This document shows, piece by piece, positions 1 to 64,000 of a stretch of DNA of 64,000 nt. Source of the DNA: a virus; IMG/VR virus record IMGVR_UViG_3300003654_000069, positions 1 through 64,000 of that record, one strand, 5' to 3'. The notes under the pieces are model-generated. The model was not told the origin of the DNA. It did not search any database and worked only from the letters and a program-made list of their open reading frames with translations. A program made the translations under genes and the position numbers. The stretch's first letter is position 1; every line of letters begins with the position of its first letter.

Positions 1-480
1 TTTGGAAAAAAATGTAGTCCTGATAATCTGTCTACAGATGATTTTAATGGATGGGATGAGATAGAAGACCATATTAGGAATACCCTGAAAGCTCCGGTCT
101 GTTTACCTCTATATCTTATGGATCATTCAGGAGTCAGTATAAATACTACTCCATTTGGTTGCAGATGGGATAGTGGACAAGTTGGTTTTATCTATGTAAA
201 AGCTAGTAAGATTAGAAGTGAGTACAATGTAAAGAAAGTAACCAAAAAGATCATTGAAAAAGCTACTCATTGTCTTGAATCAGAAGTAGAAACCTATGAT
301 CAATATCTTACAGGTGATGTATATGGGTTTAAACTAATGAAACTAACTCGTACAGATCTGGATGGAAAAGAAGAAAGAGAAGAGGAAGACTCATGTTATG
401 GCTTTTATGGAAGGGATATAAAGAAAAATGGTATATTAGATCATCTTGGACCTGAGGATATTCCAATTGAAAAACTATAA
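1..480 (+). CDS. hypothetical protein, 5'-truncated by the window edge; last part of the opposite-strand (non-virion) module
   Basis: Frame 1 is open from nt 1, with no stop before the ATG at 118, and ends at TAA 478-480. The product has conserved-looking motifs (LYLMDHSG, RWDSGQVGFIYV, DSCYGFYG). I cannot name the family. Confidence 0.6.
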   Translation, partial: FGKKCSPDNLSTDDFNGWDEIEDHIRNTLKAPVCLPLYLMDHSGVSINTTPFGCRWDSGQVGFIYVKASKIRSEYNVKKVTKKIIEKATHCLESEVETYDQYLTGDVYGFKLMKLTRTDLDGKEEREEEDSCYGFYGRDIKKNGILDHLGPEDIPIEKL

Positions 481-484
481 AGTA

Positions 485-706
485 ATGAAAAAGAAAAAAT
501 CAAAAATAAAATGGAGTCCTTACTTAGCTGTAGCTTATGCTGAGGGATTTGGTGAAGGAATCGGAGCTACTGAAAAAGAACAAACTCAAGCTTGGGCTTA
601 TCTGATTAAAACAGGTGATTGTTGGCATTTACAAGGATGGTTTGGCCGTATGGCTCAACTTCTAATTGAAAATGAAGTAATATCTAAAACCGGGAAAATA
701 CTATGA
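485..706 (+). CDS. small hypothetical protein (73 aa from the ATG at 485; the ORF track starts at 446)
   Basis: The in-frame ATG at 485 lies just after the upstream stop, so it avoids overlap with the previous gene. The product begins MKKKKSKIKW and contains a W/G-rich motif (AWAYLIKTGDCWHLQGWFGR). The stop overlaps the next start as ATGA at 703-706. Confidence 0.5.
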   Translation: MKKKKSKIKWSPYLAVAYAEGFGEGIGATEKEQTQAWAYLIKTGDCWHLQGWFGRMAQLLIENEVISKTGKIL

Positions 707-972
707 AACTACAAATAAACACAGTTGACAAAAGTATACTTCTTGAAGAAGGTGTAAATTTAAAGGATCTAGTAACTACTCTAAGTAGTCTATTTCCTGA
801 TTTTGGATGGTATGAGTATAAAATAGATGTGAGAGTAATAAACTACTACTCACCTAGTCAACCTAATACACCATACAGTCCTGGAAAATGGGGAACTGAA
901 AATCCACTACAAGATCTGATTACTTACTGTTCGACGGACGGTAATGGATCATATAAAATAATAACTAAGTAA
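703..972 (+). CDS. small hypothetical protein (89 aa)
   Basis: ORF coupled to the previous gene through an ATGA overlap. It is followed directly by a rho-independent terminator. Confidence 0.5.
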   Translation: MKLQINTVDKSILLEEGVNLKDLVTTLSSLFPDFGWYEYKIDVRVINYYSPSQPNTPYSPGKWGTENPLQDLITYCSTDGNGSYKIITK

Positions 973-974
973 CC

Positions 975-1018
975 GAAGGGCTATCTTGCAATCTGCAGGG
1001 TAGCCCTTCTTTTTTTTT
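975..1018 (+). terminator. rho-independent terminator at the convergence point of the plus- and minus-strand modules
   Basis: A perfect 9-bp stem, GAAGGGCTA (975-983) paired with TAGCCCTTC (1001-1009), is followed by a T9 run (1010-1018). It sits between the plus-strand stop (972) and the minus-strand stop (1017-1019). Confidence 0.8.
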
Positions 1019-4000
1019 ACTTCTTGCTACCTATCGCTTGAAAATTAACCAAATTCTTAGTAGCAAGATATGGAGACCAGAAGGTTCCCTTTATACCAAC
1101 TGTTTTTGCTGCATGGTTTATAAGCTTCCATGATTCTTCTTGCTGCCACTCATATGGACCAACATCTTTCTGGTAGTATGCCCGATCATCTCCTGTTCCC
1201 ATAAGATACACATCATTTGCCATCTGTACATAAAGATCTAATGTAGGACCAAATGCATAGGATTTCCAATTAAGCATGTTGTTATAATTATCAAGTCCAA
1301 GTCCAGGTATAGGTATCCATTGATCAGATTCAGCTCTTATTTGCATCATCAGATTAAGAGCACTGTTAGCCAACCAACCATCAAGTTTGAATGGTGCATC
1401 TGGATCCTCTACTACAAAAAGACCTGGCATATCACCTGATCTAGCTTTGATTTTTTCCCATTTGTCATCATCACCAGCATCCCAGTCAAAAAGAAACATA
1501 TAAAGCTGTGTTAAAACTATAAGCATTGCTATCTCAGCAACTGTTTTTATTACCCCTGCTTTTTCATTAGGAGTCATCATAGCAAGACTCTTACCTGCAG
1601 TCTTTACTGCTTTCATGAGTTGTTCTATGGTAACAATATACATTCCTTTATTAGCCTCACCTCTTCCAACATCGATCCTATCCCGAGGTGCCCATATTGG
1701 ACCTGAAAATGCCCATCTATTCATAAACATTGGGATAAAATATTTGTTCAAAAAGAAAGTAAGCCTTCCTAAAAGATGTCTTTCAGCCTCTGGTAGACTG
1801 AAGTTATCATATGCACCAGCCGTGCTACGTGCAACACTATGCATAAGTTCCCGCATGTTTTTAAAATCCTCCCCTTTATCCCATGAGGGATCAATTCCAT
1901 CCAATAATTTTAACTTTCCTTTACTATCCAATTCCCATGCTTGGAGATATGGTATATTTCTTATTTCATTACCTACCTTCTGTGGAACTAGTTGTCTATC
2001 CAGCATACCTGCACTCAGGGAAACTGTAGAATGGGATTCAGTCCACTTACGGAAACTGAAGAACCAACCAAAATCAAGTAACTTCTTGAGCCATGTACGA
2101 GACATTTCCTCTCCAAATACTCTTTCTGTTCTGCCTCTGAGCATATCAAAACGATGTATAAGTTGAACTCTTATACTCTGAGGTCCACCACGTTCCTGAA
2201 TAGATAAACTTAATTCAGTCATTGCCTGTGTAGCCCATACAGTCCCTGCACCATAATTTGTCATGCCAAGATACCTTCCACCAATTGCCTCGATAATATT
2301 CTGAAAAACTTGTGTAAAGGCATTCTTCAAAGCACTAATAATATCAAGAGCAAACATGGCAAAGGATGCTCTACCAAATAATGCATTTACAGTGGCATTC
2401 AATATTTTTGAGTCCTTCCCCCATCCGGCTAGGTTCTGTCCAAGGAAATGCTTTTCATAGAGTGACTCAATAGTTTTAGCTCTTATGTTCTTACTCTTTG
2501 GATCATCAACAAAAGTAACCTGTCCACGGTTATTAAGATTGTTCTTATCAATGCTATTTATCAGTTTTATTGCATTAGCGGGATCTTTTAATACAGTTCT
2601 CAGTGCCTGTGCTATAGGATTAATTTCTATAAGTTTCTTCTGTTTAGTTGCAGAATACATATATTTAGCAAGTGACATGGTAAGATCTACAGAAACCTGA
2701 TTAAATTCAAGTTCTCCTGCACCAGTAATTGGAATTTTGGAATTACCATCACTAAAAGACTCAGCTGTTACTAATTGTACAGCATCATCAAAATTGTAAT
2801 CACGGTCATAATCATCCTTTGCTGTCTGTATGAAATTTCCAACCCATCCATAGAAGGTATCAATAGGGCTACGAGCAGCATCTCCAAAACCTTTAGTCTG
2901 GACAACTTCAGCAAATACCATTGAATACCTGGGCTGATCTAGATATACCTTACCACGAACACCAATACCTTCCTGTGTTTTAAGTAAATATTTTGTAAAA
3001 ATTCCAAGAGCTTTAAATCTCGCCTTATCCATCTCTGATGTACTATTCTTCAGGGCATAGTACTTCTCATTGATATATGGACTGTTTGATGGAGCACCCT
3101 GTTCCAAGCTTAATGGTAACATTCTACCCTTGTTATCAATATGCTTTCCTACAATAAGGTTTACCTCCCCGGTTTTCGGATCATATCCATTCCGAAATTC
3201 TTTCTTTACATTAGATACACTATAACGGCTGTTGGGTACTCTGTCAATAACCTCAATTATATCTCCATTCTCATCAAGAATGTCAGTTTTGTCAAGATAA
3301 ATTGTACTATTAGGTTTCTTAACATTCCACACATAAAGTCTTTTGTATTCATTATCACTATACTCTGTAGTGTCTATCTGTATATGATTTGCCCGGAACC
3401 ATTCTCTCAGTGGAGCATTATTTGCTAATAGAGCACGACGGAGGTCACCATCAGATAAAATGTCTTCTGCATATTCATCAGTCATTTCAGTTGCCCCAGG
3501 TCCATATTTATTTATGAGTACCTGAGATTCTGTTTTTGTAAGCAAACCATTGAAGGTATTGATATAACTGTTGGTTGCATATGTTCCCCGAAGATTACGA
3601 AGTTCTCTAAAGGCATTATTAAGATCTGTCTTTTCTGTTGGAGAAAGACCTGCTGTAAGCTTTCCTTCAGGCTTTAAACTATCTGCCAGTTCTTCTAAAG
3701 CTCTTGCTCGTTGTATGTCAGCTGGTAATATCTCAGCACCAACAATATGTCCATTACCATCTCTGTGCATATTACCTATATGCAAAAGTTTCTCCCAGGC
3801 TTCTGTGGCCTCCTTGGCCTGTGGTTTATTTCTTAGGACAAGCTTTATTACATCAAGGTTTCTTTTAACTTCTGCAGCATAGGTGTCCTTTACTTTGATA
3901 ATAGTATTTCTATCAATCCAGCCTCTTCTTAGTAAATTAAACTTTTCAGAATCTCTTTCATATCCAACACCTTTATCAATAATAGCTTGTTCTACCTTCT

Positions 4001-7000
4001 TGAGATCTCCAAGGAATAGTTTTATATAAGGCTTTCTTTCATGATATCCACGACTGGCTTCTCGGAATTCTATAAGTCTCTTAGCAATAGATAAATCATA
4101 TATTCCATTAGCAGGATCATCAAACTTTGCCTTACCATCTCTATGTACTAAATAAAACAAACTATTATAATCTCTTTGGAGAGATCTGTTTATTGCATCA
4201 GATTCATCATCTCCGATTTGATCATTTGGTTTACGCTGGAATATCTGTATATTCTCAAGTGCTTTCTTTCTGGCATCAAAAGCAAGTCTTCCTATATGGT
4301 CATCAAAAAGAGTAAATTTTTCATAGAACTCAGGCACAAAATCTTGGTTCCAATAAAGACGTTCATGATCACGTATCTCTTGCTCCTTTAATCTAATCTT
4401 TTCATTGTTTGCATCGGTAAGTGGATTCCTATTCAACTCTGCAAGTTCATGAACTAGTTTAGGAAGTACTAATCTACGGTTTTTGGTTGGGTTTAAATAG
4501 GATTGAACATCTCTTTCTACCCATTCACCTTTATCATCAGTATATCCTATTTTGTCAGCAAATAATAACTGATTAGCTAAACCTTGTGTATTCATAGGAT
4601 TATATCCTAATTCTTTTAGAACATCCTGTATTTCATTTTTAAAATCTCCGAGAAGATCAAGAGCTTCGGTCTGAGCATCAGTCATGGCATCACTAAGAAA
4701 CTTGGCAAAGCCACCAATAACAAGATCACTATTCTGAAGAGGACCAAGAAGCCATTGTGCAGGAAGACTTGCATCTCCCAACTTGCCCTCTAGTATATCT
4801 TTTAGCTTTTTATCAGTAATTTGTGTCCTCTCATACTTCTTGGTTATCTCTGCAAGTGCTTCTTTGGATGCACCTTGTGTCGTAGCTTTTTTCATCGTAT
4901 CCTCATATACAATTTTCATACTAAGCTGGGTTACCTTAAGCTGCTTAAGGATAATTACATGCATTCCCGCCTTATATACTATACCAAGATTACTTTCAGC
5001 CTGTTTGAAAGTGCTAGCTATTCCACTAATAAGTTCATGTATTGGATTGGTAGTAGGAACATTATTATCATTAAGAATATTAATACTTCCCTCTATAAAT
5101 TGCTTCCAGTGTTGCACAACAGTATTATAATTAAATACTCTATAAAGATTATCAACAGCATTAAGATTATCCGTATTATCAGTAATTTGTTTAAGATGTT
5201 CATTCATTTTCTGGGCTACCAGATCAAGCCGGAGAAGACTATTAGTAAGAGCTCGGGTATGCCTCTTTGCATACTCAAGATCTACTTTAAGAGCATCTAG
5301 TTTTTTCTCCACATTTCCTTCAAAGAAACCAAGCTCCCTTTTCATTTGTGTAAGGTGACTTGGTGAATCTTGACTTATAAGAAGATCAATAACTTCTTTA
5401 TACTTTCCTCTATTTTCCTTTTGCTTCAATAAACCAACCATTGATAAAGCAGATGTATGGAAATCATTAGTAATTTGGACAATAACATTATTCTCAAGCT
5501 TTCTCAGGGCTTCTGTAAACTCCTCTTCTTTCCTTTGAAATTGTTCAACATCCGAATTTTTTATTCTGACTGTTGTCAGATTAAACTTTCCACCTGCCAT
5601 AAGCATCTCAGCCAGATCCTCAAGGGAACTGTTTACATCTAATTTCTCTACAGTAATCCTATTACCGAATATCTTTCTCAACTTCTGCTTGATGGCATAC
5701 ATAAGATTCTTAATGAACTTCATAAATGGTCCAGAATTATTGATATTATTCATTTTATTCTCAGCTGCAAGCTGAATGGACCATACAAGAGCTTCTTTCT
5801 TATATGCTGAAGTGCCTTCTTTCAGATTAGGGTACCGAGTCTCTAGAATCGTCTTGATCCGATTACTCTCATTAGATAGAAGAAACTGCGTATAGAGACT
5901 ATCAAACAGAGCTGGATCCCCCACTTCAATCGCATCAATAATAGGATGAGAGAATTCATGAAAGAGTGTTGCTGGTGATAAGAGGTCCCGTATGAAATAA
6001 GCAGTACCTCCCACATAGAATGCAGGTTCTCCTTTCCATGTTTTAGCATATGTGATAGCTTCATTTTTATCAATTATTTTATAAGGTTTACCTGTTTGGA
6101 ATGATAAGGCATCTGCCATTTTGATTAAAAATTCAAGTGCCATAGCCTGATCAGTAGATTTAAGATCCAGATTAGGTACACTTTCACCTCTATAGAATTT
6201 TGGAAAATTAGTGAAATATGGACTATAACTTTGGCTGAGTACATTAGCAACCGGTCCACCAGGAATCTTCCGGGATACATACCAGTTTCCCTTCTGTGAT
6301 TGTGTAAGAGTCCATGATTCAGGTACAACCATCTCTTTTATCTTGGCTGCAATTAGTTCCAGATCAATAGCATCAAGCTTATCGAAGATTACCCCATGCT
6401 CACTTACCTCATACATCTGATCCAGCCATTGTAGAAGCTGTCTCTGGTGAGAGGAAATGTCCATTGAATAAGATACAGCAGGATCTGAAGATGTTTTATC
6501 TCTACCCTTAATAATATCCGTTATTTTAGCTATTGTTTCTGGAGAGTTTAACAAAATAATTTGAGAAGGTTCAAATACTACTATTATATTACCCCATTCA
6601 TCTATTGGGGATTCTGAAAACTTTTTCAATTCTTCTGCAATAGTATCCTGTTTACTTAATCCTATATGAGAACCAAATATCGCATCCGAAATTTTATTTT
6701 CTCTTTTACCAATTTTAGTATTATAATAGGTTCCAAGTTCAGGATTACTAATATTCAAAATAGCAGGTGTATGAATACTTCCATATTCATCAGCACTAAA
6801 AGCTTCTCCTTCTTTTTTACGACTAAAAAATATACCATTTTCAATTTGAAATCCTCTATATAACCTTCTTTCAGATTCTTTTAATTTTCTAACAGAAGTA
6901 ATAAACTGTTCACTTCCATGCCATACTATATTCTTAACCTCACTGCCAGGTATTAACTGTTCAATAGCATATTGTATATCTTCATTACTAAATTTAGCAT

Positions 7001-7253
7001 AAGCTGGTTCTATTGATTTTAGATCATCTATATTTTTAGATTGTTCTGGAGTTATAGTAGTTTTGGTAATATCTGTTTCTGTGAGTTTTTTAGATAGGGA
7101 TTGCTGAAATACAGTAGCAACATCACTAGTACGAGTAGGTGTAGATACAATCTGTTCACCATTCTCATAGTAATTTTTATAGGCTTGGAATTCTCCTACT
7201 TCTGCTACCATGGTTTTCCAGGCAGGATCGGTTGTATTGGGGCATATACTCAT
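1017..7253 (-). CDS. giant (2078 aa) multidomain virion/ejection-type protein with an ART-like N-terminal region, an HExxH zincin motif and a C-terminal hydrophobic helix
   Basis: Uninterrupted 6.2-kb ORF. Its start overlaps the stop of the 4038-aa gene as ATGA (7250-7253). Domain motifs are listed as separate features. Confidence 0.9.
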   Translation of the reverse strand: MSICPNTTDPAWKTMVAEVGEFQAYKNYYENGEQIVSTPTRTSDVATVFQQSLSKKLTETDITKTTITPEQSKNIDDLKSIEPAYAKFSNEDIQYAIEQLIPGSEVKNIVWHGSEQFITSVRKLKESERRLYRGFQIENGIFFSRKKEGEAFSADEYGSIHTPAILNISNPELGTYYNTKIGKRENKISDAIFGSHIGLSKQDTIAEELKKFSESPIDEWGNIIVVFEPSQIILLNSPETIAKITDIIKGRDKTSSDPAVSYSMDISSHQRQLLQWLDQMYEVSEHGVIFDKLDAIDLELIAAKIKEMVVPESWTLTQSQKGNWYVSRKIPGGPVANVLSQSYSPYFTNFPKFYRGESVPNLDLKSTDQAMALEFLIKMADALSFQTGKPYKIIDKNEAITYAKTWKGEPAFYVGGTAYFIRDLLSPATLFHEFSHPIIDAIEVGDPALFDSLYTQFLLSNESNRIKTILETRYPNLKEGTSAYKKEALVWSIQLAAENKMNNINNSGPFMKFIKNLMYAIKQKLRKIFGNRITVEKLDVNSSLEDLAEMLMAGGKFNLTTVRIKNSDVEQFQRKEEEFTEALRKLENNVIVQITNDFHTSALSMVGLLKQKENRGKYKEVIDLLISQDSPSHLTQMKRELGFFEGNVEKKLDALKVDLEYAKRHTRALTNSLLRLDLVAQKMNEHLKQITDNTDNLNAVDNLYRVFNYNTVVQHWKQFIEGSINILNDNNVPTTNPIHELISGIASTFKQAESNLGIVYKAGMHVIILKQLKVTQLSMKIVYEDTMKKATTQGASKEALAEITKKYERTQITDKKLKDILEGKLGDASLPAQWLLGPLQNSDLVIGGFAKFLSDAMTDAQTEALDLLGDFKNEIQDVLKELGYNPMNTQGLANQLLFADKIGYTDDKGEWVERDVQSYLNPTKNRRLVLPKLVHELAELNRNPLTDANNEKIRLKEQEIRDHERLYWNQDFVPEFYEKFTLFDDHIGRLAFDARKKALENIQIFQRKPNDQIGDDESDAINRSLQRDYNSLFYLVHRDGKAKFDDPANGIYDLSIAKRLIEFREASRGYHERKPYIKLFLGDLKKVEQAIIDKGVGYERDSEKFNLLRRGWIDRNTIIKVKDTYAAEVKRNLDVIKLVLRNKPQAKEATEAWEKLLHIGNMHRDGNGHIVGAEILPADIQRARALEELADSLKPEGKLTAGLSPTEKTDLNNAFRELRNLRGTYATNSYINTFNGLLTKTESQVLINKYGPGATEMTDEYAEDILSDGDLRRALLANNAPLREWFRANHIQIDTTEYSDNEYKRLYVWNVKKPNSTIYLDKTDILDENGDIIEVIDRVPNSRYSVSNVKKEFRNGYDPKTGEVNLIVGKHIDNKGRMLPLSLEQGAPSNSPYINEKYYALKNSTSEMDKARFKALGIFTKYLLKTQEGIGVRGKVYLDQPRYSMVFAEVVQTKGFGDAARSPIDTFYGWVGNFIQTAKDDYDRDYNFDDAVQLVTAESFSDGNSKIPITGAGELEFNQVSVDLTMSLAKYMYSATKQKKLIEINPIAQALRTVLKDPANAIKLINSIDKNNLNNRGQVTFVDDPKSKNIRAKTIESLYEKHFLGQNLAGWGKDSKILNATVNALFGRASFAMFALDIISALKNAFTQVFQNIIEAIGGRYLGMTNYGAGTVWATQAMTELSLSIQERGGPQSIRVQLIHRFDMLRGRTERVFGEEMSRTWLKKLLDFGWFFSFRKWTESHSTVSLSAGMLDRQLVPQKVGNEIRNIPYLQAWELDSKGKLKLLDGIDPSWDKGEDFKNMRELMHSVARSTAGAYDNFSLPEAERHLLGRLTFFLNKYFIPMFMNRWAFSGPIWAPRDRIDVGRGEANKGMYIVTIEQLMKAVKTAGKSLAMMTPNEKAGVIKTVAEIAMLIVLTQLYMFLFDWDAGDDDKWEKIKARSGDMPGLFVVEDPDAPFKLDGWLANSALNLMMQIRAESDQWIPIPGLGLDNYNNMLNWKSYAFGPTLDLYVQMANDVYLMGTGDDRAYYQKDVGPYEWQQEESWKLINHAAKTVGIKGTFWSPYLATKNLVNFQAIGSKK
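1488..1553 (-). other. predicted transmembrane or membrane-inserting helix (residues 1901-1922 of the 2078-aa protein)
   Basis: A 22-residue hydrophobic run, VIKTVAEIAMLIVLTQLYMFLF, is followed by the acidic stretch DWDAGDDD. Confidence 0.45.
5946..5960 (-). other. HExxH zinc-metallopeptidase motif (HEFSH, residues 432-436 of the 2078-aa protein)
   Basis: The reverse complement of 5946-5960 is CAT GAA TTC TCT CAT. The context GGTAYFIRDLLSPATLFHEFSHPIIDAI parallels the HESWH module of the 4038-aa protein. Confidence 0.5.
6564..6932 (-). other. possible PARP/ART-like (H-[Y/F]-E type) ADP-ribosyltransferase module, residues ~108-230 of the 2078-aa protein
   Basis: The order IVWHGS ... NGIFFSRK ... 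IIVVFEPS matches the H-G-S, aromatic-F/Y-S/T and catalytic-E order of H-Y-E clade ARTs. Judged by eye only. Confidence 0.3.
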
Positions 7254-10200
7254 ATTGCGCAGGCTGCTCTTTTGATGTCTCTTACCATTTGATTGGTGAG
7301 AGGCATACTGGTTTGTAATATTCTTTCACCTTCAGTAGTACTAGTAAAGTTTTTATTTAAGTAGTTGAAATCTTTAAGTAATCTTGCCGACAAATGTGCA
7401 AAAATTCCTGGTGCAACAGCTCGTTTATCACTTAAATTATCACCAGTAATATCATCAGCACCAATAAGAGCTTGTCCCATTCCTCCTTCAGGGAATACAA
7501 TCCGCTTGGGATTAACAGGATCATTCTTCATTGCAAGAGCAGCATCCAGAACTGCATCTATTCTTTTGGCATGTGCTTCAAACTCCTTCTCAGTACCATC
7601 AGTAATCTGGGCAGTATTCTGATTTGTATAATAAGATACCCTTAATGGAATACCTATAGCATTAGTTTCACCACCTGGTCCTTTTGCTGTTTGCCATACA
7701 TGACCCGGAACACCGAAGAACTTAGTATTTACAGGTTTACCGGGAACAAGACCATCATACATAAAAATTGCATTAGGGTTCTCTATCATTATCTTCTCGG
7801 CCATCTTAACACTTTCAGATAACTTATCTGTAAATGAACTGGTATAAGTGAATACACCCGGAAAACTTTCTTTTATAAATCTTCCTTGTAAAGGTATAAG
7901 TTGAGAAGATTGTTGTGTAAAAGCTTTGATTATTACATTTTTAGTAAATTCAGCAATTCCTGGGTGACTAACTTCTCTATGTCCCGCTACATTAAGTGTT
8001 TTAATATTATTTTTTATAACAAATTCTAAAAGTTGTTCAGCAGCTTCATTAACATCTTTAGTAGTAATAACTAATACAGGACGATGTCCTTTATCACTAG
8101 ATTTCCCTGTACCATGTTGCCATTTACCTGTTTGAGCATATCCTATAGTTTTGCTTGTACCAACACTTGTTCCCCATAGAGTAGCTAATGTACCGTCTGA
8201 ATCATCTACATTTTTCATTGTTCTTTTTGGGTATGTTTTAGGATCTGATACTCCTTCAACAAGACCAAAAGACTCAAGCAAAGCTTTTTCATTCTTATCT
8301 CCACTAAGCCAATTAGGAGGGGCTGTACCACCTGTTTCAATACCTACAGCTTTAGCTCCTTCTAATCCACCTATATCTCCACCAGTTTGACCACCAGATA
8401 TAATTTTAGTGACAGCAAGTATAGTAGGTTCTACGGATGTTTGCCCCAAAGTAGCTCTATTGCTAGAGTTAATAGTATACTGTTTATACCTATCTCTATA
8501 TTGATAATTACTGGAACGGTTATTCCATGCAAACATTTCTGCAAAATTGTCTATGAAAGCAGTACCTCGTTTTCCAGAACTGATTTCATCAAGCATAGTA
8601 ATATATTTTGGCATTTCTGACTCCATAAACAAAACAGTAGTCTTCTCTGTAGGCATTATACGACCCATAGCAAACATGTTATCGGTAGCCATACCGGACT
8701 GAAGCATATTGAAGAATGGCATCTTCCGGAAGAATTCTGATATTCTCATGTTCTCCTTATCATCAGCTACTTTCATTACTCTAGGATCCATTAGATTAAG
8801 GAGACTTTCATGAAACATATTTCTCATATCAACTGTCATCCTTGGGTCATGTAAGCGAAGATTATCCATTCTTTCCAGTTGAGTTTCTCCTGGTTTAACT
8901 CCTATCTGATTGAATACAATCTGATCCAGAACAGGAAATCTGTCTGCCATATCTGTATCTCTATACTTATTCTTAAATTCTTGATACTGTTTAGCATAAC
9001 TACTGTCATTCTTAAAGACCTTCCATGTATTCCATATATTATCCAGAGCTTTATCTCGTAGAATTTCTTCATAGGAAAGTATACTTATTCTCTCATCAAA
9101 AGCAGCATGTGTTTCTCCCTCCTCTCTCTTTTGTATCTTTTCATTTCTCTCTAAATTACGTTTGAACTCATCAGTATCTTTTACATCTTTTATAGAAGTA
9201 AAGCTTCTCAGATGTTCTCTTTCTATTACGAAATGAGCATACTCATCCATTGACTCAAATACATTCTTATGAAGTGGTGCAAGACCAAGTTCTCTATATT
9301 CTGGCATAAGACCAAGACCTGGTTTTGTAATAAGATTATAGTCAGATTTGATTTTTTCTTTATCAATATACATGGTATCATTATGAACAAAGGCACCTAT
9401 CTTAAGATATCTGATTTGTGTAATAGAAGTTGTTGTATTGGTATTATACCCCTTGTACTCCTTAATATTATCTAAAGAAAATCCTCGAAGCATATCCTGA
9501 TAGATATATGATATGAAATCACTCTTCATAGTATCTATTGTCTCTTCCATATCACGATATGTTTTCTCAACAACTTCCTCAAATTTTTTATCTTCTATTT
9601 GTTTAAGTATATGGTTATTAAGTGCAGGATGATTTGAGAGTTCAAATAAAGGAGCAAGATGATGAGCGAGGAACTCAGAAATATCATAGCTACCCATTAC
9701 TGAGTCTTCCATGATATTAGTAACCATTTCTGGCCGCCATCTGCCATTCTGTTCTAGTTGTTTTGCTTTTATATGTCTGAACATAGCCATGAACATAGTA
9801 CCAGATTTTTTAGCATCAAATCTAGTAGCTAGTTTTATTTTAGTAAGACTACTACTTTGATCTTCTAGCTCAAAATAATGTAATAAGACATCAATATCAG
9901 TCTGTGATGGTTGTACAAGCTCTTCTCCTTCAACTCTTTGTCCAAATTTTTTACCCTTTTCCTTAAACACTTTAAGAGTATCGAGAAGTTCTCCTTCAGT
10001 AAATGGATTATCAGCTCTTCTGGTACGGAGATACATATATATCTCCTTCTTCATAAAGTGAATCTCTTTAGTATTTCTTATAATTTTCTGTCCGATAAGT
10101 TGTGTCTGAGCACCTTTACCTAATGCATCAAGTAAAGGTTGTGTATATCTAAGAGTCATTCCATATTTTGCATCAGATAACATAACATCCCTAGCATGGT

Positions 10201-13200
10201 TTCTAGCGTACTGTGGTTTTTCTGCAGCTTTGTTAAGGGGACCGCCAAACTGACTTTGGGCAAGTTGTTGTTCTCTTACATATGCTCTTACTAAAGGATT
10301 ATTAACAAGATAAACTGCCATCTCTTTTGTTACACCAGCTCTTCCTACCAAATAAGCAAATGTAGGAAGGACATCTAAAGAAATACCTAATCTAAATATC
10401 CACGGATCTTTTGCCACATCCACATAACCGGAAATAAGCTGGGCTTGGTATTCAGGCATTTTATATCCTTTTACATTTCTTAGTCCTGAGACAGATATTA
10501 CCTCATTACCATCATCATCTGTAACGGTATTACTATCCATATATATGGCCTGAATTCTTGCAAATTCTCTATTACCAGCCTTATCCATGAATGTATAACT
10601 CATAGGCTCACCATTATCCATAAACATTGGAGAGGTTGATGCATCTACTGCAGCAATCCCTAAACCTGCCATACCAGAACCAAATGCCTGATGCATATCT
10701 AGATTGAAGAGTTGTTCCATAACACGGGTATGACTGATTTTATCAGTCTTCTCACCATGTACATTCTCTCTAGCATCATATTCCTGAGTAAATTTCTCCA
10801 TTTCTTCTGTAAGCTTGTCATAATGGAATGTACCATTGGCACGAATAAGATCAGCAAAACCTGCAGGATCAAGAAGAATATTCTCCATAGCTAATAGTAA
10901 TTGATTCTCAGCAAATTTTGCCTCATACTCAAGAGCAAAATCTTCATAACTCTTCACTCCCTGTTCTTTTAATATATCTATTATCTCTTCTTCTGTATAA
11001 TTTCCATCATAAGCATCTGGAATTGTTGTTTCTATTAACTCATCCATTTCAGTATCTACTATCCTAATTATCTTACCATCTTCATCCTTAAGGAAATTTA
11101 CTTCAAGTGCTTTATCCCGGAGTCTTTCCCATATTTTTTTCACAGCAATAGGATCATATCCAGCTAGTCTGGGAACCCCATTAATTATGGTTATACTAGG
11201 CATAAGAGTTAATTCCTTATCACCATCAAAGTCAATACCTTTTTTAGCAAGCCATTCGGGAGGACCTATAATTATTGCTCCAGCAAGTTTTGGTAAAAAT
11301 TCATGAACTTGAACTATATCAAATGATGCTTTAGACTGACCTGGAATCCTGGGTGATATGAAACTAATCATTCTACGATTTTCATCATTAGCATACCAAC
11401 CTGGAGCTTGGATAATCTCATTGAGTCTTAATAAGGTTCTGGCAGGTTGACCATCTGGATGCACTAATTTAAGCAGCTTCTGGAAGTCTCCTTGAAGTGC
11501 AATCTTGACTCTCACAGACTGAATCTTTGAGGTATCTGGTTTCTTTACCCAGAAACCTACATTCTTATGTTCTTTTCTCTCAAAACCCTGTTCTTCCAGA
11601 AATTCAGCTATTATACCTTCTCCTGAGACATTATGTGGACTAATAGCATTAGTCTTATTGTCAGCAATGAAAGTCCGTACACCCTGGTATATGGCCTTCT
11701 TAATATGCTTTTTAATAAGTTCTACATCTTTTTCCTGATTTTTTCTTCCTCTTCCTGGAACAGAAATCATTACCTTATCAAACATGTCGTATTTATCTGC
11801 ATTAACAGCATTATCCCCACGAGCCTTTCTAAACTCATCTGCATACTTGATAGTAGAGCTTGAAGGATCATGAGAAACTGCTATAATCTTATCAGCAAAA
11901 TCAGCTTTTACCTGGTCTTTAGGAAACTTGGCACCAATAATTACAGGAGTAACCTGTCTTTCTATTGTTTTAGGATCAATTTCTCGTTCTATATGATAGC
12001 TTGCTAAACCATTACTACCATACCTCATAAGATCTGTAAAGCTTGGCTTCTTAAGTTTGATCTCTCTAACAGCATCTGAACTTTCCATACCAGCCCCAGA
12101 TACAATATTTAAAGGTTCTCCCTTTACTTTCTGTTTAATAAGTCTTCTCTCAACCATTCCTACAATCAGTCTTTCAATATCTGCGGCTGCAGGTGAAAGG
12201 GAAAGATCATGTTGAAGCTTATTCAAAATACCATTAAATTCTACAAAATCTACTTCATGTTCACCAAACTCTCCTCTTTCCAGTTCAGATTTAGCTAATG
12301 CTATAAGCTTCTCTAGATTAACCTTAGCTCCATCGCTGGTACCACTTAAATCTATATTGAGTTGCTTCTTACGAATCTCAGTCAGGTACTTTGCTGCCTT
12401 ACCAAAATCACTATGCTTTATATAGGCAGCGGAAAGCTTTCTTCTAGCTTTATCTGTAGCTTCTTTATCAATTTTACCATCTTTACCTATTACTTCAGTC
12501 TTCTTCCAGGCCTTCCTTTTTTCATCTGTGGTAACATTAGGCTTAAAATCTACAGGAACTCCATCGGACATAAGACCGGTAGTGATAAGTCTTCTCAACT
12601 GGGTAGAAAAACTAACCTTTCGCTTATACTTATCAGGAATAGATACCTGATCCTTGAGATATTCTATATAAACAGGATTCGGAGTAAATTGATAATCATC
12701 GGATGCAAAAGCAGCTATTCTATCTTCTTGATTACTATAGAACAAATCTAGTTCACCATTTTTTCCAATAGATGTAAGCTTCGACCCAGATTGAAATAAT
12801 GCATAATCGATACCTTGGGAAACCATCTTATTATGAAATATTTCCAAATTACCTGTTACAACTCCAGGAATAAGAGGTAAAAGCATCATTTTATGGAATG
12901 ACTGAAGGGGGATTCCTAGTGCTGTTGCAAGAGGACCGAACTCCTGAAGTTTCATTGTAGGAAAGAAATGTTCAGCAGCTTCAGCACTGATTTTCTCACC
13001 TTTGATAACTTTCCAATACATAGTTTCCATTTCATCAGTCCATTCATCAGAACCCATAAGCTTCTTAAGAATTCGATATGTATCAAAAGTTATCCATCCC
13101 TGTCCATCTCCTTCTTTAATACCCAGATAGTTCTTCATCTCAGCTGCAAGTATCTCATCAATTGCTTTCTTGGATAATTTTGCATCTTCCATAGTTTTTA

Positions 13201-16200
13201 CAGAATCTGCATACATTACTCTGGTATATTCTGCAAAATAAATACTATTTAATACAGAATCTTGTAGAACGGCTGACTGTACTATACCAGTCCATCTGAT
13301 ATGTATTGGCTTAAACATTCCTTCAGGGAACCACTTACTATCCATGTAAGGTCTTAATCTATTTTCCTCACCATCCATGCTGTTAATAAATGCTCGGGAA
13401 GCAGCATCATTAAGGAAACCTTTTCCTGTTGCAGGTCCTCCTGTAATACGTTTAATTGCACTTTCAGCTGATTTATACTGGGCAAGATCTCCATAAAAGA
13501 TAGTAAATGTCTCATAATTATGGATCCACATATTAGTAAGATATGCCTCAAATAAAGCTTTCTTATACTGAGGATTTGTGAAATCACCGGATATATGATG
13601 ACCCTGTCTGGCACCTGCACCAACTGATCTTAGAAGCTCTTGCATATTCTCAAGATGGGCACTATTATCAAACCCAAGTTCATTGAATGTTTCAGTAAAT
13701 TGTTTAACTCGATTATCAAAATACTTATCTAGATCTTTTATTATCTTATCCAGAAGATCCTGATTTTCTTTCTGGAGTTGTCCAAAAAGAGGATTATCAT
13801 GGTCATAGTCAGTCATTTTCATAAGCTCATCTTTCGTACTTGGAGAAAGAACATCATGAAAAAACGTGAACTTTTGTCCAGCTATGTAATAAGGAATAAG
13901 TTTACCATTTTTATCTGTAGCTTCTGTTAATGCATCACGTTCCTCTGATCCTACAGGAAGAGCTTTCAAATAATTAATCCTGGCTAGCTCATTGCTTATT
14001 TTGGAAAGAAAGATAATATTTCTTTCTTCTCTACCAGTATCAATAAGGAATTTAACAGGATCTATATAATATTTTCCAGTATGTTTTGTATTAGGTGATA
14101 TACCATTGGCCTTTGTGATCTTAGATACTCCAGACATATATGAAGTAGTTCTGTCAGAAGTTCGGGGTCCTTCAGCCCAACCTCGCTGAAAAAATGTAAT
14201 AAGATCTCCCAAAAACTTAGTAGCCTTATCAGTATCTGCTAAAGCAGATCCAGAAAGATGTATTATATCATTAAAAGTAGTAGCTACACCTGATAGATTT
14301 CCCCATATAAGTTCAACAACTGCAGTACTCTTATCTTTTTCATTAACTTTTCTCCTTTTTTCTGTTATAGGATCAAAAAGCGAGGCCATAATTATACTAT
14401 CTCTGATTAAAGGATTTCTATCTTTTTTGAGATATGACATGAAAGGAAATCTGAAAAAGAGATCATCCTCTGACTCTGAATTATTAATAGCATTGACTTG
14501 TCGTGTATTAGTAGAATGAAGAGCAAACTCATATTGAGTCTTGTTTTCTGCGGTACTGACCATAAAACCAGCAGCAGTATTATGTTGAGCTTCAAGTTCA
14601 GCTAATTTTGTAAAACGACCCTCCCATCCTGTTTTATCTCTAAGTATCTTTTCTCCTGGTATTATTTTTCCTTCAGGTGATATTTTAGGTAGATCTGTGA
14701 TATTATCTCTTTCTTGATACAATTGATTCAAAAAATCTGCTCTTAGGATAGGTTCCTTTTGGTGTATTAATATATTTAACCATCTATAAATGTGAAATAT
14801 CTGATATTTGTTATCACTATCTTTCATTATTTCAGTTTCCACTTCCAACTGTTCAGATAAGTCAATCCCAATAACTCTTAAAAATTCAGGAGATCTTAAT
14901 CTATCCAGTGTATCAACAGTACTATCTTTATCTTTAGGAGCTGCAAATTCCTTTACAACTTCTGCAATATCAAGATATACTATTCCATTAATATCTTTCT
15001 TCATGAACTTATTTCTTCCTAGTACAGGAAAGTCAGTTTGCCATTGACTCTTCATTCTTCTATGACCACCTGAAGTTTTTCCAAATGCAAAATCAAATAT
15101 ATCTACTCCTTTTGTATTTATCTCCTTATTTATAGTAAGTTGATGAAGATAGGTTCTGATCTTATCGAGGGATGCCTGAAAATCCATCCATATAACATTA
15201 ACTATTTTTTTATCACTCTTTCGATCACCAAGTCTTTCTAAGAGTTGTTTATATATATGAGCATCTGGATAATTTGGGTTGTCTCTTCTAACTACCATTC
15301 TATTATATAAAAGCTCTCTATCATTCCCACCAACCAAGTACTTAACAACTCTATTCCATACAAGCATTGGCTCCTCATAATTGAGAAAACCAAATCTGTC
15401 ATAAGCATCAGCCTGATTCTTAGACTTAAAAATGGTTTTCATGAGTACAGCTATCTCAGGAGTAGCAAAGAAGTCCAATGGAATAGTATTACCCTTTCTG
15501 TTAGGATCACTTCTTTCTTTTGCGACAGATGCACTAGTATCAAAATCATCATCTATACCTTCTAATTTCGCTTTATCCTTGGCAGTAAGAAACCGAGTAT
15601 GGTCTCTATGATAAGCAACAATCCCTTTCTTTTTATCTTTCTTAGTAGGATAAAAATTATTTTCAATATAACCCAGAAGATACATATTACGACTTTCACC
15701 AACATTAACTAGTTCTTTAGAAGGAGCTTGTTTGGCAGCTTCCTGCTGTGACATTATAAGCCGGGCAGTATCAATAGTTCTTTCAAGAGGTGAAGCAATA
15801 ATCTCAGGAATTTCTATATCCTTGAATAACTGTCCAATTTCTACAGCTTGCTTAGTACCCTTATCTGTAAGTTGTCCACCAGGAGTACCAAAAGTTTTAG
15901 TTACATTATCTATGGTTTCTCCATGTCTTACAATATGAATAGGACCATTCTTACCCTGAATAATAAAATGTGCTCCTGGTTTGAATGTACCAGCCTGTTT
16001 TACATATGCATTTCTCTGAAGTTGTGTGAATTCAGAAGGGTTCCCCTCTTTATTCCATAGACTAATTAATCCAAATGTTGAACCATGAGTAACAACTACA
16101 GTATGAGCCTTACCATTAGCTACTATATCAGATATAGCAGGAACAATTCTATTGAATGCATGATTGAAAGATTCACCATCAGAGATAATAGGCTTATCAG

Positions 16201-19200
16201 GCTTATTCATTATATTGTCAGCAATAGTCATATTTTTAGCTCTATCTTCTGGTCTTCCTACTTCAGACCCATAATCAAAACCTCTAAAACTATTAACAAG
16301 TTTAAGCTTAGACTTAACACCAGTTCTCATTGTTCTAATTTCATCAAGTACAAGGGTATATATAATTTTTTGGGAAGAAGGTTCTTTCATTAAATGATGC
16401 TCACTTATAAAATGACCTTGTCTTTTTTCCAATACTATGGCTATTTTGGTAATAATTTTATCAAGAAGACCACTTATAGCCTTAGATTCAGTATAATCAA
16501 GATTAACTGCTTCCATCGGATTGCCAGCAGCATCAGTATCAAGACCTTGAATACCTTTACGGAGAATATTGAAGTTCCGGTTACTTATATCAAAGGTAAA
16601 GTCTGAAAGATCACCTATTCTCATCTTTTCGAAAAGCTGATGGATATGTACATTATCAAGAGGACTTGCTATAACATCTTTCATACTAGTACCACCAAAA
16701 AGAGACTTGAGTATATCCCATAACCTTTTAAATATTGATTTTCTGGCTGGTCCTGAAGGGATTTTTTTACCACCAGATAACATATACTTACGGAAATCCT
16801 CTGCAAGCCACTCTTCTAATTGTTCTTCACTGGCTTTATTAAAGGCTACTGTTACACCCTTATAATCAGTAAAACTACCCTGTAATGAACCAGCCTCTTT
16901 ATAAAGTCTTTTCTTTTGTTCTTTAGTCAGGAAAAGCTGAGTGAATCCGTGCCATGACTCATGGTAAAGATCTGAGAAATCTGATCCTTTGAAAAGAACA
17001 ATACCATCAGCAGTCCATTGAGCAACTCCTGAACTGTTAACAATAGTAAACATAACTTCAAAAGGAATAAACTTTGACATAGGATGGTTTGAATACCATT
17101 TCTTGGCATCTTCTATCTGAGCTTTAGTAGCAACTAAGTTAAATGTCTTCTGAAACTTATTCTTATTCCACTTAACTTTGAATATCTCTTCAAGCTTTCT
17201 AAGTGCTGGATCTGTTAAAGGAGCTAGACTGACTGTCTTCTCTTGGGTAGGTACGGTTATATCTATATTAGGAATAGTACCCTTAGCTGCACCTAATGAT
17301 GGGGCACCAAGCATAAAATCGAGAGAGGGGTTTATAGGAGCAATCCCTCTCACACCACCATCGTCATAAGACACAGCATTAGAAAGTGTTTTTGTTGCAA
17401 TCCAATTGACATATGGTATTGCAGGTACTTTTTTAATAGATATTTTGCCATTTTTATCAGTTTCCAGACTAAACTCCTCAATCATTTTTTGGTCACTAAT
17501 AACATTATAAGTCTGGAAATTAGCCCATTTAAGAACAAGTTTTCCATTTGGGTCTTTTACCTCTACAAGCATAAAATCCTTCCCCTGATTTCTTGTTTTA
17601 GCTGCTAGTCTAGGATCACTAATTTTATCAAATAGTCTATTACCAGTTTTTAGATAAATTGCATAGGGAGTATCCTTTCCATCTTTAGTCGTCATTTCTC
17701 TACTAATAGGAACAGCATCTTTACTTATAAATGGATGACTTAGATATTTTATAATTAATTTTTTTGCTTCTTCTTTCTTAACAGCAAGCTCTTCTGGAGC
17801 AATACCGGCAGACTTATAGATATCATGACCCATGTATCTGACAGTAATATTCTTAGTATCATCTGCAAATAATTGCAATCTATCACTACTAAGTAAAAGC
17901 ATTGGTCGAAGAAGTGCTAATTTGGCATGAACAGACATGGGCTCCTTTCCTTTATCATAAATATCATCTACTATAAGACTTGCCCAACTCTCTATGTCTT
18001 CCTGAGTAATATACTTTCTAGTAAGAGGAATTTCTTCATGTACACCAGGAAGAGTTAAATTAATATTCTTTACTTCCTTTAGACCTGGAACAGGTTGAAT
18101 ATCAAAACCTTTAGATAAAGTAACTTTACTAAGATCTTCAAATTCATTTTTCGGAGTCTTGGTAATAATTCCTTGCGAACCTCCTGTTATATGGCCTATT
18201 ATCTTATTACCCTTAAGAGCACCATTATCAGTAGATAGTACATGTTTAGTAACCTGATCACGCTCCTCAGCTTGATCATTAGTAAACTTGGTTGCTTCTT
18301 CTAAGGTAATTTTTGTATATGGTTTTTTTAATGATTTTTTTACAGTTTCATTAGGATTTTCTATACCTGATTTTTCATAGTTAATACTTCCATTTTCATT
18401 TCTATGTACTCCTTTTACAGGAGAATAAAATATTCTACCATTATTTTCATCAGTAAGTTCACGTTTAACATTAAAGTATAATATTACACCATTTTCATCA
18501 GTAGCTACCATAACTACCTTTGTCTTCCAATTTGCCAAGGCAGCAGCATTATCTGTGGCATTACCATTCTCTAAAAATGCTTTATCTTGAGAACTATATT
18601 GCCCTGGAGGAATATTAGTAGCAGCCATTGCTGTATAATACAATCCTGTAGTTCCACCACCAGGTCTGATAAATTTTATATTACGACTATCATTATTATA
18701 TCTTGGATTATCTCTCAGATCATCCAAGATACTTCTCATAAATTTCATGTAGAATCCCATTTCCAGATCAGGAATATTTCTCATTATCTCAGCCCGCTGA
18801 ATACCTCTTGCTTGTTCTAAACTTTTATTATCTTCATCCCTGATTTTAGGAAGAGTTCTATGCTTAGCTTCCTGACCAGTAGTGTGGTTAAGACTTTTAA
18901 GAAGAACAGTACTTTTAATAGGCTTCTTAAATTTTCCTTTCTCTTCAGCCATTCTCTTCTGCTGTCTATCCTGTGCCTGATAAGAAAGTTCTTTACTTAT
19001 CTGCTCGGTTGTTTGAGTAGGTGTACCTTTTTCTAGATAAGTAAGAACATTAGCAATTCCTTTCTCAAGCTCTTTCCCAAACTCTCTTATATGCTTTCCG
19101 AGGGCATTCAGATCAAGACCATTATTTGCTAGATATTCTGCAAGGACTTCATTTGCTTCAGTAGACACAACAAGATTAATTGCCTTAGGAACAACTTGTA

Positions 19201-19366
19201 ATACGGATGCCGCATAGGCATGTTCATCACCTCCAATAACAAGACCCTTATCATACATATCACTAAAGAATTTATCCATAGAAAATTTAGTACCATTTTT
19301 TCTTATAGTATCTAAATTAAGACGAACAAGTTCGTATACATCACTTGGATCAAGAGGACATGCCAT
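7250..19366 (-). CDS. giant (4038 aa) virion-type two-barrel RNA polymerase fusion protein carrying zincin, histidine phosphatase and cpYpsA/SLOG modules
   Basis: Uninterrupted 12.1-kb ORF. It contains a beta-prime-like R-x-P...DFDGD motif plus three accessory enzyme signatures, each listed as a separate feature. Both gene junctions overlap (TAATG at 19364-19368, ATGA at 7250-7253). Confidence 0.85.
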   Translation of the reverse strand: MACPLDPSDVYELVRLNLDTIRKNGTKFSMDKFFSDMYDKGLVIGGDEHAYAASVLQVVPKAINLVVSTEANEVLAEYLANNGLDLNALGKHIREFGKELEKGIANVLTYLEKGTPTQTTEQISKELSYQAQDRQQKRMAEEKGKFKKPIKSTVLLKSLNHTTGQEAKHRTLPKIRDEDNKSLEQARGIQRAEIMRNIPDLEMGFYMKFMRSILDDLRDNPRYNNDSRNIKFIRPGGGTTGLYYTAMAATNIPPGQYSSQDKAFLENGNATDNAAALANWKTKVVMVATDENGVILYFNVKRELTDENNGRIFYSPVKGVHRNENGSINYEKSGIENPNETVKKSLKKPYTKITLEEATKFTNDQAEERDQVTKHVLSTDNGALKGNKIIGHITGGSQGIITKTPKNEFEDLSKVTLSKGFDIQPVPGLKEVKNINLTLPGVHEEIPLTRKYITQEDIESWASLIVDDIYDKGKEPMSVHAKLALLRPMLLLSSDRLQLFADDTKNITVRYMGHDIYKSAGIAPEELAVKKEEAKKLIIKYLSHPFISKDAVPISREMTTKDGKDTPYAIYLKTGNRLFDKISDPRLAAKTRNQGKDFMLVEVKDPNGKLVLKWANFQTYNVISDQKMIEEFSLETDKNGKISIKKVPAIPYVNWIATKTLSNAVSYDDGGVRGIAPINPSLDFMLGAPSLGAAKGTIPNIDITVPTQEKTVSLAPLTDPALRKLEEIFKVKWNKNKFQKTFNLVATKAQIEDAKKWYSNHPMSKFIPFEVMFTIVNSSGVAQWTADGIVLFKGSDFSDLYHESWHGFTQLFLTKEQKKRLYKEAGSLQGSFTDYKGVTVAFNKASEEQLEEWLAEDFRKYMLSGGKKIPSGPARKSIFKRLWDILKSLFGGTSMKDVIASPLDNVHIHQLFEKMRIGDLSDFTFDISNRNFNILRKGIQGLDTDAAGNPMEAVNLDYTESKAISGLLDKIITKIAIVLEKRQGHFISEHHLMKEPSSQKIIYTLVLDEIRTMRTGVKSKLKLVNSFRGFDYGSEVGRPEDRAKNMTIADNIMNKPDKPIISDGESFNHAFNRIVPAISDIVANGKAHTVVVTHGSTFGLISLWNKEGNPSEFTQLQRNAYVKQAGTFKPGAHFIIQGKNGPIHIVRHGETIDNVTKTFGTPGGQLTDKGTKQAVEIGQLFKDIEIPEIIASPLERTIDTARLIMSQQEAAKQAPSKELVNVGESRNMYLLGYIENNFYPTKKDKKKGIVAYHRDHTRFLTAKDKAKLEGIDDDFDTSASVAKERSDPNRKGNTIPLDFFATPEIAVLMKTIFKSKNQADAYDRFGFLNYEEPMLVWNRVVKYLVGGNDRELLYNRMVVRRDNPNYPDAHIYKQLLERLGDRKSDKKIVNVIWMDFQASLDKIRTYLHQLTINKEINTKGVDIFDFAFGKTSGGHRRMKSQWQTDFPVLGRNKFMKKDINGIVYLDIAEVVKEFAAPKDKDSTVDTLDRLRSPEFLRVIGIDLSEQLEVETEIMKDSDNKYQIFHIYRWLNILIHQKEPILRADFLNQLYQERDNITDLPKISPEGKIIPGEKILRDKTGWEGRFTKLAELEAQHNTAAGFMVSTAENKTQYEFALHSTNTRQVNAINNSESEDDLFFRFPFMSYLKKDRNPLIRDSIIMASLFDPITEKRRKVNEKDKSTAVVELIWGNLSGVATTFNDIIHLSGSALADTDKATKFLGDLITFFQRGWAEGPRTSDRTTSYMSGVSKITKANGISPNTKHTGKYYIDPVKFLIDTGREERNIIFLSKISNELARINYLKALPVGSEERDALTEATDKNGKLIPYYIAGQKFTFFHDVLSPSTKDELMKMTDYDHDNPLFGQLQKENQDLLDKIIKDLDKYFDNRVKQFTETFNELGFDNSAHLENMQELLRSVGAGARQGHHISGDFTNPQYKKALFEAYLTNMWIHNYETFTIFYGDLAQYKSAESAIKRITGGPATGKGFLNDAASRAFINSMDGEENRLRPYMDSKWFPEGMFKPIHIRWTGIVQSAVLQDSVLNSIYFAEYTRVMYADSVKTMEDAKLSKKAIDEILAAEMKNYLGIKEGDGQGWITFDTYRILKKLMGSDEWTDEMETMYWKVIKGEKISAEAAEHFFPTMKLQEFGPLATALGIPLQSFHKMMLLPLIPGVVTGNLEIFHNKMVSQGIDYALFQSGSKLTSIGKNGELDLFYSNQEDRIAAFASDDYQFTPNPVYIEYLKDQVSIPDKYKRKVSFSTQLRRLITTGLMSDGVPVDFKPNVTTDEKRKAWKKTEVIGKDGKIDKEATDKARRKLSAAYIKHSDFGKAAKYLTEIRKKQLNIDLSGTSDGAKVNLEKLIALAKSELERGEFGEHEVDFVEFNGILNKLQHDLSLSPAAADIERLIVGMVERRLIKQKVKGEPLNIVSGAGMESSDAVREIKLKKPSFTDLMRYGSNGLASYHIEREIDPKTIERQVTPVIIGAKFPKDQVKADFADKIIAVSHDPSSSTIKYADEFRKARGDNAVNADKYDMFDKVMISVPGRGRKNQEKDVELIKKHIKKAIYQGVRTFIADNKTNAISPHNVSGEGIIAEFLEEQGFERKEHKNVGFWVKKPDTSKIQSVRVKIALQGDFQKLLKLVHPDGQPARTLLRLNEIIQAPGWYANDENRRMISFISPRIPGQSKASFDIVQVHEFLPKLAGAIIIGPPEWLAKKGIDFDGDKELTLMPSITIINGVPRLAGYDPIAVKKIWERLRDKALEVNFLKDEDGKIIRIVDTEMDELIETTIPDAYDGNYTEEEIIDILKEQGVKSYEDFALEYEAKFAENQLLLAMENILLDPAGFADLIRANGTFHYDKLTEEMEKFTQEYDARENVHGEKTDKISHTRVMEQLFNLDMHQAFGSGMAGLGIAAVDASTSPMFMDNGEPMSYTFMDKAGNREFARIQAIYMDSNTVTDDDGNEVISVSGLRNVKGYKMPEYQAQLISGYVDVAKDPWIFRLGISLDVLPTFAYLVGRAGVTKEMAVYLVNNPLVRAYVREQQLAQSQFGGPLNKAAEKPQYARNHARDVMLSDAKYGMTLRYTQPLLDALGKGAQTQLIGQKIIRNTKEIHFMKKEIYMYLRTRRADNPFTEGELLDTLKVFKEKGKKFGQRVEGEELVQPSQTDIDVLLHYFELEDQSSSLTKIKLATRFDAKKSGTMFMAMFRHIKAKQLEQNGRWRPEMVTNIMEDSVMGSYDISEFLAHHLAPLFELSNHPALNNHILKQIEDKKFEEVVEKTYRDMEETIDTMKSDFISYIYQDMLRGFSLDNIKEYKGYNTNTTTSITQIRYLKIGAFVHNDTMYIDKEKIKSDYNLITKPGLGLMPEYRELGLAPLHKNVFESMDEYAHFVIEREHLRSFTSIKDVKDTDEFKRNLERNEKIQKREEGETHAAFDERISILSYEEILRDKALDNIWNTWKVFKNDSSYAKQYQEFKNKYRDTDMADRFPVLDQIVFNQIGVKPGETQLERMDNLRLHDPRMTVDMRNMFHESLLNLMDPRVMKVADDKENMRISEFFRKMPFFNMLQSGMATDNMFAMGRIMPTEKTTVLFMESEMPKYITMLDEISSGKRGTAFIDNFAEMFAWNNRSSNYQYRDRYKQYTINSSNRATLGQTSVEPTILAVTKIISGGQTGGDIGGLEGAKAVGIETGGTAPPNWLSGDKNEKALLESFGLVEGVSDPKTYPKRTMKNVDDSDGTLATLWGTSVGTSKTIGYAQTGKWQHGTGKSSDKGHRPVLVITTKDVNEAAEQLLEFVIKNNIKTLNVAGHREVSHPGIAEFTKNVIIKAFTQQSSQLIPLQGRFIKESFPGVFTYTSSFTDKLSESVKMAEKIMIENPNAIFMYDGLVPGKPVNTKFFGVPGHVWQTAKGPGGETNAIGIPLRVSYYTNQNTAQITDGTEKEFEAHAKRIDAVLDAALAMKNDPVNPKRIVFPEGGMGQALIGADDITGDNLSDKRAVAPGIFAHLSARLLKDFNYLNKNFTSTTEGERILQTSMPLTNQMVRDIKRAACAI
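7922..8419 (-). other. cpYpsA-type SLOG domain (former 'putative molybdenum carrier' family), residues ~3650-3815
   Basis: IISGGQTGGDIGG (SGGQTGGD at nt 8375-8398) ... ETGGTAPPNW ... YPKRTMKNVDDSDGTLATLWG ... LNVAGHREVSHPGI. These match the GGQTG-x-D, RT-x-NV-x-DSDGTL and NVAG-x-RE signature blocks of that family as I remember them. Confidence 0.65.
11219..11362 (-). other. catalytic double-psi beta-barrel of a multisubunit-type RNA polymerase (DFDGD = residues 2712-2716, nt 11219-11233)
   Basis: FISPRIPGQSKASFDIVQVHEFLP...AKKGIDFDGDKELTLMP parallels bacterial beta-prime NRAPTLHRLGIQAFEP...AYNADFDGDQMAVH. R2673 lies 39 residues before the Asp triad. Confidence 0.75.
15752..16300 (-). other. 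histidine phosphatase (PGAM/SixA superfamily) domain, apparently circularly permuted (residues ~1023-1205)
   Basis: C-terminal-half motifs (FDYGSEVG, DGESFNHAFNRI, VVVTHGSTFGLI with H1094 at 16085-16087) come before the N-terminal-half motifs (IVRHGET with R1147-E1150 at 15917-15928, then LTDKGTKQA and SPLERTIDTA). Confidence 0.6.
16877..17149 (-). other. HExxH zincin-like metallopeptidase module (HESWH = residues 802-806, nt 16949-16963)
   Basis: The reverse complement of 16949-16963 is CAT GAG TCA TGG CAC. The context is GVAQWTADGIVLFKGSDFSDLYHESWHGFTQLF. Confidence 0.5.
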
Positions 19367-22300
19367 TATATTTTAGGTTTTGTTGCACAGGTTAATTTAT
19401 CTTTTTTCATTTTTTCTATAATCTGTTGTTCGGTACGTTCACTCTCTTGAGCTTCAGCTCTGGCAACCTTATCAGCTGCGAATGCTGCCAGAGCTGCAAG
19501 ATTATCTTTCATGACCTGGATATCCTCCTCAGATAATGTGATGGGAGCAACTACAGATACTGCAGTGAATGGTTTCAGGAATTTGTCAATCTCAGCTTTA
19601 GTAAAAATAGATATTCCCCTCTTACTTGGAAAGCTTACTTTTATTGTTCCATCCTTTTTCTTTTCGGTAATTATTCCTCTTTCGTTGGTTATTCTACTAA
19701 CTACATATTTTCCTTTTTCATAAGTTGGAACCTTTGAGATTGCAGCTCTTCTCTTATTAAGTAATTCTGTAACCTCTGGTGATGTTATCCCGATCTGCTC
19801 AAGATACCGAGGATTTACTTCCATCAATCTTGTTAGTTCTCTCTCAAAATTTTCAACATTTTCAGTAGCTGCTATATCACTTATAAACCTAGCTCGACCC
19901 TCTTTTACACCAACTTCTTTCTTGGTTACAATATCCTTGAGTGATACTCCGGTAGGAATTTCTGTAACGAAGTTCTCTCCTTTTACCTTAGGTTTATCCT
20001 TGAAAAATCTGGTCTCATCTTCAACTTTCTTTGTGGCAGAAGCCATTGCTTCAGCTGCAGTCTGACCTCTTAACTCAAATGTCTTGGCAAGTTCAACTGT
20101 ATCTTTTGAGAGATATGCCTTATCAGCATGTTCTCTCATGAACCAATTACTTGTAATAACTGTCTTTCCTGCTGCTTTTGCTGCAAATATCTTAATCATT
20201 ACATCCTTAATCATTGCCGAATACTTGACAAAAAGAACCTGACCAGCTTTCTTAGGATCAGTTATTGGCTGGTCATTCATATCAGTAAGAGGAGGTACAT
20301 GTTCAGTCATGAATTTAAACATGATATCATCAGCATCCACTACATTAGCATCAAGAAGATTTGAATAGTCAACTCCTGGAGTTGTATATATAATTTGTGC
20401 CTTGGCAGCAGTTGCAGCTTCACCTGCAGATACCGTACTCGTACCTATACCCATGGTACGGGCATATGTATTCTTTATTTCTTGTCTTCCTGCAGCATTG
20501 AGAGTCTCAGTACCTATACCCGCAAACTTTTTTGTTAGCGTAGGTGGTGCTATTGGGCTAAGTGTGTTATCAGCATATGAAAACCATTTCTTCTGATTCT
20601 GGTCAAATATGTATATAGGCTTGCCTAAGTTGGCTGCCATTTGTACAGTATATGCAGCACCTCCATCAATAATAGGATGAGAAAGAGTATTGGTAACTCC
20701 TGCTACTCCTTTCTTTCCTGGATATACCAGAACTCCGATAGCAAATATTGCATCAGCAGCTTTTACATGAAGATACTCTTTTCTTAGAAGTCTACCTGGA
20801 TGAGTTCTTCCACCAAGTGGCTTTCTATTCAATTGTTTAACTGCTGTCTGATAAGCATCCTCCACTTCGTTTTTATTTTCAGGAGTCATTTCAGGAAGAT
20901 CAAGAGTCTTAACATCATAAACAACTGTTCTACCAACAAGATGTTTACCCTCTTCAGCCCAAGCAGTAGCTGCACCATTAGTATTACCAGTATAAAGGAT
21001 ATGATCAGCTAATCTACGTTTCCTTTCTACAGGTGGTACATCAGTACTAATCGGAAGTTTATTTAGTGCAACAAACTTAGATGTAAGCTTGAGATATTCT
21101 ACCTTTCCCATAACCTTTACTTTTTCAGTAAGAGTTGTTCTTGCATCCTCGAATGTCTTAGTTACGATACCCATTCCCATACCGGTAGCCTTATCAATAA
21201 CTACATATTGCCCGGCATCATTTTTATAAACTGCAAATCCTACACCTTTAAATTCCTGCGCTACCATAGAATCTTTAATAAGAAGATCTTTGGCATAAAC
21301 AAAACCATATCCTTTTTGATTAGATACAGAAACCATTATTCTACGATAACCTCTCTTCCCTTTATTAACATCAGAATCATGAGCAGGCATGTGAACAATT
21401 CCTTTAGGAACACCTGCTGCAGGAGTAACTGGTCCTGCTGCCTTCTCTTTCTTTTCTTTCTTTGCCTGGTCAATTTCTTCCTGGGTTTTCTCCTTTCTGG
21501 CTCTGGTTCTAGGTGCTCCGGGATCTTTCTTCTTCTTTGCTTTTTTAATAGGAATTAACACAGCATCCTTAACTTTGTCAAGTGGAATTACCTCTACTCC
21601 TTTTAGTAATTTTAGTTCAGTAGTTTTTGTATCACCACCTTGATATGCTACTTGTACTGGCATAATACCAAGAGTAGTTACAAATATTGCATTGGTATTG
21701 TTAGCAAGAATTCTATATACAGAAACCTGCTCTTGATGTTTTTGTTTTTTAGATTTACCATATTTTGTACTTTCATATTTATTATTTTTATCACCTTTAT
21801 AATGATCTACAAAATTATTACCTCTCATAGTCTTTGTGTCATAGATACGGAAGATTCCATTATCATCTACAGTAATTAAGTCAATTTCACCAGCTATTCC
21901 TAACTCATCACTAAATACCTTAATACCTTTACCTTCTGGATGACTTATAACACGTTCTCCCCTGGCTTCCATTGCCTCTTTTACTTTCTCGAGTTGTTTT
22001 ATAAAAGCTTCTACTATTTTAATATCATCTGCAATACCATATGAATCAAGAGGTTTTAATGTTCCAGCAAAGAAATCCCGATAAAGATTATCTACTTTCT
22101 TTCCTATAGTAATAGCAGACTTAACTAAGGGTTCCTCTGTATCTATTTCTTCATCTCCTGTATAACTTGTAACTCTGATTAATTTCTTTCTCTGCTCTTC
22201 GGGTAAATGAGCATCTCTCTTATGCATGTAGAACTTTTGATCCTTGGTAAGCTCTAAATCATCACTATTTTTAATAAGTTCTGCTATCTTTTCTTCGATA

Positions 22301-25300
22301 GTCAGTGGAGGACTTATCTTAAATGCTTCTCCACTGACTATCTCAGCAGCCATTCCTGTATCAATATCACCTATCTCACTTGTCATTACATCTTTATACT
22401 CAATTCTTCCTTTTTTTGTTGAATCCTCTGGAACTATCAATTTTAGATAGTCTATTGCTTCACTTTTATTAGAAACATCTACTGCATACTCCTGTTCATT
22501 ATAAGTAAATCGTAAACGATACTCAGTTCCAGCTTTTTCAACATTAGTTACTCTCATCATATAACCAATACGCTTACCACCAACATAGATATCTGTATGA
22601 CCGGTATCAAGAAGAGCATTTAAGTATCTAACTTGGTCACCATAAACACTAAGCTTACTCTGAAAATCACTTAGTCGTTCATTATCAGCGGCCTGTACCT
22701 CTTCATTAATCTCAATCGCATCAATATTGGACAGAACTATAGCTTCTAATGCATCAAACTGGATCTTAAGCTCAGCATAGTCATCAAGAGTTGCCGTATC
22801 AGATTCCAAGGTTGAATTGATAAGAGCTTTGAGTTCAGCAGTTGAAAGATTTTTATAATTATTATCTTTCTGAAACTTACTAAGCCTAGTATCGTTAACC
22901 TCCCATATTTTAATGTAATCCCGAATATAACCTATAGATTTACGGATAATATCCTTAATAATCTTAATGAGTTTCTGAATATGATTCATCTTCCCTTCAA
23001 TTCTCTTAATTCTATGAGTAATGTTTTCTCTATTAATAACAGGCATTAAAGGATCAATCAATAACTTATTATAATAATCAAGCTGATTGGTCATATCAGT
23101 ATGAATAGCTTCCAGTTGCTGAGCTTGATCTTTTAATTCCCGGACTCTATTCTGAATATCATTTAAAAGAACAAACTCTTCATGAACTGCTTCCTTCTGT
23201 GTAACTATTTCCTCAGTTCTTGTTTCTATTCTTTCAGCTGCTGCAATACCTCTTTTTGTCTTAGCGGTTGTGGTTGTACTGATTATGCCTTTAAGTGTAT
23301 TAATTTGATCCTGAATATACTTTATACTCTTAAGAATATAATTAATATCATCCTTACTAAGTTCAATAGTTCCATTAAGAAGTTCATCAAGATAGAGAAG
23401 AGTATCATCTATCCTATCCATGTCAATACCAAGAAGTTCTTTCTGTTTTTCAAGTTCTTCTATCCTCTTGGTAAGAAATGCTACTCCGGCTTGTTTAAGA
23501 GGATTGTTAGCAGCCATAGCTGCCCGTGTAGTAGCTTCTGCTGCAAGTAGACCAGCTGCTTCTGCAGCGGCTCGAGCGGCATCTGAAAATATATCCTCTG
23601 GTGCTTCTGTACGTCCTTTTAGTTTGTTATATTCATCAATAATAATTTTAACTTCAGGTTCCCTTTTCATGAAATCTTGTAAGATATCCTGATTTTCCGG
23701 TGCTAACATATCACCTTCAACCTGGTTCTCCGGAGTTTGTTTTGCATTCCATGCATTGAATGCATCAACTATGAGCTGATATAAATCTTGTGTGGCTTCT
23801 GTATTTCTGATAGCAATAATAGAAGTATCAGTTGTAATCATCTCTTTCTCTCCAATAGGTTCATCTCCTGTCTTCTGTCTTTCAAGGAACTCCTTCAACT
23901 GGGCCAGAACCATCTGAGCAATTTTGTATTTCTCAGAGTTTTTGTCAAGTTCCTTTTCCGAAGCAGTGGCATCCATTAATCTTACATCCATGTCTCCTGT
24001 AAAAAACTTTGGAATATCATCCTTATGAACCAGAACACCCAAATTATGAAGTATCTGGAGAACACCATTTACATCAAGCTTAGTATAGTAAACATTAATG
24101 CCAACTCTAGCAGCTATATCTTTTAATCTATCTTCTTCTTTTAATATTTCTCCATGAATATTGTTTGCATAATTCTCGAAATTAGATGGATCATGTAACC
24201 AGTTTGCAAAACCTGCAAAGCCTGCTCGATCATGTTCAAGTTCTATATAATCTTTGAATTTGGCAAAGGAATCTACTAGATTCTTATCAAGTAGAATTTC
24301 ACCAGCATGAGTAGCTAACAACTTAGCATGTTTGAAATAGGCCTCCTGAAGTTTTTCGTTAATATCATCAAATAAAGGAACATTATCAAATGCCTCAGCC
24401 TGATTTATAGGTTTTGAACGATGTTCTTCAACCTTCTTATTATACTCATCAAGCAAGGTTCTTATTTCATTATGAGAATCTCTTAGCTCTATAGTCTGTT
24501 TAAGATCTTTTTTCTGGTCAGCTGTGTCTCCTCCTAGCTCAATTCTTGCATTCAACTCCTTAATACGACTCATATGCTGCTCCTTATCAAGTATAGAAGT
24601 GAAATCAGTTCCCGCAATCTTAGATGTGCCCATGTTATCCATGAAGGATGAAATTATAGAATGTTGTCTTTTTACAACATCATCAAAAGCATAACCGCCA
24701 TATGCAGCATTCATCTTAGCATTCTCCCATGCATGGTGAGCTATCTCGGCTGCTTTATACTCAGGGGTACCTCGCTTAAATGCAGTCATATCAACAGGAT
24801 TACCCCATCGTGCATCAAATTCATTATACCTATCATGAATATCTTTAGCTCTATCGATTACATCATCAATTCTTTGATGAATAGGCTTATTATCTTTGTT
24901 ACCTGCATAATGTGGATTATTGAATGCCTCCCCTAGTTCTTCTGGCTTAAGTCCCTTTAAATTTTCTAACTCAGTAACAATATGCTCAAAACCACCGTTT
25001 CTAATAACATTATGAAAGTGTGTCCAGTTTGCATCTGTGAGAGCATCTCTTACTCCTTTATAATCATTGGCTCCCTCAGCCATAGTACCATACGTAGCAT
25101 AGTGTTGTTGCTTTACCATATTCTCATCGAGCATACTGAAATACTTTATACCGTGCTTATGAACATAATTGAGAGATGCAAGATAACTATCCACTGATGC
25201 ATTACGAGCAGCTTTATCTGCCTCAAATTGTACTCGATTGGTAGTTGCTTTATATGCTTTAGGAAGAGTATTAAAAAGAATATTCTGAGGAATCTGCAAA

Positions 25301-26970
25301 AAACCTCCCATAAGGAAACCTCCAAGAAATACCTCAAGTCCTTGCTCAGTCATCTGAGCATCCATTCCTTTCTTGAATGATCCCCATATTTGTCTCTTAC
25401 CAGCAAGTGCAGGATCTTCGTAAATATTACGGTAGTAATCTTTAACTCCGACTGCTATAACATCTTGCATACTCTCCTGGAATCCTTCAAAGAAATTAGC
25501 TTTTCCATATCTTAAACCACCTGCAATAATTGCGGTAGGTGACTGTTTCCAATATGCAGCCTTTGTGAACTTCTTGAATCCATCTGCCATTCGTACATAT
25601 CCCTTGGTGGCATCCTTAACAACAGTTTTTCCTGTCTGTCGTGAAAGATTACTAGCTGCTATATTGCCAAACTGGAATCCTTTAAATGCACGACCCAATA
25701 CAATAGAATTAGTAAAATAAATAAATGGCATATTAATAAGAGTCTCCATTTGACCAGCAGTCTGGGCTTTATTATAAATCTTTAATGCAGCATCACCCTC
25801 AGGCATTTTATTATTCTCATTATAATAATCATTAATCCAATCTCGGGTAAGTTCATTAGTTGTAAATCCTCCCTGTAATCTTGACTCTGCAGCTGCTGCA
25901 TTAATCATTCTAAGATCTCTATAAAGAGAACCGGCACCTCTCTGTAATTTGGCAAAATCATTTAGTCTACTGATAGCTGATCCTTCAGTAGCAATACCTC
26001 TTGCAAATGCAGTTGTTTGTTTAAGAGGGTTTAGAAAATGACCAATTCCCCGTACCGAATTCCAAAGATCTCTAGCATCCTTGGGAGTTCTAAGTGTCTT
26101 ATTAATAAGATCATTAGTTCCTGTAAGTCCTTTTACTATTTTGTTCATCATCTGACCACCCATAAGAATATTAGATACTCCCTTAGCTCCCCTGGCCATC
26201 ATCATAGGAAAGGTAGCTCCTGAGCTCATACCTCTCGTAAAAGCTGTAGCCATTAGTAAAACAGCCTCTTCAGCAGCAATTTGACCTATTATACCAACCG
26301 TATATGCGGAATTAGACATGAAATTAATTGCCTTACCACCGAGACCTGGTCTACTTGAAGCAGCAATTCCCATACGTCTTTCCATGCCAGCTGCCATTTC
26401 TCGATCCGGTTCAGCTGTCGGATTAAACCAACCTGTATATAAACTCTTTGCACCAAGACCAGCTAGTCCAGGCCACTGACTTGCCATTCTTTTAAAATCA
26501 TCATACCATGAGCCTTTTTGATTGTAAAGTTTCTCATTATCTCTATATGGAGACCATCCAAGCTTACCATATTGAGGATGCTCATAATACCTATCAAAAT
26601 CAACATCTGCTACTCCAGAGTTAAAAGAATATGCTTTAGCAAATTGATGAGGATCAGCAGCCCAATCAGGATTCTGAATTGTGTTTCTTATTGCATCAGT
26701 AAAACCTTTTGTAGAACTCAATCTTCCTGGTACCGGACCAGTTCCTGAATCACCACCAAGAAAATTGTTAATGGCAAAACTAGAAGGTACTCTTGACTGT
26801 ACCATCTTTAAAGCAGCACTTGCTTTATAAGCATCAGTAAGTCCTCTGGAATCTTCCAATCTTATCTCATTAAGTGATCCTTCGGTATCAATACCAGTAC
26901 TCCTATCAATCTCCCTAAGGTTTTTTACATAGGCAGGATCAGCCAACATTTTTTCCAATGGTGTTGCCAT
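19366..26970 (-). CDS. giant (2534 aa) virion/ejection-type protein with a PD-(D/E)xK nuclease and a SLOG-like domain
   Basis: Uninterrupted 7.6-kb ORF with TAATG overlaps at both ends. The N-terminal third is Gly/Ala/Met-rich and hydrophobic (e.g. FLGGFLMGGFLQIP). It has a long coiled-coil-like middle and a Lys-rich linker (KKAKKKKDPGAPRTRARKEK). Confidence 0.9.
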   Translation of the reverse strand: MATPLEKMLADPAYVKNLREIDRSTGIDTEGSLNEIRLEDSRGLTDAYKASAALKMVQSRVPSSFAINNFLGGDSGTGPVPGRLSSTKGFTDAIRNTIQNPDWAADPHQFAKAYSFNSGVADVDFDRYYEHPQYGKLGWSPYRDNEKLYNQKGSWYDDFKRMASQWPGLAGLGAKSLYTGWFNPTAEPDREMAAGMERRMGIAASSRPGLGGKAINFMSNSAYTVGIIGQIAAEEAVLLMATAFTRGMSSGATFPMMMARGAKGVSNILMGGQMMNKIVKGLTGTNDLINKTLRTPKDARDLWNSVRGIGHFLNPLKQTTAFARGIATEGSAISRLNDFAKLQRGAGSLYRDLRMINAAAAESRLQGGFTTNELTRDWINDYYNENNKMPEGDAALKIYNKAQTAGQMETLINMPFIYFTNSIVLGRAFKGFQFGNIAASNLSRQTGKTVVKDATKGYVRMADGFKKFTKAAYWKQSPTAIIAGGLRYGKANFFEGFQESMQDVIAVGVKDYYRNIYEDPALAGKRQIWGSFKKGMDAQMTEQGLEVFLGGFLMGGFLQIPQNILFNTLPKAYKATTNRVQFEADKAARNASVDSYLASLNYVHKHGIKYFSMLDENMVKQQHYATYGTMAEGANDYKGVRDALTDANWTHFHNVIRNGGFEHIVTELENLKGLKPEELGEAFNNPHYAGNKDNKPIHQRIDDVIDRAKDIHDRYNEFDARWGNPVDMTAFKRGTPEYKAAEIAHHAWENAKMNAAYGGYAFDDVVKRQHSIISSFMDNMGTSKIAGTDFTSILDKEQHMSRIKELNARIELGGDTADQKKDLKQTIELRDSHNEIRTLLDEYNKKVEEHRSKPINQAEAFDNVPLFDDINEKLQEAYFKHAKLLATHAGEILLDKNLVDSFAKFKDYIELEHDRAGFAGFANWLHDPSNFENYANNIHGEILKEEDRLKDIAARVGINVYYTKLDVNGVLQILHNLGVLVHKDDIPKFFTGDMDVRLMDATASEKELDKNSEKYKIAQMVLAQLKEFLERQKTGDEPIGEKEMITTDTSIIAIRNTEATQDLYQLIVDAFNAWNAKQTPENQVEGDMLAPENQDILQDFMKREPEVKIIIDEYNKLKGRTEAPEDIFSDAARAAAEAAGLLAAEATTRAAMAANNPLKQAGVAFLTKRIEELEKQKELLGIDMDRIDDTLLYLDELLNGTIELSKDDINYILKSIKYIQDQINTLKGIISTTTTAKTKRGIAAAERIETRTEEIVTQKEAVHEEFVLLNDIQNRVRELKDQAQQLEAIHTDMTNQLDYYNKLLIDPLMPVINRENITHRIKRIEGKMNHIQKLIKIIKDIIRKSIGYIRDYIKIWEVNDTRLSKFQKDNNYKNLSTAELKALINSTLESDTATLDDYAELKIQFDALEAIVLSNIDAIEINEEVQAADNERLSDFQSKLSVYGDQVRYLNALLDTGHTDIYVGGKRIGYMMRVTNVEKAGTEYRLRFTYNEQEYAVDVSNKSEAIDYLKLIVPEDSTKKGRIEYKDVMTSEIGDIDTGMAAEIVSGEAFKISPPLTIEEKIAELIKNSDDLELTKDQKFYMHKRDAHLPEEQRKKLIRVTSYTGDEEIDTEEPLVKSAITIGKKVDNLYRDFFAGTLKPLDSYGIADDIKIVEAFIKQLEKVKEAMEARGERVISHPEGKGIKVFSDELGIAGEIDLITVDDNGIFRIYDTKTMRGNNFVDHYKGDKNNKYESTKYGKSKKQKHQEQVSVYRILANNTNAIFVTTLGIMPVQVAYQGGDTKTTELKLLKGVEVIPLDKVKDAVLIPIKKAKKKKDPGAPRTRARKEKTQEEIDQAKKEKKEKAAGPVTPAAGVPKGIVHMPAHDSDVNKGKRGYRRIMVSVSNQKGYGFVYAKDLLIKDSMVAQEFKGVGFAVYKNDAGQYVVIDKATGMGMGIVTKTFEDARTTLTEKVKVMGKVEYLKLTSKFVALNKLPISTDVPPVERKRRLADHILYTGNTNGAATAWAEEGKHLVGRTVVYDVKTLDLPEMTPENKNEVEDAYQTAVKQLNRKPLGGRTHPGRLLRKEYLHVKAADAIFAIGVLVYPGKKGVAGVTNTLSHPIIDGGAAYTVQMAANLGKPIYIFDQNQKKWFSYADNTLSPIAPPTLTKKFAGIGTETLNAAGRQEIKNTYARTMGIGTSTVSAGEAATAAKAQIIYTTPGVDYSNLLDANVVDADDIMFKFMTEHVPPLTDMNDQPITDPKKAGQVLFVKYSAMIKDVMIKIFAAKAAGKTVITSNWFMREHADKAYLSKDTVELAKTFELRGQTAAEAMASATKKVEDETRFFKDKPKVKGENFVTEIPTGVSLKDIVTKKEVGVKEGRARFISDIAATENVENFERELTRLMEVNPRYLEQIGITSPEVTELLNKRRAAISKVPTYEKGKYVVSRITNERGIITEKKKDGTIKVSFPSKRGISIFTKAEIDKFLKPFTAVSVVAPITLSEEDIQVMKDNLAALAAFAADKVARAEAQESERTEQQIIEKMKKDKLTCATKPKI
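20585..21018 (-). other. SLOG-like (DprA/YpsA/LOG-type Rossmannoid) domain, residues ~1985-2130
   Basis: ILYTGNTNGAATAWAEEG ... ADAIFAIG ... IDGGAAYTVQMAANLGKPIYIFD. This is the Gly-rich loop, second GG(T/A) loop and terminal 'KP-hydrophobic' strand pattern typical of SLOG domains. Judged by eye only. Confidence 0.4.
21690..22173 (-). other. PD-(D/E)xK (RecB/Cas4-like) nuclease motif set
   Basis: GEIDLITVD (D1697, nt 21880-21882) ... FRIYDTKT (D1711-T-K1713, nt 21832-21840) ... QEQVSVYRIL (QxxxY). Confidence 0.6.
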
Positions 26971-29843
26971 TATTGTGGGATTTGGCTTAAGATCTTTTCT
27001 TTTTCTGCAATAATATTTGGATAAAACTCTTTTAAAAACGTATTGAACTTATCCTCTCCTCTTATATAAGGTTCCATTAAATTGTAATCCTTAATTATAC
27101 CAAAATTGAACTGTTGCAATTTATACAGCTGATTTTTTGTAATCATTTCCCATGTACTAGTATTAATACCTTCTTGAATTCCGAATGATGTAGCAATATT
27201 TTTTATAGCACCATCCTCTACCTCAGAAAAATAACCGTTTACCTGATATCCACCTTGATCACCCTTAACTTTTGCTATAGTAAGAGCACCTCCTCCATAG
27301 GCATAATCATTAATATCTACAGGTCCTCTATTAAGCAAGATATCCATATCAGATGTTCTTGCAGATTCAGCAAATACATTTTTGGCTACATCTTCATGCA
27401 TATATAGAGTTACAGTACCCTCCTGACCAAATAAAATTCCTTTCTTTCCCTTAGAACCTGCAAGATCTTCTTTGTAAGTATTGTCAGGAGTAAGAGTATA
27501 AGCTCTTATATTTCTGTCTCCACCACCAATTTTATGTGATCTAATAGTAACACCAGCAAGTTTATTAGTACCTGCATGCATGTCCGAACGAAAAGCATTA
27601 AGGAGCTCAATAGCTTTATTATCAGAAACCTCATCATTAAAATCAAATTCTTTATCATGTTCTCCCATCTTTGCAATTACTTGACTTGGATTTCCTGCAA
27701 AGTCTTCCAGAACACTAACTAGACCAGTATGCCCAATTGTTCCAGGACTAGTTGCTGTAGCATGTGTAGTTAATGAACGAGATGACATAACACCACCACC
27801 AGCCTCTATCTTGAATGAAGCATTGAATACTTGACCACCAGCATCATTGGAATTATATATCCTAGTCCATTCAGGCATAAGTTCATCATAAGATTTTTTT
27901 GCACCCTCACTTATTTGAGCAGGGATGCGTATACCTTTATCAACTAATGACTGATACTTTTTAGCATATTTTTTACGAAAAGTTTCATATGATATACTAG
28001 GGTCATCACCACTAGCCATAAGATCAGCATCCTTATACTTAAGATTATCACCAACAGTAAGAGGGTAATACGATTTGATATAATCAAATACCTTCTTATT
28101 ATATGCTAATGACATATCTGTTAAGGCTTCCATTACCTTTGTTTTCTGAGTAACATTAAAATCAATTTTTTCAAGATTTGCTTTTACATAATCATCCCCG
28201 ATCCAAGCTTTATTCTTCTCATATGCTGCTTGTACAGTCTTATGCATGGTTTGCCAATAACCGGGTTTCCCTTGACTAAGTATATCAATATCTTTTGTAG
28301 GATCTCCATTTGGGAATAATTCAGCTAACTGTTTTTTTCCAAATGCTTCAGTTCCTGGTGTTTTAGACATTGATAGATATTGTTGATAACTTGCACCTAA
28401 ATAATTAACTGCATGTCCTACAAGATTATCGCTTTCCTCTGTAAGCATTTCTTTATGAACATCTAGTGCTGGGGCATTCTTATCAACATCTGCTGGCTCT
28501 CCTTTAGCACTAGGTATCAATAAATTATCAAGAGGATTGTCAATAATTTCTCCTTTCTTTTTAGCTAGTGTAACCTCATTAGCAAGTCTCATAGCAAGAA
28601 GTCTTACATCATCTTTATATTTAGCATCCATCTCAATCATTCTATATTTATGATCTTCACGCTTAAGAGAAAAAGGATTAGCTTCAACTTTGGTAATACC
28701 ACCATGAGTCAGGGCATACTGTTGAGCAAAATTGGCCATATCAGAACTAAGTTTCATTTGACCAAAAGCTCCATCAACCGTTCTTCTTTTAGAATCAATA
28801 CTAATTTCCTTTTGTTGAGCAGTGGTAATCATAGTTCCAGTATCTTGGTAATGTTTCTGAGCTTTCACATTATCAAGCATATCCTGAAGGACAGCATTAT
28901 TTCTTATTGCAGTTTCAGCAACCTTACTCTCTGGTATCCCTTTCTTTATATCATTTTTGGCCATACCGTCCTTCAGCTTTAGAGTCTCTACAGCTTTATC
29001 AGTTTCTTTCTGATACGCATCATTAATTTTTTTGATTTCAGCAATACTGGTATCAAGATAATCAAGTTCTGCAGCTCTTTCATCACCACCAAACTTCTCA
29101 AGATTAGCATATATATTATTCTTTCTGTTAAGATATCCCTTAACATTATACATCTCAGCTACCTGGGGATTTCCCATCATTGCTGATACAAGATAATTTC
29201 TGAGAGGAGCTTCAAGAGCTTTACCATTTTCCCCGTAAATCATCCAATCACCTTTTGGCTCAAACCACTTAATATCAATCTTCATAGCAGTAGCAATATC
29301 AAGAGCCATCTTAGGAACATCTACACTAGGAACAAATCTGGGATTCTCAAATTTCATTGCGGTCTCATCATCTGATTTTGCAAAATCTGCAATCATATGA
29401 TTAAGATACTCATCACCTTCCTTCCACCATTTTACATCTCCACATTTTTTAGGATCTGTACAATCTCTAAGAGCTTCAGACTTACGTTGTTCTCCACGGG
29501 CTTTCTTAGTCCAGGACATATCCTTCATGATATTTTGATCATCTATCATAGGCTGAAAGATTCTGTATGCTGAATTTACATTATCATCAAGAGAAAGATC
29601 TACAGTAGAAATTCTCTGGATATCCTGTTCAATCTGATTAAAAAAGTAATCTCTTTTCTCCTTATTAGGTTCTCTTAGCATCTCGGAATTAAGAAGAGTT
29701 CCATAAATATTGCTTAACTTATCATGCCCAGCTTTATACTGAGCTTGTTTTTGAGAAAGTACACTCTGATAAAAGTTTAAATCTGGCTGAAAGGGCTGAG
29801 TTTTGGGGATGTAATCGGTTATCTGAGGAATATATGTGGCCAT
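26970..29843 (-). CDS. 957-aa hypothetical virion/internal protein
   Basis: Long ORF. It is the first gene after a promoter-like gap, and its stop overlaps the 2534-aa start. I recognised no motif. It has only 2 Cys. Confidence 0.85.
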   Translation of the reverse strand: MATYIPQITDYIPKTQPFQPDLNFYQSVLSQKQAQYKAGHDKLSNIYGTLLNSEMLREPNKEKRDYFFNQIEQDIQRISTVDLSLDDNVNSAYRIFQPMIDDQNIMKDMSWTKKARGEQRKSEALRDCTDPKKCGDVKWWKEGDEYLNHMIADFAKSDDETAMKFENPRFVPSVDVPKMALDIATAMKIDIKWFEPKGDWMIYGENGKALEAPLRNYLVSAMMGNPQVAEMYNVKGYLNRKNNIYANLEKFGGDERAAELDYLDTSIAEIKKINDAYQKETDKAVETLKLKDGMAKNDIKKGIPESKVAETAIRNNAVLQDMLDNVKAQKHYQDTGTMITTAQQKEISIDSKRRTVDGAFGQMKLSSDMANFAQQYALTHGGITKVEANPFSLKREDHKYRMIEMDAKYKDDVRLLAMRLANEVTLAKKKGEIIDNPLDNLLIPSAKGEPADVDKNAPALDVHKEMLTEESDNLVGHAVNYLGASYQQYLSMSKTPGTEAFGKKQLAELFPNGDPTKDIDILSQGKPGYWQTMHKTVQAAYEKNKAWIGDDYVKANLEKIDFNVTQKTKVMEALTDMSLAYNKKVFDYIKSYYPLTVGDNLKYKDADLMASGDDPSISYETFRKKYAKKYQSLVDKGIRIPAQISEGAKKSYDELMPEWTRIYNSNDAGGQVFNASFKIEAGGGVMSSRSLTTHATATSPGTIGHTGLVSVLEDFAGNPSQVIAKMGEHDKEFDFNDEVSDNKAIELLNAFRSDMHAGTNKLAGVTIRSHKIGGGDRNIRAYTLTPDNTYKEDLAGSKGKKGILFGQEGTVTLYMHEDVAKNVFAESARTSDMDILLNRGPVDINDYAYGGGALTIAKVKGDQGGYQVNGYFSEVEDGAIKNIATSFGIQEGINTSTWEMITKNQLYKLQQFNFGIIKDYNLMEPYIRGEDKFNTFLKEFYPNIIAEKEKILSQIPQ

Positions 29844-29851
29844 AGTGGGTG

Positions 29852-29880
29852 CAAATATAAATTAATATTCTAATATCAAA
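29852..29880 (-). promoter_or_regulatory. candidate Bacteroidota sigma-A type promoter (-33 TTTG / -7 TAnnTTTG)
   Basis: The minus strand reads TTTG (29877-29880), 17 nt, TATATTTG (29852-29859), 8 nt, then the ATG at 29843. It lies in one of the few intergenic gaps (29844-29922). Confidence 0.45.
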
Positions 29881-29922
29881 CTAATTAAGTTTAAAAATCT
29901 TTTTAGTTTAACTTTTTTTAGT

Positions 29923-32900
29923 TTATGTTACTCCAGGATATCCATAAGCTGCAGGATTATTTCCATATGGATCATCATATTCATTAAGCTCATCTGCTCT
30001 TTGATTACCCTTTGCAGAAATTCCATATGCATTATAAACAGCTCTTATAACCCCTGGATCAGTTATCTTATTCTCACTGATATATGACCCAGCTGCATCA
30101 AGTCTACCCTCTACACCTGATTTACGAGAAGTATTAAGTCCCTTACCTTGGTTATACCTAACATAACCTGTATGAGCATCTACCTGATAGGTCGGATCAA
30201 GGAAATTCAGAGCTTGTGTTTTACCCTTATTTGTCCATCCTTGTGTGAATTGTGCCAGTAACTCCTGATTAGCCTGTCTCTTGGAATTGTCAAACTGCTG
30301 TTTAAGAATTGTAGATGAATCCCATAGGTTTTTCTTAGATTCAGCATTTATAAGAGCAAATTTGTTTCTAGTATCAGCATTACCTTGTGCAAACTGATTG
30401 GCAACTCCAACATTCATAGCATCATACCTGGAAAGAGTATCAGCTTGTTGTTTTGCAATCTCACCAAACATTCTGGATGATTGTCCACTAAAACGCTGAG
30501 GACGGCCATATATACCAGCTGCTTTAGTACCAACTTGTAATTGTTCAATATTTGCTGCTAATGCTCTTGTAGGATCATAAAACCTAGGCTCAGCTAGATC
30601 CGGATGAACTGTAGGAGCCCATGGTTGATATGCTTTTAGTCCGAGTCTTACACCAGCTGCACCAGCTATATTAGCCACATCCTGAGTCCACCAGTTACCA
30701 TAAGGACTTGGTTGCCGATACATAGGATCATATGCTCGTTCAGGACCTGTAGTAGTGGTACCTGGAGTAGTAGTACCAGGTATCTTTGGAATACCACCAG
30801 GTGTTTTAGCTGTACTAGGAGCTGAAAATGTATGTTCTCCCATAAGTGAGTCAAATCCAGTACCTTTTTGTTTTTGCCCAAACCACGAAGGATTAAGTTT
30901 ATTATATTCCTCTTGAAACCAATGTGTATCTGATTGTCCTTTAGTTTTATCTTGACCAGAAACATCTCTACCTCTATATCTAGACCCTGGCTTCCATTTT
31001 CCTATAACAGTTTTATCGGTAGGATCAAAATCAGGTCTTTGTTCATATACCCATCCTTGCCTTCCCTTAAATTCTGCTTGCTGTTGTGGTGACCAAGTTA
31101 CATCTCCATATAAATTATGGCCACCACCAGGATTCGGAGATTGCGTTTCATCTCTTTCCCAACCAACAGTAGGTTCATTTTGAACATTAACTTTATACCC
31201 TGCTTCACCTTGTTCTTTCAGCCAAGCTACTGATCCCGGGGTGTATATACTCATAGTTGGTTTACCCCCTTTTGTTCCACTAGAAGTTACTGATTTTGCA
31301 GGTATAGTCCTTACAAGCTTTCCAGAAGCATCTTTTACTTCAACCCTACCATCAGGATATAGTGTACTAGTTGTTCCATCATTATACTTTGTAACTATAC
31401 CTCCTGGCTCATATTGAGTTAGGCCTCCACCATATTTTTTTAAAAAAGGATTTGCTGTTTGTAATTGTATAGTATCACCAACTGCAGGTTGTGGAGTTAC
31501 AGTCTGTGTGGGTGTAGTAGGATAGACTACAGGAGTCATTCCAGGAAATTCAGAAGATGTAGAAGTCTTTGCAGTATCAGATAATCCCTTTGTCCAAGCT
31601 TCTATAGCCACCATTTCTTCAGGAGTTAACTTTTTAGGAATACCAGGAGTTAAGGCCCATCCTGCTGCTAATGGTAGTAAAAGTCCCCGTCCTTTATAAG
31701 CAAGGTTTGCTGTCTCCAAAAGAGCTGCTGGAGTCGCCTTTGCCATATCCTTAACATATTTTATTGTACTGGTTGTAGCATCCTTTATCGCTTTAGTAGT
31801 TTTTAATGCAATTTTTTGTGTAATAGGGTGTGTAAGTATTTTACTACCAAGTTTAAAAGCACCTACTCCAAGATACATATTAGTATTTAGTCCAAGGTTT
31901 ACTGCTTTTGCTATATAGGGACTATCTTCTAAAAATCTTCCTGGTTGTGATGCCGCATCTCCAAATAATGGTACATCTTCACCTCTTTTTGCATCACCTA
32001 TTCCATAAACTATCTGAGTAAGTAATTTAGAAGGAGCTGCCATAACATTTCCCCAAGTAAACTCACTATGTTGGTAAGGTACAGCCGCTATCATTTTTTT
32101 TATCCTCTCTTCATTAAGTTGATGTGCCTTCTGTTTCCTCTTGTCTGTTTGTATTTCTTGCTCTATATTCTCCCTTTCTTGGTAGGTAAGTGGTCTCTTT
32201 TGCTTTTCTGCTAATGCCTTTATTTTTTCACCAGGAGCATAACTTTGATCAAGACGATGAGCAGCTTTAGCAGCAGCAATATTAGTATCACTAGCAGCGA
32301 TAGCATCATGGAAAGCAGCCATAGCATCATCCTGAGCAATTCTTTGATTTTCTTTATAAGTCTCAGAACCCTCTTCCCCCACATACTCACTACTCATAAA
32401 CGCCTTATAAGTAGTTTCGTAAGCCTCTCGTCCAATCGTTTGCCGATCATAATCACTGAGTGACGTTCTAGCTTTTTCAGCTTGAACAGCTTGAGCAACA
32501 GGATCATCATCCTTAGCTTTCCACTTAATACCTGCAGCTTCACTAGCCAAAAAAGACTTACGAGCATTCCTAGCAATAATACCAGCCATATCAACAGCAT
32601 CAGCATCAGCCTTAGCCTTATCCTTCATACGAGGATTAAAAGCAACCTTATAAGCTTCAGCATAAGCATTATCATAAACAGTCTGAGCAGCACTTTTTTC
32701 TACTACACTCTTTGTTTGATGCTTAGGTAATTGCATACCATATTTAGCCAGAGATATATCTTCATAATTTATATCTTCTGTTCGTTGAAAATTATCTACA
32801 AATGAGGTACCCATAGGAATACCACCAAAGTCAAAATATCCACCACCATATCTAGATATAGTTTCCTGAGGTTGCTGTTGTTGCTGAGGTTGTTGCTGAC

Positions 32901-33993
32901 CTTGTTGAGGAAGAAGTCTCTCCTTTTTAATACCCATCATAGACATATATGGTGTAGCAACTTCTGGTATTTCTTGAGGATATGCTTTTTTAGATTCTGA
33001 GGCAAGAGCTAACATGGCCAATTTTATGTTATAATTCTTTATCATCTGCTCTGCTGTTTCTCTTTGCAAATCATCAGAATTAGGATTTGCAAGAACTGCT
33101 CTATAATAGTTTATATCATACTGCTTTGCCAGTTCTGCTGGTGTGTACTTCTTCTTTGTATCTTCAGGCTTACCGAAATATCTCAGAATAGGACCTCCAA
33201 TTTCCATCTTCTTTGTATCAGAAAAGATAAAGGTACCTTCTTGTGCTTTCAAAGGTACTCCACCATGTGTATGACGAGGACCAGTAATATTAAAATGAGC
33301 AGGTAGACCTCCCTGATTAGGAACAAACATAGTTTCTCCACCTTCTGCTTCAATATTAGGATTTTCATAATTAGGCATGATAGAACTACGAACACCAGAT
33401 GCTGAATTACCACCATTAGAACTAGGCTGTTGACGAGCATGGTCAAAAGAACCTACTCTGGTATTTCCACCATGACCATATCTGGTTAGAGCACCACCAT
33501 ATTTTCCAACTGCTGAAAAAGTACCTTGATGACCTGCATCCTTAGATAAACCAAGATTAGGATATAAATCACCACGTTCACTCAATTTCTTTGAGTTATC
33601 TGCCAGTAAGTTTCCAAATTGATCTTTAAATGCTTGTTTTGCATCAGCCTTCTGGCCAGTAAGACCATATACTCCAGCCGTAACCGAGTCTGTAATATTA
33701 ATTGCCAAATCAGAATCCCATGTTCTACCAAATATATTTTCCACCTTTACATCAGTCTGTCCTGCAGGAGTACCTGCCGGTAATGGTACTCCTGTTAATT
33801 GTGCTGCTTTTGCTGCTTCTGCTGCTTCATAATCTTTTGCTGCTTCTGCTTGTAAATCTTCTTCTTGTTGTACAGAAGTGTTAAACTTACCAACTTGACT
33901 ATTCAATTGAAACTTGGGTAAACCTGTTATCCGAACAAGCTTTCCTCCACCAGAATAGTTTGGAAGTTTTATAATTTTTACTCTTTTGACCAT
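29923..33993 (-). CDS. 1356-aa Gly/Gln/Ala-rich internal or ejection-type protein
   Basis: Long ORF with repeated YGG / LPK[FH]Q motifs, a poly-Q tract (QQGQQQPQQQQQPQ), hydrophobic segments (LLLPLAAGWALTPGI) and a GPRHTHGG motif of unknown meaning. Confidence 0.85.
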   Translation of the reverse strand: MVKRVKIIKLPNYSGGGKLVRITGLPKFQLNSQVGKFNTSVQQEEDLQAEAAKDYEAAEAAKAAQLTGVPLPAGTPAGQTDVKVENIFGRTWDSDLAINITDSVTAGVYGLTGQKADAKQAFKDQFGNLLADNSKKLSERGDLYPNLGLSKDAGHQGTFSAVGKYGGALTRYGHGGNTRVGSFDHARQQPSSNGGNSASGVRSSIMPNYENPNIEAEGGETMFVPNQGGLPAHFNITGPRHTHGGVPLKAQEGTFIFSDTKKMEIGGPILRYFGKPEDTKKKYTPAELAKQYDINYYRAVLANPNSDDLQRETAEQMIKNYNIKLAMLALASESKKAYPQEIPEVATPYMSMMGIKKERLLPQQGQQQPQQQQQPQETISRYGGGYFDFGGIPMGTSFVDNFQRTEDINYEDISLAKYGMQLPKHQTKSVVEKSAAQTVYDNAYAEAYKVAFNPRMKDKAKADADAVDMAGIIARNARKSFLASEAAGIKWKAKDDDPVAQAVQAEKARTSLSDYDRQTIGREAYETTYKAFMSSEYVGEEGSETYKENQRIAQDDAMAAFHDAIAASDTNIAAAKAAHRLDQSYAPGEKIKALAEKQKRPLTYQERENIEQEIQTDKRKQKAHQLNEERIKKMIAAVPYQHSEFTWGNVMAAPSKLLTQIVYGIGDAKRGEDVPLFGDAASQPGRFLEDSPYIAKAVNLGLNTNMYLGVGAFKLGSKILTHPITQKIALKTTKAIKDATTSTIKYVKDMAKATPAALLETANLAYKGRGLLLPLAAGWALTPGIPKKLTPEEMVAIEAWTKGLSDTAKTSTSSEFPGMTPVVYPTTPTQTVTPQPAVGDTIQLQTANPFLKKYGGGLTQYEPGGIVTKYNDGTTSTLYPDGRVEVKDASGKLVRTIPAKSVTSSGTKGGKPTMSIYTPGSVAWLKEQGEAGYKVNVQNEPTVGWERDETQSPNPGGGHNLYGDVTWSPQQQAEFKGRQGWVYEQRPDFDPTDKTVIGKWKPGSRYRGRDVSGQDKTKGQSDTHWFQEEYNKLNPSWFGQKQKGTGFDSLMGEHTFSAPSTAKTPGGIPKIPGTTTPGTTTTGPERAYDPMYRQPSPYGNWWTQDVANIAGAAGVRLGLKAYQPWAPTVHPDLAEPRFYDPTRALAANIEQLQVGTKAAGIYGRPQRFSGQSSRMFGEIAKQQADTLSRYDAMNVGVANQFAQGNADTRNKFALINAESKKNLWDSSTILKQQFDNSKRQANQELLAQFTQGWTNKGKTQALNFLDPTYQVDAHTGYVRYNQGKGLNTSRKSGVEGRLDAAGSYISENKITDPGVIRAVYNAYGISAKGNQRADELNEYDDPYGNNPAAYGYPGVT

Positions 33994-34005
33994 ATTGATT
34001 AAGTA

Positions 34006-37000
34006 TTAAACATATTCTACTTTACCACCAGCTGCAAGTATTCTTTCTATCTCGCCACCTTCAAGATATATTACCTGTCCTTTCTTGTATTTAGGAAGAG
34101 GCCTTCTACGTTTACCATAAGATCCACCATGAGCATAATTTCCTTCACTATAAGGATCATATGAAGTTTCACTCTCATCATAATATTGAGCATCAGCATC
34201 GGGAGTTCCTTGTGGTTCATGTGGTTTCCAAGAAAAAGACCTAGAAGTTTTTCCTGTTAGAGTACCTGGAGTTAATCCTAGTCTTTTCTCTTCTTTCTCC
34301 ATATACTTAATCTCTTTCGGACTTGTTGGAGGACTTGCTTTATAAAGCTCAGGATTTTCCCTCCAGTGTTTATCAGCAGCACTAATAGGACGAGCATAAG
34401 GATTTTGCATAAATTCTGCCATTTTTACCTCTTTCTCACCTGGAGGAAGTGGTGGTTGACCAAAAGGATACTCTGGTTTACCAAAATAATCTTCTTGCAC
34501 TGGTTGTCCTGTGAATCTTTGAAGATTCTCAGTAGCTGGGTCACCTGTAAGCATATTTTCAACTGGTTGTCCGATAAAATTACCCTCAGCATCATAAAGC
34601 TTAGCTTGAGTAGCATTATAAGCAGCAGTACCAGCAGCTTGAGCACCCTCAATGTCACCAGGATTAGCCTTTAGATGAGCATTACGAGCAGTATCATACT
34701 CAAAATTTTCAGGATCCACTTCACCTTCTTGTGAAATAGGAGCATTTCCATCTATGGTAGTATATCCATCAGGGTTTCTAGTATTAGCAGCAATACGAGC
34801 ATTTTCTGCAGCTTGAGTACGAATTGCCGTAGCATCATAACCAGCATCAGTAGAAGGATTATAAGTATTAGGTGCTTCTGAAACAACTGGAGTATCAAAA
34901 GGACCAGGATCTCCTTTACCAGGAAACCCGTGTTTCCATGTTTCTTGTTGGTCAGGACTCATATTATCCCAAGCTTCTACTGTAATTCCAGGATTAAGTA
35001 ACTCATCTTCTTTAGGAACTACTACAGGAGCTTCTGGTACCCCTGTATTCTTCCAACCTGATTGTCCAGCATTCTGCTGCATATCTGTTAGCCATTGATT
35101 AGCCTCATCTGCAGTAGTTGCTCTATTAAGTAAAGGATTTGTATTAGTACTTGCAGTAGTACCTGTATTAGGAGTACCTGTATTAGGAGTACCTGCATTT
35201 ACAGCAGCTGCATTTGGAGTAACTGTATTTGAAGCTGTTGTAGGTGATCCTGTTTGCCACGGATAAGCAAATGTTGCTTCTTCCGATTTAATACCTCTAC
35301 CAATTCTTCGTTTTGTCGTCTTATATGAAGTCAAATATGGATTTGTTTTCTGCATTGCTGCTAAGCGTTGCACAGGAGTCATGTCTCGGAACTGATTTCG
35401 ATTCCCAGTCCATCCGGAAAAAGGATTTCCAACACCCTGTTGCTTTCCACCAATATAGATATTTTGTTTTCTTATATATGGTTGACTAGTTGAAGGATAC
35501 CAATTACTCCAACCACCACTAACAGGATTGAAAAATCCCTGGTTATAATTTCCCTGGTGTCTTTGATTGGTTGAACCTGAGAAATCTCCTTTAGACCATT
35601 TATCCCACTGGGCCCACTGCTCATTTGTTAAAGGAGTTCTTGGTGTATTTTGATCATCCCAGTATTTTTTATAAAAAGCGGCATCTTTTACAACTGGACC
35701 TTGTGGAATCATAGTTTTACTATCTTGAGCTTTAGGAAGAGAATATCCAAATCTAGCTTGTGTATTAAGATAATCTCCCATTTTCTTATCATAACCACGT
35801 GCAAATAATTTAGTAAATGGATTTCTAATATTTGCTTTCTGGTTTATATCAGCCATATTCTGACCATACATATCAAGCATATCTTTTGATTGCTGACTAA
35901 AACCAGGTTGATTAGTATATCCAAAATTAGCTCTTGGAATCCATCCACCGTTCCTACCCTGTGCAATAGCCATATTCTGACCCATATCTTGTCCTATACC
36001 TTCATTACCCATATCCTGATAAGTAGTATCTTCTGTAGGAGGATTAATCATATTATTATACTGTGCCAACTCAGACCCCTCATCTAATAAAGCTAGAAAG
36101 TTATCTCCTCTACTTTTTGACAGTTCTGAAATTGATTCATCATTGGTACCACCAGCTCCATACTTAGTACCACCGCATCCAAAACAAGGAGCTCCTCCTC
36201 TTTTAAGTTTACCTTCTCGTTCTGGATTCATTTCCAGTTCGTGTTTTTTCAATAACTTTATCAGTCTTGTTTGACTTTTCTTAGTAGCTGTTTTTGGATA
36301 GTCCATATGCATTCCATGGAGTTTCATTATTTCATCATAAGAGCCTCCCATACCAAAGTACTGAGGACCTGGGCTTCCTCCAAAGTTAGATATCTCACTC
36401 ATAGTAGGTTGCTGAGGATAAGCCGAAAAAGTTGGAAATCCACCATTAGAAAATTGCTTACCAGTATTAGGATCAATTTTAAACGGAGGAGTTATGTTAT
36501 TTATACTGTCTCTCTGTGATTTATTAATTATTGAATTAATATAATCTTGATGGAGCATATCTTTCATCTGTTTCTTATACATATCCATTGTAGGACTAAG
36601 CCCTGACTGACCTGGAATAAAACCAGGAGGAAATTCAGATATACCTGTCTCAGGATTCATTACAGCATCAGGTGCTCCTTGTGGTCCTACTATACTTTGA
36701 ATCTGATGTTTAGGAAGCATATGTCTAGGCATACCACCATTTCGAAAACTACCTTGTTCCTGTGGTTGTCCTTGTGGTTGTCCTTGTGGTTGTCCTTGTG
36801 GTTGTCCTTGTGCCTGTGCCATTACTTCTTCAATCATTGGTTCAACTTGCTCTTGAGGCATTCCTAATTGAACAAATATTTGAAGAATTATCTCAGGTGG
36901 CATTTCAGATTGTAACAATTGCATTATAACATCTTGTGGTTGTGCATTTGGTTGCTTTAACATTTGTTGTACCTGTTTCATCACTTGTTGCATCTGTTGT

Positions 37001-37332
37001 TCTTGTCCTTGCCCCTGTTCTTGCTGTACTTGTCCTGTTTCCTGATATTTTGGCATTCCTCCATAAGCAAAGCTACCACCCTGATAAGGAGCTGGAACAT
37101 TTTGATAAGCCGGAGAAAAGAATCCTCTTTCTGATTGAATCTGAGGATACATCTTTGGTGTTCCACCCATAGCCATTATATAATCTTGTTCTGTACCATA
37201 CTTGGCATAAAACTGTTGTTCAGTCCCACCAAATTTAGCGAGAATGAGTTCTTTTTGTGATTGGGGTTTTCTTTTAGGCATAATTTTAGGTATAATATTT
37301 TGTAAAGTTACGAATTTAATTGATCTAACCAA
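34006..37332 (-). CDS. 1108-aa low-complexity (Q/P/G/N-rich) internal or ejection-type protein
   Basis: Long ORF. The start may instead be the MPKRKP Met at 37281, which would remove the 25-nt overlap with the upstream gene. It contains (QGQP)4 and several GG...LPK[YHA]Q motifs. Confidence 0.85.
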   Translation of the reverse strand: MVRSIKFVTLQNIIPKIMPKRKPQSQKELILAKFGGTEQQFYAKYGTEQDYIMAMGGTPKMYPQIQSERGFFSPAYQNVPAPYQGGSFAYGGMPKYQETGQVQQEQGQGQEQQMQQVMKQVQQMLKQPNAQPQDVIMQLLQSEMPPEIILQIFVQLGMPQEQVEPMIEEVMAQAQGQPQGQPQGQPQGQPQEQGSFRNGGMPRHMLPKHQIQSIVGPQGAPDAVMNPETGISEFPPGFIPGQSGLSPTMDMYKKQMKDMLHQDYINSIINKSQRDSINNITPPFKIDPNTGKQFSNGGFPTFSAYPQQPTMSEISNFGGSPGPQYFGMGGSYDEIMKLHGMHMDYPKTATKKSQTRLIKLLKKHELEMNPEREGKLKRGGAPCFGCGGTKYGAGGTNDESISELSKSRGDNFLALLDEGSELAQYNNMINPPTEDTTYQDMGNEGIGQDMGQNMAIAQGRNGGWIPRANFGYTNQPGFSQQSKDMLDMYGQNMADINQKANIRNPFTKLFARGYDKKMGDYLNTQARFGYSLPKAQDSKTMIPQGPVVKDAAFYKKYWDDQNTPRTPLTNEQWAQWDKWSKGDFSGSTNQRHQGNYNQGFFNPVSGGWSNWYPSTSQPYIRKQNIYIGGKQQGVGNPFSGWTGNRNQFRDMTPVQRLAAMQKTNPYLTSYKTTKRRIGRGIKSEEATFAYPWQTGSPTTASNTVTPNAAAVNAGTPNTGTPNTGTTASTNTNPLLNRATTADEANQWLTDMQQNAGQSGWKNTGVPEAPVVVPKEDELLNPGITVEAWDNMSPDQQETWKHGFPGKGDPGPFDTPVVSEAPNTYNPSTDAGYDATAIRTQAAENARIAANTRNPDGYTTIDGNAPISQEGEVDPENFEYDTARNAHLKANPGDIEGAQAAGTAAYNATQAKLYDAEGNFIGQPVENMLTGDPATENLQRFTGQPVQEDYFGKPEYPFGQPPLPPGEKEVKMAEFMQNPYARPISAADKHWRENPELYKASPPTSPKEIKYMEKEEKRLGLTPGTLTGKTSRSFSWKPHEPQGTPDADAQYYDESETSYDPYSEGNYAHGGSYGKRRRPLPKYKKGQVIYLEGGEIERILAAGGKVEYV
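36761..36808 (-). repeat. perfect 12-nt x 4 tandem repeat (TGTGGTTGTCCT on the plus strand) encoding (QGQP)4
   Basis: Read directly from the sequence. The repeat is in frame, so copy-number slippage would preserve the reading frame. Confidence 0.95.
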
Positions 37333-40300
37333 CGATTGTGTTGAAATTTAACAGGTAAATCTAACGAACCACCATATTTCTTTTTCTTTAATTTAGCTAT
37401 TTTACTATCAGGAATATATTTCTTTGTTTTTGGATCAAAATAGAATCTATCATAAATTTTAAATGGGTAACCAGCTTTATGCATTAATGATGATTGTATA
37501 TAAGATACTGCTTTATCAGCAGAAGAATGCTCCCACCATTTTTCAGTATAGTGTTCAGGGGAAAAATCCCAAGCATCTGAAATAGACATATATGGTAAAT
37601 TCCTCTCATGATCCCAACCCATACCAATTTTATGTGATGCAATATTTATACTTAACATATCTGATAATATACTGTTGTGGGTATCTGGTAAAAATATTGG
37701 TTTTTTTGTTTTTATAAAATTATTATATATTTTACTTGTCTCTTCTTCATTTGGAGCTACTGTATCATTATCAACTCGTCCAATTAGGATATTATCAATT
37801 TGTCTAGATAGTTGATCATTTCTCCATTCTTTATTATCATTATCTGATACTTCTAAAATTTTATCAAAATTACTTTTAATACTATATGAAGGTAAAAATG
37901 TTAAATAATCATCTATAGGTGTATATATTGATTTTGGATATAATGGTTTTTCTGAAAAATATTGATCTAGCATTGTTACTTTATCCTCATCTCCCTTAAT
38001 AAGTACACCACTTTCAAATGTCCTCATATTACTACCTGTATAATCTCCTTTTGGCACTGTAGGATCTATAAGAGCTGCCATATCATCGTATGATCTAGAT
38101 GCCATCGGACTTTGCCCAGCAATTTCTTTTGCTTTCTTTTTTATATAATCACCAAGAATTGGTACTTTATGCATCCAGGGATTTTCATATACCATATCTT
38201 GTTTCCAATCACCAGTTGTTAAACCTTTTATAATTGGTGGATTATAGTATGCATATTCTTCAGATGTAGGAATAGGAGTTACTCCATAGGTAGCTGCAGT
38301 AGGAAGAGGTACTTCAGGAGTAGTTTTCATAGAACTAGGATCCCATTTATATTCTCCTTTAGTTTGAAATTCAGGTAATTCATCTAGCCAATTTGTTGAA
38401 ATAGAACCTCCATACTTTTTCTTAACACCATGTTCTTGTATAAACTTTTTTATTCCTTCAACCTTCTCTGCAGTTAATTGTTGCTGTGTTCCTGGTTTCC
38501 ATTCTAATACTAGATCACTGTATTCAAGTTTTCCTCTCTGCCTCTTGACATTATTAACATAACCAATATCATTCTTAGGAAGATAATAATTAACAAATTC
38601 GGAACTAAGTGCTTTACCAGGAGCATTATGCATAAGTGTTGTTAAATCAATAATCTGATCCTCTGTATAGGTAGGATATCTCTCCTTCATCCTATGATAG
38701 TTATCAATCGCTAGATTCATGGATGATACAAACTGATTTTCCGGAGTGTTAAAAGTATTACCATGATGCCTTCCTCTCTTGGATAAATCTTTCTGTTGAA
38801 ACATACCTTTACTTTTGGGACTATTATAAAATATCCACTCTCTGGTCTTACTATCTAATATATGATTCTTCTTAGAATCAAGGTATTTTCTAAATTTTTC
38901 AAGGCTATCATGGTTATTTTGAACACCATCTGCATTATCATTCCAATAAGCCTGAATCCAATTATCATCCTCTTTTCCGAATACCTCTTTCTTAATCCAT
39001 TTTACTGTATCAGAAGCTGCTGCTTTTCTGGCAGTTGGTAAAGCAGAATCAGGTACTAATGATGTTAAAAAACCCTCATCTGTTCCAAACTTAGATTCCT
39101 GACCTGCAATTCCTATCATATTATGAAAAAGCTTATCTAGCACAGCTGGTGGAAGATTAGATCCTTTTCCTAACTTCTCATAATTCTTATTATAATATGT
39201 TAGTAATAAGTTAGCTTCAGGGAATAATATTGCCTTCTTTATTTTAGGACTATGAATATTAAACCTATCTTCCGGAGTTGTATCTTTAGGAGATCCGCTT
39301 GTAACATTTTTAATAGCAGATTTTTTTCCCTTGTAGAGATGAGCATAATCATTCTTTCCATCCATAATGGCCTTCTCAGCTTTTGTTATTTCTGTTCTTA
39401 TATAAACCTGTTCTGGATCATATCGGTTTACAAACAAACCATTATAACCATAACCAAGATAATCTCCACTCTGCGGGGTATTATAAAGCTCTATCAATTT
39501 TTGCTCTGATACAGTCTCAGTTTCCCATATGTCCATACCCGCATTATCACCAATTCTATACCGGGTAGGTCTACCATCATCGAATATGATTTTCTCCAGA
39601 ATCACTTTTGCATGAGTTGGAACCTTGTTATTTTTATTTTGTGGTGTTATTGCATAATCAAGTCTACCTACTTTAGATACCCGTTCTGCTGACATTGTCC
39701 ATTGAAGTATATCTCCAACTTCAAAACCCTCATCATTAGGATTTATGTCATAGTAACCCTCTTTTCCTAACTGACCATGAAATTTTTGATTTCCTGTATA
39801 ATTCTCAGTGAAATCTTTATCTGTTATTTGTTCAATTGCAGTACATACTCCGTTTATACAGTTCATGTGCGGATATTTCTTTTTAAAATCACTTGATATA
39901 TATGGACTCTTCTTATTAATATCTTGCCAATTATCCGTAATTGCTTTCCTGTAATCCAGAGCTTGTTGACTAGGAGGCCTTACAGTATTTACATCATCTG
40001 TACTGAGTGGTTCTTGATCAACTTCAGATAAAGAACCACCCGTGTCATATCTATCTAACCAATTTGAAGTTGATCCACCATACATAAATTTAGTGGTTTT
40101 ATGAGCTCGTTTTTTAAATTTATAATTACCCGTAATTATATCTTGACCAAGTTCTTCAGAATTGCTTATAGCATTCTCTTTTGTAGTGGGATGCCACCAG
40201 CCTTCTGTAACTAATCCATACCTATTAGATTTTGTATCATAATAATATTGTTTTTTGGGGTCACTTTTAGATTTAATTACTGGTAGCTCTTGTGATATCT

Positions 40301-42044
40301 CTTGTGGTATCTTTTGTGATAGTTCTTGAAGTGGTTCTTGTTCAATTTTTGGAATAATTGTTTCTTTCGGAGTTTCTTTAACTACAAGTGAGTTATTATA
40401 ATCTTCTCTTGCTTGTCTTGTGAGATCTCCTACATCACCATCAATTCTTCCGTGATAGTGCCCTAATTTTCGTAATTTTCGTTGCTCTTCCATTATCACT
40501 AATTGTTTTTGTGTAGGTTTAGCTTGATATATTACTTTATCAACTGGTTTTTTCCATATAGCAAATGTTTCTGCCGCAGTGAAACCTGGATAATTACTTA
40601 TACCTGTTGTAATAGGTTGAAAATTTTTAGGATGGACCTGAGGATAGATATTTGGTAAATTTCGATTACTAGTAAAAACAACATTGGGCCATCTACTTTT
40701 GATCTCTATCATCTTATCAACTCCACGATTAAAATAACTTAAACTATCTCCATAAGCTATTAATCCTGGGTCTTTTGGATCTGTTACATAGATAGTTTTA
40801 CCCTTTTGAGCTTTAGGTAGATTATTTAACCAACCAGGATTTGCGTATATATTACCTATAATACCACCTTGTGCTTTTTTAGGAATTGTTTGCCTACGAT
40901 AATATTCATTATAATCAATTTTTTCATCATCTGTCAATTCTATATCCTTCTTTACAAAAGGACTCATAATATTTGTTGAAAACATATTACGTATACCCGG
41001 ACCCCAAACAGATTTATAATCACTGCTTATTGCACCATATTCATCTCTTATAGAACTGCCATCTGGATTTTTACCATAAAAATCATTAGAATTAGTATAT
41101 CTGTTTTTAAAAAACCAATCTTTTGCATTATTAATTAATAACTGTTGCTCATCTTCTGATAAATTTTTAACTTCTTCATACATTTTATTTATTTCTGAAT
41201 CATTTGAATTTTTTCTTCCTGTCCATCCCCAACTCTCATCCCAATCTTCTGGTTTATATGTTTTATATTTTCTAATATACTCCCCAACAATATAGTTTTT
41301 TGGTTTAATCGTTGGTTTCATAGTTTTCCAATCCCAACCTGCTCTCCATAACCAATCTCCAACTTGAGTTCTATTAGCAGCACTTCCATATTCAGGAATT
41401 TTATCTACAATACTCAAATAGTCTTGCTGACGACCAGCATAACTTGGAATAGGTTTTCCACCTGATGCTCCCATTGTTGTTTCAAAACCAATTACTCTAT
41501 TTGATGCAGAGTTAGTAGTATCATTTACACTTACTTGACTTGTGATTTGATATTTAGGTAAATCTAACCACTTTTTATTTCCACCATATTTAAATTTCTT
41601 TTTTATACCTATAGAAAACGTAGGATCAAATTTTTCTGTAATAGAACCTATTCCTGCATTTATATTAAGGTCTCCAATGTTATAACCATAATTAGCTCCC
41701 ATCCAATGGCTATTTCCAAATATTTTGAGATTATCAGATACCCGATTATTATTTGAATGAAATAAAGGTGAATTAATTTTTGGAGCTATAGGTAACTCAT
41801 CTAACCAACCTTCTTTTCCGATTGGAATTTCAAGTACAGGACCTTTGAATTTATACTTTTTATCAGGCTGCATTAACTTCTTCTTACCATCTCTACCAAT
41901 TCCTAATACTGGACCAAGAACATTATGCATACTTATATCACCAGAGGGAATAATATTATAATCATTGAATCTATCGGGAGAATCAGCTCTATATCCTGTT
42001 AGGGATAATCCTGTTTTTGCTTTATATAACTTCCTCTTACTCAT
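37308..42044 (-). CDS. 1578-aa cell-wall-degrading ejection/tail protein (PG-binding + CHAP/NlpC-like + SLT domains)
   Basis: Long ORF. Three peptidoglycan-related motif sets are listed as separate features. Five YGG...WLD..LP..Q punctuation motifs fall between the domains. Confidence 0.85.
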   Translation of the reverse strand: MSKRKLYKAKTGLSLTGYRADSPDRFNDYNIIPSGDISMHNVLGPVLGIGRDGKKKLMQPDKKYKFKGPVLEIPIGKEGWLDELPIAPKINSPLFHSNNNRVSDNLKIFGNSHWMGANYGYNIGDLNINAGIGSITEKFDPTFSIGIKKKFKYGGNKKWLDLPKYQITSQVSVNDTTNSASNRVIGFETTMGASGGKPIPSYAGRQQDYLSIVDKIPEYGSAANRTQVGDWLWRAGWDWKTMKPTIKPKNYIVGEYIRKYKTYKPEDWDESWGWTGRKNSNDSEINKMYEEVKNLSEDEQQLLINNAKDWFFKNRYTNSNDFYGKNPDGSSIRDEYGAISSDYKSVWGPGIRNMFSTNIMSPFVKKDIELTDDEKIDYNEYYRRQTIPKKAQGGIIGNIYANPGWLNNLPKAQKGKTIYVTDPKDPGLIAYGDSLSYFNRGVDKMIEIKSRWPNVVFTSNRNLPNIYPQVHPKNFQPITTGISNYPGFTAAETFAIWKKPVDKVIYQAKPTQKQLVIMEEQRKLRKLGHYHGRIDGDVGDLTRQAREDYNNSLVVKETPKETIIPKIEQEPLQELSQKIPQEISQELPVIKSKSDPKKQYYYDTKSNRYGLVTEGWWHPTTKENAISNSEELGQDIITGNYKFKKRAHKTTKFMYGGSTSNWLDRYDTGGSLSEVDQEPLSTDDVNTVRPPSQQALDYRKAITDNWQDINKKSPYISSDFKKKYPHMNCINGVCTAIEQITDKDFTENYTGNQKFHGQLGKEGYYDINPNDEGFEVGDILQWTMSAERVSKVGRLDYAITPQNKNNKVPTHAKVILEKIIFDDGRPTRYRIGDNAGMDIWETETVSEQKLIELYNTPQSGDYLGYGYNGLFVNRYDPEQVYIRTEITKAEKAIMDGKNDYAHLYKGKKSAIKNVTSGSPKDTTPEDRFNIHSPKIKKAILFPEANLLLTYYNKNYEKLGKGSNLPPAVLDKLFHNMIGIAGQESKFGTDEGFLTSLVPDSALPTARKAAASDTVKWIKKEVFGKEDDNWIQAYWNDNADGVQNNHDSLEKFRKYLDSKKNHILDSKTREWIFYNSPKSKGMFQQKDLSKRGRHHGNTFNTPENQFVSSMNLAIDNYHRMKERYPTYTEDQIIDLTTLMHNAPGKALSSEFVNYYLPKNDIGYVNNVKRQRGKLEYSDLVLEWKPGTQQQLTAEKVEGIKKFIQEHGVKKKYGGSISTNWLDELPEFQTKGEYKWDPSSMKTTPEVPLPTAATYGVTPIPTSEEYAYYNPPIIKGLTTGDWKQDMVYENPWMHKVPILGDYIKKKAKEIAGQSPMASRSYDDMAALIDPTVPKGDYTGSNMRTFESGVLIKGDEDKVTMLDQYFSEKPLYPKSIYTPIDDYLTFLPSYSIKSNFDKILEVSDNDNKEWRNDQLSRQIDNILIGRVDNDTVAPNEEETSKIYNNFIKTKKPIFLPDTHNSILSDMLSINIASHKIGMGWDHERNLPYMSISDAWDFSPEHYTEKWWEHSSADKAVSYIQSSLMHKAGYPFKIYDRFYFDPKTKKYIPDSKIAKLKKKKYGGSLDLPVKFQHNRWLDQLNS
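38565..39167 (-). other. SLT-type lytic transglycosylase domain
   Basis: IAGQESKFG (E983 at 39096-39098), GMFQQ (38793-38807) and MHNAPGKA (38611-38633) correspond to the ES, GLMQ and AYNAG motifs of family-1 lytic transglycosylases. Confidence 0.7.
39525..39902 (-). other. CHAP/NlpC-P60-like cysteine peptidase or amidase
   Basis: Candidate nucleophile in HMNCINGVC (C729 at 39858-39860, C734 at 39843-39845), then EVGDILQW, then PTHAKVIL (H811 at 39612-39614), then IGDNAG. Confidence 0.45.
40380..40493 (-). other. peptidoglycan-binding (PG_binding_1-like) repeat
   Basis: QRKLRKLGHYHGRIDGDVGDLTRQAREDYN matches the LGYY-x-G-x-IDG-x-FG-x-T-x-x-A pattern. D535-G-D537 is at nt 40434-40442. Confidence 0.55.
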
Positions 42045-45000
42045 TATCGCACAGATATTAACTCTTTAGTATTTATAAGTTTTACATACATCTTAATGTT
42101 ACCTGAAATATTTTTATAGAACATTACATGATTAGTATAATGTCTGAACTTCTTTCTTTGAAGTGGGGACTTACCGTAAAACAGATTAGCAGGATTGAGT
42201 ATCCGGATATATCCATTAGATTCTGTTTGCCAGATTTTTCTTTGCACCGTAGGGAAAGTAAACTCTCCTCTGTCTTCTGTTATATCCCAGAACTGATTAA
42301 TACGATACTTTTGTTCAACCTTTGCAGCAAGAATATCAATCGATGTAGCATTAACAATTGGATACTGAAGTGTCTGGACAATATCATTCTTTGGGACAAC
42401 ATTCAATATAAGAATCCCTGATACCTGTTCAGAATTATAAACTACGGCATGATCAAAATTTGCATCAAGCACATGAAATGCATCTGTACCAATCTCATCA
42501 TATATATAACACTCAAGTAGATACTCAATACTTCTTACTGTTGTTACCTGTTGCCCTGTCGATGCTATGTAATCTATTTCAAAAGGATAGTCTATACCAT
42601 AATAATTACAATAACTATTGGTAAGTACACCATGTCTCCAGATCTGACCCTGATTAGCAGGTGTATGTACAGTAGTCAGGAAATCATTCTTACTTGGAAT
42701 AGACAAGTCTGGATGCCAGTCATGAAAACCGAGCCATTGTCCATCTTTGGATTTTATATCATAACTAAGAGTCCATGAGGCATCATCAAAATACTGAGGA
42801 TCTCCCAGAGTTATAGGAAAACCGAGTGTAGCATGTACAAATCCTTCGTAAGTAGAATCAAGTATAACCTGAGCACCTATTAGTCCAGGTTTTCGCTTAA
42901 AGTCTTTCTTGGTAAAGTAGACGATACCATTCTTATTATCAAAAATAGACTGACATCCTACTCCGGCAACAGGATTATTAGTAAGACTAAAGTCAGGAAA
43001 ATCTTCAAGAATCTTAAATGGAAGATATCTTGTCATCCACCATTTCATACCCAAATTGGATATCTCTCTGAGTCCACCAGCATAATTAAATATCTTACCT
43101 TGATTCGCACTCATCCAGAAGAGACCTGATGGAGTATTAATTACACCAAGACTGTCTTGACAGGAACCATATTCATATGAAGAATCAGCATTTATAATAT
43201 TCTGAGGCTCTCTGTCAAACAATGCTCCATCACCAACAGTAATTTTTACACCAGCATCTGTTTTAAGTTCATCAACACCCTGGAATATCTGTGGACTAGC
43301 TGTATCAAAAAGTAACACTGCACCAGTCATACCTAAAGGCTTAATTGATATAAGATGATGCTTGAAATCTTTGTCATTATTTACAAGAAAGACTCTCCAG
43401 AAATCCTTTACTGACTCAAGGGTTTGTGGAAGTGAGTAAATAAGCTTGTTTGGATAAAAGACAAAACAGGTTTCGGCAATAGTAGGATTATACTCTCTCT
43501 TCTGGAGAGAGCCCCAAGGGAAAAAATTATTGAATACCCTTGAGATACTCAGTGAGGTATCATACTTAACAAAATTACCCGACTTTATAATCTTTGGATC
43601 AAATAATGTCCTTACATCTGAAAATCTATTAGGATCATAATATCTTTGCTCCATAGGATCACCCCAATCTCTTAATTCTGTATTGATCACTGACTCTACA
43701 TAGAAATCTCTTACTGCACTATTAAATGTATAAAAATATCTATTTTTCATTCTGAAAAGTCCTGGACTGCCTATACTCCCTTGATTTAAATTTGCTCCAT
43801 CTAATCGAGCTCTATCATTTGGAAGAGGGATACTTACAAAAGGTGGAGCAGTTAAATCTATCGTACCACCTGTAATGAACTCATTTATATCATAGTCAGT
43901 AAAATCTGCCCAATATCTTGGAAAGTTAAGCATGTATCTCAACTTATAATTCCATTCATACCCGTCAGGTTGATCATACAGCCAGTCCCAGAAGTAAAAG
44001 AAAGTATTCTTCTCTGTATAACGACAAACATAAGTATCTCCATTGAAAACAATAGCAGTAGAATAAGGTGCAGCAAGACCAGTTGTGTATACAGGACAGG
44101 TAGAAGCAGGAATTTGAACAATACCCTCTAACTGACCATACTGATTTCTCATTCTTTTCTTCATGGCAGCATATTGTGAACATGCTGTTGTATTAAATTC
44201 TTCCTTGGCATCATCTGGTTTAAATGAGACTAGAGTACCAACAGGAAGTCCAAGGTCACCACGTACACATGAACCAATTGTTTGGACAGAATTATCAATA
44301 GTAAGAGGTCTTGGGATATTAGAAGCAAGTGTCTGAAGTACAACAGTCTTACTCCTATATAAATTATTAATTTTAGTCTGAGCTAACGGATTAACATTAA
44401 AGTCCTGAAACTGATCATCTACATATATGGCATCTGCTATAATATGTCGGAAGTTTCCAGCATTTACATTTCCTATAGCATAATTATCCATAAATCCATG
44501 AGAAGTATATCTCATAGCATATTGAGTAAATGGAATAAGAGCTTTTATCAATTCCATGACTGCTTCTGTACTCTTACTCCAATAATTAGAAAACATTACT
44601 AAACTATTAGTAGTCTTCATAAATTTTGGAAGATATCCAAAATCAGACTGATCAGTTTCAATATTTTCTTGTCCACCACTTACACCAGGTGTAGAAAGTG
44701 CAACTACTGCAGCATTTTTATAAGTAGTTACAAGAAGAGGCTCATCTCCAAATAATGATGCTACTAATGATAGAAGAGTTGCACCTCCAGTGGGCTCTAC
44801 CTCTTCTTGATCAAAAGTATTTCGGTATGTTATTAATGCAGCAGCTCCAGCTGCTCCTGAACCTGCTGGAGAAGGTGCAAATCCTGAAGATCCCGGTCCT
44901 GTTAATATCATCCCAATATTACTAACATAAGGTGATATATAACTAGTTCTTCTCTGACCTTTTATAGCCATTATAGCATTTCCAATTCCAAGTAATGCTG

Positions 45001-47158
45001 ATATTACAAAAGTAAAATCAGTTATTAGTTTATGTTTAGGATGCTCTGGTTGTTCATCAAAACTACCCTCAACCTTACCAGACAACTCACCATAAAGTTT
45101 AAGTTCTCTTGAGGATAAATATGGATTATTGAATGAAGTATCAGGTGAATGGAATGAAAACTGATTTTTTGATAATCCACCACTAGGATTCTGAGTAGTT
45201 GGATCATCAAAAGCATTTGATAATGTAGCACCTCCGGAAGTTTCTTCTTCAGAAAGAAAAGGATCTCCCAGAGTAGCATAGGGACCAATATCTACCTGTG
45301 GATTATAAGGATAATTCTGGAATAATACTGTGGGACCACTATCAAGTGTAGTAACCCTCATGTTATTAATGATACCTTTAGCAATAACTGTTTTATTTCC
45401 TTCTCTTGAACCTCTGAGGATCTCAAATCCAGCTATACCTGGAATTAAATTACCTGCATTATCTACAGGAGGACGCACATTCTCAAATTTTACTCCGAGA
45501 AGAATTATTTTACCTAAAGCTGCATCATAATGAGTAATTGTTCTATTCTCTGGAAACTTATGGTGTCTTATCTGGTCACCACATGTATCATATTGTGGTA
45601 TGGTAGTTCCTGAAAGAGGTGGAACAGATAATTGATATGGCTGAGAACCAGGAGCTATGGCTGTCCAAGGATTAATGCTAGGATTAAACATCTCAGCTTT
45701 ATCATCGGGATACTTCTCTGTAGATTCCCAATAACCCATATATCCATCAGCTATTTCAACACCACCATCAGGAAGTGTTATCTGATTAATAGGTAATATG
45801 GGAACTATAGTAGCAGTATTAATTGTCTGCCAAGTCTGAGTTTCAGTAATATCAAGTACACTACCTGCTGGTGGAGCTGCTGTATCAGAAGGAATAAAAG
45901 GTCTTCCTGGAATATGATACGAAGCAGACTTATCTCCAGTGGTATATATAAATCTTACAAAAAATGGATATACCTCATCTCTCATATAACTGGTCTTGTT
46001 ACCACCCTTAGCATAGAAATCAGCAGGATAGGCTATAGCAGACCATTTAGTTACTATTTGATTAGCAAGAGGTTGATAATTGAAATCAAACTTACTAGTC
46101 GGACCAAGTCGGACCAAATGAGGTCCGATAGTATGCATACTCTCAGACCTTTCATATGTTGGTGAAATAAACGGGATATCCTCAACTGGTATAGAAGGTA
46201 AGGCCTCATTGATGTAATCGATAAAGATCTGTGCTTGTCTTACACTATAATTACCGATTCTCTTTGCGGAAGTCTGTTGATTAATAGTCCTTACAATAAC
46301 AAGATCAAAATAATCGAAATATTTCTTGTCAATCTCTTTAATAGTCAGGATAAGCGAACCAGCAACATTGAGATGTTCAAAGATAGGTTGTATATCAGAA
46401 GGAAGAAAGTAATCTGTAACTCTCTCGCCATTAAGAGTATATGCAATAATTGCATAATAAGAACCGTTTAGAACAGTACCTCCATTAGTTCCTCGGGTTA
46501 ACTCCAAACATGGAGTTTTCATAAGTGATTGAAGTCTTATAAGATCACAATCAAGTTGAAGAGGTATATTATTGGTACAGGTAACACAACCTACAGAAAT
46601 ATAATTAGGTGGTCCAGGAAGGACTACTAGATTCTCATCAACACATGTTTGCATATAGGGCACACCAGGCCACGGCTGCGAGTAAGGTGCTGTTGAAATA
46701 TTACCAATATTGAGTACTCTGGATGGATTTAGCCCATCATCCCAGTATACATGCCAAGTACAGTCATAACTCTCCTTAGATTGCCCTGTAATAAGATTAT
46801 GAGTATTGAAAGCCAGACAGGTATCCCTAACAATTTGGGTATATTTACATAACCCCTCATCAAAAAAACCTATTTCAGAATTAGTATTATCAGTTGAGAA
46901 AATAACCCATCGATCATCTAGAAGATGAACTACACCTATAATTATATACGGTACATCTAATGGATTCAGGCTATTAGGAATACATATCTTAGTAGAAGGT
47001 TCATTACCAACAGTACCGGTATGCCCATCCTTAGAGTTATTAATACCATTTCTTAGGTGATACCATGCACCTTCTGGTTGAAATGTTCCATCAGCATCCT
47101 TCACCATCCCTTTCAGGAAAGTATTTGACTTATCCGGACTATTCTGGTCTTCTGCCAT
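42044..47158 (-). CDS. 1704-aa large virion structural protein (tail hub, nozzle or stabilisation-type candidate)
   Basis: Long ORF with beta-rich, Trp/Tyr/Asn/Gly-rich composition. It sits between small structural genes and the ejection proteins. I recognised no catalytic motif. Confidence 0.5.
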   Translation of the reverse strand: MAEDQNSPDKSNTFLKGMVKDADGTFQPEGAWYHLRNGINNSKDGHTGTVGNEPSTKICIPNSLNPLDVPYIIIGVVHLLDDRWVIFSTDNTNSEIGFFDEGLCKYTQIVRDTCLAFNTHNLITGQSKESYDCTWHVYWDDGLNPSRVLNIGNISTAPYSQPWPGVPYMQTCVDENLVVLPGPPNYISVGCVTCTNNIPLQLDCDLIRLQSLMKTPCLELTRGTNGGTVLNGSYYAIIAYTLNGERVTDYFLPSDIQPIFEHLNVAGSLILTIKEIDKKYFDYFDLVIVRTINQQTSAKRIGNYSVRQAQIFIDYINEALPSIPVEDIPFISPTYERSESMHTIGPHLVRLGPTSKFDFNYQPLANQIVTKWSAIAYPADFYAKGGNKTSYMRDEVYPFFVRFIYTTGDKSASYHIPGRPFIPSDTAAPPAGSVLDITETQTWQTINTATIVPILPINQITLPDGGVEIADGYMGYWESTEKYPDDKAEMFNPSINPWTAIAPGSQPYQLSVPPLSGTTIPQYDTCGDQIRHHKFPENRTITHYDAALGKIILLGVKFENVRPPVDNAGNLIPGIAGFEILRGSREGNKTVIAKGIINNMRVTTLDSGPTVLFQNYPYNPQVDIGPYATLGDPFLSEEETSGGATLSNAFDDPTTQNPSGGLSKNQFSFHSPDTSFNNPYLSSRELKLYGELSGKVEGSFDEQPEHPKHKLITDFTFVISALLGIGNAIMAIKGQRRTSYISPYVSNIGMILTGPGSSGFAPSPAGSGAAGAAALITYRNTFDQEEVEPTGGATLLSLVASLFGDEPLLVTTYKNAAVVALSTPGVSGGQENIETDQSDFGYLPKFMKTTNSLVMFSNYWSKSTEAVMELIKALIPFTQYAMRYTSHGFMDNYAIGNVNAGNFRHIIADAIYVDDQFQDFNVNPLAQTKINNLYRSKTVVLQTLASNIPRPLTIDNSVQTIGSCVRGDLGLPVGTLVSFKPDDAKEEFNTTACSQYAAMKKRMRNQYGQLEGIVQIPASTCPVYTTGLAAPYSTAIVFNGDTYVCRYTEKNTFFYFWDWLYDQPDGYEWNYKLRYMLNFPRYWADFTDYDINEFITGGTIDLTAPPFVSIPLPNDRARLDGANLNQGSIGSPGLFRMKNRYFYTFNSAVRDFYVESVINTELRDWGDPMEQRYYDPNRFSDVRTLFDPKIIKSGNFVKYDTSLSISRVFNNFFPWGSLQKREYNPTIAETCFVFYPNKLIYSLPQTLESVKDFWRVFLVNNDKDFKHHLISIKPLGMTGAVLLFDTASPQIFQGVDELKTDAGVKITVGDGALFDREPQNIINADSSYEYGSCQDSLGVINTPSGLFWMSANQGKIFNYAGGLREISNLGMKWWMTRYLPFKILEDFPDFSLTNNPVAGVGCQSIFDNKNGIVYFTKKDFKRKPGLIGAQVILDSTYEGFVHATLGFPITLGDPQYFDDASWTLSYDIKSKDGQWLGFHDWHPDLSIPSKNDFLTTVHTPANQGQIWRHGVLTNSYCNYYGIDYPFEIDYIASTGQQVTTVRSIEYLLECYIYDEIGTDAFHVLDANFDHAVVYNSEQVSGILILNVVPKNDIVQTLQYPIVNATSIDILAAKVEQKYRINQFWDITEDRGEFTFPTVQRKIWQTESNGYIRILNPANLFYGKSPLQRKKFRHYTNHVMFYKNISGNIKMYVKLINTKELISVR

Positions 47159-47161
47159 AAC

Positions 47162-48103
47162 TTATACTGCATTGTTAACATTACCCTGAAGCTGACCATC
47201 ATATGATTTGAACATATCATAGTACTTACTATACATGGCCTTTCTATTTGCTACCCATAGTTTCTGCATTTCACTGAAGTTAGGGGTATTAACAATATTT
47301 AGAGCATAGTTTCTGGCAACTCTAAGTCTCTGATCAATAATTTGCATCTGAGCTATAAGGTTCTCTCCACCAAGGATAAGATTCTCAATTATTCTTTGCT
47401 TTACTGCATATTCATAATATTCATTAATCTCAGGATGATCAACAACAAGTAAATTTCCATCAGGATCAACAAGTTGTCCCTGGTAATTGATATACATCTT
47501 ACCATGTGTGAAATTAGTGAAGACAAATCCATCTCTGATATAGGCTTCATTCGTATGTCCGTGATGTTTTCCCCAGTTTAATCCCAAGTTTGGACACTCA
47601 CAATTAATAAATTTTGAATTCTTGAATACTACCTGATGAGAAAAATCATAATGTCGAGTATAGGTATTTACCTTCTGAATAATCTTATATTCTGCTCCAC
47701 ACTCGGTAAGACAGACTGAAGGAACACACTGAAAAGCAGGAGCACATGGATCTGTGGAATTCGGAAATGTCTTATATGTTGGAAATAAAGGAGTATTTAC
47801 AGATACCTCTTCAATATGGGTACCCTGAGGTGGTATGATAATCTCTGTAAAGCTCCCACACATAAGAGCAAAGTTCATTACAAAGAAGTCATCTGGAAGC
47901 TTTGCTTTATTATGCTCAATTTCAATAATTGTTTCTTTAGTCATCTGAACCCTAAGACCCAAATCATAATTGACACGAAGTGCAACCTTTGCAAGCTCTG
48001 CAGGTGTAATCTTTCCAGAAACATCAAGTGTTTTAAGATCCATACTTGCATCAGCAAGCAGCTGTTCCAATGTTCTGTATTTAAGAGTATAATTATAATT
48101 CAT
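47162..48103 (-). CDS. 313-aa hypothetical structural protein
   Basis: ORF in the operon. Its start overlaps the upstream stop as TAATG. Confidence 0.75.
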   Translation of the reverse strand: MNYNYTLKYRTLEQLLADASMDLKTLDVSGKITPAELAKVALRVNYDLGLRVQMTKETIIEIEHNKAKLPDDFFVMNFALMCGSFTEIIIPPQGTHIEEVSVNTPLFPTYKTFPNSTDPCAPAFQCVPSVCLTECGAEYKIIQKVNTYTRHYDFSHQVVFKNSKFINCECPNLGLNWGKHHGHTNEAYIRDGFVFTNFTHGKMYINYQGQLVDPDGNLLVVDHPEINEYYEYAVKQRIIENLILGGENLIAQMQIIDQRLRVARNYALNIVNTPNFSEMQKLWVANRKAMYSKYYDMFKSYDGQLQGNVNNAV

Positions 48104-48765
48104 TACCTAAGAATATTAATTTTATCATGAGCTGCTGGATCTGCAGGTATCTGTATTTGAGTCATCATTTCTTTAAGAGTAAATTGTTCTACCTCAGCAA
48201 AGATATCTTCTGGAATAGGAGCAGCTGTATCCTGATTAATCATACATTTATCAGCTTCACATAAAAATGATGATATATCACCTGACCAGACTCCTTCAAT
48301 ATTTACAGATGACCAGATGATATTAGGAAAGTAAAGAAAATCATTCAGATAATAGTAATATTTAGTTTTATCATATTTAGCTCCCGATGTTTTACTAAAA
48401 TGAATATAGGTAGCTAACTCTGTAGGATAGACTCTACTACTACCATCTACAGCAGTTATTGCTCCTAGAAGAACACCACTTGTACTATCAAGTAAAGATG
48501 GTAATTTCTCTTTTGTTCTCATTATAGTACAACCAGACTGAATATCACAGCATGCTTCTACCTTGTCAACTTCTATAAGAGCAACACAAGGAAGTGTCCG
48601 ATAAGCACTATTTGCTGAATTAGGACTTGCCTTAATATTACGACTTATAATAAAAGCTGCATATTTTAGAATAACACTATAAATGTTCCTATCTGTAAGG
48701 AAAGGATCAATTTTTACAGCTTTTAGGGCATTTCTTACCCGAGAGATTGTTTCTGCTATTATCAT
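48103..48765 (-). CDS. 220-aa hypothetical structural protein
   Basis: ORF in the operon, with an ATGA overlap to the upstream gene. Confidence 0.75.
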   Translation of the reverse strand: MIIAETISRVRNALKAVKIDPFLTDRNIYSVILKYAAFIISRNIKASPNSANSAYRTLPCVALIEVDKVEACCDIQSGCTIMRTKEKLPSLLDSTSGVLLGAITAVDGSSRVYPTELATYIHFSKTSGAKYDKTKYYYYLNDFLYFPNIIWSSVNIEGVWSGDISSFLCEADKCMINQDTAAPIPEDIFAEVEQFTLKEMMTQIQIPADPAAHDKINILR

Positions 48766-49352
48766 GACATGTCGAATTCGTTATAAAAATCCATTGCAAA
48801 TGCATTACTTATATTCTTATTATCTTGTCGTACAGTTTTCTTAGCAAGATTGGCAATACTAGTAAAGTTTGATATAACTCTATAAAGCTTCCAGTTACTT
48901 GGATAGGTCTTGGCTACTGTTCTCTTAAAAGTCCGGAATGGTCGAAATGCCCAGATATCACGATCCTTTAGTGAATGACCAGAAGTATTATTAGTATAGA
49001 ATATTTTGGCCATATGTCCATCTGTTTCCCAATTCTTATTCTCTATCTGTCTACCACACTCAATTGACTTTTTATAATCAATCGATTTTCTCTTTCTTTT
49101 ATTACAAGATCCTATGAATACGGTACCAAGATTCTCAGGAAGACATACCCCATCTCTATGCTCAATAACAGTACTCCAGATTCTACCTGTATGATTATAA
49201 ACTATTTCATGAATAAGATCATCTTTTACAGTAGCATATTGAGGAAATTTCTTTCTGAATTTATCACAGAATTCCCTATCAATTACTTCTTTCCAGGGTT
49301 TTCTATACCTTGGACCTTTAACATTCGGTTTTCTAAATGTCACACCTATCAT
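48762..49352 (-). CDS. 196-aa basic hypothetical protein
   Basis: First ORF after the 142-nt gap. The product is Lys/Arg-rich (RKPNVKGPRYRKPWK, CNKRKRKS). Confidence 0.7.
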   Translation of the reverse strand: MIGVTFRKPNVKGPRYRKPWKEVIDREFCDKFRKKFPQYATVKDDLIHEIVYNHTGRIWSTVIEHRDGVCLPENLGTVFIGSCNKRKRKSIDYKKSIECGRQIENKNWETDGHMAKIFYTNNTSGHSLKDRDIWAFRPFRTFKRTVAKTYPSNWKLYRVISNFTSIANLAKKTVRQDNKNISNAFAMDFYNEFDMS

Positions 49353-49408
49353 ACTCCAAGATACAAAAACTTTACCGATTTACCAATAAATTTTTTCAGT
49401 TTATTCAG

Positions 49409-49416
49409 CAAAGATA
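49409..49416 (-). promoter_or_regulatory. candidate -7 box (TATCTTTG = TAnnTTTG)
   Basis: The minus strand reads TATCTTTG 56 nt upstream of the ATG at 49352. It follows a weak GC hairpin plus T6 (about 49425-49455). I found no well-spaced -33 TTTG. Confidence 0.3.
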
Positions 49417-49494
49417 AACAAAAAAGCCCACAGTGATTAACCGGGGCCAGTTTGTATCGGTGCAAAAACCAATTATTGCACTTTCATATTTTAT

Positions 49495-50034
49495 TTAAGG
49501 TTTTGTATTAATTCTTAATGTTACAGAATAACAATTTCCAGAAGCACAAAAGGTATTCACTCTTATCAAATAAGTATTAGCAGATAAAAGATTTACAATA
49601 ACTGCAGTATTTGGACCTAAAGGTGACTGAGGTGGTAAAAGAGTCCAAGGGGCTACAGTAAGCAGCTTATACTCTACCTGATAACTTGTAGCTGTAGGAG
49701 ATGATACCCAGGCTATAGCAATACTATTACTAGTAATTTGATAAGGATAAACATAAGGAGAAGATTGACAAGCTGATGCAGGATTAATGCATCCCGGATT
49801 AGTTAACCATATGCTAATCATCTGCATGATTTGAGCTACAGAAGCTCCCTCTGGAAAGTTTGTATCTACAATACTATAATCATTTTGATAGACACATGCC
49901 TGATCTATGAATTCCACACATGTCTGAGGAACCGGACAATTAGGATCAGGTAGACAGGCGCAAGAAGGGACTGTTGTAAAAGGTCCATCTTTACAACCAC
50001 AACCTGGACCAGAACCGCATTTTTTACAAGCCAT
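49495..50034 (-). CDS. 179-aa cysteine-rich fibre or receptor-binding-type protein with a C-terminal FN3-like domain
   Basis: 13 Cys in 179 aa, with N-terminus MACKKCGSGPGCGCKDG. The FN3-like part is listed as a separate feature. Confidence 0.7.
   Translation of the reverse strand: MACKKCGSGPGCGCKDGPFTTVPSCACLPDPNCPVPQTCVEFIDQACVYQNDYSIVDTNFPEGASVAQIMQMISIWLTNPGCINPASACQSSPYVYPYQITSNSIAIAWVSSPTATSYQVEYKLLTVAPWTLLPPQSPLGPNTAVIVNLLSANTYLIRVNTFCASGNCYSVTLRINTKP
49507..49761 (-). other. fibronectin type III-like domain
   Basis: SIAIAWVSSPTATSYQVEYKLL...W...NTAVIVNLLSANTYLIRVNTFC fits the W / Y-x-V-x-Y / L-x-x-x-T-x-Y-x-x-R-V pattern of FN3. Confidence 0.55.
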
Positions 50035-50035
50035 T

Positions 50036-51568
50036 TTATATAGTATTAATTGTAGTTATGAAAGCTTGAGGACAGACAACAGGTGAACCAGAATTTACCT
50101 GAACTGTTATTAAAATATAATAAGTAGTTCCCGGTGTCAATGCTATAAATGTTCCTGATACCGTTGCTGCAAGAGCAGGATTTATTGTAGTTTGACTACT
50201 AATCAGAACATTATCAAGACCATAAATCTCTACTGTATAAGTAACCGGCCCGGTAACAGTATTAACAAAACTGTAATCTATAGTAGTATCAGTAGGAGTA
50301 AGAATAATAGTTTCCTGAGGGCATGGTACAGTGTTAATAATACTATATGTTAAAATCCTTTCACATTGTAATCCACCACAATCAGCACCTGGTGAAGATC
50401 TTACCCAACATCCCTGTATTGAAATTATAAGGTTTGTAGCTACATTAATAGGTGAACCAGAAAGATTTACAACAAAACTTCCGTTTAGATTAGTTATCAC
50501 AGAAACATTTGTTATAAAAATATTACCAGCACCATCAGTTATAGTAACCTGATTACCACTTGGAGAACAATCTACCATTCCTGCAGGAACAGAACCTGTA
50601 AAGTAGAGAGTCAAATTAGTTCCTGTTAATGAAGCTGTAAGATTAATATTTACATCATCACAATCTGTGCAACAACAAGTTTTAAGAATATTAAGAACTG
50701 CAGCTCTCATATCACATATAGCAATCCATTGATTATTAATAGAATCTGCTAGAGTTGAATATTGAGAAGATACTGCCCATCCTGGAAGAGTACCCATTGT
50801 GGTATTCAAATTAGCTAAAGAAGGAGAGATATCAAGATTAGAACACTGTTTCTGAATAGCCAAAAGTATTTCTATAGGAGAACCTGTAACTGATTCAAGT
50901 GTACAAAATTGTGTTTCCAAATTCTGAACTACAGTCTGAATAGGAAAACCACCAGGTGGTGGTGGTCCAAGAAGACAGCTAGATGGAATAAGTATTTCAC
51001 AAGATGGTTCATTTTCAAGAACGGTTACTCTTGCATCAATATTTGATACATTAATATTAGTATTATTAAGACCAGCTGCTATAGTTGCAACCTCTCCAAT
51101 CAAAAGGCAAAGTCTATTACCTATAGCCTGAGCATAGTCAGCCACGGTCATAGTGGTAACCCAGTCTCCAATTGGATTAAGATATCGGAAACAATCAGCT
51201 ATTGGTACATCCTGACCACCCATTCGAGCAGAACCATCCTCAGGACAACACTCTTTACATGTAGGAGGACAACCAGGTTCAAATACACAATTTTCTATTG
51301 CACAGATTCTACCTATTAGAAACTGAATAAGATCATGAAAGTTCTTTGGAGTAGGACAAATAGGGTTAAAACAAGTTAAATCGTAGGTCTTTATGTCTAA
51401 CTGATTAAGAATATCACATAATTCAGTAGCTAGTTTAGCAACTACATCTGATATAGAGTCTCCATGACATAGATTAATGCAAGGAATATCTGGTCCTTGC
51501 CAAATTACACAGTTAGAACTTACAGGATTGCAACCTTGTCCGGAAGTAATATTTGTTGGTAATGCCAT
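50036..51568 (-). CDS. 510-aa cysteine-rich fibre or receptor-binding-type protein
   Basis: 30 Cys in 510 aa, including CCC and CKECC clusters. The C-terminal ~90 aa are FN3/Ig-like (TYTVEIYG...LTPGTTYYILITVQV). Confidence 0.7.
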   Translation of the reverse strand: MALPTNITSGQGCNPVSSNCVIWQGPDIPCINLCHGDSISDVVAKLATELCDILNQLDIKTYDLTCFNPICPTPKNFHDLIQFLIGRICAIENCVFEPGCPPTCKECCPEDGSARMGGQDVPIADCFRYLNPIGDWVTTMTVADYAQAIGNRLCLLIGEVATIAAGLNNTNINVSNIDARVTVLENEPSCEILIPSSCLLGPPPPGGFPIQTVVQNLETQFCTLESVTGSPIEILLAIQKQCSNLDISPSLANLNTTMGTLPGWAVSSQYSTLADSINNQWIAICDMRAAVLNILKTCCCTDCDDVNINLTASLTGTNLTLYFTGSVPAGMVDCSPSGNQVTITDGAGNIFITNVSVITNLNGSFVVNLSGSPINVATNLIISIQGCWVRSSPGADCGGLQCERILTYSIINTVPCPQETIILTPTDTTIDYSFVNTVTGPVTYTVEIYGLDNVLISSQTTINPALAATVSGTFIALTPGTTYYILITVQVNSGSPVVCPQAFITTINTI

Positions 51569-51592
51569 TTGTTATAATTTACTAAATTTTAT

Positions 51593-52126
51593 TTAACCTA
51601 TTATTACTACACGATAAGTTCCAGGTATTGTAGGGTATATACTTAATTGATCTGCCGTCATATCATATATTATACTACAAGTAGATGTAACTTTAACCCA
51701 TTCATTGGTAGTAATATCCAACCACCAAACAGTTATAGCAAAATCAATTACATAAGGTGTATTAATAGAAGAATCAACAATACAAGTTTCTACTAAAGGA
51801 CCACAGGTAGATACATCAGTACCAGTGATTGTTATTGGTATTATTGTCTGGTTTCCTTCTGGATCAGGTATTGATAAAACAACCTCAAATGTTTTAGCAT
51901 ATTTAATTAAGGTAGGAGGACATATACAAATACCAGTTGGACCAGTTGGCCCGATTGCACCTGTGGCTCCGTCAGTTCCATTTGTTCCTGCTAAACCTGT
52001 TGCACCTGTGGGACCAATAGGACCGGTTAATCCAATAGGACCTTCTGGACCCATAGGAGCAGGATATTGATAGCATACCTGACTTGGGCAACAACAGGGA
52101 TTTGAATTACAATTATGACAACTCAT
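51593..52126 (-). CDS. 177-aa collagen-like fibre protein with Cys clusters flanking the triple-helix segment
   Basis: [13 protein letters not shown], then 14 G-X-Y triplets, then GICICPP, then a globular C-terminal domain. Confidence 0.8.
51926..52051 (-). repeat. collagen G-X-Y triplet repeat (14 triplets)
   Basis: [40 protein letters not shown]. Confidence 0.9.
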
Positions 52127-52130
52127 TTTA

Positions 52131-52643
52131 TTATAAATTTACTATATGATACAAAATATAAATTTTTATTGTGCCGTCTCCTGTTAAAGAATCTGAACCA
52201 ATTTGAATTAGCAATGGCTCGTTTTCAATTATGTTTAATCCGCCTGTATTTATAAAAGAAGAATTTTTGCGAGTTGCATTACAAACAAAACCAGCATAAT
52301 ATTGCATTTGCATTGTCCCCGAAGGATTTTTTAAATTAATAATACTACTCGTAAACCCCACACTTACAAATGTTTCTGCTATGTTTGCCTCAATAACTAC
52401 TATCGCTTTGCCTGCTCCTGGCGATGGTATCGCTTCAATAGGAATTGAATTTCCTGTTTTGATTTGGTCTGCCATGAGGGAAACAGTAATGCTTTCAAGA
52501 GTAGTACCTGGACCAGCAGGACCCATTGGACCTATTGAACCTAGGATACCTTGAGCACCAGGAGGTCCCATTAGTCCTGGTGGACCTACAATTTGTATTG
52601 TTGATTGGCAACAACAATTATTATTTCCACAATTACAACTCAT
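52131..52643 (-). CDS. 170-aa collagen-like fibre protein (paralogue)
   Basis: [12 protein letters not shown], then about 8-9 G-X-Y triplets ([27 protein letters not shown]), then a globular C-terminal domain. Confidence 0.8.
52506..52586 (-). repeat. collagen G-X-Y triplet repeat (~9 triplets)
   Basis: Read from the translation of the 170-aa ORF. Confidence 0.85.
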
Positions 52644-53154
52644 AATGATTAACTATATTATATCCGGTTGTTTGATTAGATACTAATGTTATACCTCCAA
52701 AAGTTCCTACTTCTGCAAAAAGAGATAAAGTAGCATTTACAGTATCTATAGTATCAAGATTGTCCGGATCAATACTAATATCGAAAGTTCCACTTGTTCC
52801 AAAAGCATCTTTTATAACCAGAGTATTTCTTTGAGCAAAAATATTACTTGCAGGAAGTAATTGAACTACTACAGATCCTAAACTAGTATCTATTAAAAGT
52901 ACATCTTCATCTCCGACAACTGTATATGTCGTTGCTGGACCTATATCTGGACCTGAAGGTTGACCTATAATATTAACAACCATTATAGGAGGACAAGGAC
53001 ATTCACCTTCAGGACCAATAGGACCTTCTGGACCTATTGGACCTGGATTACCCTGTATACCAGCAGGACCTTGAGGACCCATAGGACCTGGTAACTGATA
53101 CGGAATACTCGGAGTACAATTACAAGGATTCGGATTACAATTATGGCAGCTCAT
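52633..53154 (-). CDS. 173-aa collagen-like fibre protein (paralogue)
   Basis: MSCHNCNPNPCNC, then 10 G-X-Y triplets, then GECPCPP, then a globular C-terminal domain. It overlaps the next gene by 11 nt. Confidence 0.8.
   Translation of the reverse strand: MSCHNCNPNPCNCTPSIPYQLPGPMGPQGPAGIQGNPGPIGPEGPIGPEGECPCPPIMVVNIIGQPSGPDIGPATTYTVVGDEDVLLIDTSLGSVVVQLLPASNIFAQRNTLVIKDAFGTSGTFDISIDPDNLDTIDTVNATLSLFAEVGTFGGITLVSNQTTGYNIVNHYEL
52999..53088 (-). repeat. collagen G-X-Y triplet repeat (10 triplets)
   Basis: GPMGPQGPAGIQGNPGPIGPEGPIGPEGEC. Confidence 0.9.
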
Positions 53155-53192
53155 ACTATAATATAAGGTTTTTTACTGATTAATCAAAGAGG

Positions 53193-54077
53193 TTAACAAA
53201 TTAGTTTTGAAAAATCTGACAATTCTTTCTGAATCCAGATTTTATTAAGATTTTTAGGACAACAAGATTCTATTCCATATTGTTTATACTTAAACATCTC
53301 ATAGGTCATATTTGCAAAGACTTTGTTTGCTTGAATATCACATTCTTTTTCACAAATCCTATAGGTATGCTTATCTATCTCAGGAATACTTGGTTGAAAA
53401 GGAGGTTCCGGTTCTGGAGGTACTGGAGGAAGACAGCATTCACAATCAGGAAAACACTCTATAGTTCCAGTAATAGGAACTTCAACACATGGTTCATGTT
53501 CAAGTCTTTCTGGAACTTCTATTCCAGTAGGAATAGGATCGTCTATTATACAACAGTCTGTAACTTCTACAATATAACATATACAAACTCTTGGAAATTC
53601 TGTTCCTGGTCCACCGGTACATATCCTTATTACTTGTCCTACATATTCAGATAAATCGGTATTTGTTATTATAATAGGAGTTAGACCAGTACAATCAGTA
53701 AGCTTATAACAATCACACTTACAACCCGAAGGACCCCACTCAACTATAATTGATACGCTAATACCACCAACTGTAAATATAACATTTGGTGGATCAATTT
53801 CTACAAAAGGACAAGTTGTGGTTAATGTAATTGTAAAATAACACCAATCACCAATAAGACCACTAGCTACGATAGATATATTAGTTATAGGTAATACTGG
53901 CGGTAAAATAGCAGTTGCAAGAAGAGCATTTATCTCTACTAAGGTTGTTATACCTGGGTCATAATCAACAGTAAAAGGACTTGTATAACCAACAATTTCT
54001 ATTGTATTATTACCTTCTAGAAGACCAATCCGAAAGGATCCTCTATAATAACAACTATTTAGTAAGTGCGATGACAT
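53193..54077 (-). CDS. 294-aa cysteine-rich hypothetical virion protein (start moved to the internal Met)
   Basis: The ORF track starts at 54119 and overlaps the upstream 62-aa gene. The ATG at 54075-54077 (MSSHLLNS) lies 1 nt after that gene's TAA. The product has CxC, CC and CxxC clusters and a Pro-rich stretch (LPPVPPEPEPPFQPS). Confidence 0.65.
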   Translation of the reverse strand: MSSHLLNSCYYRGSFRIGLLEGNNTIEIVGYTSPFTVDYDPGITTLVEINALLATAILPPVLPITNISIVASGLIGDWCYFTITLTTTCPFVEIDPPNVIFTVGGISVSIIVEWGPSGCKCDCYKLTDCTGLTPIIITNTDLSEYVGQVIRICTGGPGTEFPRVCICYIVEVTDCCIIDDPIPTGIEVPERLEHEPCVEVPITGTIECFPDCECCLPPVPPEPEPPFQPSIPEIDKHTYRICEKECDIQANKVFANMTYEMFKYKQYGIESCCPKNLNKIWIQKELSDFSKLIC

Positions 54078-54078
54078 T

Positions 54079-54267
54079 TTATGTATGAGGTGTAAAAGGA
54101 CCTCTAGGAGGTGAAACATATCCTGGTATAGGAGATCCGGATCTTTTAGTAGCGTTATAAGTAGCTACACATTTTGTACAACACATCTTTCCATCAGATG
54201 CTGTAGTTAATTTTGCTCCCGCACATCCTACACAGGATATTCCGCAGTTTGGACATGATTGTGCCAT
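54079..54267 (-). CDS. 62-aa Cys-rich, zinc-ribbon-like small protein
   Basis: CPNC-x4-CVGC ... CCTKC. It is preceded by an AAACCAA-repeat leader. Confidence 0.5.
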   Translation of the reverse strand: MAQSCPNCGISCVGCAGAKLTTASDGKMCCTKCVATYNATKRSGSPIPGYVSPPRGPFTPHT

Positions 54268-54297
54268 AATATTGGTTTATTGGTTTATGTTGGTTTA

Positions 54298-54411
54298 TTA
54301 AGGACTTACTTCTACTATTGTAAGAATATATCCAAAGTATCCGGCAATAGCAATTACTACTGCAATGATTAATACTTTGTACTTTTTCAAAAATGCTTTT
54401 ATTTGTGACAT
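54298..54411 (-). CDS. 37-aa single-pass membrane mini-protein; not in the ORF track because it is under 60 aa
   Basis: My own translation is MSQIKAFLKKYKVLIIAVVIAIAGYFGYILTIVEVSP*. It has a basic N-terminus and a 20-residue hydrophobic core. It nearly fills the otherwise unexplained 172-nt gap (54268-54439) between two genes. Confidence 0.4.
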   Translation of the reverse strand: MSQIKAFLKKYKVLIIAVVIAIAGYFGYILTIVEVSP

Positions 54412-54439
54412 TGTATTGGGTTTTAAGGGGTTAATATTT

Positions 54440-54997
54440 TTAGCAGTCCGGACATCCGCAACCACAAGATAGTTTTTTTAGTTTACCTACTACATAATTA
54501 TACATTTCCATTCCTTTTTTAGGATGATGACAGTACTCTACATTAGCTTTAGCTCCTTTTAGAAGCATCCACAGTTCCTGAAGTTCCCGAATCTGAGACT
54601 TTGTAGGCTCAATAGGTTCACAAGCTGCCAGATCTAAACAACAAAGTAACTTATTTATTTGATTGAGAGCACATGTAATCCGAAGATGGTTATACTCTAC
54701 ATAGACCTGATCGTTAGGAGAAAGGCTGTATCTGATCACATATACCCCATCAGGAAGAGGATTAAACTGAACTCCACAGTTATATATCTGAATTCCGAGC
54801 TCACAGGCATTTAGATTTACCGAAAATCCGGTTTGGATATTAGTTACCACAGAAGGTAACTGAAATCCAGGAAGAGTAACTTCAAGTTTAGGACATTCTT
54901 TAGGAACATCCTCACTATATAAACTAGAATCACATACTTTAAAAGTTACCTCCGATAAGGTATCCGGAATATCAAGAGCAAGAAGATGTTTTGCCAT
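54440..54997 (-). CDS. 185-aa cysteine-rich hypothetical virion protein
   Basis: ORF ending in KKLSCGCGCPDC, with scattered Cys pairs (LLCCLDLAAC). Confidence 0.7.
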   Translation of the reverse strand: MAKHLLALDIPDTLSEVTFKVCDSSLYSEDVPKECPKLEVTLPGFQLPSVVTNIQTGFSVNLNACELGIQIYNCGVQFNPLPDGVYVIRYSLSPNDQVYVEYNHLRITCALNQINKLLCCLDLAACEPIEPTKSQIRELQELWMLLKGAKANVEYCHHPKKGMEMYNYVVGKLKKLSCGCGCPDC

Positions 54998-55012
54998 GTA
55001 GGTTCTTTTAAG

Positions 55013-55046
55013 TAAAAAAGGGGATGAGGTTTTTCCTCACCCCCCT
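55013..55046 (-). terminator. strong rho-independent terminator after the 523-aa gene
   Basis: The minus-strand RNA reads GGGGGUGAGG AAAAA CCUCAUCCCC UUUUUU. This is a 10-bp stem with one G-U pair, a 5-nt loop and a U6 tract, 22 nt after the stop. Confidence 0.8.
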
Positions 55047-55068
55047 TTATTACTGATTTTTATATCAA

Positions 55069-56640
55069 TTACGCAGTAACGGTGATTTGCAGTGCAAAAC
55101 AACCAGTCAGTGCTCCAAATTGGTCAGTAACAGTTACTGTGACATTGGCAGTACCTATATTAGCCAGAATAACAGTACCAGAAATTATTCCAGTATTGGC
55201 ATTAAGAGTTAATCCTGTAAGTAATGTTCCAGTCATAGTAAATCCACCAGTTGCAGGAGGTGTAACTCCAGCAGGTACAGTTACCTGGTAACTATATGCA
55301 ACAGCAGCAACACCTTGTGGGGCTACTGCAGGAATTGCACAACATGGATCTATACAATTTAGGAATTCCATTCCAGAACATGGTCCACATGATGCAGTCC
55401 AGTTAGCTAAGAATGTTTGTAAATTTGTATCAATACCATTTGTGATGATTTCAAGCATGTACTGATCATTATCAAACACTCCACTAGGATTGTTGAAACG
55501 AGGTACATTATGTAACAGATGATATACAGTATAGAAAGAATTTCTATTAATCGCACTAGTTACATCATAACCCTGAGTAATCTCACGGATTCTAAGGTCA
55601 CTACCAGTATAGAAAGGAGTTTGCATGTATGATTCAGAAAGAATCACATCACGAAGGATTGTTTCACCAAAACCCATTCCCTGACGAGGACAGCAGATTG
55701 TTTTTACACAAATTCCGGTAAATGCACATACATCACCTGTATAATCTTCCATTTCTATATAGAGTTTTACAGGCTCTTTTTCAAAGAAGTCAGAAGGATA
55801 GAAAGTGCAGTCTCCGAACTTAGTATCAATATATCCTCCGGCAATGGTCATACCAGCACCAGGAGTAGTAGCGCTACATGCAACTACAGCTACAGGTACA
55901 TAAGCAGCCCATGCGGTAGTATCATTTACACCACCAACAGCTACACCTGATTGGTTATATACAATAACCTGAAGGAATGGAGCTGTGATTGGATTTGTTA
56001 CAAATTCAGTTGCCCATGCAATATATACTGATGTAGGATCTACTGGAAGAGGTAGTAATGCAGTAGGATCACAGCATCCAGTCCACTTTGCAGTAGTTCT
56101 ATATGCATTATGATGCAAATAACGAAGAGCGGGTGATCCCTTGATATCAATTCTTAAGCTGTAACTTTCGTTGCAGAGGAATTGAAAACAGCATCCTTCA
56201 GAACCAGATACAGTAAACGGAGTATTTCCGATACCAAGAACTGATTGATTAGGAAGACATGGGGTCACACGGTACATCCTACTAATGTACTTAGGATTGA
56301 TCATTTTCGATTTAGTTGATTCCTGGTATCCACCAGCAAAAGGACCAATCTTGTCATTCTGGTATAAGGCTGAAGAAGCCAAAACCAGAGGACAGCAAAC
56401 ATAGCCGCCACTAGAAAGATTGGAATTGTTGACATTTGTCTGACCATCAGGAGTGAAGAATCCAAAGGATCCTAATCCGAGGCCAGTTGCTGCTGTTGGT
56501 CCGGGGTTAATCAGACTTGCAGTTGTGTAAGAGTTTGCACCAAAGATGAAACCACTTACATTCTGTGATTGAGCAGCATTTGCTGTCTGCTTTTTCGTTC
56601 CCAGAAAAGATTTGTTAAAGGCATGATTAAAGTAAGCCAT
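55069..56640 (-). CDS. 523-aa abundant-looking Cys-rich virion surface protein with a C-terminal Ig-like domain (alternative capsid or decoration candidate)
   Basis: It has its own upstream gap and A-rich leader and its own strong terminator. 20 Cys. The C-terminal Ig-like repeat is listed as a separate feature. Confidence 0.6.
   Translation of the reverse strand: MAYFNHAFNKSFLGTKKQTANAAQSQNVSGFIFGANSYTTASLINPGPTAATGLGLGSFGFFTPDGQTNVNNSNLSSGGYVCCPLVLASSALYQNDKIGPFAGGYQESTKSKMINPKYISRMYRVTPCLPNQSVLGIGNTPFTVSGSEGCCFQFLCNESYSLRIDIKGSPALRYLHHNAYRTTAKWTGCCDPTALLPLPVDPTSVYIAWATEFVTNPITAPFLQVIVYNQSGVAVGGVNDTTAWAAYVPVAVVACSATTPGAGMTIAGGYIDTKFGDCTFYPSDFFEKEPVKLYIEMEDYTGDVCAFTGICVKTICCPRQGMGFGETILRDVILSESYMQTPFYTGSDLRIREITQGYDVTSAINRNSFYTVYHLLHNVPRFNNPSGVFDNDQYMLEIITNGIDTNLQTFLANWTASCGPCSGMEFLNCIDPCCAIPAVAPQGVAAVAYSYQVTVPAGVTPPATGGFTMTGTLLTGLTLNANTGIISGTVILANIGTANVTVTVTDQFGALTGCFALQITVTA
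55072..55332 (-). other. Ig-like ('putative Ig'/He_PIG-type) domain
   Basis: YSYQVTVPAGVTPPATGGFTMTGTLLTGLTLNANTGIISGTVILANIGTANVTVTVTDQFG matches the Y-x-Y...LP-x-GL-x-L-x-x-x-TG-x-ISGT...V-x-V-x-D pattern. Confidence 0.6.
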
Positions 56641-56730
56641 AGTGTTTGTTTTTTTTAATTTATATAAAGTTTAAGATACATATGTTATAATATACAGTCT
56701 TTTATTGATATCTCCAAATATTTTTTCATT

Positions 56731-57432
56731 TTAATTTGATCTTTCTGCTAATTGGGTTCCTCGACTGAACTGACTACCTGATTCTATGTCTCCTGCCAGG
56801 ATAGATACTGCCTCATCAATTATTAATTCAGTAATATCATCCTTAAATTCAGATTCTACATCAACTGTTGACATAATGTTGGTATAAGGATCTACACAAT
56901 TAGCAACTTGAATTCTGATAGGTTGTCTATAATAGGTTAAAATAGCAGAAGGGATTGTAAATTCACCATTTGTATAAATTCTTGCTTTTTCACCTATGAA
57001 GGTCATAAAGGTTTCTCCCCAGTCAAAACTAGGTTTTTTGTTTACATCTCTTAATAAGACAGCAACATTGGCCTCCTCAGTCTGGTAGACTACCATTCTT
57101 CGATCTGGACAACAATCAGTGGATGCATATGCATCTAATCTTTTAAATTCGAAATAATCTGCCGGTATGACAGCTGTTTCATAATAAACTGGAAAGGGGG
57201 ATAATAGAGGTGTAACTTCCTTAAGTAGTTGTTCCAGATCATCAATTCTCCTTTTGGATTGTTCATCTCCCTGTTTCAGAATATTTGTTCCTGCAAGCTG
57301 TCTTCGACACCATGCTACCTGACTCTTATTAAATGCTTCAACAATCTGCCAACATTCTATATTATCAAAATCCTGAGAATCAAGTTTGTTGATCCGCTGT
57401 TTTACTTTTATTTGAAGTGTTGAATTAAGCAT
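56731..57432 (-). CDS. 233-aa hypothetical protein (head-tail joining position)
   Basis: ORF in the operon. I recognised no motif. Confidence 0.7.
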   Translation of the reverse strand: MLNSTLQIKVKQRINKLDSQDFDNIECWQIVEAFNKSQVAWCRRQLAGTNILKQGDEQSKRRIDDLEQLLKEVTPLLSPFPVYYETAVIPADYFEFKRLDAYASTDCCPDRRMVVYQTEEANVAVLLRDVNKKPSFDWGETFMTFIGEKARIYTNGEFTIPSAILTYYRQPIRIQVANCVDPYTNIMSTVDVESEFKDDITELIIDEAVSILAGDIESGSQFSRGTQLAERSN

Positions 57433-57613
57433 TATCTTTTTTAGATACTTGAAATAATGAAGATTTCTCCTGAGCAGCTAGTCTTTCTTCAGCTCGTTCT
57501 CGGAAGTATGCTAAAGGTTCTTTGGATCCCTTCTTGAGTTCTCTCTTAAATTCTTCTTTCAGAACCATGTATGAACCATTATTAGCATATCTTTTAACTA
57601 GTTCTCTAGCCAT
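57425..57613 (-). CDS. 62-aa highly charged small protein
   Basis: ORF with an 8-nt overlap to the downstream gene. The composition is helical and K/E/R-rich. Confidence 0.5.
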   Translation of the reverse strand: MARELVKRYANNGSYMVLKEEFKRELKKGSKEPLAYFRERAEERLAAQEKSSLFQVSKKDNA

Positions 57614-57627
57614 AATTTTAGTTTTAG

Positions 57628-58653
57628 TTATTTAATCCAGTCTTTTTCTACTTTCTCCATGAGCATATCAAGAATCTTGTCATTCAGAGGATTCTTGAAA
57701 AATTCAATTAATTCTGAACTGTTCCTTCCAAGCATCGTGTTACTCTGACTATGATATAACATTCCATCAGATTTGAGCATGATGTACTTGAAATAGGTTG
57801 AGTCCTTTATAAGAGCACGGATTTTTAATGTCTCCATGTCCAAATCACATGTAGTGATAAACTCTTGGGCTGCTCGCTTTGCATTTGTCTGAGATCCTTC
57901 TCCATTAATGAATTTATCAAGATTATCATAAATTACATCATTTGGAGTAGATTTTTTATACTGAACACTATTCGGATCAACAACCTTTGCTACATAGAAC
58001 ATCTTATTGGTATTCTTGTCAAAGAGTTTCTGAAGTTCTGATAAAGCCTTATTTCGAAGTTTTCTAGGCTCATTCTTTGTAATAGCTGTATCCTCATACT
58101 TATCTAAATAGAACTTAGGAGGAACAGGTGTTGACCTGGCAGTATCAAATGATTTTGCAACACTACTGAAACCCCCTGCCTCAATTGCATAGAGCTTTAT
58201 CAGATCATAAGGATCCTTCTCAATATCAAGAATCAAGGGTTGATTACTCAATCTAAGACGAATCTTTCCCCAAAAACTATGATTACCAGGATTAAGAAGT
58301 TTAACTTTTGACCAAAAATCCTCATCTGTAATCTTAATTACATTAGATCCCAGCTCTCTTTCAAGCTGAGCTACTATAGTACGGATCTGTTTAATCTTTG
58401 CAACTTTTTCATCTTCATCTGCAATAAGTTTAATTTCCGGTGCAAATTCATTAAGTCCAGTGACATATCTTACTACACCATTATTTTCAATACAAGCTAA
58501 ATCCTCTTCATGAAATACTCCATCAAAGAGAGCCAGGTTGTACTTCTCGAGTCCCATGTTAGATACATTAGGATCAAAATAAGGTCTGATTGCAATAGGT
58601 CCCTTTTTTAAGGCCTGATGCTTTTCAACGATTGTTACTGTTGCTGTTGTCAT
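57628..58653 (-). CDS. 341-aa hypothetical virion protein
   Basis: ORF preceded by an AAACCAA-repeat leader that is nearly identical to the one at 54268-54297. Confidence 0.75.
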   Translation of the reverse strand: MTTATVTIVEKHQALKKGPIAIRPYFDPNVSNMGLEKYNLALFDGVFHEEDLACIENNGVVRYVTGLNEFAPEIKLIADEDEKVAKIKQIRTIVAQLERELGSNVIKITDEDFWSKVKLLNPGNHSFWGKIRLRLSNQPLILDIEKDPYDLIKLYAIEAGGFSSVAKSFDTARSTPVPPKFYLDKYEDTAITKNEPRKLRNKALSELQKLFDKNTNKMFYVAKVVDPNSVQYKKSTPNDVIYDNLDKFINGEGSQTNAKRAAQEFITTCDLDMETLKIRALIKDSTYFKYIMLKSDGMLYHSQSNTMLGRNSSELIEFFKNPLNDKILDMLMEKVEKDWIK

Positions 58654-58683
58654 TGGTTTATTGGTTTGTTGGTTTATATTAAA

Positions 58684-59118
58684 TTAACTGAGGCGAATTA
58701 TTCGTACATCAGTAGCGCTTGCAATGTAAGCTCTATAAATAGATACTGTATTTGCTGCTGTAGTAGCTGTACCCTGAATAGTAACTCCAGTTCCTCCAGC
58801 AAGAGTAGTAATACCTGTTCCTAAATTCTCAATAGTAAAACTAGCTGATGAATTAGCAACACCTCCTATTGCTGCAATAATAGCAGATGCAGAAGGAGTT
58901 GTAATTGTTATATTACCTGCTGCTGTATCTTTTACTACACCATGGGCAAATTGCTCTCCTGTAAGAGTAGAAGTACCAGTAACAGTTATAGCACCTTTGG
59001 CTACACCGTTTACAGCATCTACTACTTTATTAAGATGGCCAAGCTTTGCAAGCTGTAGCTCACCATATGGAGGAACATTGAATTGTTGTTCTGGTAATTG
59101 AGATATCATGTGTTTCAT
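58684..59118 (-). CDS. 144-aa Gly/Thr/Ala-rich beta protein (decoration or fibre-like)
   Basis: ORF directly downstream of the capsid candidate. The composition is TGTSTLTG...GTGITTLAGGTGVTIQGTATT. Confidence 0.6.
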   Translation of the reverse strand: MKHMISQLPEQQFNVPPYGELQLAKLGHLNKVVDAVNGVAKGAITVTGTSTLTGEQFAHGVVKDTAAGNITITTPSASAIIAAIGGVANSSASFTIENLGTGITTLAGGTGVTIQGTATTAANTVSIYRAYIASATDVRIIRLS

Positions 59119-59149
59119 TTTATTTAGTTTTATATTGTTAGAGCTAACC

Positions 59150-59157
59150 CAAAGTTA
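59150..59157 (-). promoter_or_regulatory. candidate -7 box (TAACTTTG = TAnnTTTG)
   Basis: It lies in the 137-nt gap after the 541-aa gene, 31 nt upstream of the ATG at 59118. A GUGACC/GGUCAU hairpin (about 59223-59240) lies upstream. I found no clear -33. Confidence 0.3.
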
Positions 59158-59255
59158 TGAGCTTTGTTCAGGCTTATTACCTGGCCCGGACATCCGGTGA
59201 CTAGCTTATATTTTTAAGATAATGACCTTACGGGGTCACAATATCTCAAATTTAT

Positions 59256-60881
59256 TTAGAATGATCCTCCTGTAATCGGATTTCTCATTACTATTTTAAG
59301 AACCTTGGTAGGATCTTTTACCCAGATTGCAGGAAATGTCTGAGACATATATACCCTGTAACCATTGAATTGCCCTGAAGAGGAGAATCCTTGAGTACGA
59401 CCCATATAATCCATTGTTCCATTCTGATACCACCATTTCAATTGGTTATCCCAAGAAAGTTTCAAGAGATAAATATTGTCATTAGTGTTGTCAGTAATAT
59501 CAAAGATAATGAAATTATACGAAGAAAGAGGAAATCCATCAATAATCGGATTCTCAATGTCATTAGTATGAACATTATCGAATGCCGGATTGATAACAAA
59601 CTTTACGTTTGCCAAGAATGGAATTGTGTAACTAGTGAATGCAAAACCGTAATCAAGATCCAGGGCACTTCCTGAAACTGCTCCGATTCCACCATTACTA
59701 GATGCCTGAATAACCAGACCAGATCCACCTACTTCTTTCTTAATTGCTTCATTAATCAGTCTCATTCCACCCATACCAGTCTGAACAATCAGCTGACGTT
59801 TAGGATCTGGACCTTTGAACTCAACCTTTCCAAGATAGAAATTATAAATTTCTGAACGGAAAAGATCAAGATTAAAACCAACCTTATTATATACTCTTTT
59901 AAAAGCATTATCAAGTTGTCTCCAGAGTCCTACAGAAAGACGGATATCATCCGGACCATCCTGTTTTACTCTTCCACCATGTCCCCACATCAAGTAGGTT
60001 TCGATGTCAGAAGCAACTTTACTCAGGTGAGCAGCTTCCATTGTAGTTAAGAATGTACGTGAAAGTGAACCATTTTTCATAGCTCGCTTTACATAGTCCT
60101 TACCCATTGTGGATACCATGCTTTCAATTGAAGAAATTGAAGGATCTGTTGTTTTATCAAAGTTTCTCCAAATCTCAGTTACTGGTATAGTTCCATCAGC
60201 ATTTATTCCGCCTTTGATCATAAGATCAGCACGACTGGATACTGAATAATGTACGTGAGCTTCTGCACCTCCTACGAAGTTATAAAATTCACGGTAGCCA
60301 GATTTAGTAATGATGTCAGAGAATCTTTCTCCATACTCACCTCTAGCAGAACCTTTGCGGAACACTTTAGTTCCACAGCCCAAGTACTTACTATCAAGAA
60401 ACTTGAAACTATCATTATTCACAAGAGTAACAGTATACACGAAGCCATCTCCCATAGGAAGAATATCATCAGCAGTAATGTACATCTCAACACCGTTGTA
60501 CTTGTCATAAGTGATAATATCACCATGACCAAATTCACGTTTGTTGATTTTGATCTTGAAGGGAGAACCATCAATACCTTTTGTAAGGTTAGCTGGTTCA
60601 ATGTCTTCAATGATATAAGGAAGATCCTGTGAAATAGGAGTCTGCCATTTATACTCACCCTTTACGTTATCTACCATGATAACATTTTTGCCTCCAAAGG
60701 ATGACATTTGATAGAGAGGCATCTCTACCTTTTGAGACATTGCCCAGATGTCCACTGGTCCCAAATCCATGGGTTCTGCTGTTTTCAGCATGTTCATCAA
60801 GTGGTACGAATCCACATGAGAACTTGCATTGTAGTTGGTATCCCGCAGGAAAATACCATTGTTTAATACTGGAGTTGCCAT
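59256..60881 (-). CDS. 541-aa major capsid protein candidate (HK97-like)
   Basis: The gene order is portal, acidic scaffold-like protein, then this gene. A spine-helix-like segment followed by a Gly turn (LTTMEAAHLSKVASDIETYLMWGHGG) resembles HK97-family coat proteins. The leader is long and A/C-rich. Confidence 0.5.
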   Translation of the reverse strand: MATPVLNNGIFLRDTNYNASSHVDSYHLMNMLKTAEPMDLGPVDIWAMSQKVEMPLYQMSSFGGKNVIMVDNVKGEYKWQTPISQDLPYIIEDIEPANLTKGIDGSPFKIKINKREFGHGDIITYDKYNGVEMYITADDILPMGDGFVYTVTLVNNDSFKFLDSKYLGCGTKVFRKGSARGEYGERFSDIITKSGYREFYNFVGGAEAHVHYSVSSRADLMIKGGINADGTIPVTEIWRNFDKTTDPSISSIESMVSTMGKDYVKRAMKNGSLSRTFLTTMEAAHLSKVASDIETYLMWGHGGRVKQDGPDDIRLSVGLWRQLDNAFKRVYNKVGFNLDLFRSEIYNFYLGKVEFKGPDPKRQLIVQTGMGGMRLINEAIKKEVGGSGLVIQASSNGGIGAVSGSALDLDYGFAFTSYTIPFLANVKFVINPAFDNVHTNDIENPIIDGFPLSSYNFIIFDITDNTNDNIYLLKLSWDNQLKWWYQNGTMDYMGRTQGFSSSGQFNGYRVYMSQTFPAIWVKDPTKVLKIVMRNPITGGSF

Positions 60882-60932
60882 TGTTTTGTTGTTTTTAATT
60901 GTTATTGTTTATTGTTTATTGTTTGTTGTTTT

Positions 60933-62132
60933 CTATCTTTTGAAGAAATTGTTATTTCTTGGGATCCTTCTAGTACTAGCTTCATCCTTTTCAATTACAG
61001 GAGAATCAGTATCCCGATTCTGTTCTTCTGTTTTAAGTTGTCTTACTGTCTTTTCAATTGCTCCATTCTTACCTTGTTCCCGAAGTTTATTCTTGAATCC
61101 ATCAGGATCAGCAAGAAGCCATAGAGTTTCAGTAATCAATGAATGATTAGGTTCTACATACTGATATTTTTCCAGAAGATGTCCTAATAAGTTAGTAGGT
61201 CTTCCTGAAATTGAAGGATATCGTGGAGATACAAGTCCTTCATATAACATATTCTGAGTTTTTTTATCAAGCCTGACACCATTTAGAACACCTGGTTCAA
61301 GAGTACGGTAAATATTTTGCATATATGTATTAGAAGCATGTGCTTGCTGTTCTCTCATTTGCTCTTGTTTCGCAAGTTTCTGAGCGATAATAGTCTCTTG
61401 CATCATTTCCAATTTCGGTTTGTACTTAATAGCCTTATTTTGTAGTTCACTACGATCTTTCAAGCCAGTAATTTCTTCATCAATATCTTCTTCATTACCA
61501 TAATTAGTAGCACGAAGATAATTTCTAACAATTGTTTCATGATCAGTAGGATCCGCTACATCAAGATCCCGAATTTCTTCAGTTTGAGCAAGAGCTTGAA
61601 AAAGTCCCTTGATATCACGGCCACCATCAGCAATATATTTAGCTGCTACTTGCATTTCCTCTGGGAGTGACTGGAAAAACTCTACAGGAGTTTGCTGCCG
61701 AATCTTTTGCTCTCTTTCAGCCATATTAGCTTCTAGGAGCTCCTCATAATCTTTATCACTATAATCTTCAATTTTTTTATCATCATCAAAAGGTACGAGC
61801 TTACCAGCTTTAATAAATTTTTGAAAGAGGGCTGCTGTCTCAGTCTTTCCTTTCGCAAAGAGTTCTCCTGGCACTGTACTAAGAACTTCCGTAACCTCTG
61901 CATCTGTTGCCGCCGGCTTAGTTTGATCATTTTTAATTTCAGGTTTAACTGGAATTTCCTCAGTACTTTCCTCATTTACAAATTTCATATCCACCTTGCC
62001 GTTAGAGAATATGTTTGGTTTCTTTAAATCAGATGTTGCTGTAATGATGTTTTCAGCACCTGGTGTTCCCAGAATTTCATCCAGATCTAGTGTGACCTGG
62101 GAAACATTTGTTTCTGTTGTTGTTTTAGACAT
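60933..62132 (-). CDS. 399-aa acidic, helical scaffold-like protein
   Basis: The product is Glu/Asp/Lys-rich with long predicted helices. It lies between the portal and capsid candidates and is preceded by a promoter-like gap. Confidence 0.4.
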   Translation of the reverse strand: MSKTTTETNVSQVTLDLDEILGTPGAENIITATSDLKKPNIFSNGKVDMKFVNEESTEEIPVKPEIKNDQTKPAATDAEVTEVLSTVPGELFAKGKTETAALFQKFIKAGKLVPFDDDKKIEDYSDKDYEELLEANMAEREQKIRQQTPVEFFQSLPEEMQVAAKYIADGGRDIKGLFQALAQTEEIRDLDVADPTDHETIVRNYLRATNYGNEEDIDEEITGLKDRSELQNKAIKYKPKLEMMQETIIAQKLAKQEQMREQQAHASNTYMQNIYRTLEPGVLNGVRLDKKTQNMLYEGLVSPRYPSISGRPTNLLGHLLEKYQYVEPNHSLITETLWLLADPDGFKNKLREQGKNGAIEKTVRQLKTEEQNRDTDSPVIEKDEASTRRIPRNNNFFKR

Positions 62133-62171
62133 TATGTTTTGGTTTTTTGGTTTACAAACTTAAATCATATG

Positions 62172-62205
62172 CAAATTTATGCAATAAACCTCAGCGGTTT
62201 ACAAA
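62172..62205 (-). promoter_or_regulatory. candidate Bacteroidota-type promoter for the scaffold/capsid genes
   Basis: The minus strand reads TTTG (62202-62205), 22 nt, TAAATTTG (62172-62179), 39 nt, then the ATG at 62132. Confidence 0.4.
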
Positions 62206-62225
62206 AATTGTAAAAAAATCTGAGG
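62181..62225 (-). terminator. composite hairpin after the portal gene (attenuator or weak terminator)
   Basis: CCUCAG...UUUACAA-UUU-UUGUAAA...CUGAGG, followed by UUUAUU. This is a 6-bp outer stem and a 7-bp AT inner stem. Confidence 0.35.
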
Positions 62226-62237
62226 AGATAGCTATAC

Positions 62238-64000
62238 CTACTTCTTTTTCTTATTTAGTTTAGCTTTCTTCTGTGCATTTAACTCCATATTGGTTTTATT
62301 TTCTCTTGCAATTTTAAGATCATTCTGAGATTTTTCTCTAGCAACTTGTAGTTTTTCCCTTGTAAGTTGTTGCTTATCTTGATTCAGTCTTACCTTATTA
62401 TTCTCTTTTTCTCTCTCAAATCCCATAGTATCACTATACTCCTCTGTACCCTTGATATAATTAAGTGCATCAAGATAGTCACTCTGCTGATTGACATTTA
62501 TATCTTTCATTGCACCATATCCTGCAGCCTTAATCTGAGCTTCAACAATATCAGCCTGACGATCCTTATCATTCTCTGCAGCTTGGAATTCTCTAGCAGC
62601 TTGCGCTTCAGCTTGTTGAGCCTGTAATTGTTGTTCCTGCATTTGCTGCTGCTGTTGCATTTCTTGCTGTCTTTGCATATCTGCTCTTTCAACAGACTCT
62701 TTCATTACCTGTGTTACCTCTGCAATTGAGTCAGACTTGATTACACTACCAATATCAAAGATAGATGCACCTGTTGTATTATTAGTTATCATTAATTGTT
62801 TGAGTTTCTCAAGAATTGAACGGGAATTAGCCCTAGTAGTACAGAAAACATTAATATCACGAAGAAAAAGATCTTTACCATTAATTTCAAAATTAATCCT
62901 TTCTTCCATGTTTGTCATATACTGAAGTCTTGCTGAAGCCTTAGTAGAATTATAATATTGTGCAAGATCTGTTCTCATTTGATGCACTCTTGGCATAAGA
63001 TGATCACAGTGCTGAATAAAGTACATCTCTGTTTGGGCATATGAGTTAGTGACAGATACCTTAATACCTTCAGCTGTAGCTTGTTCAACAGCTGCGCCCA
63101 AACGCTGTGGAGTAATGCCAATTGTAGCAAAAGCCTCATTCTTAAAATAATTTGCTAACTGAATTCTTGACATAAGCCGGTTAGTCTGTTCTAAATTCAA
63201 AGTTTGGAAGTGCTGGAATGCCAGAGGATTTTCAGTATTTGTAATAGATGTATCCAATGGAAGCATCTGAAAGTTCTTCATTGCAACATATGCCTTGGCT
63301 AGATTATTCTTTCCCCAATCTTCCCCCAGAGAGTGCCGTGGGAGTGCATTCTGATCAAGCAGGATGATTGTTCCAAGCTCGTCTACTAGAATATCAGCAA
63401 TTTGATTATTAACAATATTATAGCCTATTTGGAAAGGCTTCATCATATCTACAAGAGAAGAAGATCGGGTATTTCTATCTGAAAATACAGCTCCTTCTAC
63501 AGGAAGTTTACATCCATAAAGTGAGTTATTTCCTTTAAATTGAAATTTCACAGGACCTATTTGGTTCTGATTTATTCCAAGATAGATCGGATTTATTTCA
63601 TTGGAATCGCCTCGAGTACCCCAAAAACCTGGAAGATTAGGTCCTATTTTGACTCCTCCCCATACATGATTAATATAGATCCAATCAATATGCTCACCAA
63701 AGAGCAGATTACTCTTATCCTTCTTCTTAAAGAGTGTAGTATCATAAACTGGTTTGTCTGTTACTCTATAGATTTCATCAATGATATCCTGAATTACATT
63801 ACCAGCTTCATCAATTTTGGTGAGATGCCCAACTCTTCTTTGTGATTTCCAATATGCTGTTGTTACTCTAAGCATATTACCCAATCCTTCATCAAAATAA
63901 TCATCACTCTCAGAAAGGATCATGTTTACAATATCTCCTCCGCCTTGAACATTGTCCCACATTGAGGTAAATTGTCTATAAGCTAAAGAAGGTCCTTTGG
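62238..64000 (-). CDS. portal protein candidate, 5'-truncated by the window edge
   Basis: The frame stays open from 63962 to nt 64000 (...KGPSLAYRQFTSMWDNV). It is at least 587 aa, sits upstream of the scaffold and capsid candidates, and has a Q-rich helical C-terminal tail (QRQQEMQQQQQMQEQQLQAQQAEAQ). Confidence 0.5.
   Translation of the reverse strand, partial: KGPSLAYRQFTSMWDNVQGGGDIVNMILSESDDYFDEGLGNMLRVTTAYWKSQRRVGHLTKIDEAGNVIQDIIDEIYRVTDKPVYDTTLFKKKDKSNLLFGEHIDWIYINHVWGGVKIGPNLPGFWGTRGDSNEINPIYLGINQNQIGPVKFQFKGNNSLYGCKLPVEGAVFSDRNTRSSSLVDMMKPFQIGYNIVNNQIADILVDELGTIILLDQNALPRHSLGEDWGKNNLAKAYVAMKNFQMLPLDTSITNTENPLAFQHFQTLNLEQTNRLMSRIQLANYFKNEAFATIGITPQRLGAAVEQATAEGIKVSVTNSYAQTEMYFIQHCDHLMPRVHQMRTDLAQYYNSTKASARLQYMTNMEERINFEINGKDLFLRDINVFCTTRANSRSILEKLKQLMITNNTTGASIFDIGSVIKSDSIAEVTQVMKESVERADMQRQQEMQQQQQMQEQQLQAQQAEAQAAREFQAAENDKDRQADIVEAQIKAAGYGAMKDINVNQQSDYLDALNYIKGTEEYSDTMGFEREKENNKVRLNQDKQQLTREKLQVAREKSQNDLKIARENKTNMELNAQKKAKLNKKKK

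Follow-up and report, generated by a model that had tools for sequence, protein, structure and literature searches.

The window, by which we mean the whole stretch of 64,000 nucleotides that was analysed, is the virion module of a distant, uncultured crAss-like phage. Within it lie three tandem genes, named here A, B and C, each of which encodes an N-terminal Cys cluster, referred to below as the tag, a short collagen-like run of GXY triplets and a C-terminal domain of its own, referred to as the head. The earlier note on this DNA had described this arrangement, and the three ORFs were confirmed at exact coordinates on the minus strand. The genes and the surrounding module are as follows.

59256-60881, minus strand: crAss-type major capsid protein (MCP; Pfam Crass_capsid, E=2.6e-31)
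49495-56640, minus strand: ten consecutive Cys-rich genes (3.5-11.3% Cys by Cys counts), collagen genes included
53193-54119, minus strand: 308-aa protein, 7.1% Cys, directly upstream of the array (family comparison)
52633-53154, minus strand: gene A, 173 aa, with Cys tag, 10 GXY, CPCPP cap and a head modelled as gp10/XD-like (ORF list)
52131-52643, minus strand: gene B, 170 aa, with Cys tag, 9 GXY and B-type head (ORF list)
51593-52126, minus strand: gene C, 177 aa, with Cys tag, 14 GXY, CICPP cap and C-type head (ORF list)
50036-51568, minus strand: 510-aa core protein, 5.9% Cys, conserved in all relatives
49495-50034, minus strand: 179-aa core protein with the tag-like N-terminus MACKKCGSGPGCGC and an fn3-like C-domain (Pfam and orthologues)
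48103-48765, minus strand: tail ring protein 2 (Pfam CrAss_Ring_2, 4.8e-18)
47162-48103, minus strand: tail ring protein 1 (Pfam CrAss_Ring_1, 2.4e-9)
42044-47158, after ring protein 1: muzzle-like protein, 1704 aa (crAss_MUZ annotation on contig L002)

A Crass-type MCP, rings 1 and 2 and a muzzle, followed by giant downstream ORFs (957-4038 aa in the window) where cargo or RNAP-like proteins are expected, mark the module as crAss-like, and according to Pfam and the crAss_MUZ annotation its gene order is MCP, Cys-rich block, ring 2, ring 1, muzzle. The collagen genes are densely packed on the strand of the structural genes, as overlapping ORFs (A and B share 11 nt) or ORFs spaced by 4 nt. When the region was compared by blastn with 50,697 phage records, there were zero matches, and the nearest phage by MCP, Leptolyngbya phage Lbo-JY46, is with 28.6% identity too distant to be of help in the comparison. 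A GC content of 35% and the absence of Shine-Dalgarno sites point to a host among the Bacteroidota; the samples of origin are JGI 3300003650/3300003653 and SRR22808005/SRR22808009. The promoter and terminator scan of 49-57 kb gave nothing above chance level. The same protein A is also encoded by the JGI contigs L002 and L003. On contig SLW02, gene B looks split only because a run of N marks a gap in the assembly there, which is of no biological significance. The parts of the three genes are given below.

53116-53154, minus strand: A tag MSCHNCNPNPCNC, residues 1-13, with Cys 3, 6, 11 and 13 (motif read-out)
52999-53088, minus strand: A collagen-like run, 10 GXY, residues 23-52 (triplet scan)
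52987-53001, minus strand: A post-helix cap C-P-C-P-P, residues 52-56 (motif read-out)
52636-52986, minus strand: A C-terminal head, residues 57-173, beta-rich (AF2 and Foldseek)
52608-52643, minus strand: B tag (motif read-out)
52506-52586, minus strand: B collagen run, 9 GXY, residues 20-46 (triplet scan)
52134-52505, minus strand: B-type head (remainder of gene B)
52088-52126, minus strand: C tag (motif read-out)
51926-52051, minus strand: C collagen run, 14 GXY, residues 26-67 (triplet scan)
51914-51928, minus strand: C cap C-I-C-P-P (motif read-out)
51596-51913, minus strand: C-type head with 3 further Cys (remainder of gene C)

The measured numbers of uninterrupted G-X-Y triplets, 14 in C, 10 in A and 9 in B, agree with the 14, 10 and about 9 claimed before. 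Across the six frames of the window, these are the only GXY runs of at least 6 triplets, and they lie far above chance expectation. In the comparison with Pfam Collagen (PF01391), C scores 28.1 bits and exceeds the gathering threshold of 27.2, whereas A (20.6 bits, E=3.7e-4) and B (16.5 bits) stay below it because their helices are so short. If triple-helical, the stalk of A would measure about 8.6 nm. The second Cys motif, claimed for two of the three proteins, is indeed found directly after the helix in A (GECPCPP) and C (GICICPP), where the first Cys occupies the Y position of the final triplet, and B is without it.

The tag has the consensus M-(S)-C-x(1,2)-C-x(4,5)-C-x(1,3)-C and comprises roughly 13 residues at the extreme N-terminus. 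In the alignments, its four Cys are invariant in every tagged homologue, and linker, helix length (5-18 triplets) and heads vary; the number of tag Cys ranges from 4 to 6, with the extra Cys present as CCC or CC. Conservation of the Cys caps in homologues, on which the earlier note had made its reading depend, holds for the N-terminal Cys4 tag, while the post-collagen C-x-C is restricted to a subset: the cap is conserved in P0001 (GECPCP) and P0125 (SCPCP) and is missing from B, from P0127, P0133, P0137, P0146 and P0148, and from most other members of the A family, so that it cannot be essential. With it, the Cys pair of a collagen cystine knot, that is two Cys per chain at the helix end, is present in A (G-E-C-P-C) and C (G-I-C-I-C) and absent in B and most A-family homologues in the alignment. 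Two such Cys per chain, C-x-C spacing included, are enough for a knot of three interchain disulfides, by which the helix is held in register and its folding nucleated (PMC12107170). The likeness of A and C to the knots of type III/IV collagen is an analogy only, since there is neither homology nor a secretory pathway and the tag, with its 4-6 Cys, has a pattern unlike the animal motifs.

The tag also heads non-collagen proteins, among them the core protein of 175, 179 or 103 aa that always follows the 510-family gene, which agrees better with a tag for docking than with an element tied to collagen. On this small protein, adjoining the ring genes, the tag is ancestral. Unrelated proteins bear the tag as well, in further large contigs of viral origin (L086, L089, L091, L092) and in a single MAG-binned genome contig (L099). 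Several more DNA-pattern matches to the tag in genome contigs were discarded as internal or out of frame, and only that in L099 looks genuine. As judged from the motif, the tag Cys could be disulfide-bonded or metal ligands, with either chemistry conceivable, and we infer disulfides. When a protein is made in the cytoplasm, CxxC/CxC pairs of this kind are typical of metal sites too.

The dissimilarity of the C-terminal domains claimed before was borne out by the profile comparisons: between the A and B families (hhalign), the tag with 18 columns is the only common region, and between the A family and C the common part of 39 columns consists of the tag and the collagen start. For A, an AF2 model based on a 2-sequence alignment was unusable (pLDDT 33), and a full HMMER search supplied 16 sequences, with which a mean pLDDT of 82.9 was reached for the whole protein and mostly above 90 for the head. 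Foldseek searches of the PDB with this head returned 7rej, 7rfo and 7rfv (E 5e-5 to 8e-4, TMq 0.47-0.48; 7rej_A with E 5.2e-5 and probability 1.0), 5iv5_AC (602 aa, the length of gp10; E 6.4e-3, rmsd 2.3 A), as well as 9f4b_FA and 24qj; a weaker match was the phage capsid spike 9ny6_C (E 2e-3, rmsd 16 A). The matches in BFVD are baseplate wedge, tailspike and tail fibre proteins. The head of A, and of A only, is therefore confidently modelled as the XD-type beta-rich fold of T4 gp10 and CBA120 TSP4-N. XD domains are trimeric modules which dock other trimers or act as spacers in systems with several receptor-binding proteins (PDB 5IV5, 7REJ; PMC8825819). As with these, the A-type domain occurs in tandem copies, and it also ends a 989-aa protein with fibre-like repeats. 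However, A shows no sequence similarity to the XD domains and its match is to their fold in general, its domain is C-terminal behind collagen whereas theirs is N-terminal in a tailspike or baseplate protein, and B and C carry other heads. Since the modelled fold is that of modules for protein-protein docking or spacing, A, at least, may serve as an adaptor instead of providing one of the alternative receptor-binding tips that the earlier note had suggested.

For the heads of B and C, the sequence searches detected no relatives of known function or fold. Two proteins with the tag but without collagen, one in L094 (173 aa) and one in L093 (176 aa), share about 31% identity with the B head, and a word-index homologue search with B gave no match. 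The same search with C returned generic collagen matches and P0004, a 99% variant, which alone matched outside the collagen; in the profile comparison, the C head is unrelated to the A family. A locus search with the A alignment as query was swamped by GXY matches.

In the relatives L093 and L094, the equivalent slot holds 6 to about 8 tag-bearing genes, whereas the array is absent from L088, the MCP of which is 80% identical, and from L102/L105; the genes are thus accessory and exchangeable. Among the tag-bearing proteins, the similarities of the N-terminal modules and of the C-terminal domains are discordant: the N-module of A shares 71% identity with the N-module of a protein of 389 aa whose C-part is unrelated, and A-type heads also stand behind other tag types. 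The slot arrays, the discordant modules and the tag Cys found in all tagged homologues agree with the proposal of a shared N-terminal anchor carrying alternative heads, and a comparison across related phages confirmed that heads and tag/collagen modules have been recombined as cassettes. A second part of the proposal did not hold, namely that near-identical 5' ends would permit recombinational tip swapping. The 5' DNA of the paralogues is only about 70% identical, and the longest exact words in common measure 10-20 nt and are out of register within the collagen repeats, so that no long identical DNA is on offer for recombination; as far as the sequences tell, module exchange is seen at the evolutionary scale only. 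In the larger tag-bearing relatives (389 and 484 aa) and an untagged array member of 428 aa, Pfam and PHROG recognised just collagen, so that a depolymerase role is not supported for these proteins. All contigs with placeable true homologues, that is those matching beyond the collagen, look like phage DNA, and the other matches are to the generic GXY repeat.

The block of Cys-rich genes has the capsid genes on one side and the tail ring genes on the other. By comparison, the Cys content is 0-0.6% in the MCP, which has a single Cys, in the genes upstream and in the giant downstream ORFs, which we take to be packaged cargo proteins. A Cys-rich block beside a Cys-poor shell and presumed cargo is what one would predict for Cys-rich proteins with an external position and oxidised Cys. 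Orthologues of the 179-aa core protein carry the canonical tag, MSCNCNNNPCGC in L088 and MSCNCSKCNNKPCGC in L102. The preceding 510-aa protein, whose family reaches 1249 aa in L102/L105 and always has the small tag-bearing protein directly after it, gave no match in Pfam, PHROG or the PDB sequences; it is a candidate for the main fibre or the docking partner. The family of the 308-aa protein measures 602-711 aa in relatives, with variable N-terminal parts and a place beside the tag/collagen array, and in L088, which is without the array, all that remains of it is a 65-aa ORF similar to its C-terminal end. The place that gp36, the auxiliary capsid protein, has in the genome of crAss001 is taken here by a Cys-rich protein of 523 aa with an Ig domain. 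Two small neighbours contain CxxC/CGC-type pairs, the 62-aa MAQSCPNCGISCVGC protein and a 185-aa protein ending in SCGCGCPDC. Searches of the PDB sequences with the 196-, 510- and 523-aa neighbours and a profile of the 185-aa family gave nothing significant, and the 185-aa or 196-aa neighbour was rejected as the crAss001 THA (gp38; BLASTP E 8.7 and 0.33, hhalign probability 0.6%).

We consider it somewhat better than an even chance, with a probability of about 0.55, that A, B and C are accessory homotrimeric virion fibres with interchangeable heads, most likely short side fibres or adaptors at the tail fibres or hub. The Cys4 tag would dock the fibre onto a Cys-rich core virion protein and keep the three chains in register, a role assigned to it because it is the only segment that is neither collagen nor head. 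The stalk would be a collagen triple helix about 8-12 nm long (9-14 triplets), tethered by the tag at one end and at the other by the trimeric head and, in A and C, by the C-x-C-P-P cap as a knot-like element; being very short and without hydroxyproline, such a helix probably needs tethering at both ends. The three unrelated heads would confer different binding or docking specificities, and heads and tag/collagen modules would have been swapped as cassettes among the genes of the slot over evolution.

So understood, the proteins are a variant of the familiar collagen-like phage fibre and not relatives of animal minicollagens. The collagen-like EPclA and EPclB of an E. coli O157:H7 prophage are phage tail fibre or side-tail proteins (PMC3368898), and fibres of this type likewise have an unhydroxylated collagen stalk, which joins an N-terminal part for attachment to a trimeric domain at the C-terminus. 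The PHROG matches of A, B and C, the tail-fibre families 5073, 366, 8745 and 1806, cover the GXY segment only. The proteins described here differ in their much shorter helix of 9-14 triplets, their length of about 170 aa, a 13-residue Cys4 tag in place of the PfN-type domain, and the C-x-C-P-P cap in two of the three. In crAss001, trimeric fibres dock by their N-terminal 26-38 residues, hub and ring are disulfide-stabilised, gp21 (a trimer) and gp29 are head fibres, and the tail fibre gp22 sits on THA2-THB hubs (PMC10172136). This phage is of the same broad lineage (Crass_capsid, Ring1, Ring2, muzzle) and anchors its fibres by a short N-terminal segment. However, its fibres contain no collagen and their N-termini no Cys, so that docking by Cys chemistry has no direct precedent there, and its fibre genes lie upstream of the MCP, a different gene order. 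With about 170 aa, A, B and C resemble the head fibres of crAss001 (97-122 aa) in size as much as its tail fibres.

Two layouts outside phage fibres are comparable. The order of attachment segment, collagen and trimeric beta-sandwich head is found in BclA-like exosporium glycoproteins; three recovered BclA_C proteins (P0100, P0021, P0052) have Cys-rich N-termini ahead of the helix, and a weak BclA_C match was seen in a member of the L094 array. However, A, B and C gave no BclA_C match in Pfam at E<=0.1, their helices are much shorter, and they are set in a phage virion module. The defence collagens, such as collectins, ficolins and C1q, have a Cys-rich N-terminus, a collagen stalk and a trimeric globular head, the overall layout proposed for A, B and C too, with no homology.

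A possible but clearly less probable view of the tag chemistry is that the Cys4 tag, and possibly the cap, binds metal, either as a Zn(Cys)4 knuckle in each chain or as a metal-thiolate cluster of metallothionein type that the three chains would share among themselves or with the docking partner. The anchor would thereby be organised already inside the reducing host cytoplasm; either location on the virion would fit. The invariant Cys stand in two close pairs (C-x1-2-C ... C-x1-3-C) 4-5 residues apart, as is typical of ligands, the lack of a signal peptide implies folding in the cytoplasm, and similar pairs recur in the small 62-aa and 185-aa neighbours. An oxidised extracellular design is suggested instead by the extra tag Cys and the very Cys-rich external neighbours, and disulfides have been directly observed in the crAss001 tail (PMC10172136). 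Furthermore, conserved His or Asp co-ligands are lacking, and in the AF2 monomer of A the tag is unstructured, with a pLDDT below 50.

It is doubtful that the three proteins are instead head (capsid) fibres with varied adhesion heads, the tag of which would plug a hexon pocket of the MCP or auxiliary protein like gp21 and gp29. The 97- and 122-aa fibres of crAss001 are anchored by residues 1-38 and 1-58, with different fibres per hexon pocket (PMC10172136); A, B and C are comparably small and accessory, their genes lie downstream of the MCP and of the Ig-domain protein in the gp36 position, and a capsid spike is among the Foldseek matches. However, the rmsd of that match is 16 A, and the best structural matches of the A head are all baseplate or tailspike components, the MCP offers just one Cys, and the ancestral tag belongs to the protein after the fibre-like 510-family gene, next to the ring genes. 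The tail is the more likely site.

A more far-reaching form of the docking idea, which we regard as unlikely, is that the Cys4 tag acts as a portable redox (or metal) plug, which couples M-S-C-x-C-N-x-N-P-C-x-C proteins to a Cys-rich socket. The coupling would be covalent by disulfide exchange or rest on a metal-thiolate cluster common to both partners, a helix otherwise too short to be stable would be stapled by this chemistry as well, and a variable, interchangeable set of zero to eight fibres per genome would use one socket. Such fibres might lock only upon release into an oxidising environment. The tag on unrelated proteins of the other viral contigs and in L099 would, on this view, point to a docking system of larger extent that has so far gone undescribed.

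It is very improbable that A, B and C are non-virion proteins, that is lysis-released or host-displayed adhesins or decoys encoded within the structural module. Such a function would be compatible with accessory genes that close relatives lack, but the products have neither signal peptide nor membrane anchor, the tightly spaced ORFs are co-oriented inside the virion genes, the A head has a tail-protein fold, and the tag is shared with a core protein of the structural module.

Minicollagens end in 6-Cys CRDs (CX3CX3CX3CX3CC) and have no globular domain. The earlier note had seen their design principle in A, B and C, and the likeness consists in a very short collagen helix between Cys-containing segments; as polyproline stretches, a 6-Cys CRD and a second full Cys domain are missing and a globular head is present, the minicollagen label stands for an analogy only. 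Horizontal transfer from minicollagens or animal cystine-knot proteins can practically be dismissed, since the similarity of 9-14 triplets between Cys and a few Pro is superficial, the Cys pattern differs, there are at most PP (PPPP in relatives), two C-side Cys, a globular head and no signal peptide, and the true homologues lie on phage-like contigs, with generic GXY matches as the remainder. Cnidarian minicollagens have 14-16 triplets, Pro stretches of 14-23 residues on the N-side and 6-9 on the C-side, and characteristic Cys patterns (PMC2289959). C with 14 triplets falls into this range, and A (10) and B (9) are shorter; A and C have at most PP after the helix and B none, with nothing before the helix in any of them. 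The N-side pattern here is C-x1-2-C-x4-C-(C)-C, and the C-side has C-x-C or, in B, nothing. Moreover, minicollagens form networks, whereas A, B and C are phage-borne, made in the cytoplasm and equipped with a globular head of about 100 aa.

In phage receptor-binding proteins, both the collagen-like stalk and the conserved N-terminal anchor on which heads can be swapped are already familiar. Distinct here are the reduction of the anchor to a Cys4 tag of about 13 residues, which is also found on non-collagen virion proteins and on unrelated viral contigs, a helix whose shortness probably makes covalent or metal staples necessary, and a single genomic slot with zero to eight cassettes across related phages. 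The partition of Cys, with rich external proteins and nearly none in the shell and presumed cargo, could help to predict surface-exposed proteins of uncultured phages. If the plug idea were true, a bacterial virus would have a counterpart to nematocyst minicollagens, the assembly of which is driven by disulfides. If the tag is a self-contained docking and stapling module, it would provide engineers with a minimal tag and mini-collagen scaffold for the display of trimeric domains, and it would explain how fibres diversify in environmental crAss-like phages.

Three small tandem genes of the window, A, B and C, lie within the virion module, and their products join a conserved N-terminal Cys4 cluster, here called the tag, and a very short collagen stalk to unrelated, exchangeable C-terminal domains, here called heads. 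Every large ORF of the window is on the minus strand. The genes considered here are the following, with relatives of the Cys-rich neighbours on other contigs (L001, L088, L093, L094, L102) in brackets:

47162-48103, minus strand, tail ring protein 1 (Pfam)
48103-48765, minus strand, tail ring protein 2 (Pfam)
51593-52126, minus strand, gene C, 177 aa
52131-52643, minus strand, gene B, 170 aa
52633-53154, minus strand, gene A, 173 aa
53193-54119, 308-aa Cys-rich family (L094 5436-7571; L093 1210-3018; L088 3599-3796)
54079-54267, 62-aa Cys-rich protein (L088 3754-3927; L102 9496-9684; L094 5202-5435)
54440-54997, 185-aa Cys-rich protein (L001 19831-20355)
55069-56640, 523-aa Cys-rich protein with a C-terminal He_PIG Ig-like domain (Pfam, 3.1e-9)
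59256-60881, minus strand, crAss-type major capsid protein, MCP (Pfam, 2.6e-31)
minus strand, muzzle-like protein, 1704 aa (Pfam)

The window comes from a distant crAss-like phage, of which it represents the virion module; eight giant ORFs of 957-4038 aa lie beyond the muzzle-like gene. A nucleotide search of 50,697 phage records gave no match, and the closest MCP within these records, that of Leptolyngbya phage Lbo-JY46, is 28.6% identical. L002 and L003, two contigs from JGI metagenomes, carry the same phage, and on one of them gene B is only apparently split, by a run of N. A Shine-Dalgarno-like motif was found at none of the 26 gene starts in the window, the leaders being A/T-rich, and the window contains no tRNA genes. 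Together with the GC content of about 35% and the crAss-like module, the lack of this motif points, as far as sequence can tell, to a Bacteroidota-type host. Cysteine is segregated: it makes up 3.5-11.3% of ten consecutive genes (49495-56640), A, B and C among them, as opposed to 0-0.6% in the MCP, in the genes that precede it and in the giant ORFs downstream (1017-47158 and 56731-63962), the 4038-aa ORF having two Cys in total. This suggests an external, oxidised protein set and a nearly Cys-free set of shell and cargo proteins.

A and B overlap by 11 nt, and 4 nt separate B from C. The N-terminus of A is MSCHNCNPNPCNC, and the three tandem ORFs with a Cys cluster and short G-X-Y runs described in the earlier note were recovered at 51593-53154, with 10 (A), 9 (B) and 14 (C) unbroken triplets. 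Runs of at least six triplets are confined to these genes in all six frames of the window, and since Gly accounts for only about 7-12%, runs of this length are not due to chance. Pro occupies 5-7 X positions in each run and seldom Y, a bias also seen in bacterial collagens. The second Cys motif reported after the helix in two of the three proteins is likewise present: A and C have Cys as the last residue of the final triplet, with x-C-P-P after it (GECPCPP in A, GICICPP in C), whereas B lacks this cap. Because the runs are so short, A and B fall below the Pfam Collagen cut-off, which only C exceeds (28.1 bits); the PHROG matches of all three are tail-fibre families, with coverage restricted to the GXY segment. 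In a profile comparison, the three proteins have just the tag in common, and A and C also the start of the helix. The 5' ends, previously described as near-identical, have only about 70% DNA identity, and the longest exact words common to the paralogues, 10-20 nt in the collagen repeat, are out of register.

Close homologues are scarce. A has a single relative with 51% identity, P0001, which retains both Cys motifs (MSCCNQCNSSPCCC and GECPCP), and a full HMMER search with a profile of A and P0001 yielded about 15-20 true family members amid many collagen-only matches. An alignment of 16 A-family sequences shows good conservation of the head (about 100 aa) and helices of 5 to 18 triplets. Wherever the N-terminus is complete, it opens with the Cys cluster, except in P0132, which has neither Cys nor collagen; four of the Cys positions do not vary: M-(S)-C-x(1,2)-C-x(4,5)-C-x(1,3)-C. 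A, P0001 and P0125 have the cap, C-x-C-P, P0141 has an altered version of it, and P0127, P0133, P0137, P0146 and P0148 lack it; it is therefore an optional extra and not a family feature. C-P-C-P also occurs N-terminal to the helix in other array members (MATEPCKPDNKYPPHPCPCPEIPGP...) and immediately before a B-type head without any collagen (L093, 176 aa).

The tag was searched as a degenerate DNA pattern in viral contigs and in 596 Gb of cellular genomes. In the form M-S-C-x-C-N-x-N-P-C-x-C, it begins unrelated non-collagen proteins in several other viral contigs, and the cellular genomes contained one genuine case, L099, a 103-kb contig binned as Lentisphaeria. The tag-headed proteins, of 128-486 aa, are located as follows:

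L086, 7242-7724
L089, 1-1054
L091, 3531-4565
L092, 5621-7081
L099, 6003-6389

One tag-bearing contig is 393 kb long. By eye, the L086 and L099 proteins appear related to each other. No description of the Cys4 tag was found in the family libraries and literature searched, and judging from these sequences it may be a wider N-terminal module, so far undescribed.

AlphaFold2 failed to model A with two sequences (pLDDT 33), and with the 16-sequence alignment gave a mean pLDDT of 82.9, mostly above 90 in the head (residues 57-173), the tag being unstructured in the monomer. The Foldseek matches of this model in the PDB were two tailspikes, CBA120 tailspike 4 in its N-terminal anchor/assembly region (7rej, 7rfo, 7rfv; E 5e-5 to 8e-4, TMq 0.47-0.48) and that of an Acinetobacter phage (24qj), and two baseplate components, a Klebsiella phage baseplate-cup protein (9f4b_FA) and a T4 baseplate chain (5iv5_AC, rmsd 2.3 A) that, with 602 residues, is as long as gp10. 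Matches in BFVD were baseplate wedge, gp9+10, tailspike and tail-fibre proteins, and also some giant-virus collagen proteins. In branched receptor-binding complexes, TSP4 and gp10 have XD domains, trimeric modules of which XD2 and XD3 dock other trimeric fibres and XD1 is a spacer (PMC8825819). Like XD domains, the A-type domain occurs in tandem (P0174 and P0257), and it also ends the 989-aa P0136, which has fibre-like repeats. According to the predicted model, the head of A has a tail-type fold.

Two contigs reached via family members, L094 (25 kb) and L093 (7.8 kb), are syntenic with the window. The gene order, taken in full from L094 as L093 stops within the array, is He_PIG protein, 186-aa Cys-rich protein, 602/711-aa protein, array, 510-aa protein, 180-aa fn3 protein, Ring2, Ring1 and muzzle. 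The array consists of 6-8 small genes, which mostly start with tag variants and most, but not all, of which have a short collagen run; the heads are A-type, B-type, 'QW' type, weakly BclA_C-like or large domains of 389-484 aa. In L094 (8660-9425), a 117-aa tag and collagen gene with a weak BclA_C (C1q/TNF-like) match is followed by a 134-aa ORF, and the two look like one gene broken by a frameshift or an assembly error. The slot contains neither collagen genes nor a 308-family gene in L088, whose MCP is 80% identical to that of the window, and the more distant L102 and L105 have no array. In every relative with a 510-family gene, a small tag-bearing protein directly follows it (MSCNCNNNPCGC in L088, MSCNCSKCNNKPCGC in L102, and MACKKCGSGPGCGC in the window counterpart at 49495-50034), so that a core protein is the ancestral bearer of the tag, which the accessory collagen genes also use. 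The modules are discordant: the best N-module partner of A (34/48 identical) is in a 389-aa protein with an unrelated C-part, and its best head partners carry different tag and linker types, while the N-module of B resembles those of L094-166 and L093-484 and its head those of two tag proteins without collagen. These modules and the arrays in relatives support the earlier proposal from sequence of a single anchor that carries alternative heads exchanged as cassettes; the exchange is evident on an evolutionary scale and does not run through identical DNA within this genome.

The 308-aa family, to which the 602/711-aa proteins belong, adjoins the array, and the array-less L088 has just a 65-aa ORF resembling its C-terminus. 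Its C-terminal region is conserved (…PEIDKHTY…ESCCP.N…IWIQKELSD.SK..C), and its N-terminal parts are highly variable (BNR/sortilin-like in L094, He_PIG in L093). The 62-aa protein, with zinc-ribbon-like spacing (CPNC…C.GC…CC.KC), is conserved in every relative, near or distant, and follows the 185-aa gene there. The 185-aa protein ends in the Cys cluster SCGCGCPDC and is conserved out to Lbo-JY46 (27% identity), which makes it a core protein of this broad clade; it has no detectable homology to the crAss001 hub protein THA and was rejected as its equivalent. The 523-aa protein is present in all relatives, with 432-533 aa. Its place in the gene order is that of gp36, the auxiliary capsid protein of crAss001, and it could have the same role, decorated with an Ig domain.

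A, B and C would be homotrimers, since the trimer is, to our knowledge, the sole known state of GXY helices and XD-like domains are trimeric too. With a rise of 0.286 nm per residue in a collagen helix, their helices of 27-42 residues correspond to 8-12 nm, without hydroxyproline; alone, such a helix is probably too short for stability and would be clamped at both ends. Two Cys per chain suffice for a cystine knot, which clamps the register and nucleates folding, and C-x-C spacing is found in collagen IV chains (PMC12107170). A metal site is a serious alternative for the Cys clusters in view of the paired CxxC/CxC spacing and synthesis in the cytoplasm; the segregation of Cys into this block and the disulfides in the crAss001 hub and rings (PMC10172136) nevertheless favour disulfide chemistry. 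The tag would be the docking element of the fibre, as it is the sole segment beyond stalk and head, the only part common to all array members, and heads a core protein as well; crAss001 fibres are held via their N-terminal 26-38 residues (PMC10172136). A tail location is the likelier one, given the fold of A's head and the association of the tag with the 510-family gene, which adjoins the ring genes; a role as head fibres, like crAss001 gp21/gp29, is less favoured. Receptor binding by the heads is putative.

Collagen-stalk phage fibres, such as prophage proteins of E. coli O157:H7 (PMC3368898), work alike, and the logic of anchor and swappable head resembles that of multi-tailspike phages. The combination of Cys-rich N-terminus, collagen and trimeric head is also that of collectins, ficolins and C1q, and BclA-like proteins, some of them with Cys-rich N-termini, have a similar architecture. 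The fibres of crAss001 differ from A, B and C in that they lack collagen and have no Cys at the N-terminus. Minicollagens are ruled out, since A, B and C lack two of their defining features, polyproline stretches flanking the helix and a 6-Cys domain at each end, and have a globular domain, which minicollagens do not (PMC2289959). The earlier interpretation is partly supported, the architecture and the modular anchor holding and the minicollagen kinship not. Pre-helix Cys clusters were also observed in unrelated collagen-like proteins of BclA_C and other types (P0100, P0021, P0052, L073 ~8609, L044 ~9923), sometimes with Cys after the helix too (...CCDNCNNRCCCNRKNCECCDNCTICPPGPQGP..., MCDEMSNCCCMGAQGPQG...KDCEANNSSC).

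A, B and C are a novel variant form of a familiar kind of collagen fibre. Cys staples beside collagen helices may be a design that recurs in prokaryotes and viruses and has drawn little notice, and the interest would rise if the tag were a general covalent or metal docking plug.
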